From Microthrixaceae bacterium (GTDB lineage: Bacteria; Actinomycetota; Acidimicrobiia; Acidimicrobiales; Microtrichaceae), in contig JAWKIJ010000001.1 in the NCBI GenBank assembly GCA_041394325.1, positions 1,381,096 to 1,445,095 on the forward strand: a stretch of DNA of 64,000 nucleotides. The letters run 5' to 3'. Of this stretch, positions 1-64,000 are shown one piece after another; the first letter of the stretch is position 1, and every line of letters starts with the position of its first letter. The position numbers and the translations under genes are program-made. The notes beneath the pieces are model-generated. The model was not told the origin of the DNA. It ran no database searches and saw nothing but the letters and a program-made list of their open reading frames with translations.

Positions 1-199
1 TCCACTCGTGGGAGTTCTGCGCGTAGACGCCGACGTGGTCGCCGGGGCCGACGCCACGTTCCGCGAGGGCGTGAGCGATGCGGTTCGACGCGGCGTCGAG
101 CTGAGCGAACGTCTGACGGGACCTGCGGTCGACCAGCGCGATCCGGTCGGGCACCGCATCGGTGATGTGCTCGTACAGGTCCGCGATGTTGTAGGCCAT
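1..199 (-). CDS. AMP-dependent acyl-CoA synthetase/ligase (FadD-like), 5' end only; gene continues past window start
   Basis: Edge-truncated, so absent from the ORF track. Minus strand from ATG (199-197) reads MAYNIADLYEHITDAVPDRIALVDRRSRQTFAQLDAASNRIAHALAERGVGPGDHVGVYAQNSHEW, a typical FadD N-terminus. A KstR-type palindrome lies about 12 nt upstream. Confidence 0.7.
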   Translation of the reverse strand, partial: MAYNIADLYEHITDAVPDRIALVDRRSRQTFAQLDAASNRIAHALAERGVGPGDHVGVYAQNSHEW

Positions 200-208
200 G
201 CCCGAAAT

Positions 209-224
209 CTAGAACATGTTCTCG
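209..224. promoter_or_regulatory. KstR-type operator palindrome, site 1 (CTAGAACATGTTCTCG)
   Basis: Perfect 12-bp palindrome AGAACATGTTCT (211-222) fits the mycobacterial KstR motif TnnAACnnGTTnnA. It lies between the FadD-like start (199) and the stop of the upstream gene (233). One of four near-identical sites in the window. Confidence 0.6.
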
Positions 225-232
225 TTGGCCGT

Positions 233-1983
233 TCAGGTGGCCGGGGCCTTCTTCGCGGCCGCCTTCCTCGCGGGGGCCTTCTTGGTGGGGGCCTTCGCGG
301 TCGCCTTCCTCGCGGGGGCCTTCTTGGTGGGGCCTTCGCGGTCGCCTTCTTCGCCGGGGTCGCAGCAGGCGATCGCGTCGGGCGACGTACGCGGCGGCGC
401 GGGCTTCGCTCGTTCCTCGAGCACCTCCTTCGCGGTGCTGCGACGGAGCATCGGCTTGGAGGACTCGTCGATCCGCTCGTGGTCTTTCGCGCCGGCGGCC
501 CCCTCGATCCCCGACCTTTCGATCCCCGGCTCGATGCGGACCGGCGTTGCGTCGACGTCGACGCCGAGCGATCCTCGGCGATCTCGCCGAGCCCCGCAGC
601 CACCAGCAACTCGTCGAAGGCCACCCGGACATGGTCGGCGAGGGACCAGACGTCGGGCACGAGATGCGGATCGACCATGAAGCCGAAGTCCACCGAGTCC
701 CGGTAGCTCAGCACCGTGACGTTGAGGCCGACACCCTCCATGATCGGACCCATCGGATACGCCGCGACGAGTTCGGCACCGGCCAGATACAGCGGGAAGG
801 GGGGTCCGGGCACGTTGGAGATGACGAGGTTGTGGATCGGCCGGTGGTGGTCGGCCAGGTTCATCCCCGAGTACAGCCGTGACGCGATGGCGAACGTCCG
901 CGGCGCCGCATACTCACCCCAGTCGGTGAGCATCCGTGCGCCGAGCGCGTTGTGCTCGACCTTGGCCCCCGCCGTCGACGCGGCGATGGTCCGCAACCGC
1001 TCGAGCGGGTCGTCCACGTCGGTGGCGAGCGACGTGAACATCGCCGACACCCGGTTGCCGAGCTGGCCGGACTCCTCGTCGGTGCGAACCGAGACCGGGC
1101 ACACCGAGATCAGCGAATCGTCGGGGAGCGCGTCCTGTGAGTCGAGGTAGCGCCGCAACGTGCCCGAGGTGATCGCAAGGATCACGTCGTTGACCTTTAC
1201 GTCGAGGGTCTTGGCCAGCCTCTTGACGTCGGCAAGCGGCAGCCGGGCGAACGACACCTTTCGGGCGCCGGAGATCGCGCCGTTCCACGGCGCCCGCGGG
1301 GCGGTGAGCGGCGTCGCACCGACCTTCCCCTCGGGGTTGCGGCGATTGTTGATCACCGTTGCGACGCTCTGCGCCGTACGCGCCACCAGGGGGACCATGT
1401 CCCGTCCGCGTCGGAGTTTGGACAACAGGGCGTAGCCGACGAGTTCGACGTCACTCGGGACGGCCTCGGCCTCGCTGGGCTCGATCGGAGGACGGGGCGG
1501 TGGTGACGGTTCGAGGTCGTACAACTCGGTCATGATCTCGGCCCCCGACGCACCGTCGATGGCCGAGTGATGGACCTTTGCCACGAAGCCGATCCGGTTC
1601 TGCTTCAGTCCCTCGATGACCCAGACCTCCCACAGCGGGCGTGTCCGGTCGAGGGGGATCGACGCGATCCGTGCCGCGACCTCGGCCAGTTCGCGTCGCC
1701 CGCCGGGGGCGGGGGCCGCGATGTGGCGGATGTGGTAGTCGGCTTCGAAGTGGGGGTCCTCGATCCACACCGGATGGTTGAGTTGGAAGGGCACCTCCGC
1801 GAGACGGCGGGTGAACGCCGGGATTCGATGGAACCGGCTCATGATGTGGTCTCGGAAGGCCTCGAACGAGTAGCCGTCCGGCATCGTCGAGGTGTCGTAG
1901 ATCCCGGTCATCGCGACGTGCATGTGTGCCGTCGGCGTCTCCAGGTACAGAAATGTGGCGTCCACGCCCGACAGTCGCTGCAT
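233..1983 (-). CDS. wax ester synthase/diacylglycerol acyltransferase (WS/DGAT); 3' end unresolved (frame change, Lys/Ala/Pro-rich tail)
   Basis: Minus frame from ATG 1983 (GAGGAGG just upstream) reads MQRLSGVDATFLYLETPTAHMHVAM...KVHHSAIDGASGAEIM (HHxxxDG motif)...NVPGPPFPLYLAGAELVAAYPMGPI. This frame stays open to the window edge, so it is missing from the track. A frame change near 560-600 and/or in the 41-bp repeat copy is needed to reach TGA 235-233. The core 600-1983 is secure; the 3' end is not. Confidence 0.8.
261..343. repeat. 42-bp/41-bp direct tandem repeat, 2 copies plus partial flanks
   Basis: 261-302 (gccttcctcgcgggggccttcttggtgggggccttcgcggtc) recurs at 303-343 with one G fewer (G5 versus G4 run). 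On the minus strand it encodes KKAPARKATAKAPT-type units. Confidence 0.85.
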
Positions 1984-2054
1984 GGTTCCTCCTCGCCACC
2001 ACCATCACGGCGGTTTCGTTGCGCACCGTACCCGCGGCGTCACAGGATGGTCCC

Positions 2055-3287
2055 ATGAAGTCGAACCTCATCTGGTCGCTCGTCCGGCTCGGGGTCGTGG
2101 GAAATGCACGAAAGCCGGCGATCCGGAACCGTGCGCTCACGATTCCGTCGTTCTTCGCCGGCTGGATCGCGACCGAGGGCGCCGTCCCGCTCGCCGTACT
2201 CCACGCCGCACGCTCCGTTCGCAACGCTCGCCGAGGTGCATACCGTGGCCGGGAGGGCCGGGTTGCCGCGGCCACCGACCTCGTGACCCTCGGCGGGCTC
2301 TCCAAGCTCGTGTTGGACGCACGACGGACCGACGACGAGTTCGTCGAGGCGCTCTCGCCGTACCTCGGTGCGGAGGAGCTGGCCGAACGGCCCCGTACCG
2401 TGCGCTACGGGGCTGCGTTGCCCGTCGTGACCGGCGGCCGGACCACCGTTCGGGAGCGTCGGATCGGCTACGTGCCCGACGCTCATTGGCGCAACATGTT
2501 GGACGTCTACCTGCCCAAGGCGTCACCTGCCCCGACCGGTGCAGACGGCACCCCGCTCCGCCGCCCGGCGATCGTGGAGATCCACGGTGGCGGTTGGGTC
2601 GTGGGCAACAAGGACCAGCAGGGCGTGCCGTTGTTGCACCACATGGTTCGGCAGGGTTGGGTCGGCTTCAACATCAACTACCGGCTTGCGCCCCGGTCGC
2701 GGTTTCCGACCCAGCTCGTCGATTGCAAGCGGGCCCTCGCCTACATACGGGCCAACGCCGACCGCTTCGGCATCGATCCGGATTTCGTCTGCGTCACCGG
2801 CGGCTCCGCGGGAGGCCACCTCTGCGCGCTCGTGGCACTCACCGCCAACGATCCCGAGTTCCAACCGGGCTTCGAGGACGCCGACACCACCGTCGCCGCG
2901 GCCGTGCCCTTCTACGGCGTGTACGACCTGGCCGACGAGGAGGGGGTGATGGTCGATGGTTTCGTCAAGTTCATCGAGCAGGTCGTCGTCGGGTCGAAGT
3001 TCGCGGGTGACGAGGAGCGGTGGCGCCGCTACTCACCGGTCAACCGGGTTCGGGCCGATGCGCCGCCGACGATGATCGTCCATGGGTCCGTCGACACGCT
3101 CGTACCCGTCGAGCAGGGCCGCACGTTCGCGAGGCGGATGGCCGAGACGTCCGAGCACGCGGTGGTCTACGCGGAACTGGCCGGCGCGAACCATGCCTTC
3201 GACATCTTCCCGTCCACCCGCTCGCTCCGTACCGTCGAGTACGTGGAGCGCTTCCTCACGGGGGTGCGCGAGGGTCGGATCAAGTGA
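2055..3287 (+). CDS. alpha/beta hydrolase, esterase/lipase (HSL-like)
   Basis: Track ORF 1926-3287. Start moved to ATG 2055 (MKSNLIWSL) to avoid overlap with the divergent WS/DGAT. Carries HGGGW oxyanion motif (EIHGGGWVVG), GGSAGG nucleophile elbow and a C-terminal HAFD. Confidence 0.8.
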   Translation: MKSNLIWSLVRLGVVGNARKPAIRNRALTIPSFFAGWIATEGAVPLAVLHAARSVRNARRGAYRGREGRVAAATDLVTLGGLSKLVLDARRTDDEFVEALSPYLGAEELAERPRTVRYGAALPVVTGGRTTVRERRIGYVPDAHWRNMLDVYLPKASPAPTGADGTPLRRPAIVEIHGGGWVVGNKDQQGVPLLHHMVRQGWVGFNINYRLAPRSRFPTQLVDCKRALAYIRANADRFGIDPDFVCVTGGSAGGHLCALVALTANDPEFQPGFEDADTTVAAAVPFYGVYDLADEEGVMVDGFVKFIEQVVVGSKFAGDEERWRRYSPVNRVRADAPPTMIVHGSVDTLVPVEQGRTFARRMAETSEHAVVYAELAGANHAFDIFPSTRSLRTVEYVERFLTGVREGRIK

Positions 3288-5266
3288 GCGACGATCCACT
3301 CTGGACGCCGTCTCCCGATGTCGCGACATCCTGCGCGATGGGTCGGCTCATCGATGAGAGCGGCCTGGACGGCTACCCGGCGCTTCATCGATGGTCGGTG
3401 GAGCACCCCGACCGGTTCTGGGCCGAGGTGTGGGACCGCTGCGGAGTACTCGGCGACCGCGGCACGGTGATCCTCGACGGGTCGGGCGGCGTCGACTGGA
3501 CCGACGTGCGCTTCTTCCCCGACGCCCGGCTCAACGTCGCCGAGAACATCCTCGACGGCCGTGGTGCCGACGACGACACCATGTTCGTCGAGGTGGGTGA
3601 ACCACGCGACGGCGGTACGACTCCCGTGGTGCGCGAGTTCACCCGTGGTGAGGTGCGGCGCGAGGTCGCCGCGTTCGCACGGGCCCTGACCGGCGTGGGG
3701 GTGGCTGCGGGCGACCGCGTCGCCGCGTGGATGCCCAACGTCGCGGAGACGGCCATCGCCATGTTGGGGGCGGCGGCGATCGGCGCGGTGTTCGTATCGA
3801 CGTCGCCCGATTTCGGGGTCGACGGGGTGCTCGACCGCTTCGGCCAGGTCGAACCGGTGGTGCTGGTCGTGGCCGACGGCTACCGCTACGGCGGTAAGCG
3901 GCTCGATTGCCTCGACCGCCTCGAAGCCATCCGGCCGGAGTTGGCGTCGCTGCGACGGGTGGTGCTTGTGGGTGACCTCGACGGCCGGGGAGCGCCACCA
4001 CAAGGCGTCGACCGGATCGCCGACGCCCGGAGCTGGGACGACTTCGTCGGCCCACATCGTGGTGGTGCCCTCGCCTCCTTCGAGCGCTTCGGGTTCGACC
4101 ATCCCTGGTACGTGCTGTTCAGCTCGGGGACCACCGGCGTGCCCAAGTGCATCGTGCACCGCGCCGGAGGGGTGCTGCTCCAACACCTCAAGGAGCACCA
4201 GTTCCACTGCGACATCCGACGTGGTGACCGGGTCGCCTACTACACGACGTGTGGCTGGATGATGTGGAACTGGCTGATGTCGGTGCCGGCGTCGGGCGCC
4301 GCGGCGGTCCTGTACGACGGCTCCCCGTTCCACCCCGGCCCCGAGGTCTTGCCGAGCCTGGTCGACCGGCTGGGCATCACGTTCCTGGGGATCTCCGCGA
4401 AGTACCTCGACTCGCTTCGCAAGGCCGGGGTGTGCGCCCGGGAGGTCGCGCCGATGCCCACGCTCCGCTCGATGGCCTCCACCGGTTCGCCGCTGTCGCC
4501 GGAGACCAACGAATGGGCGGTGCGAACCTGGCCCGAGGGCACACACCTCGCGTCGATCTCGGGCGGCACCGATCTGTGCTCATGCTTCGTGCTGGGAGAT
4601 CCGACGTCGCCGGCCTATCCCGGCGAGCTGCAACGACCGGGCCTGGGCATGGCGGTCGAGGTGGTCGGACCCGACGGCACACCGGTGGGGGTGGGCGAGC
4701 GAGGTGAGTTGGTGTGCACCCGACCGTTCCCCTCCCGGCCGCTCGGGTTCTGGGGTGACGACGACGGGTCGCGCTATCGCGGTGCCTACTTCGACAAGTG
4801 GCCGGGGGTATGGGCACACGGCGACTTCGCGTCGTGGACCCCCCACGGCGGCATGGTCCTCCACGGTCGCAGCGACACGACGCTGAACCCCGGTGGGGTG
4901 CGCATCGGCACAGCGGAGATCTACCGTCGAGTCGAAGAGATCCCCGAGGTGGTCGAGAGCCTGGTGTTCGGCCAAGAGGTCGACGACGACACCCGGATCG
5001 TGCTGTTGGTCCGGCTCGCGGACGGGGCCACCCTCGACGACGACCTGGTCGAGCGCGTCAAGCGGACCATCCGCCTGGGCTGCACACCGCGGCACGTCCC
5101 CGCAGTGGTGGCGGCGGTCGCCGACCTGCCGAGGACGCGCTCGGGCAAGTTGGCCGAGTTGGCGGTCAGCGACGCGGTCAACGGCAGGCCGGTGCGCAAC
5201 ACCTCCGCGCTTGCCAACGCCGAGGTGCTCGACGACATCGCCGCATTGGCCGCACTCCGCGTCTGA
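3284..5266 (+). CDS. acetoacetyl-CoA synthetase (acetoacetate-CoA ligase)
   Basis: Track ORF 3020-5266. GTG 3284 overlaps the upstream stop (GTGA). N-terminus DPLWTPSPDV...HPDRFWAEVW, AMP-binding motif FSSGTTGVPKCIVH, about 660 aa as expected for this family. Confidence 0.85.
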   Translation: MSDDPLWTPSPDVATSCAMGRLIDESGLDGYPALHRWSVEHPDRFWAEVWDRCGVLGDRGTVILDGSGGVDWTDVRFFPDARLNVAENILDGRGADDDTMFVEVGEPRDGGTTPVVREFTRGEVRREVAAFARALTGVGVAAGDRVAAWMPNVAETAIAMLGAAAIGAVFVSTSPDFGVDGVLDRFGQVEPVVLVVADGYRYGGKRLDCLDRLEAIRPELASLRRVVLVGDLDGRGAPPQGVDRIADARSWDDFVGPHRGGALASFERFGFDHPWYVLFSSGTTGVPKCIVHRAGGVLLQHLKEHQFHCDIRRGDRVAYYTTCGWMMWNWLMSVPASGAAAVLYDGSPFHPGPEVLPSLVDRLGITFLGISAKYLDSLRKAGVCAREVAPMPTLRSMASTGSPLSPETNEWAVRTWPEGTHLASISGGTDLCSCFVLGDPTSPAYPGELQRPGLGMAVEVVGPDGTPVGVGERGELVCTRPFPSRPLGFWGDDDGSRYRGAYFDKWPGVWAHGDFASWTPHGGMVLHGRSDTTLNPGGVRIGTAEIYRRVEEIPEVVESLVFGQEVDDDTRIVLLVRLADGATLDDDLVERVKRTIRLGCTPRHVPAVVAAVADLPRTRSGKLAELAVSDAVNGRPVRNTSALANAEVLDDIAALAALRV

Positions 5267-5401
5267 TCGATCCCGGTGTCGGGACAGCGGTCGGTCGGCC
5301 GGTTGGCCGTCGGGGCGCGGTCGGGCCCCTCGGCACAGCACTGCTCGGGTGACGGGTGATCGGGGGCTCGGGGGGCTGGTGATCGATGGCCGGTTGCGGG
5401 G

Positions 5402-6632
5402 TCAGGGTCCGGCTCGCTGTGGATCGGTTGGTAGTCGGCCGTGTTGTTGGCCGGTGAGGGTGTGGCCGTGTGGTGTGGTGATGGTGGTCCGGCCGTGGGT
5501 GTCGATGGTGGTGCCCGAGCCGTGTCGGTGGATGACTCCGTGGTGGTGTCGGCAGAACAGTGCCATGTGCGCGACGTCGGTACGGCCCAGATCGCGGGTC
5601 CAGTGATCGATGTGGTGTGCGTCGCAGTGTTGGGGTGGCCGGTCGCATCCTGGGAAGCAGCATCCGCCGTCGCGTAACGCCAGGGCGCGGCGTTGCGCCT
5701 GGTTCGCCAAGCGGATCTGTCGTCCCATGTCGAGGGGCACACCCAGCGAGTTGACGATCACGGGATGCAACCGGAGATCACACGCCAGCGCACCCGGATC
5801 GCGGCGAGTCCCGTACCGGTCCGCCACGACTTCTGCTTCTTCGGCGGGGATGACCAGCGTTGCCTCCGCGCCCGGCGACGGTGCGTCGGGTTCGGGATTG
5901 CCCGCAGCTCGTCGGCAGATCTCGACGAGCGCCAAGGCGCAATGTCGCCCGCGACGGGATGTCGACCGCGCCGTCGGTCGCGGTGTGGTCGTCGCGGTAG
6001 CGCCGCCAGAGTTCGTCGGTCACCGACTCGATGACATGTTCGGTGACGAGACCGTGTTCCCCGCAGAGTTGCCCGTCGAAGAACACGTTGTCACCCGTCG
6101 AGCGCATCCGGAGCCGGTTGGTTTCGATGTCGTCGGCGGGGTTGTGGCCGCCGTCCTGGTCCAACAGGTCGGCGATCGCGAAGACCTCGCGGCGCCACCG
6201 GTCGAACACCATCACCGGCACCAGGCTCAACAACATCTCTTGCATCTCGGCGAACGCGGTTTCGATCCGAGGGTTGCACGCTCTCGCCATGACCTGGGCG
6301 TGGTCGAACCCGATCCGCCCGTCCGCCAACGCCGCCGCGGTTTGATCGAGCACCCGCCGCAACGTGCACGCGACCGACACGCGCATTCCAGCGGTATGCG
6401 GTGACACGCCCGCTTCACGCGACAGCCAGCCTTTGGTGCGCAACCCGTGGTGACGGTCGGTCGCGTCACGGGAGTGCAGTTCGGCCAACAGGGCGCACTC
6501 CGCCGCGTCCAGCCTCGCCCGCGCCTGTTCGAGGCCCACCACCCCGTCGAACAGTTCGGCGTCGCTCAACGACGACGCGTCGAGCGCCGCAACATGGGAG
6601 GCTTGCTCCGCCAACAGCACCGAATCGAACAT
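5402..6632 (-). pseudogene. DUF222 / HNH endonuclease (REP13E12-like family), one frame break near 5935
   Basis: ORF 5778-6677 (from MFDSVLLAEQASHVAALDASSLSDAELFDG...) gives the DUF222 N-terminus. ORF 5402-5935 gives ALVEICRRA...CCFPGCDRPPQHCDAHHIDHW...FCRHHHGVIH (HNH). The two halves are in different frames. Confidence 0.8.
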
Positions 6633-6722
6633 GCGTTCATCATCCCACGGACCCCTGACAGTCGGAATCGATCGCACTGCTCGGAGCCTTGGTCGGTGGC
6701 CGCCGACGGCGGTCCGGCAGGG

Positions 6723-7517
6723 CTACTCCGAGCGTCGCGCCGTGATCGCGGCGCGGGCGTCGTCGGGGTCCTCGAGGCGGCCGGCACGGTTCTCCTCGAG
6801 GAGCCAGCGCAGCAGTCGACCCATCTCGGGTCCACGGGGTACGCCCAACTCGGCCAGGTCGTTGCCGTCGAGCACGGGTCGCTCGGCGCGGCGGGCGTCC
6901 TCGATCAGCAGGTCGTCACTGCGGGTCGTGAGCGCGTCGACGGCCTGGTGCACCCGGCGGTGCACATGCGCGTGCTTCGACGTGACGTCGGAATGTGCCA
7001 GACGAATCGCACCATCCCAGCGGTCGCCGGCATCGTGGCGGATACGACGGACCGACGAATCGGTCCAGGAGTCGTCATAGGACTGCGCCCGCGCCGCGAC
7101 GAAGATCGTGGTGACGATCGGTTCGGGGTCGATGCCCCACTCCTTGCAGCGACGGCGTACCAGACGCGCCCCGACGACCTCGTGGCCGTGGAAGCTCACC
7201 TGGCCGCGGTCCACCCGGCGGGTCGTCGGCTTGCCCACGTCGTGGAACAGGGCGGCCAACAGTGTCGTGTCGTCGGTCTCACCGCACTGGTCGATCACCT
7301 TCACGGTGTGGACGAAGTTGTCCTTGTGGAGATCGCCCATGGGATCGTCCGACAGGGCCTTCAACGCCCACACCTCCGGAAGCGCCTCGCGATGCTCCTC
7401 CAGAAACGTCGTCAACGGTCCGGGCCCGCTTCGGAGGGCGACCACCAACCCGTCGAGAACGGGATCGATGCGGTCGGGTTCGCCGCCGGGGATGCTGCCG
7501 GTGTTCGCGGAGGTCAC
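6723..7517 (-). CDS. HD-domain protein resembling the C-terminal half of CCA-adding/poly(A) polymerase enzymes
   Basis: ORF 6723-7670; GTG 7517 preferred as start. Carries LAALFHDVGKP (HD motif) and FHGHEVVG, with a C-terminal RNA-binding-like region. The N-terminal boundary is uncertain. Confidence 0.6.
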   Translation of the reverse strand: MTSANTGSIPGGEPDRIDPVLDGLVVALRSGPGPLTTFLEEHREALPEVWALKALSDDPMGDLHKDNFVHTVKVIDQCGETDDTTLLAALFHDVGKPTTRRVDRGQVSFHGHEVVGARLVRRRCKEWGIDPEPIVTTIFVAARAQSYDDSWTDSSVRRIRHDAGDRWDGAIRLAHSDVTSKHAHVHRRVHQAVDALTTRSDDLLIEDARRAERPVLDGNDLAELGVPRGPEMGRLLRWLLEENRAGRLEDPDDARAAITARRSE

Positions 7518-7573
7518 GGTCGTCGTCTCTGGTGGGGTTCGCCTGACGGGGGTGACGGCGGAGGCGACATTGT

Positions 7574-8549
7574 TCAACGGCTTGCCGGTCCGGGTCCATT
7601 CGGCCCTCGGGGACGGTCTAGCCGCTCGAGAAGCGTCGGGAGTTCGGTGGGGTGTTCGATGGCCGCCCACCGTGCACCCACCGACGCCGCGAAGGCCTCT
7701 GCGTCCTCGGTGTCCCCCTTCGGTGCGAGCACGACAAGATCGGCGATGGCGGCCAGTCGTGTCGCTGCCTCGGCCGGGTCGGGTCCACTGGTCGACCGGC
7801 AGTCCGACAACAACAGCACCCGACGATCCCTCGCCGTCGAACGACCCAGCTGCCGGTAGGCCTCACCGAGCGCTGCGGAAAGGTCGGTGGTCCCGTGGCG
7901 CGCAGCGACAGTAGAGCGCCGGTGACGGCGTCGCCGATCCCGCCCTGGGGGCGCAGCACCATCACCTCCCGCGAAGGCGAGCACCGACGAGTCGGTCGGA
8001 GCCCGAGAGGCCACTGCGGCCGCGGCGATCGCGGCGGTGGCGACCCGGTTGCCCGACATCGACCCCGACCGGTCGACCAGCAGGCACCATGCGGTCGATG
8101 CACCGCGCCAACGCTCGACCACCAGCTCTTCGATGTCCGGTGCCCGACCCCGGGCGTGCCGACAACACCGCATCGAGACTGGCATCGAGGTCCACGTCGC
8201 CCTCGCCGCGGCCGCGGGTCAGGTGGTCGACGCGTCGCCGGTGCCGGGGGCGTGGTGCGTGAGCCGGAGCACCAGACGCGCGGCGAGACGCCGGGCGAGC
8301 GCGGCGAGCACCGGGTCGGTCGCGTTGGCGGCCTCCGCAAGCAGTTCGAGCAGCGTGTCGGGATCGTCGTCGAACGACTGCTCGACGGCGTCGGGATCGA
8401 GCTCGCCGACCTCGGGGCTCAGGCGGCCGAACGTCGGGTTGCGTTCGAGTTCCTTGCGCGAGACCGTTCGACGCCCCGCCTCGGCGACGGCCCGGACCAC
8501 GTCGTCGCCTTCGAGGACGTCGGGTGTGCCGCCCGGAGGCGTCAGCCAT
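7574..8549 (-). pseudogene. VWA-domain protein, MoxR partner, broken by at least 4 frame changes
   Basis: Family-like peptides are spread over three frames. They are TPDVLEGDDVVRAVAEAG...LAARLVLRL (ORF 8219-8677), LTRGRGEGDVDLDASLDAVLSA (ORF 7962-8726) and APDIEELVVERWRGASTAWCLLVDRSGSMSG (ORF 7574-8185). Further pieces are REVMVLRPQGGIGDAVTGALLSLRATG (ORF 7618-8340) and TTDLSAALGEAY...VLLLSD (ORF 7574-8185). The start is uncertain. Confidence 0.55.
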
Positions 8550-9486
8550 ATCCCGGATCGTCCTCCCCGGACGCACCGGGTGCGGTCCCGTCCTCTTCGT
8601 CGGAGGGGTGCCCGTCCGGACCGCCGAACCATCGCCACCACAACTCGTCGACCACGTCGGCTCCGCTGCGGCCACATCCGTCACGCACGCCGACCCGACC
8701 CGACAGGGCGAGCTGTGCGGCGTCACGGGTGACCGACGGCTCGGTCGGTGCGCAGTCGCGCAACACCGCCAGCTCCGCGGCGACCATCACGAGGTCGATC
8801 GCTCCGCGTACCGACGAACCGGTTGCCAGGTCGGGATGCTCGCGCGTCGCGCGCACCATCGACGTGGCCGACAGGACGAACCCCGGTCCGAGGGTGCGGG
8901 CCGCGTCGGTGGCCTGGCGTGCAACCACCGCGAGCTCGTCGTCGAGGCTCTGATAGTCCACGGCGAGCCGGCACACCCGGTCGTAGACCGCGCCGGCGAT
9001 TCGGGCGGTGCCCACCGCGTCGAACGGGTTCATCGCCGCGACAAGCCGGAAGCCGTCCGAGGCGCGCACCGATCCGAGGCGGGGGACCTCGATCGCCGCC
9101 TCGCTCATCACCGAGATCAGGACGTTCAACGTCTCCTCGGGGATGCGGTTGAGCTCCTCCACATACAGCAGCGCCCCGTCGCGGAGGGCCCGGACGAGGG
9201 GGCCGTCGAGGAAGGTCGCGGCGGAATACCCGCGCTCGATCACCGCGGAGGGGTCGAAGGTGCCGACGAGCCGGCCGGGGGTCAGCTCGGCATTTCCCTC
9301 GACGAACACGAATCCCCGACCCGACGCGGTCGCGACCGCGCGCAGCAAGGTCGACTTTCCGGTACCGGGAGGACCCTCCAGTACGAGGTGTCGACCCGCG
9401 GCGAGCGCGGCGACGACCTGCTCGATCTCGGCGCGTCGCCCGACGACGGTTCGACCGAGCGCGTCGACGAGATCGGCTGAGGTCAA
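8542..9486 (-). CDS. AAA+ ATPase, MoxR family
   Basis: ORF 8542-9486. Walker A LEGPPGTGKS, Walker B LLYVEELNR, and the typical MoxR C-terminal helical region. Confidence 0.9.
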   Translation of the reverse strand: MTSADLVDALGRTVVGRRAEIEQVVAALAAGRHLVLEGPPGTGKSTLLRAVATASGRGFVFVEGNAELTPGRLVGTFDPSAVIERGYSAATFLDGPLVRALRDGALLYVEELNRIPEETLNVLISVMSEAAIEVPRLGSVRASDGFRLVAAMNPFDAVGTARIAGAVYDRVCRLAVDYQSLDDELAVVARQATDAARTLGPGFVLSATSMVRATREHPDLATGSSVRGAIDLVMVAAELAVLRDCAPTEPSVTRDAAQLALSGRVGVRDGCGRSGADVVDELWWRWFGGPDGHPSDEEDGTAPGASGEDDPGYG

Positions 9487-9525
9487 GGATCCGCTGAAGG
9501 GGTGGACGGGGGGGCTCGGCGGTGG

Positions 9526-10644
9526 TCAGTCGAACGTGATGACGCCGCGGATGTTCTTGCCGTCGCGCATGTCCTGGTAGCCCTCGTTCACCTGGTCGAG
9601 GGTGTAGGTCCTGGTGACGAGTTCGTCGAGCTTCAGCTTGCCGTCGCGGTACAGGTTCAGGAGGGCCGGGATGTCGACGCGGGGGTTGCCGGATCCGAAC
9701 AGGCAGCCCTTCAGTTCCTTGTTGAGCATCGTGAACATGAACGGGTTCATGGTCACCTCGTTGTCGAGCATGTTCGCCACCGCGGTCATCACACAGGTGC
9801 CGCCCTTGGCGGTGATGGTGAGGGCCGGTTCGACCATGTCGCCCTTCATCACACCGGGGGTGAGGATGACCTTGTCGCACATCTCGCCCCAGGTGAGCGC
9901 ACCGATCTCGCCGATGGCCTCCTCGGTGGACGCGAATGTGTGCGTCGCCCCGAACTCCATCGCCTTCTCCCGCTTGAACTCGACGGGGTCGATGGCGATG
10001 ACGCGCCGGGCACCCGACAGTGCGGCACCCTGGATGGCGTTCATACCGAGTCCACCACAACCGATGACCGCGACGGTGTCGCCGGCTTTCACCTCGGCGC
10101 GGTGCACCGCGGACCCGTAGCCGGTGGCGACGCCGCACGACACGAGGGCCACCGCGTTCCACGGCAGGTCGGGGTCGACCTTGACCACGGCCGCCTCGGC
10201 CACGAGGAGGTGCTCGGCGAACGTGCCGAGCTGGCACATGCGGGCGAGGTCCCGGTCACCCACGTGATGGGCGACCCGACCGTCGGTCATCATGCCGAGG
10301 TCGAAGAGCTTGGCGCCGAGGTCGCACAGGTTGGAATGGCCCGACACGCACCACTTGCAGCGGCCGCACGACGGGATGAACGACATCGACACGTGGTCGC
10401 CCGGAGCGACCGACGTGACACCCGGGCCGACCGCGAGCACCTCGGCGGCACCCTCGTGGCCGCCGATGCACGGGAGGTGGGGCAGCAGCATGTCGCCGGT
10501 GACGGCGTGCTCGTCGGAGTGGCACATCCCCGCGGCCTTGGTCTGCAGGAGCACCTCGCCGGGACCGGGATCGTCGATGGTGACGTCCTCGATCTTCCAC
10601 GGCTCGTTGAGCCCCCACAACACCGCGGCACGTGACTGCACCAT
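9526..10644 (-). CDS. zinc-type alcohol dehydrogenase, probably the NDMA-dependent / mycofactocin-linked subfamily
   Basis: ORF 9526-10644. N-terminus SRAAVLWGLNEPWKIEDV, zinc ligands GMCHSDEH and CGRCKWC, Rossmann motif GCGGLG. Confidence 0.85.
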   Translation of the reverse strand: MVQSRAAVLWGLNEPWKIEDVTIDDPGPGEVLLQTKAAGMCHSDEHAVTGDMLLPHLPCIGGHEGAAEVLAVGPGVTSVAPGDHVSMSFIPSCGRCKWCVSGHSNLCDLGAKLFDLGMMTDGRVAHHVGDRDLARMCQLGTFAEHLLVAEAAVVKVDPDLPWNAVALVSCGVATGYGSAVHRAEVKAGDTVAVIGCGGLGMNAIQGAALSGARRVIAIDPVEFKREKAMEFGATHTFASTEEAIGEIGALTWGEMCDKVILTPGVMKGDMVEPALTITAKGGTCVMTAVANMLDNEVTMNPFMFTMLNKELKGCLFGSGNPRVDIPALLNLYRDGKLKLDELVTRTYTLDQVNEGYQDMRDGKNIRGVITFD

Positions 10645-10732
10645 CGTCGACCCCCTGGTCTGCCATCGGGCGTCGGTCAGCCCGTCTGTGCGACAGTTCT
10701 ACTACCGGTACCGGCGGTGGCACGATACGAGG

Positions 10733-11812
10733 ATGCAAGCGGAGCCGGCTTCGCCCCACGACGACCTCGACGGGGAGCAGATCCGTCGCATCCACAGGAT
10801 CGTCGGGCTGGCGCCTCCGACGCTGCGCCGCGACGACGTCGCCGCCAGAGGTGGCGTCGACCTCGACTCGATCATGCACTGGTGGAGGGCGATGGGCTTC
10901 CCCGAGGTGGACGAGTCGACCGTCATGTTCAACGCGGCCGACGTCGACATGGTGGCCCGATTGGTGGAGTATCTCGAGGCGGGGCTCTTCACCGACGAGG
11001 GGATCCTGCGCGTGACCCGGCTGTTGGGCGCGTCGATGCAGCGGATCGCCGAGTCCCAGGTGGAGTCCGCAGTGGACTTCGTCGATCGTGCGGTCGAGCC
11101 GGGCGTCGATACGGACGGCGACGACCCGATCGTCGACCTCCTGGGTGACGGCGCGCTCGCGTTGATACCGATGATGGAGAGTGCGCTGCTGTACGTGTGG
11201 CGACGACATCTGCTGGCGGCGATCGGTCACCGACTCAGCGCGCCGATGGACTCGCCCGATCGGGCGGTGGGGTTCGCGGACCTGTCCGGGTTCACCAAGT
11301 TGTCCAAGCAACTCTCGCCGGACGATCTCGCCTCCCTGGTCGACGCGTTCGAGGCCACCGCGTTCGACGTGGCCAGCGGCCTGGACGCACGGGTGGTGAA
11401 GTTGATCGGTGACGAGGTGATGTTCGTCGCGGCGGATCTGCCCACTGCGGCGAGGGTCGCCCTGATCCTGGGCGAGCAACTCGCGAGGATTCCCGACATG
11501 CCCCCGGTCCACTGCGGTCTCGCCTTCGGCCCCACCGTCAACGTCGGCGGCGACGTCTTCGGCAACACCGTCAACCTCGCCGCCCGCCTGACCACCATCG
11601 CGAGGCGCGGTTCGGTGGTGATCCCGCGGTCGCAGGCGGTGCTGTTGGCCGACCAGGCCGACCTGACGGTGCGCACGATGCGCCGGGTGCAGTTCCTGAA
11701 GGGGATCGGCGACACCGCGACGTCGGTCGTCCGCCTCGCCGAGCCACCCCCCGGACCGGATCCGGTCGACCCGGACGGGGATCCGCGGACGAGCGAACCG
11801 GTCGGGGCGTAA
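10733..11812 (+). CDS. class III adenylate/guanylate cyclase
   Basis: Tail of ORF 10292-11812 from ATG 10733. Motifs VGFADLSGFTKLS, KLIGDEVMFV and GDVFGNTVNLAARL. Confidence 0.8.
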   Translation: MQAEPASPHDDLDGEQIRRIHRIVGLAPPTLRRDDVAARGGVDLDSIMHWWRAMGFPEVDESTVMFNAADVDMVARLVEYLEAGLFTDEGILRVTRLLGASMQRIAESQVESAVDFVDRAVEPGVDTDGDDPIVDLLGDGALALIPMMESALLYVWRRHLLAAIGHRLSAPMDSPDRAVGFADLSGFTKLSKQLSPDDLASLVDAFEATAFDVASGLDARVVKLIGDEVMFVAADLPTAARVALILGEQLARIPDMPPVHCGLAFGPTVNVGGDVFGNTVNLAARLTTIARRGSVVIPRSQAVLLADQADLTVRTMRRVQFLKGIGDTATSVVRLAEPPPGPDPVDPDGDPRTSEPVGA

Positions 11813-11822
11813 GGTCCGCTCC

Positions 11823-13190
11823 ATGTCGGGCACGCTCGCCAACTTCGACCCGCACAACAAGACGTCGACCTTCGTGCACGATCGTGCACACGTGTTCCAC
11901 TCGTGGTCCGCGCAGGCGCACATCAACCCCCTGCCGGTGGCCGGCGCGGAGGGATCGTGGTTCTGGGACTACGACGGCAACCGCTACCTCGACTTCTCCT
12001 CGCAGTTGATGAACGTCAACGTCGGCCATCAACACCCGGTGCTGGTGGCCGCCATCCAGGAGGCCGCCGGCCGCTTGTGCACGATCGCGCCGTTCCACGC
12101 CAATGCCGATCGCTCCGAGGCGGCACGGCGGATCGCGGATGTGGCGCCGGCGGGGCTCGACAAGGTGTTCTTCACCAACGGGGGGGCGGAGGCCACCGAG
12201 AACGCGATCCGGATGGCCCGCCGACACACCGGCCGCCACAAGGTGTTGGCCGCCTATCGCAGCTATCACGGCGCCACCCACGGGGCCATCTCGGCGACGG
12301 GCGACCCACGCCGTTGGGCCTCGGAACCCGCGATCCCGGGGATCGTGCGATTCCTCGGACCCTACCCGTACCGGTCGTCGTTCCACGCGACCTCGACCAC
12401 CCAGGAATGCGAGCGCGCGCTGGCCCACCTCGACGAGTTGGTGATGTTCGAGGGCGCCCACACGATCGCAGCGATCATCCTCGAACCCGTCGTGGGCACC
12501 AATGGCGTCCTCGTACCGCCCGACGGCTATCTGGCCGGAGTGCGGGAACTCTGCGACCGTCACGGCATCGTGATGATCGCCGACGAGGTGATGGCGGGGT
12601 TCGGGCGGTGCGGGCAGTGGTTCGCCGCCGACCACTGGGGGGTGGTCCCCGATCTGATCTGCTTCGCCAAGGGGGTCAACTCCGGGTACGTACCGCTGGG
12701 CGGGGTGATCATCGGAGAGGAGATCGCCGCGACGTTCGACGACGCGGTGTATCCGGGTGGGCTCACGTACTCGGGTCATCCACTCGCGTGCGCGGCGGCG
12801 GTCGCGTCGATCCAGGTGTTCCACGACGACGACGTGTGCGGACGGGCGCGGCGGTTGGGCGAGGAGGTGTTGGGACCCGGCTTGGCCGCGATCGCCGAAC
12901 GTCACCCCGCGGTCGGCGAGGTCCGGGGTTTGGGTGCTCTGTGGGCGGTCGAGTTGGTCCGTGACCCTCGAACGCGCGAGATGCTGGTGCCGTTCAACGC
13001 GACGGGTGACGCGGCGAAGCCCATGGCCGAGATCGCCGCGGCGTGCCGGGCCGAGGGTGTGTGGGTCTTCACCCACTTCAACCGGGTGCACGTCGCCCCG
13101 CCGTGCAACATCGACGACACCGATGCCCGGACCGGCCTCGCCGTGTTGGACCGGGCGCTCACGATCGCGGACTCCCTCGTCGGCCGCTGA
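11823..13190 (+). CDS. class III PLP-dependent aminotransferase (omega-aminotransferase type)
   Basis: ORF 11823-13190. Motifs FTNGGAEATENAIRMAR, DEVMAGFGRCGQWF and FAKGVNSGYVPLG. Confidence 0.9.
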   Translation: MSGTLANFDPHNKTSTFVHDRAHVFHSWSAQAHINPLPVAGAEGSWFWDYDGNRYLDFSSQLMNVNVGHQHPVLVAAIQEAAGRLCTIAPFHANADRSEAARRIADVAPAGLDKVFFTNGGAEATENAIRMARRHTGRHKVLAAYRSYHGATHGAISATGDPRRWASEPAIPGIVRFLGPYPYRSSFHATSTTQECERALAHLDELVMFEGAHTIAAIILEPVVGTNGVLVPPDGYLAGVRELCDRHGIVMIADEVMAGFGRCGQWFAADHWGVVPDLICFAKGVNSGYVPLGGVIIGEEIAATFDDAVYPGGLTYSGHPLACAAAVASIQVFHDDDVCGRARRLGEEVLGPGLAAIAERHPAVGEVRGLGALWAVELVRDPRTREMLVPFNATGDAAKPMAEIAAACRAEGVWVFTHFNRVHVAPPCNIDDTDARTGLAVLDRALTIADSLVGR

Positions 13191-13218
13191 GATCTACGCT
13201 CGGGCGTGGAGGTGCTTC

Positions 13219-13659
13219 ATGAAGAACGACACGGTCGTGGAGACGGGTGCCTGGCTGTTGGAGCACGGCCATCGCCTGCTGTTGAAGGTCAGCGGCGGAC
13301 GGTTCCCCCGGCGTGTCCTGGGGATGCAACCGGTCGAACTGTTCACCACCGGCCGGAAGTCGGGGCTCCGCCGCGGCACCATGCTCACCGCTCCGGTCGT
13401 GGAGGGCGAGCGGGTGATCCTCGTCGCGTCCAAGGGTGGTCACAGCAGCAATCCGGCCTGGTATCTCAACCTCGTCGCGAACCCCGAGGTCGACCTCACG
13501 ATGGGTGGCACCGAACGGGCCATGCTCGCACGCACGGCGACCCCCGAGGAGAAGGCCGAGCTGTGGCCTCGTATCGTGAGGTCCTACAAGGGCTACGCCG
13601 CGTACCAGAGGAGCACCGACCGTGACATCCCCGTGGTGATCTGCGAACCGCGCCCCTGA
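13219..13659 (+). CDS. deazaflavin (F420)-dependent nitroreductase-family oxidoreductase (Ddn-like)
   Basis: Tail of ORF 12757-13659 from ATG 13219. Reads MKNDTVVETGAWLLEHGH...TTGRKSGLRR...GGHSSNPAWYLNL...EEKAELWPRIV. Confidence 0.8.
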   Translation: MKNDTVVETGAWLLEHGHRLLLKVSGGRFPRRVLGMQPVELFTTGRKSGLRRGTMLTAPVVEGERVILVASKGGHSSNPAWYLNLVANPEVDLTMGGTERAMLARTATPEEKAELWPRIVRSYKGYAAYQRSTDRDIPVVICEPRP

Positions 13660-13867
13660 GGGGCGTCGCGCCACAGGGCCGGTCCGACGAGGGCCTTGTT
13701 CCGTTGCCGCAGTGTGGGGCCGGGCTTTCGTTTGGAGGCTGCCGGGAACGCGATGACCCGGCAGGACATGGTCGGAAGCGTTCCCGTCGACGACGGGCGA
13801 GCCGGTACCGTGTCGTGCGGCATCGACCCGGCCGGGTCGGCCGTCCCTCACCCGATAGGAGCCACCC

Positions 13868-14044
13868 ATGAGCCTCGACATCGTCGACCGGAACTCCGAC
13901 ATCGTCGACCACGACCCCGCCGCCGTCATCGCCGACGGACCGTCGCTCGGGGCGGACGACGCGACCGCTGTCGACGGCACCTTCGTCGAGGACGAGTTCC
14001 TCGTCGAGGAGATCTCCATCGACGGGATGTGCGGGGTCTACTGA
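13868..14044 (+). CDS. mftA: mycofactocin precursor peptide MftA (58 aa, not in ORF track)
   Basis: ATG 13868 with AGGAG 6 nt upstream. Translation is MSLDIVDRNSDIVDHDPAAVIADGPSLGADDATAVDGTFVEDEFLVEEISIDGMCGVY, ending in the MftA signature IDGMCGVY. It sits immediately upstream of mftB and mftC. Confidence 0.9.
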   Translation: MSLDIVDRNSDIVDHDPAAVIADGPSLGADDATAVDGTFVEDEFLVEEISIDGMCGVY

Positions 14045-14088
14045 GCCGTTCGACGCCGCGCACCCCGGCCAACAACGATCGGACCCCG

Positions 14089-14379
14089 ATGTCGATCCTG
14101 CTCGACGACGCCTACGAGCTACACCCACAGGTCTCGCTCCGCGACGAGCCGTTCGGCGCGCTTGCCTACCACTTCGGCAACCGTCGCCTCAGCTTCCTTC
14201 GCTCCCACGAGATGGTCCGTGTCGTCACCGAGCTCGCCGACTCGCCCGACGTCACGACCGCCTTCGACCGGGCGGGGATCGAAACGGCGCGCCGTCCCTC
14301 GTTCGTGCGGGCACTCGAGCGCCTGGCCGCGGGTGACATGATCCGGCCGCGCCGGGCCGACACCGCGGAGCCGGCGTGA
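14089..14379 (+). CDS. mftB: mycofactocin biosynthesis chaperone MftB
   Basis: Tail of ORF 13696-14379 from ATG 14089. Reads MSILLDDAYELHPQVSLRDEPFGALAYHFGNRRLSFL (PqqD/RRE-like). The stop overlaps the mftC start. Confidence 0.85.
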   Translation: MSILLDDAYELHPQVSLRDEPFGALAYHFGNRRLSFLRSHEMVRVVTELADSPDVTTAFDRAGIETARRPSFVRALERLAAGDMIRPRRADTAEPA

Positions 14380-15605
14380 TGACGGTGGCCGTCGGGTCGG
14401 TACCGGTGGAGCCCACCTCCCGTTCCACCCGTCGTGAAGGTGCGCCGGTGCATTCGGTGCAGCCACCCGCGCCGCGTCGGTCGACGCTGGTCGAGGACAT
14501 GAAGCGAGGTCTCGACGCGCCGATCTGTCTCACGTGGGAGCTGACCTACGCATGCAACCTGGCGTGTACGCACTGCCTCAGCTCGTCGGGCCGACGCGAT
14601 CCCCGCGAGCTCGACACCGACGAGTGCCTCGCATTGATCGACGACCTGGAGCGGATGCAGGTCTTCTACGTCAACCTCGGTGGTGGCGAGCCGATGCTGC
14701 GGCGCGACTTCTTCGACATCGTCGAATACGCGACCGCTCACCGGGTGGGGGTGAAGTTCTCGACCAATGGCACTTACCTCGACGCCGCCAACGCGGCGCG
14801 CCTCGCGTCGATGGACTACCTCGACGTGCAGGTCTCCATCGACGGTGCCGACGCTTCGGTCAACGACGCGGTGCGCGGCACCGGCTCGTTCGCGGCGGCC
14901 CGCACTGCGATGGAGCACCTCGCGAACGCGGCGTTCGGACCGTTCAAGATCAGCATCGTGGCGACGCGCCACAACGTCGACCAACTCGACGCGTTCAAGG
15001 CCATCGCCGACTCCTACGGTGCCCAACTCCGGATCACCCGCCTGCGGCCGTCGGGGCGCGGTGCGGGCACGTGGAACGAGTTGCATCCCACCGCGGAGCA
15101 GCAACGCCGCCTGTACGACTGGCTCATCGACCGCCCCGACGTGTTGACGGGTGACTCCTTCTTCCACCTGTCCGCCTTCGGCGAGGCGCTCCCCGGTCTC
15201 AACCTGTGTGGCGCCGGCCGGGTGGTGTGCCTGATCGACCCGGTCGGCGACGTCTACGCGTGCCCCTTCGTCATCCACGACGAGTTCCTCGCCGGCAACG
15301 TCCGTGGTCCCGGGGGATTCGCGGCGGTGTGGCGAGAGTCGGACCTGTTCCGCGAGCTGCGCGAACCGACCTCGGCCGGTGCGTGCGCCTCCTGTGGCAG
15401 CTACGACGCGTGTCAGGGCGGCTGCATGGCCTCCAAGTTCTTCGTGGGCCTCGACCGCTCCGACCCCGACCCCGAATGTGTGCACGGCCACGCCGAGGGT
15501 CTGCTCGCCACCGTCGACCCGTCGAAGGTGCCCGTCTCCGGTGTCGACCATTCGCGTCCGGCGGCCGTCGCGGTGTCGATCGGCTCGGCCCCTCCGAACC
15601 GGTGA
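14376..15605 (+). CDS. mftC: mycofactocin radical SAM maturase MftC
   Basis: ORF 14376-15605. DAPICLTWELTYACNLACTHC (CxxxCxxC cluster) and SPASM cysteines (CGAGRVVCLIDPVGDVYACPF, CASCGSYDACQGGC). Confidence 0.95.
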   Translation: MMTVAVGSVPVEPTSRSTRREGAPVHSVQPPAPRRSTLVEDMKRGLDAPICLTWELTYACNLACTHCLSSSGRRDPRELDTDECLALIDDLERMQVFYVNLGGGEPMLRRDFFDIVEYATAHRVGVKFSTNGTYLDAANAARLASMDYLDVQVSIDGADASVNDAVRGTGSFAAARTAMEHLANAAFGPFKISIVATRHNVDQLDAFKAIADSYGAQLRITRLRPSGRGAGTWNELHPTAEQQRRLYDWLIDRPDVLTGDSFFHLSAFGEALPGLNLCGAGRVVCLIDPVGDVYACPFVIHDEFLAGNVRGPGGFAAVWRESDLFRELREPTSAGACASCGSYDACQGGCMASKFFVGLDRSDPDPECVHGHAEGLLATVDPSKVPVSGVDHSRPAAVAVSIGSAPPNR

Positions 15606-17668
15606 AACTCGTCGAGCCGATCGTCGTCGGTTCGCGCACGGCGCCGAGCCGTGTGCTGTTCGGTCCTCACGAGACGAACCTCGGCGACGGCCGATCCATT
15701 GGCGAACGCCACGCCGCGTACTACGGGCGCCGTGCCGCGGGCGGTGCGGGGGTGATCGTCACCGAGATCGCGTCGGTTCACCCGAGCGACTGGCCCTACG
15801 AGCGTGCGCCGCTCGCCACCGAGTGTCGGCAGGGTTGGGCCGCGGTGGTGCGGGAGTGCCGTCCCCACGGTGCGCTCGTGATCGCCGGGTTGGGCCACGC
15901 AGGGGGTCAGGGCTCGAGCGCGTACAGCCAACGCGAGCTCTGGGCGCCGTCGGGTGTCCCCGAGGTCAACACCCGTGAGGTGCCCAAGGTGATGGAGGAC
16001 GACGACATCGCCGCGGTCATCGCCGGTTTCGCCGAGGGGGCGGCCGCCGCGATCGCGGCGGGATGTGACGGCGTGGAGCTCAACGCGGGGCAGCACTCGC
16101 TGATCCGCCAGTTCCTGTCGGGCCTCACGAACCAGCGCGGCGACGGCTGGGCGGACCGCACCCGCTTCGCCGAGGAGGTGCTCGCCGCGACCGTCACCGC
16201 GGCCCGGGCGGTCGATCCCGCCGCCGTGGTCGGGCTGCGGCTGAGCGGCGACGAACTGGCTCCGTGGGCGGGGATCACCCCCGATGACGCCCCCCCGCTG
16301 GCGGCGACGCTCGCCCGCCACATCGACTACCTGGTGGTCGTCCGGGGATCGATCTTCTCGGTACCCGCCACGCGCCCCGACTCCCACGTCGAGACGGGCT
16401 TCAACCTCGCATTGTGCGGTTCGATCCGCGACGCCGTTCGAGCCGGGCACGGCGACCGGGTCGCGGTCTTCGCACAGGGCTCGATCGTCGAGGTCGCCCA
16501 GGCCGAGGCCGCGATCGTCGAGGGGGTCTGCGACGGCGTCGAGATGACCCGGGCCCAACTCGCCGACGCCTCGCTCGTGGCCAAGGTCCGCGCCGGCCGG
16601 GCCGATCGGGTGCGGCCCTGTGTGCTGTGCAACCAGACGTGCATGGTGCGCGATGCACGCAATCCGGTGGTCACCTGCGTGGTCGATCCTCGGACCGGAC
16701 ACGAACGCCGCGACCCCGAGGTGGACCCGGCGGTGTCTTCGTCGTCGCCGGTCGATCGGCGATCGGCCGACGGTGCGCCGGTCGTCGTGGTGGGTGCAGG
16801 TGTCGCCGGGCTCGAGGCGGCGCGCGTCGCCGCTATTCGAGGCCATCGGGTGACGGTCCTGGAACGCTCGGCCCACCCCGGAGGGATGGTGCGTGTCGCG
16901 TCGGCCGGCTCGGGGCGTGCCCGCCTGGCCGTGTTCGTCGACTGGCTGGTGGGCGAATGCGAGAATCTCGGGGTCGAGTTCCGCTACCACACCTCGCTCG
17001 ACCGGGCCGAGGACGTCCCGCCCGGTTCGGCGGTCGTGGTGGCCACCGGATCGACCGAGGGGCTCGCCGACTACACCCGCACGAAGGCGGCCGTCGTGCT
17101 CGGGCCCGCGGCGGTGCTCGACGCGCTCGAAGAAGCGGCAATACCGGCCGGTCGTGTACTGGTGTGGGACCCGATCGGCGGACCGATCGGCGTCTCGTCG
17201 GCCGAGACGCTGGCCGAAAGGGGGCGCGACGTCGTGCTGGCGACCCCGGACCAGTTGGCGGGCAACGAGTTGAGCCGTACGGGGGACCTGGCACCGGCGA
17301 ACGGCCGACTCCAACAGCGGGGGATCGTGATCGAACGGCGCGTGGTGCTGCGGGCGGTCCGCAAGGGCAGTGCCGAAGTCGAGGACCGGTTCTCGGGCCG
17401 GCGACGGACCATCCGGTGTGCGGTGGTGGTCGACGCGGGCCACCGGCTCCCCGACGACGCGTTGTTCCACACGCTCGCCGGCGAGGGTGGCGACAGTCGT
17501 CAGGACGCGTTCGTCGTGCGGGCGGGCGACTCGGTGGCCCCGCGCACCATCCTCGAGGCGGTGCGCGAAGGGCGCGCCGCGGCCATCGCGCTCGACGGGG
17601 GGATCCGGCTCAGTGACGGGGTGCCGATGGGCACCGGCGCCATACCCGGAGTGGGGATGACGCGGTGA
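15602..17668 (+). CDS. FadH/OYE-family flavin oxidoreductase (2,4-dienoyl-CoA reductase-like), mycofactocin-system type 1
   Basis: Tail of ORF 15206-17668 from GTG 15602, which overlaps the mftC stop. It has an OYE/FMN barrel, a CVLCNQTC iron-sulfur motif and a VVGAGVAGLEAA dinucleotide fold. Length 688 aa. Confidence 0.85.
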   Translation: MKLVEPIVVGSRTAPSRVLFGPHETNLGDGRSIGERHAAYYGRRAAGGAGVIVTEIASVHPSDWPYERAPLATECRQGWAAVVRECRPHGALVIAGLGHAGGQGSSAYSQRELWAPSGVPEVNTREVPKVMEDDDIAAVIAGFAEGAAAAIAAGCDGVELNAGQHSLIRQFLSGLTNQRGDGWADRTRFAEEVLAATVTAARAVDPAAVVGLRLSGDELAPWAGITPDDAPPLAATLARHIDYLVVVRGSIFSVPATRPDSHVETGFNLALCGSIRDAVRAGHGDRVAVFAQGSIVEVAQAEAAIVEGVCDGVEMTRAQLADASLVAKVRAGRADRVRPCVLCNQTCMVRDARNPVVTCVVDPRTGHERRDPEVDPAVSSSSPVDRRSADGAPVVVVGAGVAGLEAARVAAIRGHRVTVLERSAHPGGMVRVASAGSGRARLAVFVDWLVGECENLGVEFRYHTSLDRAEDVPPGSAVVVATGSTEGLADYTRTKAAVVLGPAAVLDALEEAAIPAGRVLVWDPIGGPIGVSSAETLAERGRDVVLATPDQLAGNELSRTGDLAPANGRLQQRGIVIERRVVLRAVRKGSAEVEDRFSGRRRTIRCAVVVDAGHRLPDDALFHTLAGEGGDSRQDAFVVRAGDSVAPRTILEAVREGRAAAIALDGGIRLSDGVPMGTGAIPGVGMTR

Positions 17669-19673
17669 GCGAACAGTTGTTGTGGTCGCCGTTGCGCATC
17701 GGACCCGTCACCGTGCGGAACCGTGTGGTGTTCTCGGCTCATCTCACCAACTACGCCACCCAGGATGGGCTGGCCTCGCCGCAGCACGCCGCCTACTACG
17801 CCGAACGCGCACGTGGTGGCGCCGGGCTGATCATCACCGAGGAGCACTCGACCCATCTCACCGACTGGCCCTACGAGAAGCTGATCCACGGCTTCCGGCC
17901 CGAGGTGGTCGAGGGCTACCGGGCGATCACCGAGGCGGTGCACCGGCATCGGACGCCGATCTTCGCTCAGATCAACCACAACGGGGGGCAGGCCTCGTCG
18001 ATGTTCAGCCGCCTGCCCGTGTGGGCGCCTTCGGCGGTGGCCGACCCGTTGTTCCGGGAGGTTCCAAAGGCGGTGAGCGCGTCGGAGATCGACGAGATCG
18101 TTGCCGGTTACGCGCTCGTCGCCGCGCACTGCCGGGAGGGCGGCTTCGACGGGATCGAACTCCAGTGCAGCCACAGTTCGATCGTGCGCGGATTCCTGTC
18201 GCCGGCCACCAACCGGAGGACCGACGACTACGGCGGGCCGATCGAGGCGAGGGCACGGTTACTGGTCGAGATCGTCTCGGCGGTCCGAGAGGCGATCGGT
18301 CCGGGCCTCGCCCTGGGGGTCCGCCTGTGCGGTGACGAACTGATCGACGGTGGCACCACAATCGCCGACGCGGTCGCCACCGCTCGCATCGTCGAGGCGA
18401 CCGGGCACGTCGACTACATCAACACCTCCATCGGGGTGGCGACCGCGTCGCTGTTCATGATCGAGGCGTCGATGCACATCCCTCCCAACTACGCGATGTT
18501 CATCCCCTCCGCCCTGCGCGCCGCGGTGGAACTCCCCGTCGTCGGGGTGGGTCGTTTCAAGGATCCGCTCCAGGCGGACCGGGCGCTCCGTGAGGGCCTG
18601 TGCGACCTCGTGGGAGTGGTGCGCGGCCAGATCGCCGACGCGGACTTCGTCCGCAAGGCCCGGGCCGGTCGCGCCGAAGACGTGCGGTTGTGCCTGTCGT
18701 GCAACCAGGAGTGCGTCGGCCGAATGGGCCTCAACCGTTGGCTCGGCTGCATCGAGAACCCGAGGACCGGTCGCGAGTCACAGGGGGTCGGGCTGGCGGC
18801 GCCGGTCGCCCGTCGCCGCCGGGTCCTGGTCGTCGGCGCGGGTCCCGCGGGTATGCAGGCGGCGATCGCAGCGGCCCGCAACGGACATCACGTCACGGTG
18901 CTCGAACGCGAACGCGAGGTCGGCGGGCAGCTTCGGATCGCCGCGACGGTGCCCAACCGCGCGGAGCTGGGCGACCTGGTGCGCAACCAGCTCGCCGAAT
19001 GCGGGCGCCTCGGCGTGGTCGTCGAGACGGATGTGGACGCGACCGTCGAAGGGGTGCGGGCGCACGGGGCCGACGAGGTCGTCGTCGCGACCGGCGCCGT
19101 GCCTGCACGGCCGTGGTGGGCGCCCGAAGAGGCCGACTGGATCGTCGACGTGCGCGACGTCCTCGAAGGCCGTGCGCATCCCCAGGGCGACGTCGTCGTG
19201 CTCGACGAGGTCGGCTTCCACCACGCCACCTCGGTGGCCGAGCTCCTCGCCGACCGAGGTTGTCGGGTCGAGGTCGTCACCCCGGCATGGTCGTCGGCCA
19301 GGACCTCGGGATCACGTTGGACATGGAGAACTGGTGGATCCGGGCGACGGCCAAGGGGATCGTCCAGACGATCGAACTCGTGCCGATGGGCGTCGACGCG
19401 GCGACCCGCACGGTCGCGTTCCAACATCATCCGACCGGCCGGGACGTGCAGCGCACGGTGGATGCGATGGTGTTGGCGGTGCCCGCTTCGCCGGCGGACT
19501 CCCTCTACTTCGCGTTGAAGGAGGCGGGTGTCGCGGTGCAACGGGTGGGCGACTGCGTCGCACCGAGGCGCGCGCATGCGGCGGTGATCGACGGTGAACG
19601 GGTCGGCTCGGCAATCGGCAGCCGTCTGGCGGGCAGGCCTCCCATGTTGCGGCGCTCTATGCGTCGTCGTTGA
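17665..19673 (+). pseudogene. FadH/OYE-family flavin oxidoreductase, mycofactocin-system type 2; one frame break near 19285
   Basis: ORF 17665-19518 carries the N-terminal OYE domain, CLSCNQECVG and VVGAGPAGMQAAI. From about 19285 the family-like sequence GMVVGQDLGITLDMENWWIRATAKG...GDCVAPRRAHAAVIDG continues in the frame of ORF 18600-19673. GTG 17665 overlaps the previous stop. Confidence 0.8.
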
Positions 19674-19739
19674 CCGATGCCGAACTGTTCGACGGGGCGG
19701 TCGCTCTCGAACAGGCGCGGGCCCGGCTCGACGCGGCGG
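19627..19739 (+). repeat. truncated remnant of the 5' end of a DUF222-HNH (REP13E12-like) gene
   Basis: About 100 of 114 nt are identical, by manual alignment, to the reverse complement of 6500-6614. It encodes ASHVAALYASSLTDAELFDGAVALEQARARLDAA versus ASHVAALDASSLSDAELFDGVVGLEQARARLDAA in the full copy. Confidence 0.8.
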
Positions 19740-19750
19740 TAGTTCCGGCC

Positions 19751-20578
19751 TCAGCCGAGTCCGACGTCGCTGACGACGATGAAACCGGCGTTGAACGAGG
19801 TGACGTCGTCGGTGCCGGTGGCGCTGCTCGTGCAGTCGACACCCGCGACCAGTGCCCGGTCGGTCGGGGAGAGGGCGGGAGGCTCCTCGACCGTGCCCCT
19901 CACCTTGCCCGAAGCGCAACTCGGTGCGTTGATGTTGGCCACGGTGGCCTTCTGCAACGATCCGGCGTGTTCGTCGAGCCATGCCATGGCCGCCTGCACC
20001 GCTGCGGAATAGTCGATCTCGGTGCCGCCGGCGGGTAGTCCCTGGCTGATCGCCACCGCCGGCAGGCCGCGCCGCGCCGCGGCTCGGGCCGCGCCGACGG
20101 TCCCCGAGATCGACAGAACCGGTCCGAGGTTCTGACCGAGGTTCACACCGCTCATGACCAGATCCGGCGGAGTCCCGGCCAGCACGGTGTCGAGCCCGTA
20201 GACGACCGAGTCCGCGGGTGTTCCCTTCACCGCCACCGCGGCAAGCCCACCGGCAGTGGCCGTGTCCGTCGCGGTCGGTGACGGTGTCGTGGAGTCGCCC
20301 TTGCCGCTCTGGTTCTCGGCCGGGGCGACGATTACGACACGCGAGACGTCGGCGCGGCCGGACAGTGCACGGGTGAGCTGGTCGATTCCCTCGGCGTGCA
20401 CCCCGTCGTCGTTGCTCACCAGTACGACCAGCCCTCTCGCCGGGGTGTTCGTGCTGGTCGTCGTCCTCGCAGCATCGAGCGTCGTCGGGCCCGAGGCGTT
20501 CCCGTCGCCACCGCACCCCGTCGTCGAGGCCGCAAGGGCGAGGGTTACGAGCAGGATCGTGTTCACCGATCGTCGCAT
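19751..20578 (-). CDS. surE: SurE-family 5'/3'-nucleotidase with lipoprotein signal peptide
   Basis: ORF 19751-20578. MRRSVNTILLVTLALAASTTGC (lipobox-like) is followed by VLVSNDDGVHAEGI (SurE motif) and SGVNLGQNLG. Confidence 0.8.
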   Translation of the reverse strand: MRRSVNTILLVTLALAASTTGCGGDGNASGPTTLDAARTTTSTNTPARGLVVLVSNDDGVHAEGIDQLTRALSGRADVSRVVIVAPAENQSGKGDSTTPSPTATDTATAGGLAAVAVKGTPADSVVYGLDTVLAGTPPDLVMSGVNLGQNLGPVLSISGTVGAARAAARRGLPAVAISQGLPAGGTEIDYSAAVQAAMAWLDEHAGSLQKATVANINAPSCASGKVRGTVEEPPALSPTDRALVAGVDCTSSATGTDDVTSFNAGFIVVSDVGLG

Positions 20579-20623
20579 CGCCGCACGATATCGAGTCGAA
20601 CCCCGATGGCGACGGTGTTCGAC

Positions 20624-21649
20624 TCACTCGAACTCGGCCGGCAACTCCCAGGGGGCGGTCGGTAGTGGATCGCCCGTCTCCAGGAAGGTCTTCAGGTTGG
20701 ACAGGGCGGCCGGCCAGCCATGCTCGGCGGCCGTCCGGGTCGATCCCTCCAGTCCTTCGTGCAGCACCGTGAGACGGGTGACCGTCGTGAAGTCGTCGAG
20801 TCGGTAGGTGACCCGCGACGGTGGGGTTTCCGGTCCGGTTCGCTCCTCCCATGTCGTGACAAGGCGCTTCGGCCGTGTCGCCTCCAGGACCTCGCCGTCG
20901 ACGACGGTCGCCCCCGCACCGTCGTCGTGTCGGTTGCGCCACCGCGACCCCACTTCCCATGACGACTCGTTGCGACGGCCCCACCACGCGGCCGTGAGGT
21001 CCCCGTCGGTCAGCGCAGCCCACACGTCGTCGGCCGAGGCGCCCAGGTACAGCACGACCTGCAACGGCAGCGCGTCCGCGCCACGGTCCACGGTGGGTGC
21101 CACATCGACCGCGCCCGCCGGGTGGGTGGAGAGGTCAACGGGTCCGAGGGCGTGGATCCATCGGGTGTCGTGCTCGCCGGGTCTGCGGTCGAGTGGTCGC
21201 ACGAGTGGATCGGTCCGTACGGCCATGGACTCGAGCGCGGCGTCGACGGCGCCGCGGTCGGCGAAGGGGTGGAGCCGCTCGGATCTGGTCTTCAGCTCAC
21301 CGGCGGACTGGGGGCCGCGCAACAGCAACAACGTCACGATCGCCCGTTCGGCGTCGTCGATCCCGATTCGCTCGTCGAGCACCTGCCGGAATTTCACCGC
21401 CCGGGCACCGCCTGACGCGTAGACGATCCGTGCGAGGCCACGGGCCTTCAGGCGGTCGATCGCCTCGGTCACCGTCCGGTCGTCGAAGTCGACGACCGGG
21501 TCCCGGCTGTTCTTCTGGTTGCACGCCGTGCGTAGAGCGTTGAGCGTCATCGGGTACGTGTCGGGAACGGTGCGCTGCTTCTCCATCAGCGCCCCGATCA
21601 CCCGTTGCTCGACGGTGTCGAGTTCGGGAAGGCCGTCGGATGGCTCCAT
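20624..21649 (-). CDS. YceH (DUF480)-like domain fused to an SRPBCC/AHSA1 domain
   Basis: ORF 20624-22036. Start moved to ATG 21649 (MEPSDGLPELDTVEQRVIGALMEKQ, matching the start of E. coli YceH). C-terminal part reads ADDVWAALTDGDLTAAWWG...TRLTVLHEG. The Pro/Ser-repeat N-terminal extension in the track ORF is treated as the antisense shadow of the 48-bp repeat. Confidence 0.7.
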   Translation of the reverse strand: MEPSDGLPELDTVEQRVIGALMEKQRTVPDTYPMTLNALRTACNQKNSRDPVVDFDDRTVTEAIDRLKARGLARIVYASGGARAVKFRQVLDERIGIDDAERAIVTLLLLRGPQSAGELKTRSERLHPFADRGAVDAALESMAVRTDPLVRPLDRRPGEHDTRWIHALGPVDLSTHPAGAVDVAPTVDRGADALPLQVVLYLGASADDVWAALTDGDLTAAWWGRRNESSWEVGSRWRNRHDDGAGATVVDGEVLEATRPKRLVTTWEERTGPETPPSRVTYRLDDFTTVTRLTVLHEGLEGSTRTAAEHGWPAALSNLKTFLETGDPLPTAPWELPAEFE

Positions 21650-21719
21650 CGACCAGACGCTATTGCCCGTGCCGTCGACCTGCGGCGGGCCGTTCGCCGG
21701 TAGTGGATACAGTCCGCTC

Positions 21720-21956
21720 ATGACCATCACCGATGACGACATCACCGCCGGCCCCGCGGACGAAGAGCTCACGACGCTGACACTCGGCGACTCCGACGCC
21801 TCCGACGGCGGCGACAGTGACGGCACCGACGGCGGCGACTCCGACGGGTCCGACGGGGGCGACAGTGACGGCACCGACGGCGGCGACTCCGACGGGTCCG
21901 ACGGGGGCGACAGTGACGGCACCGACGGCGGCGACTCCGACGGGTCCGACGCCTGA
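21720..21956 (+). CDS. 78-codon acidic Asp/Gly/Ser/Thr-repeat ORF; either a separate small protein or (favoured) the frameshifted N-terminal extension of the downstream JmjC/cupin gene
   Basis: Tail of ORF 21519-21956 from ATG 21720. Reads MTITDDDITAGPADEELTTLTLGDSDASDGG(DSDGTDGGDSDGSDGG)x2 DSDGTDGGDSDGSDA. No strong SD. See finding. Confidence 0.35.
   Translation: MTITDDDITAGPADEELTTLTLGDSDASDGGDSDGTDGGDSDGSDGGDSDGTDGGDSDGSDGGDSDGTDGGDSDGSDA
21786..21950. repeat. 48-bp perfect tandem repeat, about 3.4 copies
   Basis: Unit gacagtgacggcaccgacggcggcgactccgacgggtccgacgggggc at 21813-21860 and 21861-21908 (identical). 21909-21950 is the first 42 nt of a third copy, and a diverged partial copy lies at 21786-21812. 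Confidence 0.9.
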
Positions 21957-22189
21957 ACGACCGAGTTCCTCCCGAGCAGGACGAGTCGGCCCTGTTCGAT
22001 TCCGAAGCGCACTGGCAGGTCCGGCGCGTCCTCCATCGGGACGCGCCGGACCTCGCCGCGCTCGTCGACGACGCCGCGACGTTCCGTTCGATCGACCTGT
22101 TCACCCGGCCCCGGGCATTTCCCGCACCGACCGGATCCGGCACGCCTGCTCTCACCTTCACCGACCCCGATCGCCTGTGGGACGACTTC

Positions 22190-23239
22190 TTGGGGCGCGG
22201 CACTCGTCGGCCCGCGTTCCGTCTGGTGGAGAACGGAGTCAACCTCGTGGCGTCCACCGTCACCCGTCGTGTGGGGATGGGCAATCGATCCCTCGACGAC
22301 GTGGTCGATCCCGCGGCCGTGGTTCGCCGCTACCGGGACGGGGCGACCGTCTCGCTACAAGGCCTGCAGCACACCGACCCGGAGCTGGCCCGGCTGGCCA
22401 ACAACCTCGCACTCGAACTCGATCACCGCACCCAGGTCAACGCGTACCTGTCGCCCTCGAATGCCCGGGGCCTCGACCTCCACCTCGACTTCCACGACGT
22501 GTTCGTGGTGCAGGTGCGCGGTGTCAAGCGGTGGCGCGTCTGGGACCCGCTCCCCGATGTCCGCCATCCTGTGAAGGGTCTGCACCGCGCGACGGGCCCG
22601 ACACTCGACGAACTCGGCGATCCGTCCCTCGACCTGACGATGCGGCCCGGTGACCGCCTCTACCTGCCACGGGGCTTCCTCCACGCCGCCGAGACGATCG
22701 ACGTCGCATCGGAGCACCTCACCGTCGGGCTCGTGCCGCTCCGCTGGGATCGGGTGCTGCACCGCTGCATCGACGCCGAGGTCGCGGGCGGGCGTTTCGC
22801 CGAGTCGCTTCCCGCCGGGCTGCTGTCGCCGGGCGCGGTCGCCGCACTCGGGTCCGCGGTCGCGTTCCCCTCGCTGCCGGCCGACGCGGTGGCGCGATGG
22901 GCGGGCTCGTCACTACAGCGGTGGATGGTCACCGAGATATGGCGTCGGCAACCGCTGACCCGCGTCCCGCCGCGGGATCTTCCCAGACCGGGCGACGGGG
23001 CGCCGTTGCACTGGACGCCCGGCCCACTGATCTGGCTGACCACAGAAGGCGGTCGCGCACGGCTCGGCTTCGGCGACCGGCGACTCGACCTGCCGATCGG
23101 TGCACTCGGATACCTGTCGTCACTGGTGGCCGCCGACCCGGCGGTCGACCTCGCATCGATCGAAGCCGACCTCGATGCGTCGTCCAGAGGTGTCGTCCTC
23201 CGGCGGATGTTGGGCGAGGGGCTCGTCGCGCATGACTGA
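22190..23239 (+). CDS. JmjC/cupin_4-family oxygenase (ribosomal-oxygenase-like); true 5' end probably further upstream
   Basis: ORF 22190-23239 (TTG start). Reads RPAFRLVENG..., VNAYLSPSNARGLDLHLDFHDVFVVQVRGVKRWRV and GDRLYLPRGFLHAAET. The same frame stays open and family-like upstream to about 21915, but has no ATG/GTG/TTG there. Confidence 0.75.
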   Translation: MGRGTRRPAFRLVENGVNLVASTVTRRVGMGNRSLDDVVDPAAVVRRYRDGATVSLQGLQHTDPELARLANNLALELDHRTQVNAYLSPSNARGLDLHLDFHDVFVVQVRGVKRWRVWDPLPDVRHPVKGLHRATGPTLDELGDPSLDLTMRPGDRLYLPRGFLHAAETIDVASEHLTVGLVPLRWDRVLHRCIDAEVAGGRFAESLPAGLLSPGAVAALGSAVAFPSLPADAVARWAGSSLQRWMVTEIWRRQPLTRVPPRDLPRPGDGAPLHWTPGPLIWLTTEGGRARLGFGDRRLDLPIGALGYLSSLVAADPAVDLASIEADLDASSRGVVLRRMLGEGLVAHD

Positions 23240-24191
23240 ACGCTCCGCACCGCGCTTCGAGTGTGCCCCGGCGTCGTGCGCGCGGGCCGAGCCGCTCGAC
23301 GCCACCGCAAGCAGGGTGCCTTCGTGGCTGTTGATCGAGGTGCACGGCGCGTGGGGGGCCGCGGCGATCGAGCAGAGCGCGTTGGGAGAGCACCTGCCAC
23401 CGGGTTGGCGAGCCGAGTTGAAACGGCACGGCATCCGCCCTGTTTGCATCCGCCGCCCGCGCCGCCCGCCCGCGTCGGACGACACGTCGGCGGCGACGGT
23501 GTTCCACGTGCGGCCGCGCCGCCCCGGCGAGGGACGCTCCGAGGTGTGGACGGCCACGGTCGGAGGACTCGACGCGATCGCCGGGCTCTCTGCCGCGATC
23601 GTGGCCGGGCTCGGCGCGCCCGATGCGGGACCGGGGCCACCATGGACACCGACGACCGATCCGATCGCGCTGATCTGCACCAACGGTCGTCACGATCCGT
23701 GCTGCGCGAACTTCGGCCGCCCGCTTGTCCGTGCCCTCGCGGAGGGTCCGTGGGCGGACCGATTGTGGGAGTGCTCCCACATCGGCGGCGACCGGTTCGC
23801 GCCCAACATGGTGTTGCTCCCCGAGGGCCTGTACTTCGGTCGGCTCGATCCGCGATCAGCGGTGGAGGCGTTGCACGCGTACGCGGCGGGGACGATTTCA
23901 CCGACGCACTTCCGCGGACGGTCCACGTTCCGGCTCCTCGAACAGGCCGCGGAGATCGCCGTGCGCCGACGATTGGCCGATCGCGGCCAGTTTCCGGGGA
24001 TCGACGACGTGCAGGTCGAGTTGCGGGGGGTCCTCGACTCGGTCGCCGAGTTGGTGGTGACGGCTTGCCGGGTGCGGCATCTGGTACGGGTGCGGTGCTC
24101 GACCGAGCAGGTAAGTGAACCACTCACCTGCAAGGGCCCGGGAGACCAACGTGCTCCCCGCTTCGAGGTGCTGGAGATCGCGGCCCGCTGA
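23232..24191 (+). CDS. sucrase/ferredoxin-like (thioredoxin-like [2Fe-2S]) family protein
   Basis: Tail of ORF 23100-24191 from ATG 23232 (ATGACTGA overlap with the cupin stop). Motifs LICTNGRHDPCCANFGRP and WECSHIGGDRFAPNMVLLPEGLYFGR. Confidence 0.75.
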   Translation: MTERSAPRFECAPASCARAEPLDATASRVPSWLLIEVHGAWGAAAIEQSALGEHLPPGWRAELKRHGIRPVCIRRPRRPPASDDTSAATVFHVRPRRPGEGRSEVWTATVGGLDAIAGLSAAIVAGLGAPDAGPGPPWTPTTDPIALICTNGRHDPCCANFGRPLVRALAEGPWADRLWECSHIGGDRFAPNMVLLPEGLYFGRLDPRSAVEALHAYAAGTISPTHFRGRSTFRLLEQAAEIAVRRRLADRGQFPGIDDVQVELRGVLDSVAELVVTACRVRHLVRVRCSTEQVSEPLTCKGPGDQRAPRFEVLEIAAR

Positions 24192-24216
24192 TCCCGACCG
24201 GCGATTCGCGAGCGTG

Positions 24217-25101
24217 TCAGGCGACCTCGAAGCCTTTGATCATGCCCACCATCACGTGGGCGGGTGCGTTCTCGGGGGGCGCTCCGGCTCCGGTGTAGCC
24301 CACGGGACGCGGGCAGAGGATCACGTAGGTGCCCCTCGTCAGCCGTGCGGTCACGCTGCCGGTCCCTCCGGGAGTGGTGAACGCTCCGTCCACGACGTCC
24401 TTGCCGACCTTCGTCAGAGCCTCGAACGGATCTCCCGTGGCGTTCTTGATCGCATCGGTCACCGCCTTCACCGGGTCGCCGCGCACGTCCTTGTTGAGAC
24501 GGATGAGCACGATCATGTGGGCGTTCTGACCCTGCGACGTTCCCTTGAACGACACCGGACCTTCGGGGAGCGTTGCGGGCATCCCCTCGTATGCGTAGTC
24601 ACGGAAGGTCAGATCGACCTTGGTGAACCCGCAGTGGTCGTGCACCCAGTTCCCGAGGGTGCTGAAGGCGACGGTCGGCGAATCCGCCTCGAGTTGGGAC
24701 GTGTCGCCTCCCGCTGCCACCGCGGCGAGCGCGGAGGTGAGTGTGCCGAGCGGCGCCGTGAGCTCGGTCGGCGGGTCCTGGTCACGGGTGAGGAGCGCGT
24801 TCATCCGGAGAGCGTCGGCTTTGATCTCGTTGGGTGGCGTGCTCTCGTCGAAGATCTGCGATGCCACCTTGTCGACATCTATCCACGCGTCGCACAGCTC
24901 CCGATGGCCGCTCGTGACCCGCTTCGCGGTGGTCCCCGAGCCGGCGCGTCCGGAGGTCGTGGCGCTCCCGCTCGCGACGGAGCTCTTGGAGTCGGTCTTG
25001 GCGCATGCCGGCATCAGGAGGACGGCGGCGGCGAGCACGGTCGCGGGGATGAGCCCTCGATGTTGCCGGTGGCGCGGAGGTGAGGAGTGTTCGGTGCGCA
25101 T
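24217..25101 (-). CDS. putative lipoprotein of unknown function (C-terminal cupredoxin-like region?)
   Basis: ORF 24217-25200; start at ATG 25101. MRTEHSS...LIPATVLAAAVLLMPAC (lipobox). C-terminus reads AHMIVL...YVILCPRP...HVMVGMIKGFEV. Confidence 0.55.
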   Translation of the reverse strand: MRTEHSSPPRHRQHRGLIPATVLAAAVLLMPACAKTDSKSSVASGSATTSGRAGSGTTAKRVTSGHRELCDAWIDVDKVASQIFDESTPPNEIKADALRMNALLTRDQDPPTELTAPLGTLTSALAAVAAGGDTSQLEADSPTVAFSTLGNWVHDHCGFTKVDLTFRDYAYEGMPATLPEGPVSFKGTSQGQNAHMIVLIRLNKDVRGDPVKAVTDAIKNATGDPFEALTKVGKDVVDGAFTTPGGTGSVTARLTRGTYVILCPRPVGYTGAGAPPENAPAHVMVGMIKGFEVA

Positions 25102-25196
25102 GAGCGAATCCTCCTCGACCGTGCCCGCCGAGGCGAGGGTGTCAGCCGTCGGAGATCGGTGGTGCCAGCACCCCCGCGCCGTCGCCTGCGGCGGGC

Positions 25197-27699
25197 TCAC
25201 ACCGGTTCGAGCGCCCGTTCGATCACCTCTGCGACGTCCTCCACGAGGGTGATGACCAGTCGGTCGCGCACCGTTGCGGGGATGTCGTCGAGGTCGGCCT
25301 CGTTGCCCTTCGGAAGGATGACCTCGGTGATCCCCGCGCGGTGCGCCGCCAGCACCTTCTGCTTCACCCCGCCGATCGGAAGGACGCGCCCTTGCAACGT
25401 GACCTCGCCCGTCATGGCCACCTCGGCCCGTACGGCGCGGCCCGTCAGCAGGCTGGTGAGCGCGGTGGTCATCGTGATGCCCGCGGATGGTCCGTCCTTG
25501 GGGATCGCGCCCGCGGGGAAGTGCACGTGGATCGGGCGACGGTCCGCCCCCGGCGCGATGCCGAGTCGATCACGGTGCGCCCGCACGTAGGTGAGCGCGA
25601 TCGTCGCCGACTCCTTCATCACGTCACCGAGTTGACCGGTGACCGTCAGGGGGCCGGGGGCACCGGCCGACGTGTTCGGGCGAGGTCCGAAGGCGTCTTC
25701 ACTCCGCCACTCGGCGTCCTGTACGAGGGGAGCGTCGTCGGTGGGCAGCGCGGTCGTCTCGACGAACAGCACGTCGCCACCCGCGCCGGTCACCGCGAGC
25801 CCGGTTGCGACCCCGGGGGTCGAGACGCGGTCGCGGACGTCGTCGGAGTGGAACCGTGCGCGACCCAACACACCGGCAACGTCGTCCGAATCGATGCGCA
25901 CCGTCGGTCCGGGTGATCCGCTCCCCCCGACCGGAGGCTCGGTTGCCGCCGGTTGCGAGGCGACGGTCGTCGCCGTCTTGCGCAACAGCTTGGCGAGCGT
26001 GCGCTCCAGGGAGCGGACCCCGGCCTCGCGGGTGTAGTCGGCGACGACCCGGTGCAGCGCCTCGTCGGTCACTTCGACCTCGCCGGGGCGGAGACCGATC
26101 CGGTTGCCGAGCCGCGCCAGGAGGTGGTCACGTGCGATGGCGACCTTCTCGTCGATGGTGTAACCGTCGAGGGTGACCACCTCCATGCGGTCGAGCAGCG
26201 GCCCGGGGATGGTGTCGAGTTGGTTCGCGGTCGCCAGGAAGATCACGTCGCTGAGGTCGAGGTCGAACTCCAGGTAGTGATCCCGGAACGAGTGGTTCTG
26301 CGCGGGGTCGAGGACCTCGAGCAGTGCCGACGCGGGGTCGCCCCGCCAGTCGGTGCCCACCTTGTCGATCTCGTCGAGCAGGAAGACGGGGTTCATCGTC
26401 TTGGCCTCGATGAGGGCGCGCACGATCCGGCCTGGCCGCGCGCCGACGTAGGTGCGTCGATGACCTCGGACCTCCGCCTCGTCGCGGACGCCACCCAACG
26501 CGACACGCACGAACGTGCGGCCGAGTGCCCGGGCGATCGACTCGCCGAGCGATGTCTTGCCCACCCCGGGAGGGCCGACCAGTGTCAACACCGTTCCGTA
26601 CCGCCGGTCGGCCGGCGCCAGAGACGTCGGGGGTGCCTTCGTCGGGGTGCTCGCCGCGCTCGATGCGGAGCTTGCGGACCGCGAGCTCCTCGACGATGCG
26701 GTCCTTCACGTCGCCGAGCCCGTAGTGGTCGGCGTCGAGCACCTCGCGCGCCGCGGAGAGGTCGAGGTGATCCTTGGAGCGTTCGCCCCACGGCAGTTCG
26801 AGGACGGTGTCGACCCAGGTTCGGATCCAGCTCACCTCGGGTGATTGATCGCTGCTGCGTTCGAGGCGCGACAGCTCGCGTTCGGCCGCGTCGCGCACCG
26901 CCTCGGGGAGGTCGCGTGCGTCCAGCCGCCGGCGATACGAGACAGGGCTGTCGTCATCGCTGCCGTCGTCACCGAGCTCCTTGCGGATAGCGGCGAGCTG
27001 TTGGCGCAGCATGAACTCGCGCTGGGTCTTCTCCAGTCCCTCACTGACCTCGGTACGGATCCTGCGTGTCAGCTCGACCTCGGCCAGTGCCTCCTTGACC
27101 CAACCGAGGACCAACTCGAGGCGGTCGGTCAGCCCGAGCGTCTCGAGGAGTTCGACCTTGCGCTCGACGGCGAGGTCGGGCCACCAGCCCGCTGCGTCGA
27201 CGAGGGCCGCGGGGTCGTCGAGGCCCCGCAGCACACCGTCGAGACGCGGGCCGAACTGTTCGAACAACGCACGGAACGCCGCCCGCAGCTCCACTGCGAG
27301 TGAACGGTCGTGCTCGGTCGGTTCGGTCTCGTTGACAACCTCGGCCTGGAGCCACAGGGTGCTACCCGTGCCGGCCACGCCCGAGCGCAGCCGTGCCCGG
27401 CCGAGCGCCCGTACCACCAACGCCGGCGTGCCGGAGGGGAGCGTCCCTGTCGACTCGATCTTGGCGAGCGTGCCGACCGCAGCGTGGCGGCCGTCGATCC
27501 TGGGGACGAGCAGCAGCCGGTCGTCCTCGCCGGTGGCTTCCACCGCGGCGCGCGCGTCGTCGGTCTCGAGGGCGATCGTCAGGACCATGCCGGGGAGGAC
27601 CACCCCGTCGGGTAGGGGCAATACGGGCAGGGTCAGGGTGTCCGGGGCGGCGCCGGCGTCGCCGAGGCGGGCTGAATCGGTGTCGGTGGTGTCGGGCAT
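25197..27699 (-). pseudogene. lon: Lon protease, one frame break near 26595-26650
   Basis: ORF 26128-27699 gives the N-terminal and coiled-coil domains up to AVRKLRIERG. ORF 25197-26591 gives TLVGPPGVGKTS (Walker A), FLLDEIDK and PKDGPSAGITM (catalytic Ser). The two parts are in different frames. Confidence 0.9.
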
Positions 27700-27976
27700 C
27701 GGGCGTCCTCCGGCGTCGGGGCAAGGTCCGTTCGGCGGCAGGGACCTACCGCTCAGGTACGAACAACCAGCGCAATGAACCTGCTATTCCAACGCTCAAG
27801 TACCGGTATGACCGGAGGAGACCGCGATGCCGACGAGCGAATCGTCCACCGATGCGGGCGGTCGGGCGCGGAGCCGTCCTCGGTGATGCCGGTGACGACA
27901 GGTGGTGGGTACTGTCTGGCCCTGACGACGCCACCACAGGGGGAGCGATGACCGATCCGACACGGGGGACGAACCG

Positions 27977-29560
27977 ATGAGTAGCGCAGCGGCCGGCGAG
28001 GCGGGTACGGCGATGGTGGACGCACCGACGTTGTGGGATCTGGTGGAGCGCAGGGCTGCGGCCACCCCCGACGCCGTGCTGCTCATCGGCGCGGACGACC
28101 GCACACTCACCTGCAAGGAGTTCCGCGACCGCGCCGAGCGGGTTGCGGCCGGGTTCGCCGAGCGCGGTGTCAAGGCCGGGACCCGCGTCACCTGGGAACT
28201 GCCCAACCGCTTCGAGACGGTGCTGGCAAGCTTCGCGCTCGCACGGCTCGGCGCGATCCAGAACCCCATCCTGCACTTCTACCGTCACAAGGAGGTGGGG
28301 TACGCGATCCGGGCGACGACCGCGGAGTTCGTGTTGGTGCCGGGCACCTGGGGCGGGTTCGACTTCGGCGGCATGGTCGACGAACTCGTGGCCGATGTTC
28401 CCGAGGCCGAACGCCCGACGGTGATCGACGTGTTCGCCGACCTCCCCGATGCGGACCCCGCGGGCCTGCCGACGGCGCCGACCGACGGCGACGAGATCCG
28501 CTGGATCTACTTCACGTCCGGCACGACGTCGGATCCCAAGGGTGTGCGCCACAGTGACCGCACTCTCATCACCGGTGCCAACGGCCTCGCGGTCGCCCTC
28601 GACATGTCCTCCGACGACGTCGGATCGATCGCGTTCCCCTTCAGCCACATCGCCGGCCCCGACTACTTCGGCTCGATGCTGATCGGTGGGTTCGCCGCGG
28701 TGCTGTTCGAGACCTTCGTCCCCACCGACGCGATCCCCGTCCTCGCGCGGCACGGCGTCACGATGGTCGGCGGCGGTCCGGCGTTCTACTCCATGTACCT
28801 CGCCGAGCAGCGCAAGACGCCCGACGTGCCCGTCATCCCCACGCTGCGGAAGATGTCGGGCGGCGGGGCGCCGATGCCACCCGAGCAGTACGACGAGATC
28901 CAGCGCGAGTTCGGGGTGAAGACCTGCCACGGCTACGGCATGACCGAGTGCCCGATGATCTGTGAGGGGTCACCCCACGACACCGACGAGCAGCTCAAGA
29001 ACACCGTCGGCAAGCCGGTGGTCGGTCTCGACATGCGCGTGGTCGACGAGCACGGCGCCGAATGCGGTCCCGGAGCCGACGGCGAGATCCGCCTCAAGGG
29101 ACCGATGGTGTTCCGCGGCTACACCGACCCCGCAGCCACCGCGGAGGCGTTCGACGGCGAGGGCTGGTTCCGCACCGGCGATCTCGGACACCGCCGTCCC
29201 GACGGCCACGTTGTGCTCACAGGCCGGCTCAAGGACGTGATCATCCGCAAGGGTGAGAACATCTCGGCCAAGGAGATAGAGGACGTCCTGTACTCGCACC
29301 CCAAGGTCGGCGACGTGGCGGTGATCGGCCTGCCCGACGCCGAGCGTGGCGAGCGGGTGTGCGCGGTGGTCGAGCGGGCCGAAGGCGCCGACGACCTCAC
29401 CTTCGACGAGATGACCGAGACACTCCGCGACGCCCAACTCATGCGCCAGAAGTTCCCCGAACAACTCGAGGTGGTCGACGCGCTGCCCCGCAACGAGACG
29501 TTGCGCAAGGTGTTGAAGTTCAAGCTTCGCGAGGAGTACGGCGCCAAGCCGTGGCCATGA
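27977..29560 (+). CDS. AMP-dependent acyl-CoA synthetase/ligase
   Basis: ORF 27977-29560. Motifs YFTSGTTSDPKGV, GYGMTE, TGDLG and RKGENIS. The stop overlaps the ETF-alpha start (ATGA). Confidence 0.85.
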   Translation: MSSAAAGEAGTAMVDAPTLWDLVERRAAATPDAVLLIGADDRTLTCKEFRDRAERVAAGFAERGVKAGTRVTWELPNRFETVLASFALARLGAIQNPILHFYRHKEVGYAIRATTAEFVLVPGTWGGFDFGGMVDELVADVPEAERPTVIDVFADLPDADPAGLPTAPTDGDEIRWIYFTSGTTSDPKGVRHSDRTLITGANGLAVALDMSSDDVGSIAFPFSHIAGPDYFGSMLIGGFAAVLFETFVPTDAIPVLARHGVTMVGGGPAFYSMYLAEQRKTPDVPVIPTLRKMSGGGAPMPPEQYDEIQREFGVKTCHGYGMTECPMICEGSPHDTDEQLKNTVGKPVVGLDMRVVDEHGAECGPGADGEIRLKGPMVFRGYTDPAATAEAFDGEGWFRTGDLGHRRPDGHVVLTGRLKDVIIRKGENISAKEIEDVLYSHPKVGDVAVIGLPDAERGERVCAVVERAEGADDLTFDEMTETLRDAQLMRQKFPEQLEVVDALPRNETLRKVLKFKLREEYGAKPWP

Positions 29561-30606
29561 CCCCTCCCGCCCTGGTGGTGATCCCGGTTCGCGACGGTTT
29601 GGCGCCCACCGGGTCGCTCGACGCTGTCGCGCAGGCATCACGGCTCGGCGAGGTCCGGACGGTGCTCGTCGGTTCGCGCCCGGCCGGTGCGGTCGACGCG
29701 CTCGGCGCGATCGCGGCACCCGGCTCCGCCGTCGAACTGATCGAGGCAGGCGACTTCGCGCCCGCGGCGTGGGCCTCGGCGCTCGCGCCGCTCGTCGCGG
29801 AGTCGGGGGCGGTGGTCTTGCCCGGTTCACCCGACGGCCGTGATCTCGCCGCACGGCTCGCTGCCGTGACGGCCAGGCCGCTCCTGTCCAATGTGTTGTC
29901 GATCGCATCCGCCTCGGCGGGACCGGCGAACGATGGCGTGGAGGGCGGTGGGGGCATCGAGTTCGTCGTCGCCCACCACGGCGGACGGCTCGAGTCGGTG
30001 GTGCACGCGCACGCACGCGTCGTCGCGACCGTCCAACCGGGACTCCACGCCGCGGTGGGCGCCTCCGAGCCCACGACCCGCGTCGCGACGAAGGTGCTCG
30101 ACCTCGGGATCGGGAGTACGTCCGGGCCCCGATTCGACACCGCCGATCCACGGGTGGTGGCGATCGACCCTCCCGATGCCGCGACGATGGATCTCGCCGA
30201 CGCGACGCGCCTGGTGGGCGGGGGAGCGGGTCTGCTCGATCGCGACGGCGACGATTCACCCCGGCGTTTCGAGCGTCTGAAGGCCGTCGGCGAGGCACTC
30301 GGTGCGGCGATGGGTGCGACCCGGGTGGTCACCGACGCGGGGTTCGTCGGCCATGATCGCCAGATCGGCACGACGGGGGTGGTGGTCGACCCCGACCTGT
30401 ACCTGGCGTTCGGCATCAGCGGCGCGGTGCAGCACACCGCGGGCCTCGGATCGCCCGCGCATGTGATCTCGGTGAACACCGATCCCCACTGTCCGATGAT
30501 GGCGATGTCGAACCTGGCGATCGTGGCCGACGCCGATGCGACCGTCGTCGCACTGGCACGACGGCTGGGCGTCGACCCCGCTCCGACCGATCGGCCCGAC
30601 CGGTGA
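29557..30606 (+). CDS. etfA: electron transfer flavoprotein alpha subunit (mycofactocin-associated type)
   Basis: Tail of ORF 29359-30606 from ATG 29557. The C-terminal FAD domain reads LGAAMGATRVVTDAGFVGHDRQIGTTG...LYLAFGISGAVQHTAG. Confidence 0.8.
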   Translation: MTPPALVVIPVRDGLAPTGSLDAVAQASRLGEVRTVLVGSRPAGAVDALGAIAAPGSAVELIEAGDFAPAAWASALAPLVAESGAVVLPGSPDGRDLAARLAAVTARPLLSNVLSIASASAGPANDGVEGGGGIEFVVAHHGGRLESVVHAHARVVATVQPGLHAAVGASEPTTRVATKVLDLGIGSTSGPRFDTADPRVVAIDPPDAATMDLADATRLVGGGAGLLDRDGDDSPRRFERLKAVGEALGAAMGATRVVTDAGFVGHDRQIGTTGVVVDPDLYLAFGISGAVQHTAGLGSPAHVISVNTDPHCPMMAMSNLAIVADADATVVALARRLGVDPAPTDRPDR

Positions 30607-31900
30607 GCGATCCCGACGCGATCGTCGTCGGCGCCGGGCCGGCAGGCAGTGCGGCGGCCATCGCCCTCGCACGGGCGGGTCGTTCAGTGGTGCTGTTGGA
30701 ACGCGGCCCGTTCCCGGGTTCGAAGAACATGTACGGCGGCGTGATCTACGGCCGCATCCTCGACGGTCTCATTCCTCGGTGGTGGGAGGAGGCGCCGATC
30801 CAACGATGGGTCACCCGCCGGAGCACCATGACGATGACGCCGACCCAGGCGCTCACCGTCGACTACCGCAGCGAGGCCTGGGGGCGCCGCCCTACAACGG
30901 CGCGACCGCCTACCGCCCCGATTTCGACCACTGGCTGGCGGGCCACGCGGTCGATGCCGGTGCGGAGTTGATCTGTTCGACCACCGCGACGGGTCTGCTG
31001 CGAGACGGTGACAGGGTGGTGGGAGTCCGCACCGACCGCCCCGACGGCGATCTGTGTGCGGAGATCGTGATCGCGTGCGATGGGGTCAACTCATTCCTCG
31101 CGAAGGAGGCGGGGATGTATCCCCACGCCGATCCCGCGCACTTCACGGTCGGGGTCAAGGAGACGCTGCACGTCGGTCGCGACGTGATCGACCAGCGCTT
31201 CGGTGTGCGGGGCCGCGACGGGGTGGACATCGAGATCCTCGGGGCGACCGAGGGCATTCCGGGTGGCGGGTTCCTCTACACCAATCTCGACACGATCGCG
31301 ATCGGCCTGGTCCTGGGTGTGACGGCTCTGGGCGCGCAGCAGCGGCGACCCGAGGAGTTGATCGGAAGGTTGAAGGCGCACCCGGCGATCGCACCGCTCG
31401 TCGAGGGTGGTGAGGTGGTGGAGTACAGCGCGCACCTCATCCCCGAGGGAGGCTTCGCCCACATGCCCGAACTGGTCGGCGACGGGATGTTGGTCGCGGG
31501 CGATGCCGCGGCGATGTGCCTTGCGGCGGGGATCTGGCTCGAAGGGGTGAACTTCGCGATCGGCTCGGGGCTCGCGGCGGGTCATGCGGCGGTCGAGGCG
31601 CTGCGACTCGGCGACACGTCCGCCGCAGGCCTGTCGGGATACCGTCGCCGCCTCGACCACGGCTTCGTCCTCGCGGATCACCGGAAGCTGGCCGCGGTCC
31701 CCGACCTGATCCTGGGCGAGCGAGTCCAACGTCGGTACCCACAGGTGGCGTGCAACGTCGCCGAGCGGATCTTCACCGTGCAGAACCCACGGCCCAAACC
31801 CGGCTTCGGGGCGATCGTCCGCTCCGAGATCAAGGCCGCCGGACTGAAGGCCCGCGACGTCACCCGCGACGCCGTCGCCGGACTGAAGGCCTTCGGATGA
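30603..31900 (+). pseudogene. fixC: FixC-type FAD-dependent oxidoreductase (ETF-quinone oxidoreductase-like), frame break in the G-run at about 30883-30888
   Basis: ORF 30603-30971 reads MSDPDAIVVGAGPAGSAAAIALARAG...DYRSEAWG. The sequence then continues as APPYNGATAYRPDFDHWLA...ACDGVNSFLAKE...LVAGDAA in the frame of ORF 30536-31900. Confidence 0.8.
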
Positions 31901-32214
31901 GCGACAGCGAGCTTCCGATGACGGACCTGTATCCCGAGATCGGCTTCGAGCGGAGGATGGACACCGTCGAGTTCCGGGTTGGCGAACGCGCCCACATCAC
32001 CGTCGACGGCGACACGTGTCGGGGATGCACCACCAGGGCGTGCGTGGTGGCCTGCCCGGCCAACCTGTTCGTCCCCACCGCCGACGGCGGCATCCTGTTC
32101 AACTACGAGCAGTGCTTCGAATGCGGCACCTGCTACATGGTGTGCAACGACGAAGGCGCCATCACCTGGACCTACCCCGACGGTGGTCAGGGCGTCGTGT
32201 TCCGGAGCACGTGA
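31897..32214 (+). CDS. fixX: FixX-type ferredoxin-like protein
   Basis: Tail of ORF 31516-32214 from ATG 31897 (ATGA overlap). Motifs CRGCTTRACVVACPANLF and CFECGTCYMVC. Confidence 0.8.
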   Translation: MSDSELPMTDLYPEIGFERRMDTVEFRVGERAHITVDGDTCRGCTTRACVVACPANLFVPTADGGILFNYEQCFECGTCYMVCNDEGAITWTYPDGGQGVVFRST

Positions 32215-32221
32215 GCGCGCC

Positions 32222-33070
32222 GTGACCGTCGTCGTCTGCGCGAACTGGGTCGACCTGCACCCGAAGCTCGATCCCCTCACCGGGGAGGTTTCCACCGACC
32301 CTCGGCGGGGTGGCTTCTCCGATGCCGATCACGCCGCGCTCGCCGTCGCGCTCGATCTGGCCGCACCGACGGCCACCTCGGTGGTGGTGATGAGCGTTGC
32401 TCCCGAGGTGGCCGCCCCTTCGATCGCGGCGTTCGCCGCGCGAGGTGCGGATCGTGGAGTCCACCTGGTGGCGGACTCGCCGCTCGATCCGATCACCGCG
32501 GCGGGTGTCCTCGTCGAGGCGCTCACCGCGATGGACGACCTGACATGGGTGCTGTGCGGCGATCTGTCGCCGGACTGGGGCTCCGGCGCCGTCCCGCGCT
32601 GGTCGCGGCCGGTCTCGGCGCGGCGCAGGCGTTGGGCCTCGTCGAGGTTGCCAACGCCACGAGTGGGCGAGGCGCCGGCGCCGAGGTGGTCGTGGCGGTG
32701 CGGCGCCTGGACGGAGGTCGGCGGGAGCGGCTGGAGGTTCGGGCCCCTGCGGTGCTGTCGGTGGAGGGTTCGGTCGCCCGGCCCGGCCGTGCACCGTTGT
32801 CGGCATTGCGGGCGGCCACCGACCGCATCGAGTCGCGGGCCGTCCGGGTCGCCCGGCCAGCCGCGGGGCTGCACTGGGGATCGCCGCGGCCGATCCGGCC
32901 GCCGACGACCGGTCTCGAGCCGCCCGAAGGTGACGCGCGTTCGGCCGGATCGTGTCGCTGACGGGTGCGCTGGTCGAGCGCACCCCACCCCGTCGGGTCG
33001 ACGCGACCCCGAGGAGGCCGCCGAGCTCATCGTCGATCAGCTCGGCGTGTGGGGCTACGACCTCGGCTGA
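32222..33070 (+). pseudogene. etfB: electron transfer flavoprotein beta subunit (mycofactocin-associated type), 3 frame changes
   Basis: GTG 32222 opens VTVVVCANWVDLHPKLDPLTGEV...WVLCGDLSPDWGSGAVP (frame of ORF 31979). Next comes LVAAGLGAAQALGLVEV...APAVLSVEG (ORF 32545-32961). Then SLTGALVERTPPRRVDATP (ORF 32952-), then EEAAELIVDQLGVWGYDLG back in the first frame. Confidence 0.65.
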
Positions 33071-33786
33071 TGGCGGCGATCCGGCCCCTGCTCGCGTTGG
33101 GCGATCGCACCTGGACCGAGCTCGGCGAGCGGGCCTGGTTGATCGTGCCGCTGGGTTCGACCGAACAGCACGGGCCGCATCTCCCGTTGGACACCGACAC
33201 GCGCATCGCGGTGGCGATCGCCGAGCGCCTGGCGGCCAACTTGAGCGACAGTCCCGGGAGGTCGGCGGCGAGGGAGGTGCTGGTGGCCCCCGCGATGGCG
33301 ATCGGTGCGTCGGGTGAGCACGCCGGTTTCGCCGGCACGCTCTCGGTGGGGACCTCGGTGTTGGAGGAGGTCGTCGTGGAGATCGGCCGTTCCGCCGACC
33401 GTTTCGCCGGGGTCGTGTGGTGCAACGCGCACGGCGGCAACGCGGCCGCCTTGGAGCGGGCCCATCGCCGCCTCGTCGAGGAAGGCCGTCGGTCGCGGTG
33501 CGTGCACGTGGCGTTCGACGGCGATCTGCACGCCGGGCGTACCGAGACCTCGGTGATGCTGGCGATCGCACCGGAGACCGTCCGCGTCGACCGGATGCAA
33601 CCGGGTGTGACCGGGCCGTGGTCCGAGATCGGCGAGCGGATACGTCGCCGAGGCGTCGCCGCGGTCAGCCGAAACGGTGTCCTCGGCGACCCCACCGGTG
33701 CGTCGGCGGCCGAGGGTGAGCGCCTCATCGGGGACCTCGTCGCCCGCCTCGCCACCGATCTCGCGGCCGGGCCCGAGACCATCTGA
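33070..33786 (+). CDS. mftE: mycofactocin precursor peptidase MftE (creatininase family)
   Basis: Tail of ORF 32965-33786 from ATG 33070, which shares one nt with the etfB stop. Motifs LIVPLGSTEQHGPHLPLDTD, SGEHAGFAGT and NAHGGN. Confidence 0.85.
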   Translation: MAAIRPLLALGDRTWTELGERAWLIVPLGSTEQHGPHLPLDTDTRIAVAIAERLAANLSDSPGRSAAREVLVAPAMAIGASGEHAGFAGTLSVGTSVLEEVVVEIGRSADRFAGVVWCNAHGGNAAALERAHRRLVEEGRRSRCVHVAFDGDLHAGRTETSVMLAIAPETVRVDRMQPGVTGPWSEIGERIRRRGVAAVSRNGVLGDPTGASAAEGERLIGDLVARLATDLAAGPETI

Positions 33787-33891
33787 TCCGCGCCGCACGG
33801 CGGTATCACACGAACCGACACCCCGCAGGCCGATAGCGCTGGGAGGCGGATGGAACGACCCTGGTTCGCGTCGGCCACCTAGGGTTCGGCC

Positions 33892-34725
33892 ATGGCAACG
33901 TCGCAGCCCTCCGGCGCCATCACCGAGGACGTCGACGCGCCCGTCGCGCTGATCACCGGTGCCGCCCGCGGGATCGGGGCGGCGACCGCCGTGCGGCTCG
34001 CCGCCGACGGCTGGCGGGTGGCCGCGGCGGACATCTGCGCCGACATCGACGTGCTGCGCTACCACCTGGGAACCCGGGCCGATCTCGACGCCACCGTCGC
34101 CGCGTGTGCCGAGCGGGGGACCGAGGCGATCGGTCTGGTGGCCGACGTTCGCGACCAGTCGCAGGTCGACCATGCCGTCCTGGAAGCGGTGGCACGGTTC
34201 GGGCGGATCGACGCGGTGGTGGCCGCGGCGGGAGTGATCACCGGTGGTGACCCGGCCTGGGAGATCGACGAGGAGGTGTTCACGACCAACGTCGACGTCA
34301 ACCTCACCGGTGTCTGGCGCACCTTCAAGGCGGCCGTCCCCCACCTGCTCGCGACCCCCCGCCCGCGGCACGGTCGGCTGGTCGCCATCGCGTCTGCGGC
34401 GGGGATGCGGGGCAACCCGACCATCGCCGACTACACGGTCGCCAAACACGGTGTCGTCGGTCTGGTTCGTTCGCTTGCACTGGAACTGGGTCGCCGAGGG
34501 ATCACCGTCAACGCGGTGGCGCCGGGCTCGACCACCACGGCGATCCTGGACGCCACGGCGGAGTTGTACCACCTCGACGACGTCGGGGAGTTCGCCGTGC
34601 ACCACACCATCGGCCGCAATCTCGATCCGTCCGAGATCGCGGCCGGGGTCGCGTGGCTCGTCTCACCCGAGCGCGACGGTGTGACCGGGATCGTCCTACC
34701 CGTCGACGGGGGGATGACGATCTGA
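33892..34725 (+). CDS. mycofactocin-coupled SDR-family oxidoreductase (carveol dehydrogenase-like)
   Basis: ORF 33892-34725. TGAARGIGAA, YxxxK (YTVAKHG), and the insert ICADIDVLRYHLGTRADLDATV typical of the mycofactocin-linked SDR subfamily. Confidence 0.85.
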   Translation: MATSQPSGAITEDVDAPVALITGAARGIGAATAVRLAADGWRVAAADICADIDVLRYHLGTRADLDATVAACAERGTEAIGLVADVRDQSQVDHAVLEAVARFGRIDAVVAAAGVITGGDPAWEIDEEVFTTNVDVNLTGVWRTFKAAVPHLLATPRPRHGRLVAIASAAGMRGNPTIADYTVAKHGVVGLVRSLALELGRRGITVNAVAPGSTTTAILDATAELYHLDDVGEFAVHHTIGRNLDPSEIAAGVAWLVSPERDGVTGIVLPVDGGMTI

Positions 34726-34735
34726 TCGGCCGCCC

Positions 34736-36367
34736 GTGTCCGTCACCGGTTCGACGATGAGGTTGCGCTATCGCCTCGACCACGACGTCGTGGTGCTCGA
34801 CGACGGCGCGACCCTCCTGGGCGGCTTCCCGTGGCGGATCCTGCGGCTCGGTGCCGCGGGCACACGGATCGTCGAACAAGCCGCCTCGCGGGAGGGGCTG
34901 TCGCCCGGTCACGACGCCGGCGGGACCTCCGGAGACGGACGGCGAGACATGTCCGGGGCGCCGCGGTTCGTGCATCGACTGGTCGATGCGTCGGTCCTTC
35001 ATCCCGTACCCGAACCGGCCACCGGCAATGACGTCCGCGCCGTGGGAGGCTCCGAGGACTCCCGGCCCGAAGCGGCCGACGTGGTGGTGGTCGTGCCGGT
35101 GAAGGACCGGCCCGACGCGCTCGACCGCTGCCTCTCGGCCCTGGTGGCCTCGGGACTCGATCGCCTCGTAGTGGTCGACGACGGATCGATCGATTCCGAC
35201 TCGCATCGCCGGGTCGCCCAGCGTTACGGCGCCGACCTCGTCGCTCATGACCGTTCCCGCGGCCCGGCCGCCGCCCGAAACACGGGTGCCCGTCACGGCG
35301 TGCGCGTCGCGCACCTCCGCCCCGACGAGCCTCCACCACGGTTGTCGCCACCCACGGCGATCGCGTTCGTGGACTCCGACGTCGAGGTCCCGTCCGGGTG
35401 GATCGAACCGTTGTCGGCCCACCTCGGGGACCCCGGTGTGGGGTTCGTCGCGCCGAGGCTCGTGCATCTCCGGACCAGCACCGGCGCACCGCCCCCGAGC
35501 GCGACCCGCGTCGCTTCTCGACGGCCCAGGGGTGACTCCCGGCTCGACCGCTACGAGGCGGCCGCGTCCCCGCTCGACCTCGGCCGACGCCGCAGCCCGA
35601 TCGGTCGCGGTCATCGTGTCACCTACGTTCCCGCGGCGGCCCTGCTGGTGCGGACCGAGGCGTTCGAGGAGGTCGGTGGCTTCGACGAGTCGATGTCCAC
35701 CGGGGAGGACGTCGACCTGGTCTGGCGGTTGCGCGACGCGCGGTGGCGGGGACGCTACGAGCCCGACTCATGGGCAGGCCACCGCGGCGACCGCGCGTGG
35801 CCCGCCCTTCTGGGTCGCCGCTACGCGTACGGTCGGGCCGCGGCCGTTCTGGATCGCGCGCACCCCGGGTCGGTCGCACCGGTGGTGCTCGGCCCGCGTG
35901 GAGCGCTGATCGCCGGTGCCACGCTGTGGGCCGGGCCGCCGGCCGCGCTGGCCGGCTGGGCTCTCGATGCGGCCGCGTTGTGGCGACGGCTGAACACGCC
36001 ATCGACCGGACCGGTGAGGCGGACGGTGACGCCGGGTCGCGTGGCGGGCATCGTCGCGCGCGGCCACCTCCAGGCGCTGGGCCAGGTCGCCAGGGCGATG
36101 GTGCGCCCGTACCTTCCGGTCACGCTTGCCGCGTGCCTCATCTCGCGTCGCGTCAGGCGGATCGTCCTCGTGTCGACCTTGGTCGAACGGCTCGCGCGCC
36201 GGCCGACCGGAGCGGAGAGGGTCGAGCCGCTCACCTGGCTGTGCGCCTCACTCGCCGACGACATCGCCTACAGCGCAGGTGTTTGGGCGGGTTGTATAGC
36301 GGAATGCAGCCCCGGTGCGCTGTTGCCCGCGACTCCCCGAGGAACCGCCGGGTCAGGACAAAACTAG
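34736..36367 (+). CDS. mftF: mycofactocin system glycosyltransferase MftF
   Basis: ORF 34736-36367. RYRLDHDVVVLDDGATLLGGFPWRILRL, GT2 core VVVVPVKDRPDALDRCL...VVDDGS...AAARNTG, and a C-terminal membrane region. Confidence 0.85.
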   Translation: MSVTGSTMRLRYRLDHDVVVLDDGATLLGGFPWRILRLGAAGTRIVEQAASREGLSPGHDAGGTSGDGRRDMSGAPRFVHRLVDASVLHPVPEPATGNDVRAVGGSEDSRPEAADVVVVVPVKDRPDALDRCLSALVASGLDRLVVVDDGSIDSDSHRRVAQRYGADLVAHDRSRGPAAARNTGARHGVRVAHLRPDEPPPRLSPPTAIAFVDSDVEVPSGWIEPLSAHLGDPGVGFVAPRLVHLRTSTGAPPPSATRVASRRPRGDSRLDRYEAAASPLDLGRRRSPIGRGHRVTYVPAAALLVRTEAFEEVGGFDESMSTGEDVDLVWRLRDARWRGRYEPDSWAGHRGDRAWPALLGRRYAYGRAAAVLDRAHPGSVAPVVLGPRGALIAGATLWAGPPAALAGWALDAAALWRRLNTPSTGPVRRTVTPGRVAGIVARGHLQALGQVARAMVRPYLPVTLAACLISRRVRRIVLVSTLVERLARRPTGAERVEPLTWLCASLADDIAYSAGVWAGCIAECSPGALLPATPRGTAGSGQN

Positions 36368-36379
36368 AATCTGTTCTAT
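36364..36379. promoter_or_regulatory. KstR-type operator palindrome, site 2 (CTAGAATCTGTTCTAT)
   Basis: Overlaps the mftF TAG stop (36365-36367) and lies 72 nt upstream of the DUF35 gene start. The left arm and AAA flank are shared with the other three sites. Confidence 0.55.
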
Positions 36380-36450
36380 ATTCGCTCTGCCCTCTCCGAA
36401 CCGTCGGACGGAACGGGCACCACCCATCGACGCGACGGCAAGGGGATCAC

Positions 36451-36936
36451 GTGGCCACTGCGCCTCCACCGGGAGGGGATCTGCTGCAGGCGGACCTCAT
36501 CATCGAGTACCCGTTCAACCGCACCACGGGGCCGGTCATCGGCGCCTTCTTCACCGGCCTGATCAACCGCCGGATCCTCGGCATCCGTGGTGTGGACGGC
36601 CGGGTGATCTGCCCACCGGTCGAATACGACCCCGTCACGGGTGAATCGCTCACCGAACTGGTACCCGTGGCCGACGCCGGTGTCGTCGAGTCGTGGACGT
36701 GGGTGTCGACCCCGAGGCCCACCGAACCGTTCGACGGACCCTACGCGTTGGCACTGATCCGCCTCGACGGGGCCGACACCGCGATGTTGCACGGCGTCGT
36801 CGCCCCCGCTCCCGACTCGGTGCGCACCGGTTCACGGGTGAGGGCCCGTTGGGCCGACGAACGCACCGGTGCGATCACCGACATCGTCGCATTCGATCTC
36901 GTCGAGGCGCCGACCTCCGGAGGTGCAACCCGATGA
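36451..36936 (+). CDS. DUF35 OB-fold protein (thiolase/aldolase partner)
   Basis: Tail of ORF 35743-36936 from GTG 36451 (AAGGGGA upstream). Reads GPVIGAFFTGL...GRVICPPVEYDPVTGE...YALALIRLDGADT. Confidence 0.75.
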   Translation: MATAPPPGGDLLQADLIIEYPFNRTTGPVIGAFFTGLINRRILGIRGVDGRVICPPVEYDPVTGESLTELVPVADAGVVESWTWVSTPRPTEPFDGPYALALIRLDGADTAMLHGVVAPAPDSVRTGSRVRARWADERTGAITDIVAFDLVEAPTSGGATR

Positions 36937-37511
36937 GTGACGATCGAACCATCACCCCTCTGCCCACCGGGTTGTGGAGTCAACCCACCGTCGACACCTC
37001 CGCGGTCGCCGACGCCCTCGACGGGACCGAGACGGTCCAGCGGGTCCGGCAGCCCGCGTCGATCCGCTACGACTTCGTTCCCGGCGTGGCGACCACGAGG
37101 TTCCTCAAGGGCCTCGCCAACAAGCAGATCTTCGGTGAGCGGGATCCCCTCACCGGCGACGTGTACGTCCCGCCCCGGGGTGTATGCCCGGTCTCGGCCC
37201 AACCCACCACCGAACAGGTCGAGCTCTCCCACAAGGGGTCGGTCTCCTCGTTCTGCGTGGTGCACATCGGCTTCGGCACCAACGCACCGCCGACTCCGTT
37301 CTGCTCTGCGCTGATCCTGTTGGACGGTGCGGTCATCTCCCTGTACGGACCGATCCAGGAGATCCCCTACGACCAGGTGCGCATCGGCATGCGGGTGGAG
37401 GCCGTGTGGGCCGACGACGCCGACCTGTCGCCCAGCTTCGAGTCGATCAAATGGTGGCGGCCCATCGACGAACCCGACGTCGCGGCCGAGACCCTGAAAG
37501 GACACATGTGA
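36933..37511 (+). CDS. second DUF35 OB-fold protein
   Basis: Tail of ORF 36693-37511 from ATG 36933 (ATGA overlap). Reads GERDPLTGDVYVPPRGVCP...SFCVVHIGF...MRVEAVW. Confidence 0.75.
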   Translation: MSDDRTITPLPTGLWSQPTVDTSAVADALDGTETVQRVRQPASIRYDFVPGVATTRFLKGLANKQIFGERDPLTGDVYVPPRGVCPVSAQPTTEQVELSHKGSVSSFCVVHIGFGTNAPPTPFCSALILLDGAVISLYGPIQEIPYDQVRIGMRVEAVWADDADLSPSFESIKWWRPIDEPDVAAETLKGHM

Positions 37512-38587
37512 TGGCGGGTGGTTCCGCAGGATCGCGCGACGTCGCGATCGTCAGCGTCGCGCAGAGCACCCACGAGCGGGCGAAGGTCGCGACCAACGAG
37601 GTCGAGCTCATCCAGCCGGTCATCCAGCAGGCACTCGAGCAGATCGGAGCCACGATCGCCGACATCGGCTTCGTGTGCTCGGGCAGCACCGACTACCTCG
37701 CCGGGCAGGCCTTCTCCTTCGTGATGACCCTCGACGCGGTGGGCGCGTGGCCTCCGATCGCCGAGTCCCACGTGGAGATGGACGGCGCGTGGGCGCTGTA
37801 CGAGGCGTGGGTGAAGATCCAGGCCGGCCACGCCGACACGGCGCTGGTGTTCAGCTACGGCAAGAGCTCGCCGGGCGATCTCCCCAACGTCTTGAGCCGC
37901 CAGCTCGACCCGTACTACTACCAGCCGCTGTGGCCGTCCTCGGTGGGCCTGGCCGGTATCCAGGCGAGGGCGATGATCGACGGTGGTGCGATCACCGAGC
38001 GCCGGATGGCCGAGATCGCGTACGCCTCGCGTACCGCTGCGGCGAACAATCCGTTCGCACAGCTCCGCTCCTCGGCAGCGGTCGACGACCTGCTGGCCGA
38101 GCCCTATCTCTCCGATCCGTTGCGGCGCCACGACTGCGCTCCCATCAGCGACGGCGGGGTCGCGGTGGTGTTGGCAACCGGCGACGCCGCGGCGCGTTGG
38201 GCCGATCGTCCGGCGTGGATACGGGGGATCGACCATCGCGTCGACGGCCACAACTTCGGAGCCCGTGACCTCACCGTCGCGCCCTCGGCCGCACTCGCCG
38301 GGCAACGCGCCGGGGTGGGTGACGACAAGGTGGACGTGGCCGAGTTGCACGCTCCGTTCACCCACCAGCACCAGATGCTGGTCGACGCGTTCGGTCTCGG
38401 CGACGGTACCGACGTCAACCCCTCGGGCGGGGCGCTCGCCGCCAATCCGATGATGGCCGCCGGGTTGTTGCGGCTCGGCGAGGTGGCCGGTCGCATCATG
38501 TCCGGTGCGGCCGACCGCGGGGTCGCGCATGCGACCAGCGGACACCTGTTGCAGCAGAACCTCGTTGCCGTCCTGGAAGGAGCCTGA
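37511..38587 (+). CDS. thiolase-like (Ltp/SCP-x type) protein
   Basis: Tail of ORF 37184-38587 from ATG 37511 (TGATG overlap). Reads VAIVSVAQS...DCAPISDGGVAVVL...NPSGGALAANPMMAAG. Confidence 0.8.
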   Translation: MAGGSAGSRDVAIVSVAQSTHERAKVATNEVELIQPVIQQALEQIGATIADIGFVCSGSTDYLAGQAFSFVMTLDAVGAWPPIAESHVEMDGAWALYEAWVKIQAGHADTALVFSYGKSSPGDLPNVLSRQLDPYYYQPLWPSSVGLAGIQARAMIDGGAITERRMAEIAYASRTAAANNPFAQLRSSAAVDDLLAEPYLSDPLRRHDCAPISDGGVAVVLATGDAAARWADRPAWIRGIDHRVDGHNFGARDLTVAPSAALAGQRAGVGDDKVDVAELHAPFTHQHQMLVDAFGLGDGTDVNPSGGALAANPMMAAGLLRLGEVAGRIMSGAADRGVAHATSGHLLQQNLVAVLEGA

Positions 38588-38588
38588 A

Positions 38589-39761
38589 ATGGCCGGACAG
38601 CTCGCCGGCGTCGTCGGCATCGGACAGACCCGCCACGCCGCCATCCGCGGCGACGTCTCGGTCGCGGGCCTCATCCGTGAGGCGGTCTTCCGTGCGTTGG
38701 ACGACGCGCACATGACCATGGCCGACATCGACGCCGTCGTGATCGGCAAGGCCCCCGACTTCTTCGAGGGCATGATGATGCCCGAGACCTACCTCGCCGA
38801 TGCCATCGGCGCGGTGGGAAAGCCGTTGCTGCGAGTGCACACCGCCGGGTCGGTGGGCGGATCCACGGCCATCGTGGCGACCAGTCACGTCGAGGCCGGG
38901 GTGGCCGAGCGGGTGCTCACCATCGCCTGGGAACAGCAGTCCTGTTCAGAGGCGATGTGGGCGCTGTCGTTCCCCATCCCGTTCCAACAGCAGCTCGTGG
39001 CAGGTGCGGGCGGCTATTTCGCTCCGTTCATCCGCGAGTACATGCGCCGGAGCGGTGCGCCCGAGGACATCGGGATCCTGGTCGCGTTGAAGGACCGGCT
39101 CAACGCATTGAAGAACCCCTACGCACATCTCCACGAACCCGACATCACCTACGACTCGGTGAAGGAGTCGTTCATGCTGTGGGAGCCCATCCGCTACTCC
39201 GAGACGTGCCCGTCGAGCGACGGTGCGATCGCGATGGTGATCGCCGGCGAGCAGGCGGCGGAGGCGTCGGCCGCGGCCTCGGGCAATCGTCCGGCCTGGA
39301 TCCGTGGAACGTCCATGCGGTCCGAGCCGGCCATGGCCAACGGTCGCGATCAGGTGTCACCACAGGCGGGCAAGGACTGCGCGGCCGACGTGTACCGCCA
39401 GGCGGGGATCACCGATCCCCGGGGACAGATCGACGTCGTCGAGATGTACGTGCCGTTCAGCTGGTACGAGCCGATGTGGTTGGAGAACCTCGGCTTCGCA
39501 CCCGAGGGCGAGGGCTGGAGGCTCACCGAGCAGGGTGTCACCCAGATGGACGGCGACCTGCCCGTGAACTGTTCGGGCGGGGTGTTGTCGACCAACCCGA
39601 TCGGGGCGTCGGGAATGTTGCGTTTCGGCGAGGCCGCCATGCAGGTCCGCGGAACCGCGGGTGACCATCAGATCGACGGTGCCCGCACCGCGCTCGGCCA
39701 GGCCTACGGCGGTGCGGCACAGTTCTTCGCGACCTGGGTCGTCAGCGCCGACAAGCCCTGA
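38589..39761 (+). CDS. thiolase-like (Ltp/SCP-x type) protein
   Basis: Tail of ORF 38505-39761 from ATG 38589. Reads VVGIGQTRH...ETCPSSDGAIAMVI...NCSGGVLSTNPIGASG. Confidence 0.8.
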   Translation: MAGQLAGVVGIGQTRHAAIRGDVSVAGLIREAVFRALDDAHMTMADIDAVVIGKAPDFFEGMMMPETYLADAIGAVGKPLLRVHTAGSVGGSTAIVATSHVEAGVAERVLTIAWEQQSCSEAMWALSFPIPFQQQLVAGAGGYFAPFIREYMRRSGAPEDIGILVALKDRLNALKNPYAHLHEPDITYDSVKESFMLWEPIRYSETCPSSDGAIAMVIAGEQAAEASAAASGNRPAWIRGTSMRSEPAMANGRDQVSPQAGKDCAADVYRQAGITDPRGQIDVVEMYVPFSWYEPMWLENLGFAPEGEGWRLTEQGVTQMDGDLPVNCSGGVLSTNPIGASGMLRFGEAAMQVRGTAGDHQIDGARTALGQAYGGAAQFFATWVVSADKP

Positions 39762-39793
39762 GGACCAGGCGTAACAAGCCCGCGGGTCGCCGA

Positions 39794-40829
39794 TCAGGCG
39801 ATCGGCTTGGAGCCGTACGTCTGGCTCGCGGAAGGAGCCAACTCCTCGACCTCGCTCAGCTCGTCAGGCGGGTACAGGTCGGTGGTCACCTCGACCCCCT
39901 CGGCGTAGAACTGTGAGGCCCAGCGCCGGAACTTGGTGAACGGACCGTCGGTGTCGGCCAGTGCGGGTCGGGGAGGAACGCCTTGTTCTCCCAGATCGGA
40001 CGATCCTCACGGACCTGTCGGTCGATCTCGGCCACGAAGGCGTCGCCGACCGTGGAGTTGATCGAGTCGTCACCCAGTTTGCGGACGCTGAAGCTGAACC
40101 GCATCTCGCAGTGCTGGTCGTCGATGGGTGTGTTGCAGCCCATGAGCACCGTGTCGACGATGCCGCCGAAGTGGATCACCGAGAAGCCGGGGCCGTACGA
40201 GTCGGCGAAGATGTGCCCGTCCACCACACCGCGCGGCGTCGGGAACTTCTGGATCGAGCGCATCCGGGCGATGGGGCCGTCGGTGTCGTAGCCGGTGAGC
40301 TCGGGCACCTCCTCGGTGTTGTGCACGTAGCGGAAATGTGCGGAGTCGACCCCGTTCTCGGCCAGTTCCTGCCACGGCGCCTTCACGTCGTAGCGACGGG
40401 TCACCATCGGGGTGAACTGCTCGTCGCCGTTGAACTCGGGGACCTCGGGGACCTCCCACTGCGGCGGTCCGTCGGTGGGGTGGTACCAGGCCATCATCAG
40501 GCCGTTGCGCTCGATCAGCGGATAGGTGCGCAGGCGCCCCTTGGCGTTGGTGCGCTTGGAGTAGGGAATGAGGGTGTTGGTGCCCTCGCAGTCGAAGCGC
40601 CAGCCGTGGAAGGGCGCGCAGCTCACAACCAACCACTTTGCCGCCCACGCCGAGGTGTGCGCCCATGTGGGGGCAGAACGTCCTGGAGGTGAGCGGTGCC
40701 CTCCTCGTCGCGCCACAGGACCAGGTGGCGTCCGAAGTACTGGAGGGGCTTGGACTCGCCGACCGCGACGTCGCCCGGCCAGCCGATCTGGAACCAGCCG
40801 AACGGTACGGGAAACGGTGACCTTGCCAT
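39794..40829 (-). pseudogene. KshA-like Rieske non-heme-iron oxygenase, at least 3 frame changes
   Basis: Four pieces in different frames. MARSPFPVPFGWFQIGW...EEGTAHLQD (ORF 40623-40829). CPHMGAHLGVGGKVVG (ORF 40070-40666). FHGWRFDCEGTN...GVDSAHFRYVHN...DRPIWENKAFL (ORF 39886-40851). PRPALADTDGPFTKFRRWASQFYAEG... runs to TGA 39796-39794. Confidence 0.75.
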
Positions 40830-40852
40830 TGGATTCCTCCGAGGACGACAAA

Positions 40853-40868
40853 CTAGAACGTGTTCTCG
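40853..40868. promoter_or_regulatory. KstR-type operator palindrome, site 3 (CTAGAACGTGTTCTCG)
   Basis: Lies 24 nt upstream of the Rieske oxygenase ATG (40829), just beyond its GGAGG SD. Confidence 0.6.
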
Positions 40869-40940
40869 TTCAGCCTAGGCGCTGGCCTCCGACCATGTGG
40901 TTGGGTCGGGCGGCGGCGAGCCCGACAGGTGCCGGACCAC

Positions 40941-40968
40941 GACCCGGCGCACCGTGAGGCGCCGGGTC
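40941..40968 (-). terminator. stem-loop at the end of the aldose-epimerase gene
   Basis: gacccggcgc (40941-40950) pairs with gcgccgggtc (40959-40968), giving a 10-bp stem and an 8-nt loop. It overlaps the stop codon. Confidence 0.5.
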
Positions 40969-41769
40969 AGTCCTCCCGCCGCCAGGCGAGCGTCATCGAC
41001 CCGACGAGTGGCTCACCCGGAAGCACCACACGGGGTGAACGGTTCGGTTCGTCGGGGGCACCACTCTCGGGCTCGACGCACAGGGCGTGCTCGGGCTCGG
41101 TGAACACGACCCAATGGTCGAAAGTGGACGACAGGCTCAGCGTCAACACGCCCGGCCAACGGATGGTGGGATCGTGGTCGAGGCCGACGAAGCAGGCGTC
41201 CCACGGCCCGGGCGGCACTGGTTCCGTCTCGCCGGTGGGGATGGCGTCCTCGTCGACGGCGTACACGGAGCCCCCGGAGACGGTGAGCTCGGCCGGTCCA
41301 CCGCGGCCCAACTCACGACGGAACCACGGGTGCCAGCCCGCCATCGCCGGCATCGGACGCTCACCCGCGTGGACCTCGACGGTGACCTTCAGGCGGTTGC
41401 TGCTCAACTCGAAGCGTTGTACGACGTGGCCTCCGAACGGCCACGCCGCGCCCGGTGAACCCGCCCCACCCAACCCGGTCCTGATCGTCGCCGCCGTGGC
41501 ATCGGCATCGACCACGGTCCAGGGTTGAAGGTGAGCGAAACCGTGATTCGCGTGGGGAGGGCTCGTCAGCGGAAAGTCATAGGTCGCGCCGTCGAAGTCG
41601 AGCCGGCCCCCACGCAGCCGACCACACCACGGGACCATCGGGAACGAACCCCAACGGGCCGGTCTCGATCCTTCGGTGACGAGCAACTCGATCCCGTCCG
41701 CGGCGAGGAGGAGAGCCGACCGCCGAACAGATCGACGGTGGCGGTATCGTCGCCCGAGTTCAGTCGCAT
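40967..41769 (-). pseudogene. aldose 1-epimerase family protein, one frame break near 41705
   Basis: ORF 41566-41796 from M10 reads MRLNSGDDTATVDLFGGRLSS. The sequence continues as LAADGIELLVTEGSRPARWGSFPMVPWCGRL... in ORF 40967-41686. Confidence 0.7.
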
Positions 41770-41803
41770 CGCAACGGCCGGGAGGATCGGCGGCACCCCA
41801 TCC

Positions 41804-42670
41804 TCAGAGGCGCAACAGGCGCACCGCGTTGTGCCGGAGGAACTTGGGCCACACGTCGTCGTGGAAGCCGACGTCGGGCAACTCGCCGAAGATCCGGTCC
41901 AGTGACAGGCCCATCGGGAAGTAGCCGGCGTACATCACCTTGTCCGCCCCGCGGGTGTTGGCGTAGCGGACGATCGACTCGGGGTAGTAGCGCGGCGAGA
42001 ACGCGGACGTCGAGTAGTAGAGGTTGGGCCACTTGATCATCAGCTTCACGGCGAGGTCGGTCCACGGTTCGGCCCCGTGGCGCATCACGAACTTCAACTC
42101 CGGGAAGAACCAGCACACCTCGTCGACCGCCTCGACGTGCTGGCAGCGCATGGGAACCCGCGGACCCGGAACCCCCACGCAACAGAACACGGGGATGTCG
42201 AGCTCGCACGCCTTGGCGTAGATCGGGTACATCCGCTTGTCGTCGATGGGCACCTGGGGGGAGTATCCGGCGGGAAACAGGGTTATCGCCTTCAGGTCGA
42301 GCGAGTCGTGGGCCTCGACGATCTTGTGGATCGCCTTCATGCCCTCGTTGGGGTCGACCGACAGCGCCGCCATGAAGCGGTCCGGGTGCCGGAGCGCCGC
42401 GTCGTACTGGATGCCGCCGCCCAGCTTCACCCCGATGAGCGAACGCTCGATCCCGAAGGTGTCCATCTGCTCGATGGTGTAGGCGACCATGTCGTCGGTG
42501 TCGGGGTCCTCCGGTACCTCTTTGAACATGTACTCCGCCGGGAACTTGAACGTCGCGCTCTCGGGGTCGCGGAGGTTGGGCTTCAGGAAGTCGTACCACG
42601 ACTCCTTCTTCCCGGGATCGGGGATCCCCATCATGAGGTCGATGACACCGATGTCGCGAGGCATGCCCAT
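41804..42670 (-). CDS. amidohydrolase-2 (ACMSD-like) family protein
   Basis: ORF 41804-42742; start at ATG 42670 (MGMPRDIGVIDLMMGIP). Reads ...FPAGY...VPMRCQHV...FVMRHGAEPW. Confidence 0.8.
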   Translation of the reverse strand: MGMPRDIGVIDLMMGIPDPGKKESWYDFLKPNLRDPESATFKFPAEYMFKEVPEDPDTDDMVAYTIEQMDTFGIERSLIGVKLGGGIQYDAALRHPDRFMAALSVDPNEGMKAIHKIVEAHDSLDLKAITLFPAGYSPQVPIDDKRMYPIYAKACELDIPVFCCVGVPGPRVPMRCQHVEAVDEVCWFFPELKFVMRHGAEPWTDLAVKLMIKWPNLYYSTSAFSPRYYPESIVRYANTRGADKVMYAGYFPMGLSLDRIFGELPDVGFHDDVWPKFLRHNAVRLLRL

Positions 42671-42681
42671 GGGCGACCAAA

Positions 42682-42697
42682 CTAGAACACGTTCCAC
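42682..42697. promoter_or_regulatory. KstR-type operator palindrome, site 4 (CTAGAACACGTTCCAC)
   Basis: Sits in the 121-bp divergent region between the amidohydrolase (start 42670) and the ferredoxin (start 42792). The core TAGAACACGTTC matches the published KstR consensus half-sites. Confidence 0.6.
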
Positions 42698-42791
42698 CCG
42701 CCGATCGAAGGCTCTACGGTGGGACCCATCCCCCCCCGGCAACAGGCCGCGGGTCCGCGTCCGCCCGCTCGTCGGGCAGAGGGAGGCTCAC

Positions 42792-42986
42792 ATGAAGATC
42801 GTGGTCGACTATGACCTCTGCGAGTCCAACGCCATCTGCATGGGCATCTCACCGGAGGTCTTCGAGGTTCGTGACGACGACCTCCTGTACATCCTCCAGG
42901 AGCACCCCGACGAGTCGCTCCGCGACAAGATGGAGGAGGCGGTCCGCCGCTGCCCCAAGCAGGCCCTCTCCATCGAGGAGGACTGA
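42792..42986 (+). CDS. 3Fe-4S-type ferredoxin (64 aa)
   Basis: Tail of ORF 42489-42986 from ATG 42792 (GGGAGG upstream). Reads MKIVVDYDLCESNAICMGISPEVFEV...CPKQALSIEE. Confidence 0.85.
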   Translation: MKIVVDYDLCESNAICMGISPEVFEVRDDDLLYILQEHPDESLRDKMEEAVRRCPKQALSIEED

Positions 42987-43026
42987 GCCCGGCGGCGCGT
43001 TCCCCGATCGGTAACAGCCGTTCGAC

Positions 43027-44349
43027 GTGCTCGACGGTCTCGAGTCACTCGGCCCCCCACGTCGGATCGCCGTCGTGGGAGCCTCGGTCGCCGGCGTCTG
43101 CGCGGCCGCCGAGCTTCGGCGGGCGGGCTTCGAGGGTGATCTGTTGCTCCTCGACCGTTCGCCGACGGCTCCGGCCGACCCCCCGCCACTGTCCAAGGAG
43201 CATCTCGCCGGCACGATGTCGTCGGGGCAGGCCGTCGCCCGGTTGTGGGACCGCCTCGACGGGATCGAGGTGAGCCTGCGCCTCGGCACCACCGCCACCG
43301 GCTTGCGGATCCCCTTCCGCGGCGATGCCCACGCCGCCGCGGGTGGCCCGGTGCCTCCGGTCGACGCGGCGCACGACGGTCGGTCGATCGAGCTCGACGT
43401 CCTCGACGCCGACGGATCCGCCCGGACCGTCGTGCTCGACGGAGTCGTGATCGCGACGGGCTCCTCACCCCGGTGGCCCGAGGGCATGGCACCGACGAGC
43501 CGGCCGTCGGGGGTGCACGTGATCCGCGAGCTCGCCGACTCGGTCCGCCTCCGCGAGGATCTCGAGCACGGACCCCGCCACGTAGTGGTGGTGGGCGCCG
43601 GCTTCATCGGGGCGGAGGTCGCGGCAACCGCCCGCGCCGGAGGCCACGAGGTGACCATGGTCGAAGCCGCACCGCTGCCGATGAGCCGCGCGGTCGGTCC
43701 GTTGGTGGGTCGCTGGGTCGCCGACCTTCACCGTGAACAAGGGGTCGACGTCCGCCTGGGGGTGACGGTGCTCGACGTCGAGGTTGACTCCGGCGGCGCG
43801 CTGTGCGCGGTCGTCCTGAGCGACGGCACCCGCATCGACGCGACCGTCGCGGTGTTCGGGTTGGGCGCCGCCCCCGAGTTGGGGTGGCTGAACGGGTCCG
43901 GTTTGGTCGTACGCGACGGCGTGGTCTGTGACGAGACGCTCTCCGCAGCCCACGGTGTGGTCGCCGCGGGGGATGTCGCGCGATGGCAACATCGGCTCTT
44001 CGGGGAGGAGATGCGCGTGGAGCACTGGGAGAACGCCATCGAGCAGGGTGAGCACGCGGCCCGCCGCCTGTTGGGTCGTACCGAACCGTTCACGTCGGTG
44101 CCGTGGTTCTGGTCGGACCAGTACGGACACAAGATCCAACTGGCGGGCCGCCCCAGAGGTGACGACCAGGTGCAGGTGATCCGCGGTGACCCGACGTCGC
44201 GACGGTTCTGTGTGGCCTTCCGGCGAGGCGATCGTTGTACCGGGGTGTTCGGCGTCGATCAACCGGTCCCGGTGGTACGGGCACGGACCAAGATGGCGTC
44301 CTCGCTCGACTGGTCCGACGTCTGGCCGTCCGAGGGGGGCGAGAAATGA
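43027..44349 (+). CDS. FAD-dependent ferredoxin reductase (putidaredoxin-reductase type)
   Basis: ORF 43027-44349. Motifs VVGASVAGV, VVVGAGFIGAEVA, AAGDVA and WFWSDQYG. Confidence 0.85.
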   Translation: MLDGLESLGPPRRIAVVGASVAGVCAAAELRRAGFEGDLLLLDRSPTAPADPPPLSKEHLAGTMSSGQAVARLWDRLDGIEVSLRLGTTATGLRIPFRGDAHAAAGGPVPPVDAAHDGRSIELDVLDADGSARTVVLDGVVIATGSSPRWPEGMAPTSRPSGVHVIRELADSVRLREDLEHGPRHVVVVGAGFIGAEVAATARAGGHEVTMVEAAPLPMSRAVGPLVGRWVADLHREQGVDVRLGVTVLDVEVDSGGALCAVVLSDGTRIDATVAVFGLGAAPELGWLNGSGLVVRDGVVCDETLSAAHGVVAAGDVARWQHRLFGEEMRVEHWENAIEQGEHAARRLLGRTEPFTSVPWFWSDQYGHKIQLAGRPRGDDQVQVIRGDPTSRRFCVAFRRGDRCTGVFGVDQPVPVVRARTKMASSLDWSDVWPSEGGEK

Positions 44350-45038
44350 GCGCCGTCCAACTCGTCACCGGAGTGATCGAGGCGCGGGGCCTCGGGATCG
44401 GGGTGTGGGTGTTGTTCGCCGTCGCGGCCGTCCTGGCGCTGACCGACTGGTGGGCGGTGGCGGGCGAACATCGACCCGTCGAACTGTTCGCGAAGCCCGC
44501 GACGATGCTGCCGCTCATCGTGTCCGCAGCGGCGATGCCGACGTCGGAGACGGTGCTGCGCGGGTGGTTCGTCGTCGGCCTCGTGTGCTCCCTGGTGGGC
44601 GACGTGTTCCTGATGTCGCAACCTCCGGAGAGGTGGTTCGTTCCCGGACTGGCGGCCTTCCTCGTCGGTCACCTCGCGTACATCGTCGGTCTGTTGGCCG
44701 GCGGCGTCGACCGCGTCGCGGTCGTAATCGGCGCCGTCATGGTGGTGGCAGCGGTGTTCGTGCTCGGACCGAAGGTGTTGGCGGGAGCGCGGAGAGAGGA
44801 CCCACGGCTCGTCTCGCCGGTCGCCGCGTACATCGGGGTCATCTCGGTGATGGTCGTGTGTGCGATCGGCTCGACCGTGTGGTTGGCCATCCTCGGCGCG
44901 GTGCTGTTCTACCTGTCCGACCTGTGCATCGGATGGTCGAGTTTCGTCGGACCGTTCCGTCACTCCCGCCTCGTGATCATCACCACCTATCACCTGGCTC
45001 AGGCGCTGCTCGTCGCGTCGATCCACCTCTCGCGCTGA
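44346..45038 (+). CDS. YhhN-family (lysoplasmalogenase-like) membrane protein
   Basis: Tail of ORF 44235-45038 from ATG 44346 (ATGA overlap). Multi-TM protein with SLVGDVFLM and FYLSDLCIGW. Confidence 0.75.
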   Translation: MSAVQLVTGVIEARGLGIGVWVLFAVAAVLALTDWWAVAGEHRPVELFAKPATMLPLIVSAAAMPTSETVLRGWFVVGLVCSLVGDVFLMSQPPERWFVPGLAAFLVGHLAYIVGLLAGGVDRVAVVIGAVMVVAAVFVLGPKVLAGARREDPRLVSPVAAYIGVISVMVVCAIGSTVWLAILGAVLFYLSDLCIGWSSFVGPFRHSRLVIITTYHLAQALLVASIHLSR

Positions 45039-45042
45039 ACAC

Positions 45043-45075
45043 GAGGTCGGCCACGTCGGGGGTGCGGCCGACCTC
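45043..45075. terminator. bidirectional stem-loop between convergent yhhN-like and pepN genes
   Basis: gaggtcggcc (45043-45052) pairs with ggccgacctc (45066-45075), giving a perfect 10-bp stem and a 13-nt loop. Confidence 0.6.
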
Positions 45076-47626
45076 AGCCGGCGTCCAACACCGTGGCGAT
45101 CCCGCCCAGTCGTCTCCTGGCCGCCGCGTTGACCCGGGTTCGTTCGAGGTGCTGTGCAACGGTGAGGGCTCCGTGCTCCACGGGGTGCGCAGCGAAGAAC
45201 CCGCTGATCTCGGCGACGAGGTCCTCCCCGGCGAACGCCCTGATGCCACCGGCCATTCGCGCGATGCTCGACGACGGGAAGCGCTCGACGAGTTCGTCCC
45301 AGCGTGCCGAGACGAATCGCCACACGTCGGTGCCGCACACGGGGTTGCCCATCGCGGCGGCGAGCGTGAACGGGGCGTTCTGGGTTCGTACCTGGGTACG
45401 ACACAGCTCGCACAGGCGGGCGACCAGGACCGGATCGGTGAAAAGCGTCAGGCTGTTCAGCGCACGCATCTCCTCCTGTGGGGTGGAGGCGGCGAGGAAG
45501 CGGCTTTCGAGGACGTCGAACTCGTCGGTCCCACCGTGTCGGGCGACCACGTCGGGTACCGCGGCGGCGAGGTCGGGGTCGGTCGCGTCGAGTGCCGCAT
45601 CGTCGGTGAACAGGTGGCGGGCCCGTTCGACCACCGCGTCGACTCCGCCACGGATCCCGGCCAGTCGGAACAGCACCGCCCGTAGGTCGCGCCGTTCGGG
45701 GTCGTCGCCCCCGAGCGGTTCGCCCGAGAACTCCAGCCCCAGGCGCTGCGCCGCGGCCAGGGTCGTCGCGGCGACCCATCGGTACAGCGCCGGACGGTCC
45801 GACGGTTCGATCAGGAGTTCGAGCTCACCGGTGAGCGACGCGATCCGTCGCCAGGTCGCCGGGCCGGTCGCCACTCCCGCGACGCGTCCGACGGTGGACA
45901 CGAGACCGACCGGGTCCAGGCGGTCTCCGAGGAACGCCGCCCAGGCGTCGTCGATCAGGGCATAGCGATCGATCTCGTCGAGGCGCCCGGCAGCGAGGCC
46001 GAGTGCCTCACGTAGCTCCGGCGAGTACGCGCTGCGGTAGAAGCCGTTGAACCCGTCGTTGACGTTGACCCATTCCGGAGCCCCCCCGAGGTCGACCTCG
46101 AGCTCGGAGCCGTCCAACAGGACATGGTGGCTGGTGGTCGCCTCGCCGTTCCCCGCGGTGATCTGGATCGGGACCACCCAACGGTGCGACGCGACGGGGT
46201 CGGCACCGGCGAACGATGCCGGGGTCTGGCGGAGCCGCACCCCCCGGTCGGTGCGCTCGACGCCGATGACGGGGTGGCCGCCCTGCAGTATCCACGTGTC
46301 CATCACCGTTCCGACGTCGACGCCGGTCGCGGCCGAGAGTGCACGCCATAGATCCGCGGTGTCGGTGTTGGCGTGGGAGTGCTCCTTGAGATAGCGGTGG
46401 ATGCCGTCGCGGAACCGGTCGCTCCCCACCCAGGTATCGAACATCCGCAGCACGGAGGCGCCCTTCTCGTAGGTGAGGATGTCGAACATCGCCTCGGCAT
46501 CCGCGGGGGTGGGTACCTCGAACTCGATCGGTCGGGTGCTCGCCAGCGCGTCGGTGTCGAACGCCATGGACTTCGAGAGGCCGAACGAGCTCCACACCCG
46601 CCAGTCGGGTCGGAAGGCGTCGATGCAGGAGAACTCCATGAAGGTGGCGAACGCCTCGTTGAGCCAGATGCCGTTCCACCAGCGCATGGTGACGAGATCA
46701 CCGAACCACATGTGCGCGATCTCATGCGCGATCACCGTCGCCGAGCGTTCGAGCTCCGATCGGTTCGCATCGTGCTCGTCGACCAACAGGATCGACTCGC
46801 GGAACGTGACGCAGCCGAGGTTCTCCATCGCTCCGAACGCGAAGTCGGGGATCGCGATCAGGTCGAGTTTGTCGCCCGGATACGCGATGCCGTAGTAGTC
46901 CTCGAACCACTCGATCGAATGCGCCGCGACCTCCAGGGCGAACGCCGCGAGGTTGCCGTGCCCGGGGCGGTGCAGCACCCGGATGTCGATCCCGCGCGCC
47001 ACGACGGTCTCGGACGCCTCGAGGTCGCCGATCACCCACGCGACGAGATAGGTCGACATCGACATGGTGGGCGCGAAGTCCACGAGCACCCGACCGTCGG
47101 CCAGCGTGGTGCGCGACCGCTCCGCACCGTTGGACACCGCGGCGAGTCCCGCGTCGCACACCACCGATATCTGGAACACCGCCTTGAACTCGGGTTCGTC
47201 CCAGCAGGGAAACGCCATGCGGGCGTAGGGCGCCTCGAACTGCGTGACGCCGATGCGCCGGTCGCTCCCGTCGTGGTGGTAGTCGGAGGTGTAGAAGCCC
47301 ACGAGCCCTTCGCCGTAGGTGCCGTGGTATTCGAGTTGGATCCGGATGTCGGACGGTGACAGCGGGGTCGCCGGGTCGATGTACAGCAACTCGGCATCGT
47401 GGTCGTAGCGAACGGTGGCCGCCGTTGTCACCCCTCGCGAATCGAGGGTGACCGAATCGATCGTGAGCCCCTTGGCGTTGCAGACGATCGTGTCGACGGG
47501 CTGCACGACCCGGGCGTCGATCGTGACCGATCCGCGGAAGCGTTCGTCGTCGAGCGACGCGTCGACCACCAACTCGTAGCGGGACGGGACGACGTCGTGT
47601 GGAAGGCGGTGCGGGTCGGTGCTCAT
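45074..47626 (-). CDS. pepN: aminopeptidase N (M1 family)
   Basis: ORF 45074-47626, 850 aa. Motifs GAMENLG and HEIAHMWFGDLVTMRWWNGIWLNEAFA. Confidence 0.95.
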   Translation of the reverse strand: MSTDPHRLPHDVVPSRYELVVDASLDDERFRGSVTIDARVVQPVDTIVCNAKGLTIDSVTLDSRGVTTAATVRYDHDAELLYIDPATPLSPSDIRIQLEYHGTYGEGLVGFYTSDYHHDGSDRRIGVTQFEAPYARMAFPCWDEPEFKAVFQISVVCDAGLAAVSNGAERSRTTLADGRVLVDFAPTMSMSTYLVAWVIGDLEASETVVARGIDIRVLHRPGHGNLAAFALEVAAHSIEWFEDYYGIAYPGDKLDLIAIPDFAFGAMENLGCVTFRESILLVDEHDANRSELERSATVIAHEIAHMWFGDLVTMRWWNGIWLNEAFATFMEFSCIDAFRPDWRVWSSFGLSKSMAFDTDALASTRPIEFEVPTPADAEAMFDILTYEKGASVLRMFDTWVGSDRFRDGIHRYLKEHSHANTDTADLWRALSAATGVDVGTVMDTWILQGGHPVIGVERTDRGVRLRQTPASFAGADPVASHRWVVPIQITAGNGEATTSHHVLLDGSELEVDLGGAPEWVNVNDGFNGFYRSAYSPELREALGLAAGRLDEIDRYALIDDAWAAFLGDRLDPVGLVSTVGRVAGVATGPATWRRIASLTGELELLIEPSDRPALYRWVAATTLAAAQRLGLEFSGEPLGGDDPERRDLRAVLFRLAGIRGGVDAVVERARHLFTDDAALDATDPDLAAAVPDVVARHGGTDEFDVLESRFLAASTPQEEMRALNSLTLFTDPVLVARLCELCRTQVRTQNAPFTLAAAMGNPVCGTDVWRFVSARWDELVERFPSSSIARMAGGIRAFAGEDLVAEISGFFAAHPVEHGALTVAQHLERTRVNAAARRRLGGIATVLDAG

Positions 47627-47735
47627 GGCGGCGGTACGGTCCTCGGGTCGAGCGGGTGTGCTCCCACGGTACGCTCACCGCCGTACCCCTCGACGACGGA
47701 CCGACCGGCTCGATCGGGCGGGGGAGGTTGGGAGG

Positions 47736-48578
47736 ATGGCGATGACGACCACGCTGGAGGTTTCCCACGAGGGGCCGGTCGCCCACGTCCGTCTGTGCCG
47801 TCCCGACGAGCTGAACACGATGAACGCGGCCTTCTGGTCCGAACTTCCCGAGGTGGTCGACGAGATCGACCGGACCGGTGAGACCCGGGCCATGGTCCTG
47901 TCCTCGACCGGGCGCCACTTCTCCGCGGGGATGGACCTCGGGGTGTTCTCCGGATCGTCGGTGGGGGTCCTCCCGTCCGATGCCGTCGCCGAAGAGGGGC
48001 GCCGTCGCGCCCAGATCTGGATGCTCGTGCAGCACCTCCAGGAGAGCTTCAACTGCCTGGAGCGGGCACGGTTCCCGGTGCTCGCGGCGATCCAGGGTGG
48101 CTGCATCGGCGGTGCGGTCGACATGGTCTGCGCGGCCGACATGCGCTACGCCACGGCCGACGCGTTCTTCTGCATCCAGGAGATCAACATCGGCATGACG
48201 GCCGATCTCGGGACGCTCCAACGCCTGCCCAAGCTGGTCCCCGAAGGCCTCGCGCGTGAGCTTGCCTACACCGGAGATCGGATGCCCGCCTCCCGGGCGC
48301 GGGAGATCGGCCTCGTCAACGAGGTGTTCACCGACCACGACGAGATGCTCGGCAAGGTGATGGACGTCGCGGAGCGAATCGCCAAGCGCTCACCGCTGGC
48401 GATCTGGGGAACCAAGGAGATGGTCAACTTCGGCCGCGACCACGGGGTGGGCGACTCGCTCCGCTACATGGCCGCGTGGCAGAGCGGAATGTTCCAACCG
48501 GGCGACATGATGGAGGAGTTCGGCGCCAGGGCCGAGCGCCGTGATCCCTCCTTCGAGCGCAATCCCCGCCGCGTCTGA
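47736..48578 (+). CDS. enoyl-CoA hydratase/isomerase (dienoyl-CoA isomerase-like)
   Basis: Tail of ORF 47619-48578 from ATG 47736. Motifs FSAGMDL, AAIQGGCIGGAVDMVCAADMRYA and INIGMTADLGTLQRLP. Confidence 0.85.
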   Translation: MAMTTTLEVSHEGPVAHVRLCRPDELNTMNAAFWSELPEVVDEIDRTGETRAMVLSSTGRHFSAGMDLGVFSGSSVGVLPSDAVAEEGRRRAQIWMLVQHLQESFNCLERARFPVLAAIQGGCIGGAVDMVCAADMRYATADAFFCIQEINIGMTADLGTLQRLPKLVPEGLARELAYTGDRMPASRAREIGLVNEVFTDHDEMLGKVMDVAERIAKRSPLAIWGTKEMVNFGRDHGVGDSLRYMAAWQSGMFQPGDMMEEFGARAERRDPSFERNPRRV

Positions 48579-48590
48579 TCCCGCCCGATC

Positions 48591-49187
48591 TCAGTCGTCG
48601 TCGGGGGGCAGGTGCTCCATCGACAGGTCGCCCAGCTTCACGAGCACCGCGCTGATCCATCCCCCGAGCGCGGCGAAGTGTCCGTCGAGCTCGTCCCCGT
48701 CGGCGAGGACGTTCTCGTCGAGTTCGTAGGAGCCGTCGTAGGTGACCTCGATCGCGTGCCGGGCGCTCGTGAGGTCGTCCTCGTACTGGATCTCGACCAT
48801 CGGCAACGTACGCGTCAACCGCTCCTCGCCGACCGGCGGTGACTCCTCGGGGAGCACGGCGAGCACCTTCGCCGGATCGGGTGGTTCGGCGAGCCGTTGC
48901 ACTCGGAGCACCACCTCGATGTCGATCCGTGGTGGCTCGTCGAACTCGTCGCCGATGTACCACGAGCGGTACGCGGTCTGCGACCAGGTCGGCCACTGCA
49001 GGGTCAGGTCGCAACGCGTCCGCGGCGGCTCTCCTTCGCCGGGCAGCGAGTAGGAGGTCTCCCACGTGAGGTCGCCCAGCAGGACGTCGGCGTTGAAGCG
49101 CTCCTCGACGGCCTGGCGTTCGAGCATCGCCTGTTCGAGCGCGGCGCGCAGTGCGCCGATGGCGTCGGTGAAGACGTGGTCCAACAT
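48591..49187 (-). CDS. hypothetical acidic protein, no family recognised
   Basis: ORF 48591-49187 with non-shadow-like composition (MLDHVFTDAIGALRAALEQAML...). It fills the gap between two firm genes. Confidence 0.5.
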   Translation of the reverse strand: MLDHVFTDAIGALRAALEQAMLERQAVEERFNADVLLGDLTWETSYSLPGEGEPPRTRCDLTLQWPTWSQTAYRSWYIGDEFDEPPRIDIEVVLRVQRLAEPPDPAKVLAVLPEESPPVGEERLTRTLPMVEIQYEDDLTSARHAIEVTYDGSYELDENVLADGDELDGHFAALGGWISAVLVKLGDLSMEHLPPDDD

Positions 49188-49222
49188 GTCGTTGCTGGGA
49201 GGCTAACGGCGGTGGGTGAGGG

Positions 49223-51028
49223 TCAGGCGCTCGCGAGTTGCTCGGGTGACAGGGCGAACAGGTCCGACGCGCCTGCTGTCACCGAGGCGGCCATTCCCGC
49301 GACGCGGGGAACGAGCTGGGTGATGAAGAATCGAGCCGAGGTCACCCGGGCGGCCAGGTAGTCGGGGTCGTCGATTCCGGCGGCGAGGTCGGCCCGGGCG
49401 CCGAGCGCGAGGAGCGCCTGCATCCAGCCTCCGGTGACGGTGCCGAACATCGTCAGGTACGGCGTGGCACCGGCCAGTGCTTCGCGGGGATCCGCGAGGC
49501 CGTGTTCGAAGATCCAGTTGGTGACGTTCTCCAACTCGTCGAGCGCAGCGCCGAGCGGGCCGCCCAGCGGGGCGAGCTCGGCATCGGCCTCGAGATCCTT
49601 GATCGTCTCGCGGATACGAGCGAAGTGCTCCTGGGCCACCGCTCCCATGCGCATGGGCAGCTTCCGGCCGACGAGGTCCATCGCCTGGATGCCGTTGGTG
49701 CCCTCGTAGATGGGTGCGATCCGCATGTCCCGGAAGTGCTGGGCGACCCCGGACTCCTCGATGTAGCCCATTCCGCCGAACACCTGGATGGCGTCGGAGG
49801 TGACGGCCATCCCGACGTCGGTGCACCACGCCTTGCTCACCGGGGTCAGCAGTTCGGCGATCTCCTCCCACTTCTCCCGCTCTGCCGGGTCGGCGAGGCT
49901 GCGGCTGAAGTCGATGGCCGACGCGTTGTACACGACCAACGCCCGCATCGCGTCGACCTGGCTGCGCATCGACAGGAGCATGCGTCGAACGTCGGGGTGG
50001 GCGATGATGAACGCCGGTTCGTGGCCGGTGCCGCCGATTTCCTTGCCCTGGCGTCGCTCCTGGCTGTAGGCGAGCGCCTTCTGGTAGGCGGCGTCGCCGA
50101 GCGCGAAGCCCTGGATGCCGACGGCGAGGCGGGCGCTGTTCATCATGGTGAACATCGCCCGCATGCCCTGGCCCTCCTCGCCCACGAGGTAGCCGACCGC
50201 GCCGCCCCTGTCTCCGTAGCTGAGCACGCAGGTGGGCGATGCGTGGATACCCATCTTGTGTTCGATGGACACGCAGGTGACGTCGTTGCGTTCGCCGAGG
50301 GTGCCATCCGCGTTCACGAGGTACTTCGGCACGATGAACAGCGAGATGCCCTTGGTGCCGGGGGGTGATCCCGGTACGCGGGCCAGCACCAGGTGGATGA
50401 TGTTCTCGGCCATGTCGTGCTCGCCGAAGCTGATGAAGATCTTGGTCCCCGAGATCCGGTACGTACCGTCGTCGTGAGGCTCGGCCTTGGTGGTGCACAG
50501 GCCGACGTCGGAGCCGGCCTGTGGTTCGGTGAGGTTCATGGTGCCGGTCCACTCGCCGGTGACGAGGCGCCGGAGGTACACCTCCTTCTGCTCTTCGGTG
50601 CCCCAGTGCTGGAGGCACTCGATCGCACCCGTGGTCAGCCCCGGACACATCGTGAGTGCCCCGTTCGCCGCGGTCATGAACTCTGCGGCGATCGCGAACA
50701 CGGCCTCGGGAAATCCGGCCCCGCCGTACTCCTGAGTGGCGTTGAAACCCTGCCATCCGGCCTCGACGAACTTGGAGTACGCCTCTTTGAACCCGGTCGG
50801 CGTCGTGACGACACCACCGTCGAGACGCAGGCCCTCGATGTCGCCGGAGCGGTTCAGCGGCCCGAAAACCTCCTGCATGAACCGTCCGTGTTCCTCGAGG
50901 CACGCCGTCACCGTGTCGATGTCGGCGTGTGCGTACCGGTCGGTCGCCGCCAATTCGCCGATGCCGCCAACGTGGCGAAGTGCGAACAGGCCGTCGTGGA
51001 TGGGGGCACGGTATTCGGACATCCTCAA
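49223..51028 (-). CDS. long-type acyl-CoA dehydrogenase (FadE-like, about 600 aa)
   Basis: ORF 49223-51028. Motifs TEPQAGSD, KIFISFGEHD and GGMGYIEE. The start is either TTG 51028 or ATG 51022. Confidence 0.9.
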   Translation of the reverse strand: MRMSEYRAPIHDGLFALRHVGGIGELAATDRYAHADIDTVTACLEEHGRFMQEVFGPLNRSGDIEGLRLDGGVVTTPTGFKEAYSKFVEAGWQGFNATQEYGGAGFPEAVFAIAAEFMTAANGALTMCPGLTTGAIECLQHWGTEEQKEVYLRRLVTGEWTGTMNLTEPQAGSDVGLCTTKAEPHDDGTYRISGTKIFISFGEHDMAENIIHLVLARVPGSPPGTKGISLFIVPKYLVNADGTLGERNDVTCVSIEHKMGIHASPTCVLSYGDRGGAVGYLVGEEGQGMRAMFTMMNSARLAVGIQGFALGDAAYQKALAYSQERRQGKEIGGTGHEPAFIIAHPDVRRMLLSMRSQVDAMRALVVYNASAIDFSRSLADPAEREKWEEIAELLTPVSKAWCTDVGMAVTSDAIQVFGGMGYIEESGVAQHFRDMRIAPIYEGTNGIQAMDLVGRKLPMRMGAVAQEHFARIRETIKDLEADAELAPLGGPLGAALDELENVTNWIFEHGLADPREALAGATPYLTMFGTVTGGWMQALLALGARADLAAGIDDPDYLAARVTSARFFITQLVPRVAGMAASVTAGASDLFALSPEQLASA

Positions 51029-51030
51029 AT

Positions 51031-51046
51031 GTTACCGGTGGGTAAC
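51031..51046. promoter_or_regulatory. palindrome GTTACCggtgGGTAAC directly upstream of the acyl-CoA dehydrogenase start
   Basis: 6-bp inverted arms with a 4-bp spacer, 3 nt from the candidate start codon. This resembles a TetR-type operator, but it is a single occurrence. Confidence 0.35.
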
Positions 51047-51100
51047 TTCGGTCGCCACCCGCTCGGCACCGTGTTCGGTGTCGGTCGCCGCAGCACGCGC

Positions 51101-51131
51101 GAGGGCCCGGGTCATGCTGACCCGGGCCCTC
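51101..51131 (-). terminator. strong stem-loop downstream of the lipoprotein gene
   Basis: gagggcccgggtc (51101-51113) pairs with gacccgggccctc (51119-51131), giving a perfect 13-bp GC-rich stem and a 5-nt loop. It lies 44 nt past the stop at 51175. Confidence 0.7.
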
Positions 51132-51174
51132 GTCGGTGATGAACGGGGTCGGAGCGACCCCGGCTATCAGGTGA

Positions 51175-52056
51175 TCAGGCGGCTGCCGCGACCGGCCCCG
51201 CGTTGAAGTTCCAGGTGTGGCTACCACCGCAGCACGACCATTGCTGACCGTTGAAGTCCTTCGACGTCGTGGTCGTGTAGAAGCCGCCACGGGTGATGTC
51301 CGGTGGAAGGTCCACCGCCGGGATCGAAAGGTTCGGGAACGGAGTCGAGGCGATGGAGTTGTTGACGATGTCCGCCAGGCCGCCCTTGGCCGCGATTCCG
51401 ACGTACATGCCGCCGCCCATCACGTCGTCGCCCAAGCCGAACAGCGGGATGTTCTGGGCCAGGATCACGATGGCCGAGCCCAGGTTCGAGGTGATCAGGC
51501 TCAGCAGCTGGTTGGTGTCCGAAGGAACCGAACCCTTCGCGATGGTGTCGTTCAGGGCGTCCTTCAGCACCGAGGCGGTCTTGTCCGCGGCGGCTCCGAC
51601 GCCCACCGTGTCCTCCTCCATGGCCCAGACGTAGCTGCCCGTGATCTCGAGGTGGTTGTTGGTGTCGAGCAGGTCGAGCACGTCGAGCGGCACGACGTTG
51701 TTGAAGTTGGCGGTCGCCTGGGCGTTGCCGGTCACCGCGCGGGTCGAGCCGGCCCCCATGCTGCTCTGCGAATACGAGCGACTGCCGGTCACCCACGTCT
51801 GCGCCGAATCGGCCTCGCCGATCTTCACGCGGAAGTTGATCATCAGCACGTACGGCTCGTCGCTGCAGCCGGTCAGGCTGATGCAGGTGCCGAAGATGGG
51901 ATCGCGGATCTCGTCCTGGCTGCTGTTGACGGTGACCTGGGTCGCCTTGAACGCGAAGTTCACGGACTCGGGCGGCTGGGCCGGACAGGCCGTGGCCAGC
52001 AGGCTCGTCGTGGCGAGGACGCCGACGAGGACGCCCCTGCGAACGGTTTTCTTCAT
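51175..52056 (-). CDS. secreted lipoprotein of unknown function
   Basis: ORF 51175-52482; start at ATG 52056 (GGAGGGAC upstream). MKKTVRRGVLVGVLATTSLLATAC (lipobox). The mature part is rich in Asn/Ser/Thr and ends QQWSCCGGSHTWNFNAGPVAAAA. Confidence 0.7.
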   Translation of the reverse strand: MKKTVRRGVLVGVLATTSLLATACPAQPPESVNFAFKATQVTVNSSQDEIRDPIFGTCISLTGCSDEPYVLMINFRVKIGEADSAQTWVTGSRSYSQSSMGAGSTRAVTGNAQATANFNNVVPLDVLDLLDTNNHLEITGSYVWAMEEDTVGVGAAADKTASVLKDALNDTIAKGSVPSDTNQLLSLITSNLGSAIVILAQNIPLFGLGDDVMGGGMYVGIAAKGGLADIVNNSIASTPFPNLSIPAVDLPPDITRGGFYTTTTSKDFNGQQWSCCGGSHTWNFNAGPVAAAA

Positions 52057-52196
52057 GTCCCTCCTCAGGTCATCCGCCCCGACCGTTCGGCCCGCCGGCG
52101 GATCCGTACCGCGCAGGTGACGCGGTCGTTCACGAAAGGTATCCAAAATTGTCGACCAAGGCAACGTTCTCGGAACGGGATTCTCCGGATCGGACG

Positions 52197-52958
52197 CTAC
52201 GAGACGCGATGTCGTGCCGTCAGGACCGTCACCGGGAGTGAGATTCCGAGCGCTGATCGTCGAAGGCTGAGGATCTCCCGGCCCTCCTGTACGGCCGGTC
52301 GAGGCGGGCAGCACCGCTCGCCGAACCACGCCCGAGTAGCGACGAGATCGGGGCTGGAGAAGGCGAGTCCCCACACGACGGTGTCGGTCCCCAACGGAGC
52401 GACGGCGGCGGAGTCCGGGTCGGGCAGCATCGCGGTGAACGGGTGCTCCATCGGGATGGTCGCGTCGGCCGGGGCGACGCATTCCAGCAGCGTCGCACCG
52501 GCGGGGGCGAACAACTGCACGACGGCCACGCCGGCCATCTCGGTCGAGCGTTCCCGGCGGACGGCCAATCCCTTCCCTGCCAGGGCCGAACGCATCGAAT
52601 CGGCGGAGCGACCGCAGATCACGATGTGGTCCAACACGTCGATCCCGTTCGGGTGACGGTCGCCACGACCGGATTCGGCGCCGACGGCCGTGACATCGGT
52701 GGGGTCCGCGAGGGCGAGGCGCGGCGGTCGGCTGTCACCCGCGAGCTCGATCCGCAACCCGGCGAGCCGGACGCTCGGAGGGTCCCCGGGATCGTTCCTC
52801 ACGACGAAGCCGGCGCCGTACCCCGGTCCGGCGCCGTCGCCGAGACGGACCGAGGTCACCCCCACGCGTCGCCCGCGGGCGGGTTCGGTCGGGTCGGCGG
52901 CGGCCACGTCGGGGGAGCGTAGGTTGTGCCGGATGCAATCGGGCGACGACGCCGTCAT
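52197..52958 (-). CDS. glyoxalase-like/VOC-family domain protein
   Basis: ORF 52197-52958. Reads HPNGIDVLDHIVI...VQLFAP...VWGLAF. The start is uncertain because it overlaps the divergent neighbour. Confidence 0.5.
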   Translation of the reverse strand: MTASSPDCIRHNLRSPDVAAADPTEPARGRRVGVTSVRLGDGAGPGYGAGFVVRNDPGDPPSVRLAGLRIELAGDSRPPRLALADPTDVTAVGAESGRGDRHPNGIDVLDHIVICGRSADSMRSALAGKGLAVRRERSTEMAGVAVVQLFAPAGATLLECVAPADATIPMEHPFTAMLPDPDSAAVAPLGTDTVVWGLAFSSPDLVATRAWFGERCCPPRPAVQEGREILSLRRSALGISLPVTVLTARHRVS

Positions 52959-53598
52959 GCGATGGGCGCTCCTGTCGACGGCGGCCTACATCGGAGCGTC
53001 GCTGGTCGCGAACGTGATGTCCCTGCGCATCGTCAAGCTCGTCGGGGTGTCGATCGACGCGGGCACCATCCTCTATCCGATCACCTTCACCGTGAGGGAC
53101 CTGCTGCACCGCAGCGCCGGCAAGCGCGCCGCGCAGACCGTCGTGGTGGCAACGGCCGCCGCCAACGGGCTGATGGTGCTGGCGTTCTGGGCCGCAGCGG
53201 CGTTGCCCGCCGATCCTGCGGTCGGTGCCCAGCGAGGGTTCGGCGATGTGCTGTTGGTGACGTGGCGCATCGTCGCCGCGTCGGTGGCCGCCCAGTTGCT
53301 GAGCGAGTTGACCGACACCGAGGTGTATCAACGCATCGCGGATCGGATGGGCACGCGGCGGATGATCCTTCGGGTTCTGGGCTCGAACGCGGTGTCCATC
53401 CCGATCGACTCGATCGTGTTCACCGTGGTTGCGTTTGCGGGGAGCGTCCCGTTCGGTTCGATGGTGTCGATCGTCGTCGCGAACATCGCCCTCAAGGGCC
53501 TCTGCTCGGTGGTGCTGGCTCCGATGATCTACGCGGTACCGACACCGCGGTCGCCACCCCACCCCGACCCGGGCGGTGCGGACGTGGTGGTCGCGTGA
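52933..53598 (+). CDS. queuosine-precursor transporter (YhhQ/VUT family)
   Basis: Tail of ORF 52690-53598; start at ATG 52933 or 52957. Reads AAYIGASLVANVMSLRIV...GTILYPITFTVRDLL...SNAVSIPIDSIVF. Confidence 0.75.
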   Translation: MQSGDDAVMRWALLSTAAYIGASLVANVMSLRIVKLVGVSIDAGTILYPITFTVRDLLHRSAGKRAAQTVVVATAAANGLMVLAFWAAAALPADPAVGAQRGFGDVLLVTWRIVAASVAAQLLSELTDTEVYQRIADRMGTRRMILRVLGSNAVSIPIDSIVFTVVAFAGSVPFGSMVSIVVANIALKGLCSVVLAPMIYAVPTPRSPPHPDPGGADVVVA

Positions 53599-53634
53599 AC
53601 GGCCCGAGCGGTGGGTCCGGTCGTCGTCCGGTGG

Positions 53635-53724
53635 TCAGCTGTTGCGGCCGGCGTTGGGCTTGCGGCCGTGGTTGGCCTTCTTGCGGCGAACGTTCGCCTT
53701 CTTCTTGCTGGTCCGCTTCGACAT
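53635..53724 (-). CDS. 29-aa basic peptide resembling actinobacterial ribosomal protein bL37 (not in ORF track)
   Basis: Minus strand reads ATG...TGA = MSKRTSKKKANVRRKKANHGRKPNAGRNS. The KKANHG(K/R)(R/K)PNA core matches my recollection of mycobacterial bL37. No clear SD. Confidence 0.55.
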   Translation of the reverse strand: MSKRTSKKKANVRRKKANHGRKPNAGRNS

Positions 53725-53834
53725 AGGGGCGACAGCCTACCCGCACCCCGAGATCGGGATCGAGCCGTGATCGGTTCCGGTCGGGGAGCCCGATACTCCG
53801 GCGCCACCGGGACCGCGGCGGTAGCTTCGCCGCC

Positions 53835-54752
53835 GTGTCCGGACTCGATGGCTACAAGGAGCGGTTCGACGCGGTGCAGCGGGAGCGGCCGATCCTGGCA
53901 ATCCCCTTCGCCGTGGTGAAGAAGTACGGCGACGACAAGGGCTCACATCTCAGCGCGCTCCTCGCCTACTACGGCTTCTTCTCCCTGTTCCCGATGTTGC
54001 TGGCGGGCTTCACGATCCTCGGCTTCGTATTGCACGGGAACCCGTCGTTACGCCACGACATCGGCGACACGTTGCGCGAGCGACTCCCGTTGCCGGGCAT
54101 CGACGTGTCGACGATGAAGGGCTCGGGTCTCGCTCTCGTCGTCGGGCTCGTGTTGGCGGTGTGGTCGGGGCTCGGCGCGACCCAGGTCGCGCAGGACGCC
54201 TTGAACACGGTGTGGGACGTCCCCCGTAAGGACCGTCCGACGTTCGTACGCAAACGGCTCAAGGGTCTCGCGATGTTGGCGATCATCGGCACCGGGATCG
54301 TCGGGGCGACCGTCGCGGCATCCGCCGCGGCATTCCTCGGTCCGGCGGCCGGTCTCGGGGGAGCGGTGCTGTCGGTCCTCGTCAACGCGGCCGTGATCGC
54401 GACGCTCTTCCGACTGATGGTCGAACGTCCGCTGGGGTGGGGTGAGGTGCGCATCGGCGCTCTGTTCGGCGGTATCGGCTGGACCGTGCTGCAACTGGTG
54501 GGCGGTTGGTACACCGGTCGCCTGGTCGACAACGCCGACAAGACCTACGGAACCTTCGCGGTCGTCATCGGCCTGCTGTCGTGGATCTTCCTGCAGTCCC
54601 AGGTGCTGGTGTACGCGGCGGAGGTCGCGTCGGTGACGAGTCGTCGCCTGTGGCCGCGTTCGCTCGACCCAGGACGTCCCACCGACGCCGACGGTCGCGT
54701 CGCCGAGGCGATGGTCGCCCGGGTGTTGCCGCCGGACGCGGTCGGTGGGTAA
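53835..54752 (+). CDS. YihY/BrkB-family inner membrane protein
   Basis: ORF 53835-54752. Motifs LSALLAYYGFFSLFP, WSGLGATQV and YGTFAVVIGLLSWIFL. Confidence 0.85.
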   Translation: MSGLDGYKERFDAVQRERPILAIPFAVVKKYGDDKGSHLSALLAYYGFFSLFPMLLAGFTILGFVLHGNPSLRHDIGDTLRERLPLPGIDVSTMKGSGLALVVGLVLAVWSGLGATQVAQDALNTVWDVPRKDRPTFVRKRLKGLAMLAIIGTGIVGATVAASAAAFLGPAAGLGGAVLSVLVNAAVIATLFRLMVERPLGWGEVRIGALFGGIGWTVLQLVGGWYTGRLVDNADKTYGTFAVVIGLLSWIFLQSQVLVYAAEVASVTSRRLWPRSLDPGRPTDADGRVAEAMVARVLPPDAVGG

Positions 54753-54759
54753 GCGGCGA

Positions 54760-55794
54760 CTATCCGAGCGCTGCGAGCAGATCGTCCGCCGAGCGCGTGT
54801 TGAGGATGCGTTCGGGCGCGATGCCGTGCGCCACCGCCTTGTCGCACCCCGACGCCTGCCACTCGAGGTGGCCGGGCGCGTGTGCATCGGTGTCGATCGT
54901 CACCCGGCAGTCCCATTCGAGCGCGATCGCCAGCAGGTCGTCGGGTGGGTCCTGGCGTTCGGGGCGGCAGTTGATCTCGACCGCCGTACCGAAACGGGCG
55001 CACGCTGCGAAGACCATGTCGGCATCGAAGCGCGACGGAGCCCGGCCCGTGCCCACGATCTGGCGTCCGGTGCAGTGGCCGAGGATGTCGACGTGAGGGT
55101 TCGCGACCGCCCGGACCATCCGCGGGGTCATCTCCGCTGACGGCATCGCCAGTTTGGAGTGCACCGACGCGACCACCACGTCCAGGTCGGCGAGGATGTC
55201 GTCGGGCAGGTCGAGCGAACCGTCCTCGAGGATGTCCACCTCGGTCCCCCTCAGGATGCGGATGTCGGGGAGCTCGGCCTGGACGCGGTCGATCTCCTCG
55301 CGTTGTTGGCGGAGACGTTCGGGGCTGAGGCCGTGAGCGACGGTGAGCCGGGGCGAGTGGTCGGTGATGACGAGGTACTCATGGCCCAACGACCGTGCGG
55401 ATACGGCCATCTCACGGATCGAGGCTCCCCCGTCCGACCATGTCGTGTGCAGGTGGCAGTCGCCTCGGAGCATCGGCCGGAGCGTCGCACCTTCGCCGAT
55501 GGTGACCGTCGTCGCGGTGTCGAGCCGATCGAGGTAGCCACCCGTCGCACGGGTCACCGCGTCGATGATCACCGAGCCGGTGGACCGTCCGATCCCTTCC
55601 AGCGACGTGACCGACCCGGCCGATACCAGGCCGTCCAGGGTCGCGTCGTCGAGGTCGGCGATGACGGTGCGGGCGGTGCGGAACGCCTTGATCTTGGGCC
55701 TCGGGGCCAGGCTGCGGTCCAGGCAGTAGACGGCACGATCGAGCGCGTCGGTCGCTCGTCGTACCGCGCCGGACGGACCGGGCGCAGCGGTCAC
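54760..55794 (-). CDS. PHP-domain phosphoesterase (PolX C-terminal-like, with an N-terminal HhH region)
   Basis: ORF 54760-55794. Motifs GDCHLHTTWSDGG, VITDHS, SVHS and DTDAH. Confidence 0.8.
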   Translation of the reverse strand: MTAAPGPSGAVRRATDALDRAVYCLDRSLAPRPKIKAFRTARTVIADLDDATLDGLVSAGSVTSLEGIGRSTGSVIIDAVTRATGGYLDRLDTATTVTIGEGATLRPMLRGDCHLHTTWSDGGASIREMAVSARSLGHEYLVITDHSPRLTVAHGLSPERLRQQREEIDRVQAELPDIRILRGTEVDILEDGSLDLPDDILADLDVVVASVHSKLAMPSAEMTPRMVRAVANPHVDILGHCTGRQIVGTGRAPSRFDADMVFAACARFGTAVEINCRPERQDPPDDLLAIALEWDCRVTIDTDAHAPGHLEWQASGCDKAVAHGIAPERILNTRSADDLLAALG

Positions 55795-55876
55795 GACCCC
55801 TGCCGACCCGTCGTCGGAGTCGAGGTACCGGCACCGGAGCTCCGGACCACCCGACCGACTCCCGACATGGACCGCG

Positions 55877-56638
55877 ATGTTAGGAGCCCCGTACCGTGGA
55901 GGGATGCCTACCCCCGCTTCCCCTCACTCCGTGTCATCGACGACCCACTCCTCGCGTCGACGCTCCCGAAGGCTCACCGGTCTCGCGGCCATCGTGCTCG
56001 TGACCGTCACGGCGGCCTCGTGTATCCCCCCCGCACCCGCCACAGGTCGGGGCACCAACGTGCGGCGCGTCGAGCTGATGGGCGACTCGCTGAGCTGGGG
56101 ACTCTTCGGGACCACGCCCCGGGTTGATCCGGTGTTGCAGGAACTGCTTGCTCCGGCGGGGATCACCTTGACGATGGACGGAGGTCCTGGCGACAACCCC
56201 TACACGCTATGGCCGTGGGCGACCCATGCCCGGTGGGCGGATCAGCTGCGTTCGCGGATTGCGACCACCGATCCCGACATGGTGATCATCCAATCGGTGC
56301 TGTTCCCCGGTGGGACCGATCCGGCCAACCAGCAGCGGTACCGGGCCGCATTCACGGAGTTGGTGGACATCGCGCAGTCGCGGGGTGCACACGTGTACGT
56401 CGTGGCGCACCACCGTCCCAACAGCGAACCGGCGCGCACCGAGGCCGACATCGCCGAGCGGATCCAAGGTGAGGTGATCGCCGATCGTGGTGTCGCGGTC
56501 ATCCCGCTCAACTGGTGGCTCGACCGTTGCAAGTCGGCGTACACGACCGGCGGATGGCACCTGGCCAAGAACGGTGTCAACTGCTGGGCGGCGGCCGCGA
56601 ACGCGGCGGTCAACCAACTCCGCAACGCTGTGGGCTGA
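55877..56638 (+). CDS. SGNH/GDSL hydrolase, probable lipoprotein
   Basis: ORF 55877-56638. RRRSRRLTGLAAIVLVTVTAASC is followed by ELMGDSLSWG. The start may be ATG 55904. Confidence 0.7.
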   Translation: MLGAPYRGGMPTPASPHSVSSTTHSSRRRSRRLTGLAAIVLVTVTAASCIPPAPATGRGTNVRRVELMGDSLSWGLFGTTPRVDPVLQELLAPAGITLTMDGGPGDNPYTLWPWATHARWADQLRSRIATTDPDMVIIQSVLFPGGTDPANQQRYRAAFTELVDIAQSRGAHVYVVAHHRPNSEPARTEADIAERIQGEVIADRGVAVIPLNWWLDRCKSAYTTGGWHLAKNGVNCWAAAANAAVNQLRNAVG

Positions 56639-56662
56639 TCCCCGCGGTTCCTCCCCGGTTCT

Positions 56663-56703
56663 GTCGCGCGAAAGTCGCGCCGTGGACGCGACGATCGCGC
56701 GAC
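56663..56703. terminator. compound stem-loop between convergent genes
   Basis: gtcgcgcg-aaa-gtcgcg / ccgtgga / cgcgac-gat-cgcgcgac: 8+6 bp of pairing with symmetric 3-nt bulges. Confidence 0.5.
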
Positions 56704-56734
56704 AAAACGGGTGAGACGGTCGGCGGTGGGACGG

Positions 56735-57505
56735 TCAGGGGGTGGTCGTCGAGGTGGCGGCGGGGCTGGTTATCGGCGCGGAGTCGTCACCCTCCGTTGC
56801 GGTGGTCTTGTGGCCCAGGGCGGCCTCGGCGAGTCGCTTCACCTCGGCCTCGGTCATCTCGCCGCTGCCGCGTAGTGCGACCTTTCCGTCCTTGGTGACC
56901 GCGACGATGGTGGGGAATCCGGCGACGCCCATCGCGTTGAGCCCCTTGGTGTCGGCCGAGTCGACCAGCGTGTCGTTCTTCCAGTCGTCCTTGGCCAGCC
57001 ACGAAGCGGGCGGAAAGTTGCCCCGGGACTCGTCCGCCGCCGTCGAGATCCCCACGACCTTGACGGACTTGGGGATGGTTCCCGAGGCCTGCCACTCGAC
57101 CACCAGCGGCACCTCCTTCTGGCAGTGGGGGCACCAGTGGGCGATAACCGCGATCAACATCGGCTCGCCCGGTCTGATGGTGAGCGCGTCGCCGTCGAAG
57201 TTCTTGCCCGTGAGAGTCGGGATGGTCTGGCCGATCGCCGGGTCCGAGGAGGGGATGGCGGTCGCCGCGTCGGCGGGGAACGCCGCGAGCGGGGTGCCGG
57301 TCACCGTCACGCTGGAGTAAGCGGTGTAGTTGACCCCCTTGTTCTCACCCTGGTCCTTGACGGCGAACACGGCCACCGTGATCAGGGCGATCAGCACGAG
57401 CGCGGCGATCCCGACCTTGAGGGCCATCGACGGTCCGTCGCCGGCCGAGTCGGGGGTCCGACCGCCGTTGGGTCCGCCGTACTGGATCTTTGGTTGCTTG
57501 GCCAC
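56735..57505 (-). CDS. TlpA/ResA-like membrane-anchored thiol:disulfide oxidoreductase
   Basis: C-terminal part of ORF 56735-57964 from GTG 57505 (GGAGG 6 nt upstream). TM anchor ALKVGIAALVLIALITVAVFAV, thioredoxin motif AHWCPHCQ. Confidence 0.8.
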   Translation of the reverse strand: MAKQPKIQYGGPNGGRTPDSAGDGPSMALKVGIAALVLIALITVAVFAVKDQGENKGVNYTAYSSVTVTGTPLAAFPADAATAIPSSDPAIGQTIPTLTGKNFDGDALTIRPGEPMLIAVIAHWCPHCQKEVPLVVEWQASGTIPKSVKVVGISTAADESRGNFPPASWLAKDDWKNDTLVDSADTKGLNAMGVAGFPTIVAVTKDGKVALRGSGEMTEAEVKRLAEAALGHKTTATEGDDSAPITSPAATSTTTP

Positions 57506-57506
57506 G

Positions 57507-57964
57507 TCATGCCTCCGGGGTTGATCGGTCGATGGGTTCGTCGGGACGCTCGATCGTCGGGCCGGGCGCCGCCGTTTCGCGCCGAGCGAGCGCGTGCAGG
57601 CCGAGACCGATGATGAACACGAAGCAGCAGAGGGCCCCCACCTGGATGGTCGACCACCCGTGGTCGAAGCCCTTCCAGCGCAGCGTGCACGGGTTCGAGG
57701 GATCACATGATCCGGGGTCGCTGATCGCGCCGACGTCGATGAGGATGTGATATGTGCTGATCGCGGCACCGACGGTGGCGAGGGTGAGCGCCGGGGCCCA
57801 CGCACCTCGATCGCGATGGCGGAGCCCCACCCGAGGACCACGACGAGCGGATACGCACAGATCCGTTGGAACCAACAGAGCCTGCACGGCAGGTAGTGGA
57901 GCCCTTCGGACAGGTAGAGGCTCGCCGCGGTCATCAACGTGGCGCAGATGACCGCGAACACCAT
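57507..57964 (-). pseudogene. DsbB/BdbC-type disulfide bond formation protein, one frame break near 57800
   Basis: The N-terminus of ORF 56735-57964 reads MVFAVICATLMTAASLYLSEGLHYLPCRLCWFQRICAYPLVVVLGWG. The sequence continues as WAPALTLATVGAAISTYHILID...CDPSNPC...STIQVGALCCFVFIIGL in ORF 57507-58046. Confidence 0.7.
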
Positions 57965-58292
57965 CTCCTGGTCGGCGACGGCCCGGCGAACGACGCCGAC
58001 GCCCCCGGCAGTACCCGCAGGACGACCAATGCAATGCCCGTGGCACCAGCGACGTAGGCGGCCACGAGGATCAGCGTGCGCATCAGTTCAGCCACCGTGG
58101 CGTCCTTCCGGGGTGTCGCGAGGCCTCGACCCGTCCCGACCGGCCGGGACCGAACCCGTCGGCGTGGAGGTCGGCAAATTCTCGGTCATCTCGATGTCGG
58201 GCGGGTGTACCGGCTGTGAGCGTTCAAAGGCGCGCTCGAGCGCGGGTTCCGAGCCGAGACACTACGACGTCGACCGGTAGCGTGAGCGGACC

Positions 58293-59367
58293 ATGGAACG
58301 CTTCGGGTTCGTCGGACTCCCCAATGCCGGCAAGTCGTCGCTGTACAACGCGTTGGCCGGTGGTGGCGTTGGCCGCGCCGTGCGCGTTTGCGACGGTCGA
58401 CCCCAACGTGGGCGTCGCGACCGTGCCCGACCGTCGGGTCGAACGACTCGGCGAGATGTCGGGATCCAAGAGCCTGATCCACGCCACGGTGCAGTTCGTC
58501 GACATCGCGGGACTGGTCAAGGGGGCGTCTCGAGGTGAGGGCCTCGGGAACCGCTTCCTCTCCCACATCCGTGAGGTGGACGCGATCGTGTTCGTGCTGC
58601 GGGCCTTCCACGACGACGACGTGCCCGGAACCGACGATCCGGTGGACCAACTCGAGACGCTCGAACTGGAGCTCACCCTCGCCGACATCGAGACGCTCGA
58701 ACGCCAACTCGACAAACGACGCAAGGCCGCGAGGTCCGATCCGTCCGTCGCCGCCGAGGTGGCCGCCACCGACGTCGCGCTCGCGTCGCTCCATGCCGGG
58801 ACGCCGCTGTTCCGGGCGGGCATCGACGCGGACACCCGAGCACTGCTCCGGCCGCTGTTCCTGCTCACCAACAAACCGGCGATGGCGGTGGTCAACATCG
58901 GCGAGTCCCAACTCGATGAGGCCGACGCGATCGCCGCGTCGGTGTCGTCCGCACTCGGCGAGCAGGGCGCGGCCATCGCCGTGTGCGTGCAGGTCGAGGC
59001 CGAGGCGGTGATGCTGGACCCCCAGGACCGGGCCGAGATGCTCGACGCGTACGGTCTCGGCGAAGGAGCGTTGGCGACGTTCCTCCACGGCGCCTACCGG
59101 ATGCTCGGGCTCCGGACCTACCTCACGACCGGCGAGAAGGAGACCCGGGCATGGACGTTCCGGGCCGGGGCGCGGGCACCACAGGCGGCCGGCGTGATCC
59201 ACACCGACTTCGAGCGCGGCTTCATCCGCGCGGAGTGCATCCAGGCCGAGGAACTGATCGAGTGCGGGTCGTGGGCGAAGGCGCGCGAGGCCGGCACGGT
59301 GCGCGTGGAGGGCAAGGACTACGTGGTCTGCGACGGTGACGTGATGGACTTCCGCTTCAACGTGTAG
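58293..59367 (+). pseudogene. ychF: ribosome-binding ATPase YchF, one frame break near 58370
   Basis: ORF 58293-58538 starts MERFGFVGLPNAGKSSLYNALAGG (G1 motif). ORF 58216-59367 carries FATVDPNVGVATVPD...VDIAGLVKGAS...IHTDFERGFIRAE...DGDVMDFRFNV. Confidence 0.9.
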
Positions 59368-59376
59368 AACCGGACG

Positions 59377-59703
59377 GTGGCCTGGTTGGTTCGCGACGGC
59401 GAGGTGCTCGCGTCGGTCGAGGTGGCCACGGGCGCGGGCGCTCGGGCGCGGGGCCTGCTGGGGCGCGACGGCCTCGACGGCGCGATGTGGCTGCCCGGAG
59501 TCAAGTCGGTGCACAGCTTCGGGATGCGATTCGATCTCGACGTGGCGTTCGTCGACGCCGACGGGCTCGTCTTCAAGACGGTGCTCCTCAGGCGGAACCG
59601 GATCTCGGCACCTCACCCCCGGGCGGGCGGGGTGCTGGAGGCGCAGGCCGGGGCCTTCCGGGAGTGGACGTTGCACGTGGGCGACGTCGTCGAGATCCGG
59701 TGA
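59377..59703 (+). CDS. DUF192 domain protein
   Basis: ORF 59377-59703. Reads ARARGLLGRDGLDGAMWLPGVKSVHSFGMRFDLDVAFVD. Confidence 0.75.
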   Translation: MAWLVRDGEVLASVEVATGAGARARGLLGRDGLDGAMWLPGVKSVHSFGMRFDLDVAFVDADGLVFKTVLLRRNRISAPHPRAGGVLEAQAGAFREWTLHVGDVVEIR

Positions 59704-60635
59704 ACGGGGTGGGCCCTTCGCCTCGGATCCGGCTGGTCGCCACCCCCATCGGCAACCTGGACGACCTCACCGTCCGCGCCGCGGCGGCGTTGCGGTCGGC
59801 GGACGTCGTCGCGTGTGAGGACACCCGTCGAACCGGTCTGTTGCTCCGGCACCTCGGGATCCGGGTGCCCCGGCTCGTCGTCCTGAACGATCACACCGAG
59901 CGTTCCGTCGCCGAACGGCTCGTCGCCGACGCGGCGGAAGGCCTGCAGGTGGTCGTGGTGAGCGACGCGGGAATGCCGCTCGTGAGCGATCCCGGCCACG
60001 TGCTGGTCCGTGTCGCGATCGAAGCCGGAATCCGGCTGGAGTCGATTCCCGGGCCGTCGGCGTTGTTGGCGGCGCTCGTGGTCAGTGGCCTTCCCGCCGA
60101 TCGGTTCGTCTTCGAGGGCTTCCTGCCGCGAAAGGGCGCCGAGCGGCGAGGGCGGCTCGCCGCCGTCGCCGCAGAGCCGAGGACGACCGTGCTGTACGAG
60201 GCGCCACATCGCCTCGTGGCGACCATCGGCGATCTCAGCGCGGTCTGTGGGGCGTCGAGGTCGGTCGCGTTGGCACGCGAGTTGACCAAGCTCAACGAGG
60301 AGGTGTGGCGCGGAACCCTCGGTGAAGCGGTCGAACACGTCGCCGAGTCCGCACCCCGCGGCGAGTACGTCGTAGTGCTGGGAGGTGCTCCGGCGGTGGC
60401 CGCGACGACCGACGAGATCCGGCGGCGCGTCGACGAACGATCCGGCGAGGGGTTGTCGACCAGCGCGCTCGCTCGGGCGGTCGCCGAGGAGTTGGGGGTT
60501 CCCCGCCGCGAGGTGTACGACCTGGTGGTCTCCACCTCGATCGAGGACCGTACCGGCGGAGCGGCCGGCGAGGTCATCGGTGACGCGGTCGCTCCGCCGT
60601 CAGCGGATGGCGGTCATCACGACGGGGTTGGGTGA
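59700..60635 (+). CDS. rsmI: 16S rRNA (cytidine1402-2'-O)-methyltransferase RsmI
   Basis: Tail of ORF 59487-60635 from GTG 59700 (GTGA overlap). Reads LVATPIGNLDDLTVRA...VACEDTRRTGLLL...SDAGMPLVSDPG...IPGPSA. Confidence 0.85.
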   Translation: MNGVGPSPRIRLVATPIGNLDDLTVRAAAALRSADVVACEDTRRTGLLLRHLGIRVPRLVVLNDHTERSVAERLVADAAEGLQVVVVSDAGMPLVSDPGHVLVRVAIEAGIRLESIPGPSALLAALVVSGLPADRFVFEGFLPRKGAERRGRLAAVAAEPRTTVLYEAPHRLVATIGDLSAVCGASRSVALARELTKLNEEVWRGTLGEAVEHVAESAPRGEYVVVLGGAPAVAATTDEIRRRVDERSGEGLSTSALARAVAEELGVPRREVYDLVVSTSIEDRTGGAAGEVIGDAVAPPSADGGHHDGVG

Positions 60636-61349
60636 GCGCCATGGCACCGCGAAGCCCAGGCGGCGCCCCATGGCCCGGATCGACTCGATTCGGACCTCGG
60701 CGTAGCCCGCTTCGGCGGCCATTCGCCGGAGTTCCCCCGGCGAGTAGTGGTGGACCGGTACCGCCGTTCCGTCGAGCACGCTCAGATGGTCGTCGGGATC
60801 CACACGCAGGAGTCCGATCCGTCGGATCGCGCGTCGTGCCGCGAACCACAGCGCCCAATCGGGTCGTGCGTTGCGTTGCTGGAGCACCGCCATCAACACT
60901 CCGCCCGGACGAAGGAGGTGTGCCGTGTTCGCGAACGCCGCCGCCCGCCGACCGGCCGGTTGGGGGTAGCACAGCGCCGCGTTGAACGCCACGAGCATGT
61001 CGAACGGACCGCCGTCGCGAAGCTCGGCGACGTCGCCGCGCTCCGCGGAGCACCGGTCCAGGGATCGGTCGGCGATCCGCCGGCGGCAGGCGTCGACCAT
61101 CGGCTCGGAGATGTCCCAACCGACGATCTCGGCGTCGGGGAGCGCGGCGTGGATCTCGGGAAGCTCCCGACCGGCACCGATGCCGACGATCCCGACGCGT
61201 CGTACGGCCGACGTTCCCCCGGCCAACGCGACGCAGTCACGGAGTCCGCGGGCTTCGTACCGGGTCATCGTGTCGCGGTCGATCAGCGAACCCACCGCCG
61301 TCTCGGTGCTCCAGAACGACTCCGCGTGGACGACTCGGGCACGACGCAT
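60600..61349 (-). CDS. class I SAM-dependent methyltransferase
   Basis: ORF 60600-61349. Motif I VGIVGIGAGRE, plus LRPGGVLM. Its 3' end overlaps rsmI by 36 nt (convergent genes). Confidence 0.75.
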   Translation of the reverse strand: MRRARVVHAESFWSTETAVGSLIDRDTMTRYEARGLRDCVALAGGTSAVRRVGIVGIGAGRELPEIHAALPDAEIVGWDISEPMVDACRRRIADRSLDRCSAERGDVAELRDGGPFDMLVAFNAALCYPQPAGRRAAAFANTAHLLRPGGVLMAVLQQRNARPDWALWFAARRAIRRIGLLRVDPDDHLSVLDGTAVPVHHYSPGELRRMAAEAGYAEVRIESIRAMGRRLGFAVPWRSPNPVVMTAIR

Positions 61350-61443
61350 CCGCCGACGTTACGAGACGGGAGGCCGGCGCGGAGGGCTCCGCTGTCAGAG
61401 GACTCCGGTTCGGGCGTGTTTGGGGTTCGCCTAGCGTGAACGC

Positions 61444-62418
61444 ATGATCGAACCCACCGTCGACGTCGTCGGCATCGGAAACGCCCTCGTCGACGTCATC
61501 AGCCAGGAACCCTTCGAGTTCGTCGAGTCCGAGGGCCTCGTCGCCGGTTCGATGAACCTGATCGACACCGATCGACGTCATCAGCTCTACGGGGCGATGT
61601 CGGCGGGTGAGGAGCACAGCGGTGGGAGTTGCGCGAACACCACCGTCGGCGTCGGCTCCCTCGGCGGCACCGCGCACTATCTCGGACGTGTCGCGGACGA
61701 CCAGCTCGGCGAGGTGTTCGCCCACGACATCCGTGCGGCGGGTGTGGGCTTCGACAACGAGCCCGCTCCCGAAGGCCCCCCCACCGGCTGCAGTCTGGTG
61801 ATCGTCACCCCCGACGGTCAGCGGACGATGAACACCTACCTCGGGGCGGCAGAGCTGTTCGGCCCCGACGACGTCGCCCCCGACTCGGTTCGGACCGGTC
61901 GGGTGCTCTACCTGGAGGGCTATCTGTTCGACCGCCCCGAGGCCAAGGAGGCATTCCGGTTCGCGTCCGGCGTGGCGCACGAGGCCGGACGCTCGGTCGC
62001 TCACCCTCAGCGACCGGTTCTGCGTCGACCGCCACCGCTCGGAGTTCCTCGAGTTGGTGTCGGAACACGTCGACCTGGTCTTCGCGAACGAGAACGAGCT
62101 CCTGGCGCTGTTCGAGATCGACGACCTCGACCGCGCCCTTCAGGAACTGGCGACCGTGTGTCCGTTGGCCGCCGTCACCCGAAGTGAGCACGGTTCGGTG
62201 GTCGTGTCGGGGTCGGAGCGCACCGTCGTGGCGGCGAGGCCGGTCGCCCACGTCGTCGACACCACCGGGGCCGGCGACATGTACGCGGCCGGGTTCCTGT
62301 TCGGAATGTCCCGGGGGCGGGACCATCGGACCTGTGCCGAGATCGGTTCGATCGCGGCGGCCGAGGTGATCTCCACATCGGGGCCCGGCCCGAGGTCGAG
62401 CTCCGCACGTTGCTGTAG
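61444..62418 (+). pseudogene. PfkB-family carbohydrate/adenosine kinase, 2 frame changes (about 61998 and about 62372)
   Basis: ORF 61444-62187 reads MIEPTVDVVGIGNALVDV...SGGSCANT...RVLYLEGYLF. ORF 62054-62527 carries LVFANENELLAL...DTTGAGDMYAAGFLFG. The last codons, HIGARPEVELRTLL, run to TAG 62416-62418 back in the first frame. Confidence 0.8.
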
Positions 62419-62513
62419 CAGGGTGCGGAACGCATCGGGTTCGCCACCGTGCAAACGCCTGCCGGCACGGGGCGCGGGACCGAACCGTTCGGCGGGCCGA
62501 GATCTCGAGATGG

Positions 62514-64000
62514 CTACCGGCTGCTGACGTCGGTGATGTGCACGACGGCTCGGCCGGCTTCGTTGCTGGCGGCAAGATCGACGAGGGCGTGGATGCGCCA
62601 ATCGTGGTCGTCGGCGGGATCGTGGAGGATCTGGCGGACCGCCCAGCACCCCGGGTGCCCGACCGGATGCTCGTCGATCAACAACAGGTCATGATTGCGG
62701 GCGTCGGAGCCGATGCCGATCGTGTCGTGCTCGTCGAAGTACGGAGCCATGGCGTTCAACCATCGCTGGGCGTCCCACCCGTCGTCGCCGTCGAGTTCCT
62801 CCAACCGTTGCCACTGCCGCGTGCCGATGAACTCCACCCGCTGAAACAGGGCGTTGCGCACCAGGATCGTGAACGCCCGGCGGTTGTCGGTGAGCGCCGG
62901 TGGCGGCCGATCGACGGGTGAGGCCCCACCGGCGGGCGACACGCTCGGGTTCCGCAACTCCTCCCACTCGTCCAGCAGGCTGGAATCCACCTGGCGGACC
63001 AACTCGCCCAACCACTCGGTGAAGTCGATGAGCCCGTCGGTCTTGGCGTCCTCGGGGATCGTCCGGAGCAGCGCCTTGTAGACGTCGGACAGGTAGCGCA
63101 GGACGGTGCCCTCGGAGCGGGCGAGGTTGTAGAAGCGGATGTAGTCGCCGAAGTCCATCGCCCGTTCCCAGAGATCCCGAGCGACGGACTTGGGCGAGAG
63201 CGGGTGCTCGGCCACCCAGGGGTTGCGTTCGCGGTAGACGGCGAACATCGGCTCGAGCAACTCGGCGAGGGGCTGCGGCCAGGTGATCTCGTCGAGCGCG
63301 GCCATCCGGTCCTCGTACTCGATTCCCTCGACTTTCATGGCGGCGACGGCCTCGCCTTTCGCCTTGATCAACTGGGCGCTCAGGACCTGTCGGGGGTCGT
63401 CGAGCACGGACTCGATCACCGACACGACGTCGAGGGTGTGTGTGTCGGACTCGGGGTCGAGCAGGTCCAACGCGGCGAGCGCGAACGGCGACAGCGGCTG
63501 GTTCAGCGCGAAGGTCTGCTGGAGGTCGATGGTGACCCGGACGGTGCGTCCGAGCTCGTCGGGCTCGTCGAGTTCCTCGACCACCTCGGCGTCGAGGAGC
63601 GCGGCGAACAGCTCCTCGGCGCGGGCGACGTGGTGGGCCTGCTTGGCCGCGGTCTCGTAGTTCTCCGTCAGTAGACGGTGAAGTGCGGCTCGCCCGTCGC
63701 CGGGGCGGTCGAGCACGTTCAACAGCATCGCGTGGTTCACGGTGAACGACGACGTGAGCGGTTCGGGCGGTGCCCCGACCAGGCGGTCGAAGGTGGGCTG
63801 CCCCCAGGACACCTGGCCCGGAGGTGGCTTCTTCTTCTGGATCTTGCGGACCTTCCGGTCGAGCGCAGTCCGCGCCGCGGCCTTCGCTGCCGCCTTGTGG
63901 TTCTCGATGACGTGGTCGGGCGCGAGTGCGATGACGGTACCCGTCGTGTCGAAGCCGGCACGTCCGGCGCGGCCGCCGATCTGGTGGAACTCGCGGGCGC
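62514..64000 (-). CDS. DEAD/DEAH-box helicase with DUF3516-like C-terminal domain; 5' part lies beyond the window end
   Basis: ORF 62514-63812. The same frame stays open to position 64000 and reads AREFHQIGGRAGRAGFDTTGTV (helicase motif VI). Confidence 0.8.
   Translation of the reverse strand, partial: AREFHQIGGRAGRAGFDTTGTVIALAPDHVIENHKAAAKAAARTALDRKVRKIQKKKPPPGQVSWGQPTFDRLVGAPPEPLTSSFTVNHAMLLNVLDRPGDGRAALHRLLTENYETAAKQAHHVARAEELFAALLDAEVVEELDEPDELGRTVRVTIDLQQTFALNQPLSPFALAALDLLDPESDTHTLDVVSVIESVLDDPRQVLSAQLIKAKGEAVAAMKVEGIEYEDRMAALDEITWPQPLAELLEPMFAVYRERNPWVAEHPLSPKSVARDLWERAMDFGDYIRFYNLARSEGTVLRYLSDVYKALLRTIPEDAKTDGLIDFTEWLGELVRQVDSSLLDEWEELRNPSVSPAGGASPVDRPPPALTDNRRAFTILVRNALFQRVEFIGTRQWQRLEELDGDDGWDAQRWLNAMAPYFDEHDTIGIGSDARNHDLLLIDEHPVGHPGCWAVRQILHDPADDHDWRIHALVDLAASNEAGRAVVHITDVSSR

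What the first reader, a model, noticed from the sequence alone, without database searches (positions are those of the whole stretch)
27977..33786. ETF-alpha / FixC / FixX / ETF-beta module fused by overlapping codons to an acyl-CoA ligase and mftE: candidate electron outlet for mycofactocin
SEEN: six consecutive plus-strand genes are joined by start/stop overlaps or near-overlaps. The junctions are ligase/ETF-alpha ATGA at 29557, ETF-alpha/FixC GTGA at 30603, and FixC/FixX ATGA at 31897. A 7-nt gap precedes ETF-beta at 32222, and the ETF-beta stop shares one nucleotide with the mftE ATG at 33070. A mycofactocin-type SDR and mftF follow. ESTABLISHED: FixABCX-type complexes move electrons between ETF and the quinone pool (or bifurcate). 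MftE, MftF and the SDR subfamily are mycofactocin-pathway markers. As I recall, in mycobacteria a GMC oxidoreductase (MftG) was reported to reoxidise mycofactocinol into respiration. INFERENCE: no mftG-like gene is present in this window. The ETF/FixCX set embedded inside the mft operon may therefore be an alternative, uncharacterised route coupling mycofactocin(ol) to quinone or ferredoxin, possibly linked to an acyl-CoA substrate activated by the leading ligase. Protein-family databases name mycofactocin-associated ETF subunits, but I know of no biochemical characterisation.
Basis: partly seen in the sequence, partly recalled or inferred. Interest (0 to 1): 0.75.

Follow-up and report, generated by a model that had tools for sequence, protein, structure and literature searches.

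The report
Mycofactocin cluster with built-in ETF/FixCX
This is one copy of a widespread, database-named but untested version of the mycofactocin gene cluster in which two standard genes (mftD, mftG) are missing and a six-gene flavoprotein/iron-sulfur module (two OYE/FadH enzymes, ETF alpha and beta, FixC, FixX) sits in their place, making that module the obvious candidate for finishing the cofactor and passing its electrons to the quinone pool.

Summary
The gene run is real: ligase, mft-EtfA, FixC, FixX, mft-EtfB, MftE, then SDR and MftF, with the stated junction overlaps. Two of the genes are not intact as sequenced. FixC has one 1-nt frame error and EtfB has three. They are probably assembly errors, because the 64-kb window holds at least 10 such errors in 7 genes, including lon and ychF, and the source is a MAG with a 3-Mb contig.

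In 91 non-redundant related loci (Acidimicrobiia, Streptomyces plasmids, Amycolatopsis, Pseudonocardia), etfA-fixC-fixX-etfB is linked to OYE2 and mftE/mftF. None carries mftD or mftG, and four mftD-type loci carry no ETF. Three genomes with this cluster are scored MftG-negative genome-wide in Graça et al. 2025.

Best reading (inferred): the OYE Fe-S flavoenzymes oxidise mycofactocin-pathway molecules and pass the electrons through ETF and FixX/FixC to menaquinone, replacing MftG and probably MftD. The ligase link is not conserved. NCBIfam already names these ETF families, but I found no biochemistry.

The parts
13868..14044 (+). mftA precursor peptide, ending ...EEISIDGMCGVY
   Evidence: Translation; tblastn with a relative's MftA.
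14089..14379 (+). mftB chaperone
   Evidence: tblastn, 64% identity to L001 MftB; ORF limits.
14376..15605 (+). mftC radical-SAM maturase; its start overlaps the mftB stop
   Evidence: tblastn, 79% identity; ORF limits.
15602..17668 (+). OYE1: mycofactocin system FadH/OYE family oxidoreductase 1 (FMN barrel, 4-Cys Fe-S motif, Rossmann domain); GTGA overlap with mftC
   Evidence: TIGR03996, 732.6 bits against a cutoff of 627.9; alignment.
17665..19673 (+). OYE2: FadH/OYE family oxidoreductase 2, with a 1-nt frame error in a C4 run near 19280; GTGA overlap with OYE1
   Evidence: tblastn in two frames, 81% and 78% identity to L001 OYE2; site; L001 orthologue scores TIGR03997 956.8 against 793; repaired translation.
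27977..29560 (+). Acyl-CoA ligase (AMP-forming), generic; ATGA overlap with etfA. Lineage-specific addition, not a conserved member of the module.
   Evidence: Best NCBIfam hit 322.7 bits, below the 476 cutoff; not conserved in related loci.
29557..30606 (+). mycofactocin-associated ETF alpha subunit, intact; FAD-domain residues (GATR, TTG, VQH) conserved
   Evidence: NF038209, 306.5 bits against 240; 100% match to an NCBI MAG protein so named; PDB alignments.
30603..31900 (+). FixC-type FAD-dependent ETF:quinone oxidoreductase, broken by a 1-nt deletion in the G5 run 30877-30881; 432 aa after repair
   Evidence: best solved relative is T. maritima EtfABCX FixC, 7koe_C, E=2e-68.
31897..32214 (+). 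FixX ferredoxin-like subunit with 8 invariant Cys (two [4Fe-4S] motifs)
   Evidence: NF011993 FixX, E=1e-13; alignment of 9 orthologues.
32222..33070 (+). mycofactocin-associated ETF beta subunit; three 1-nt frame errors (C run 32593-32595, near 32940-32941, C run 33007-33010) that sum to 3 nt, so the ORF stays open
   Evidence: repaired protein scores TIGR04503 214 against 200; alignment with 7 orthologues.
33070..33786 (+). mftE peptidase; its ATG shares one base with the etfB stop
   Evidence: TIGR03964, 263.4 bits against 172.
33892..34725 (+). mycofactocin-coupled SDR (nicotinoprotein family)
   Evidence: TIGR04504, 321.2 bits against 250.
34736..36367 (+). mftF glycosyltransferase (start uncertain: 34736 or 34757)
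   Evidence: TIGR03965, 332.5 bits against 280; ORF limits.
36365..36378 (.). KstR-type operator-like palindrome TAGAATCTGTTCTA overlapping the mftF stop; probable boundary of the transcription unit
   Evidence: 4 matches in the window against 0.17 expected; sequence.
36451..39761 (+). Context genes: two ChsH2-type OB-fold proteins and two thiolase-like lipid-transfer proteins (PRK07937, PRK08313); follow mftF in about 10 related loci

Best explanation
The region is the distal half of an 'ETF-type' mycofactocin gene cluster. This is a conserved variant in which mftD and mftG are absent and a six-gene redox module takes their place: OYE1, OYE2, EtfA, FixC, FixX, EtfB.

Proposed mechanism (inferred):
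1. The two FadH/OYE-family enzymes carry an FMN barrel, a four-Cys [4Fe-4S] motif and a first dinucleotide-binding domain. Their second domain lacks the canonical NAD(P)H glycine motif, as in histamine dehydrogenase.
2. They act as dehydrogenases on mycofactocin-pathway molecules. The candidate reactions are AHDP to premycofactocin (the MftD step) and/or mycofactocinol to mycofactocinone (the MftG step).
3. Electrons leave through the Fe-S cluster to the dedicated EtfAB.
4. From EtfAB they pass through the two clusters of FixX to the FAD of FixC, and from there to menaquinone.

Shown: gene identities, conserved order and overlaps, and mutual exclusion with mftD and mftG. Inferred: substrates, direction of flow, and quinone as the acceptor.

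The frame breaks in fixC and etfB of this window are most likely assembly errors, not gene decay. The ligase is a lineage-specific addition.
For: Family assignments:
- Searches place each gene in its family.
- FixC is closest to the menaquinone-reducing subunit of T. maritima EtfABCX (7koe_C, E=2e-68).
- FixX keeps 8 invariant Cys.
- The EtfA FAD domain is conserved.

Conserved arrangement and exclusion of mftD and mftG:
- In 91 non-redundant loci the order etfA-fixC-fixX-etfB is kept. OYE2 is nearby in 65, mftE in 62 and mftF in 61. MftD and MftG are found in none.
- The four loci that have MftD have no OYE or ETF genes.
- Of 7 Streptomyces plasmids found through MftC alone, 6 are ETF-type. 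The seventh is the canonical mftR/mftG/mftA-B-C-D-E-F cluster.
- From mftC through fixX, nearly every junction overlaps by 4 nt.

Genome-wide absence of MftG and production of the cofactor:
- Graça et al. 2025 score Streptomyces sp. SAT1, S. yangpuensis, A. acidiphila and all four Acidimicrobiia isolates as MftG-negative (with 64, 65, 88).
- Saccharopolyspora mycofactocin clusters lack mftD but carry TIGR03997 (PMC11162802).
- S. erythraea nevertheless makes MMFT-2, MMFT-2H2 and MMFT-3, and A. methanolica also makes mycofactocins (PMC9679996).

Enzyme features:
- In both OYEs the four Fe-S Cys and the first GxGxxG are invariant.
- At the second (NADPH) site OYE2 reads 'VVVLDE.GFH.ATSVAELLA'. 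This aligns with histamine dehydrogenase 3k30, 'VVVYDDDHYYLGGVVAELLA'.
- The same superfamily includes trimethylamine dehydrogenase, which was crystallised in complex with ETF (1o94 lists both chains).

Thermodynamics: menaquinone at -74 mV (abstract) lies well above the roughly -255 mV that I recall for premycofactocin.

Frame breaks as assembly errors:
- There are at least 10 frame errors in 7 genes of the window, including lon, ychF and pfkB.
- The source contig is 3.04 Mb.
- The repaired proteins align well throughout.
Against: - There is no experimental datum on this ETF, and the direction of electron flow is unknown.
- Characterised FixABCX/EtfABCX complexes oxidise NADH and bifurcate. 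By my recollection, the E. coli FixABCX and YdiQRST systems are thought to feed reductases.
- The best solved relatives of OYE2 are C=C reductases of CoA thioesters: 2-naphthoyl-CoA reductase (6qkg) and FadH (1ps9). Histamine and trimethylamine dehydrogenases rank only after them.
- mft-EtfB is very divergent (best PDB E=2e-8). It shows neither the AMP-type nor the bifurcating-type loop that I recall.
- Only 64 kb of a genome of at least 3 Mb was seen, so mftD or mftG could lie elsewhere. The mftD status of whole genomes was not tested.
- MftG-negative genomes without ETF exist: the Thermomicrobium roseum locus has mftD, no ETF and no mftG. ETF is therefore not the only answer to MftG absence.
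- Five Pseudonocardia strains in Graça's table have an unlinked MftG, and other Pseudonocardia carry the ETF-type cluster. Co-occurrence is therefore not excluded.
- As sequenced, fixC and etfB are frame-broken in this window.
Confidence: 0.5

Rival explanations
1. Biosynthesis only. The OYE/ETF/FixCX module replaces MftD, acting as an O2-independent AHDP dehydrogenase that delivers electrons to quinone. It plays no part in recycling reduced mycofactocin. In these organisms recycling is done by something else or is not needed.
For: The module sits exactly where mftD sits, between mftC and mftE/F. mftD is absent from all 91 loci. The OYE fold is shared with amine dehydrogenases (histamine and trimethylamine dehydrogenase). 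S. erythraea makes a keto-form mycofactocin from a cluster that lacks mftD.
Against: Six genes, including a membrane-linked quinone reductase, is a heavy investment for one low-flux step. There are two OYE paralogues, and both mftD and mftG are missing. Nicotinoprotein SDR and Zn-ADH genes inside the operon imply turnover of the cofactor.
Confidence: 0.15
2. A bifurcating or reverse-running FixABCX-type complex. It would use NADH (or mycofactocinol) plus menaquinone to make low-potential electrons. These could serve the radical-SAM enzyme MftC or the OYE enzymes acting as reductases, or could reduce mycofactocin.
For: All four FixABCX subunits are present, and FixC is 7koe_C-like. The EtfA profile scores slightly better against bifurcating large subunits (5ol2, 6fah, 4kpu, 7koe; E=1e-42 to 1e-37) than against human ETF (1e-36). 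Characterised EtfABCX bifurcates. MftC needs a low-potential reductant (established radical-SAM chemistry).
Against: EtfB barely matches bifurcating small subunits (7koe_A E=2e-4, 5ol2_B E=2e-3). In the printed alignment the T. maritima 'GKQAVDGDTGQVGP' loop is replaced by 'CGDLSPDWGSGAVPA'. FixC scores below the curated E. coli FixC/YdiS cutoffs. No ferredoxin or flavodoxin gene is conserved in the cluster. This reading does not explain why mftD and mftG are lost.
Confidence: 0.18
3. The ETF/FixCX serves a CoA-ester catabolic pathway (ligase, FadH-like OYEs, thiolase-like and OB-fold proteins, possibly steroid or lipid side chains). It is only a neighbour of the mycofactocin genes, with no direct redox exchange with the cofactor.
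For: The ligase overlaps etfA in the window. The closest solved relatives of OYE2 act on CoA thioesters. OB-fold and lipid-transfer genes and KstR-like boxes flank the operon. By my recollection, E. coli ydiQRST-fadK is a precedent for ETF/FixCX plus a ligase.
Against: The ligase and the OB/thiolase genes are not conserved (5 and about 10 of 91 loci). The link to mftC/E/F is conserved across classes and on plasmids. The module is translationally coupled to mftC through 4-nt overlaps. It is mutually exclusive with mftD and mftG.
Confidence: 0.1
4. In this particular genome the module is decaying: fixC and etfB are true pseudogenes.
For: There are four frame breaks in 2.1 kb, three of them within 415 nt of etfB.
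Against: Frame errors also hit lon, ychF, pfkB, OYE2 and a KshA-like gene (two within 100 nt). That makes at least 10 in 64 kb. The sites are mostly G/C homopolymers. There are no in-frame stops or loss of conserved residues after repair. The 3-Mb MAG contig points to a long-read assembly.
Confidence: 0.07

Closest known systems
Thermotoga maritima EtfABCX / Azotobacter FixABCX (bifurcating ETF:menaquinone oxidoreductase)
   Same: The same four subunit types sit in one operon. FixC matches 7koe_C at E=2e-68 over 390 residues. FixX has two 4-Cys motifs. The EtfA FAD domain is conserved.
   Different: EtfB is highly divergent (7koe_A E=2e-4). The gene order is etfA-fixC-fixX-etfB. The genes are always embedded in a mycofactocin cluster next to two OYE/FadH enzymes. 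There is no evidence for NADH use or ferredoxin reduction.
MftG (GMC flavoenzyme, mycofactocinol dehydrogenase; Graça et al. 2025, PMC11778925)
   Same: The proposed physiological role is the same: passing electrons from reduced mycofactocin to the respiratory chain. Both sit inside mft clusters.
   Different: There is no sequence relationship. MftG is a single soluble GMC protein, against a six-gene Fe-S/flavin chain here. The two are mutually exclusive in every locus examined.
MftD (FMN-dependent AHDP oxidative deaminase, TIGR03966)
   Same: The module occupies MftD's slot between mftC and mftE/F. The OYE enzymes are also FMN enzymes.
   Different: No homology was detected (tblastn found no hit). 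By my recollection, MftD uses O2 in vitro. Here electrons would go to ETF and quinone.
Trimethylamine dehydrogenase-ETF (Methylophilus, PDB 1o94) and histamine dehydrogenase (3k30)
   Same: OYE1/2 share the FMN barrel, the CxxCxxxC...C Fe-S motif and the ADP-type Rossmann domain. The second domain lacks the NADPH glycine motif. TMADH hands electrons from its Fe-S cluster to ETF. The best PDB hit of mft-EtfB is the ETF beta chain of that complex.
   Different: 2-Naphthoyl-CoA reductase and FadH score higher than the amine dehydrogenases. From my reading of the alignment, the Cys that I recall carrying the covalent FMN in TMADH is not present in OYE1/2. The substrates are unknown.
Canonical mycofactocin cluster mftR-A-B-C-D-E-F-G (e.g. 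Tsukamurella plasmid L087, Streptomyces NBC_00080 L093)
   Same: mftA (ending IDGMCGVY), mftB, mftC, mftE, mftF and a coupled SDR are all present.
   Different: mftD and mftG are absent and OYE1, OYE2, EtfA, FixC, FixX and EtfB are inserted. In the window and other Acidimicrobiia the cluster is split, with unrelated genes between OYE2 and etfA.
E. coli ydiQRST-fadK and fixABCX (ETF/FixCX sets linked to acyl-CoA enzymes; from my own knowledge)
   Same: An ETF/FixCX set lies next to an acyl-CoA ligase, as in this window. FixC hits the corresponding NCBIfam subfamilies (NF007450, NF007542).
   Different: The scores are below both curated cutoffs (336.7 against 466; 325 against 610). The ligase is not conserved in the family.

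Membership tests
Mycofactocin-associated ETF (NCBIfam NF038209 mft_etfA / TIGR04503 mft_etfB) | Alpha subunit scores above the curated NF038209 cutoff | tested here: met
   306.5 bits against 240; identical to an NCBI MAG protein carrying that name.
Mycofactocin-associated ETF (NCBIfam NF038209 mft_etfA / TIGR04503 mft_etfB) | Beta subunit scores above the curated TIGR04503 cutoff | tested here: inconclusive
   As sequenced, the pieces score 78.5 and 94.9 bits against a cutoff of 200. After three single-base repairs the score is 214 bits.
Mycofactocin-associated ETF (NCBIfam NF038209 mft_etfA / TIGR04503 mft_etfB) | Encoded next to mycofactocin biosynthesis genes | tested here: met
   mftE overlaps etfB; mftF, the SDR and mftA-C lie in the window; the same holds in the related loci.
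FixABCX / EtfABCX bifurcating ETF:quinone oxidoreductase | Four subunits EtfA, EtfB, FixC and FixX co-encoded | tested here: met
FixABCX / EtfABCX bifurcating ETF:quinone oxidoreductase | FixC homologous to the quinone-reducing subunit; FixX with two [4Fe-4S] motifs | tested here: met
   7koe_C E=2e-68; 8 invariant Cys. FixC is below the E. coli FixC/YdiS NCBIfam cutoffs.
FixABCX / EtfABCX bifurcating ETF:quinone oxidoreductase | EtfB of the two-FAD (bifurcating) type with an NADH site | tested here: inconclusive
   Only weak matches to bifurcating small subunits (7koe_A E=2e-4, 5ol2_B E=2e-3). The aligned loop differs ('GDLSPDWGSGAVPA' against 'GKQAVDGDTGQVGP'). The defining motifs are recalled from memory because the reference paper is not held.
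FixABCX / EtfABCX bifurcating ETF:quinone oxidoreductase | NADH-dependent coupled reduction of quinone and ferredoxin/flavodoxin | not testable with these tools
   Needs biochemistry.
Canonical mycofactocin biosynthetic cluster (mftABCDEF + mftG) | mftA (IDGMCGVY), mftB, mftC, mftE and mftF present | tested here: met
Canonical mycofactocin biosynthetic cluster (mftABCDEF + mftG) | mftD (TIGR03966 family) present | tested here: not met
   No FMN_dh ORF found. tblastn with MftD queries (three, two) gave no hit in the window or in any ETF-type locus. The rest of the genome was not seen.
Canonical mycofactocin biosynthetic cluster (mftABCDEF + mftG) | mftG (GMC oxidoreductase) present | tested here: not met
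   No GMC ORF found. tblastn with short- and long-type MftG gave no hit. The rest of the genome was not seen.
TMADH / histamine dehydrogenase-type Fe-S flavoprotein that donates to ETF | FMN barrel + CxxCxxxC...C cluster + ADP-type domain, with no NAD(P)H glycine motif in the last domain | tested here: met
   This applies to OYE2; the corresponding motif in OYE1 ('DPIGGPIG') is ambiguous.
TMADH / histamine dehydrogenase-type Fe-S flavoprotein that donates to ETF | Amine-oxidising active site and electron transfer to ETF | not testable with these tools
   Active-site residues could not be mapped reliably. C=C reductases (NCR, FadH) are the closer sequence relatives.

The most novel reading that the evidence does not exclude
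A large part of the Actinomycetota runs mycofactocin on a different wiring from the mycobacterial model. This includes abundant environmental Acidimicrobiia as well as Amycolatopsis, Saccharopolyspora, Pseudonocardia and plasmid-bearing Streptomyces. In this wiring, two TMADH/FadH-fold Fe-S flavoenzymes plus a dedicated ETF and FixCX replace both MftD (the last core biosynthetic step) and MftG (cofactor reoxidation). Mycofactocin oxidation is thereby coupled directly to menaquinone, possibly with electron bifurcation.
Probability: 0.35. Interest if true: 0.8.

Novelty: new variant of a known kind. Interest (0 to 1): 0.62.

Why it matters
Graça et al. 2025 showed that MftG links mycofactocin to respiration in mycobacteria. 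They left open what does this in the roughly 25% of mycofactocin genomes that lack MftG. A 2024 genome-mining paper noted that Saccharopolyspora clusters lack mftD yet the organism makes the cofactor.

The comparison here points to one conserved six-gene module as the candidate answer to both puzzles. That module is already present in culturable, genetically tractable strains known to produce mycofactocin (S. erythraea, A. methanolica, Streptomyces). Both questions therefore become directly testable by knock-outs and reconstitution.

There are two further consequences. Genome-mining rules such as the antiSMASH requirement for TIGR03966 miss this cluster type. And the cofactor's role in abundant freshwater, marine and activated-sludge Acidimicrobiia has not been explored.

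Tried and rejected
- Exact-sequence look-ups of the window's SDR, FixX and EtfA found no source contig.
- I compared the G/C homopolymer length spectrum of the window with Illumina-assembled relatives to test for long-read compression. It did not discriminate.
- The reference paper that defines bifurcating ETF motifs (Garcia Costas 2017) is not held, and a review I read gave no motifs. Bifurcating versus non-bifurcating type therefore stays unresolved.
- The promoter and terminator scan of 27.5-40.2 kb was uninformative: 1 promoter-like site and 0 terminators.
- An apparent EtfB-MftE fusion protein (P0190) was considered as Rosetta-stone evidence. I rejected it because its contig is full of broken genes.
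- Haft 2011 does not mention ETF or FadH families. No paper in the library holds both 'mycofactocin' and 'electron transfer flavoprotein'.
- I ran no further search on finding the S. erythraea or I. coccineus ETF. Listing only the top 120 hits made success unlikely. The S. erythraea link therefore rests on the published TIGR03997 observation plus inference.

Full report
**What is in the sequence**

The window has about 70% G+C. On the plus strand, 27977-36367 holds the following genes (NCBIfam):
- An acyl-CoA ligase, generic and below all curated cutoffs.
- The mycofactocin-associated ETF alpha subunit (NF038209, 306.5 bits against a cutoff of 240).
- A FixC-type flavoprotein.
- A FixX ferredoxin.
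- The mycofactocin-associated ETF beta subunit (TIGR04503).
- MftE (TIGR03964).
- A mycofactocin-coupled SDR (TIGR04504).
- MftF (TIGR03965).

They are ATGA at 29557, GTGA at 30603, ATGA at 31897, a 7-nt gap before 32222, and one shared base at 33070.

**What is not as described**

The span 30603..31900 is 1298 nt and so cannot be one reading frame. Homology to intact relatives shows that FixC residues 1-93 lie in one frame and residues 94-432 in the -1 frame. The switch is at the run TGGGGGCG (30877-30881). Adding one G restores '...EAWGAPPYNG...' and a 432-aa protein, exactly the length of the relatives.

The etfB ORF is open from 32222 to 33070. The true protein, however, passes through three frames, with shifts at CCC 32593-32595, near 32940-32941, and at CCCC 33007-33010. 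Three single-base insertions give a 283-aa protein. It aligns along its whole length with seven orthologues and now passes the TIGR04503 cutoff at 214 bits against 200.

**Are these pseudogenes?**

Probably not. The same kind of frame break is found in five other genes:
- OYE2 (C4 run near 19280).
- lon, where the substrate-binding domain and the AAA+/protease domains lie in different frames.
- A KshA-like Rieske gene, which spans three frames within 100 nt.
- ychF and pfkB.

That makes at least 10 breaks in 7 genes within 64 kb, including housekeeping genes. The EtfA protein is identical to one from an NCBI 'MAG: Microthrixaceae bacterium' whose contig is 3.04 Mb long. That length points to a long-read assembly. 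I put about 0.9 on assembly error. Only the reads can settle it.

**The wider unit in the window**

tblastn with proteins from relatives places five more genes upstream:
- mftA at 13868-14044, ending IDGMCGVY.
- mftB at 14089-14379.
- mftC at 14376-15605.
- OYE1 at 15602-17668 (TIGR03996, 733 bits against 628).
- OYE2 at 17665-19673 (TIGR03997 family).

Then come eight kilobases of unrelated genes: surE, a DUF480 gene, a JmjC gene, a sucrase/ferredoxin-like gene and lon. After these the ligase-etfA block begins.

No GMC oxidoreductase (mftG), no FMN-dependent alpha-hydroxy-acid dehydrogenase (mftD) and no mftR were found. The evidence is Pfam scans of about 55 ORFs across the window and a frameshift-tolerant tblastn with bona fide MftD, MftG (two types) and MftR.

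Downstream of mftF lie a KstR-like palindrome (36365-36378), two ChsH2-type OB-fold genes and two thiolase-like lipid-transfer genes.

**Related loci**

A scan of GTDB species representatives with an EtfA alignment returned more than 569 matches. The best 80 are all Acidimicrobiia MAGs.

A search of PLSDB with the window's MftC found 12 plasmid-borne mft clusters, in a way that is not biased towards ETF. Of the seven on Streptomyces plasmids, six read mftA-B-C-OYE1-OYE2-etfA-FixC-FixX-etfB-(SDR)-mftF/mftE. RefSeq already labels the ETF subunits in these as 'mycofactocin-associated'. The seventh is the canonical mftR/mftG/mftA-B-C-D-E-F cluster.

The same ETF-type cluster lies on the chromosomes of Amycolatopsis cynarae, A. 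acidiphila and the A. sacchari/bartoniae group, and in the draft genome of Pseudonocardia sp. H11422.

Pooled, there are 91 non-redundant etfA loci:

| Gene found in the locus | Loci |
|---|---|
| fixC | 85 |
| fixX | 77 |
| etfB | 76 |
| OYE2 | 65 |
| mftE | 62 |
| mftF | 61 |
| MftD | 0 |
| MftG | 0 |

The four loci that do have MftD (Tsukamurella, M. chubuense, T. roseum, Streptomyces NBC_00080) have no OYE or ETF genes.

From mftC to fixX, almost every junction is a 4-nt overlap. A profile search with EtfB finds at least 3503 sequence clusters at E<=1e-10. Named members come from Streptomyces, many Amycolatopsis, Pseudonocardia, Prauserella, Micromonospora and others.

**Link to published data**

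Graça et al. 2025 (PMC11778925) found that about 25% of mftC genomes lack MftG. They call the identity of any substitute an open question. Their Table S1 scores the following as mftC+ / mftG- genome-wide:
- Streptomyces sp. SAT1 (MftC WP_168720396).
- S. yangpuensis (MftC WP_257858222).
- A. acidiphila.
- All four Acidimicrobiia isolates: two Aquihabitans, Iamia and Ilumatobacter coccineus.

The two Streptomyces MftC accessions are the very genes that sit in the ETF-type clusters of L089 and L090. The A. acidiphila cluster is L100.

Nuhamunada et al. 2024 (PMC11162802) noted that 17 Saccharopolyspora mft clusters lack mftD and carry a TIGR03997 gene. Ellerhorst et al. 2022 (PMC9679996) detected MMFT-2, MMFT-2H2 and MMFT-3 in S. 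erythraea, and mycofactocins in A. methanolica. Both organisms are mftG- in Graça's table. So the mature keto/hydroxy cofactor is made and cycled without an mftD/mftG-type cluster. That the S. erythraea cluster also holds the ETF genes is my inference. It rests on the fact that every OYE-containing cluster found through MftC in the plasmid search carries them.

No paper in the library contains both 'mycofactocin' and 'electron transfer flavoprotein'.

**Mechanism**

FixC is 7koe_C-like (the T. maritima EtfABCX quinone-reducing subunit, E=2e-68). FixX keeps eight invariant Cys. EtfA keeps its FAD domain. EtfB is very divergent. Its best solved relative is the ETF beta chain of the Methylophilus TMADH-ETF complex (1o94_C, E=2e-8). 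T. maritima EtfB scores E=2e-4.

OYE1 and OYE2 conserve the CxxCxxxC...C Fe-S motif and the first GxGxxG. At the position of FadH's NADPH motif, OYE2 reads 'VVVLDE.GFH.ATSVAELLA'. This aligns with histamine dehydrogenase, 'VVVYDDDHYYLGGVVAELLA'. The full-length ranking is NCR > FadH > 6l6j > histamine dehydrogenase > TMADH.

My best reading has four steps:
1. The OYE enzymes act as dehydrogenases on AHDP and/or mycofactocinol.
2. They hand electrons from their Fe-S cluster to the dedicated ETF.
3. The ETF passes them through FixX to FixC.
4. FixC reduces menaquinone.

The last step is thermodynamically downhill: menaquinone is at -74 mV, against roughly -255 mV for premycofactocin as I recall it. 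Every step of this chain is inferred. What is shown is the conserved gene association and the reciprocal absence of mftD and mftG.

**Rivals**
- A biosynthesis-only role, replacing MftD alone.
- A bifurcating or reverse-running FixABCX that makes low-potential electrons.
- An ETF that serves a neighbouring CoA-ester pathway.
- True gene decay in this genome.

**The ligase**

It overlaps etfA by ATGA in this window. A same-strand ligase directly upstream of etfA occurs in no other locus. Only 5 of the 91 loci have any ligase within 10 kb, in varying position and orientation. It is a lineage-specific addition. Published work reports that MftR responds to long-chain acyl-CoAs (title and abstract of PMC8728441), so a loose functional link is conceivable but untested.

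**Verdict**

The ETF families are already named in NCBIfam and RefSeq, so the association itself is not new. What does appear unpublished is that a six-gene module swaps cleanly for both mftD and mftG across at least two actinobacterial classes and on plasmids. That swap makes two stated open questions testable.

Noticed in passing
window 210-223, 36365-36378, 40854-40867, 42683-42696: The KstR-type operator-like palindrome TAGAACnnGTTCTA (one mismatch each) occurs 4 times against 0.17 expected. The sites lie upstream of the OB-fold/lipid-transfer genes, a KshA-like Rieske oxygenase and an amidohydrolase. This suggests a steroid/lipid-catabolic TetR regulon flanking the mycofactocin operon.
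   Followed up: partly
window ~19280, ~26600, 30877-30881, 32593-33010, 40626-40874, ~58370, ~61990: At least 10 single-base frame errors in 7 genes: OYE2, lon, fixC, etfB (3), KshA-like (2), ychF and pfkB. The assembly behind this window has a high indel rate, so any ORF-based reading of it needs homology checks.
   Followed up: yes
L096:10001-11503 (protein P0190): An apparent 500-aa EtfB-MftE fusion in a metagenome contig. The contig has many truncated genes, so this is probably a lost stop at the 4-nt etfB/mftE overlap rather than a real fusion.
   Followed up: partly
window 19751-27699: In this genome, and with different genes in other Acidimicrobiia, the mft cluster is split. Unrelated genes (surE, DUF480-AHSA1, JmjC, sucrase/ferredoxin-like, lon) separate mftABC-OYE1-OYE2 from etfA. 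In Streptomyces, Amycolatopsis and Pseudonocardia the cluster is contiguous.
   Followed up: partly
L076:5-1261 and 7 other Acidimicrobiia loci; L094:13673-14788, L097:12644-13759, L100:21187-21188 (runs off the locus end): An NDMA-dependent Zn alcohol dehydrogenase (TIGR03989, a mycofactocin-linked nicotinoprotein family) often sits next to the ETF-type cluster. In Amycolatopsis an LCM-family methyltransferase and a TetR gene lie just upstream of mftA.
   Followed up: no
window 1-2004, 1845-5266, 47580-51031: Other lipid/CoA metabolism genes are scattered through the window: WS/DGAT wax-ester synthase, an alpha/beta hydrolase, an acetyl-CoA-synthetase-like ligase, an enoyl-CoA hydratase and a long acyl-CoA dehydrogenase. 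No housekeeping etfAB pair was seen.
   Followed up: no
Graça et al. 2025, Table S1, compared with L095: Five Pseudonocardia strains are listed with an MftG that is not clustered with mft genes, while Pseudonocardia sp. H11422 has the ETF-type cluster. This genus is the place to look for co-occurrence of MftG and the ETF module, which would weaken the replacement model.
   Followed up: no
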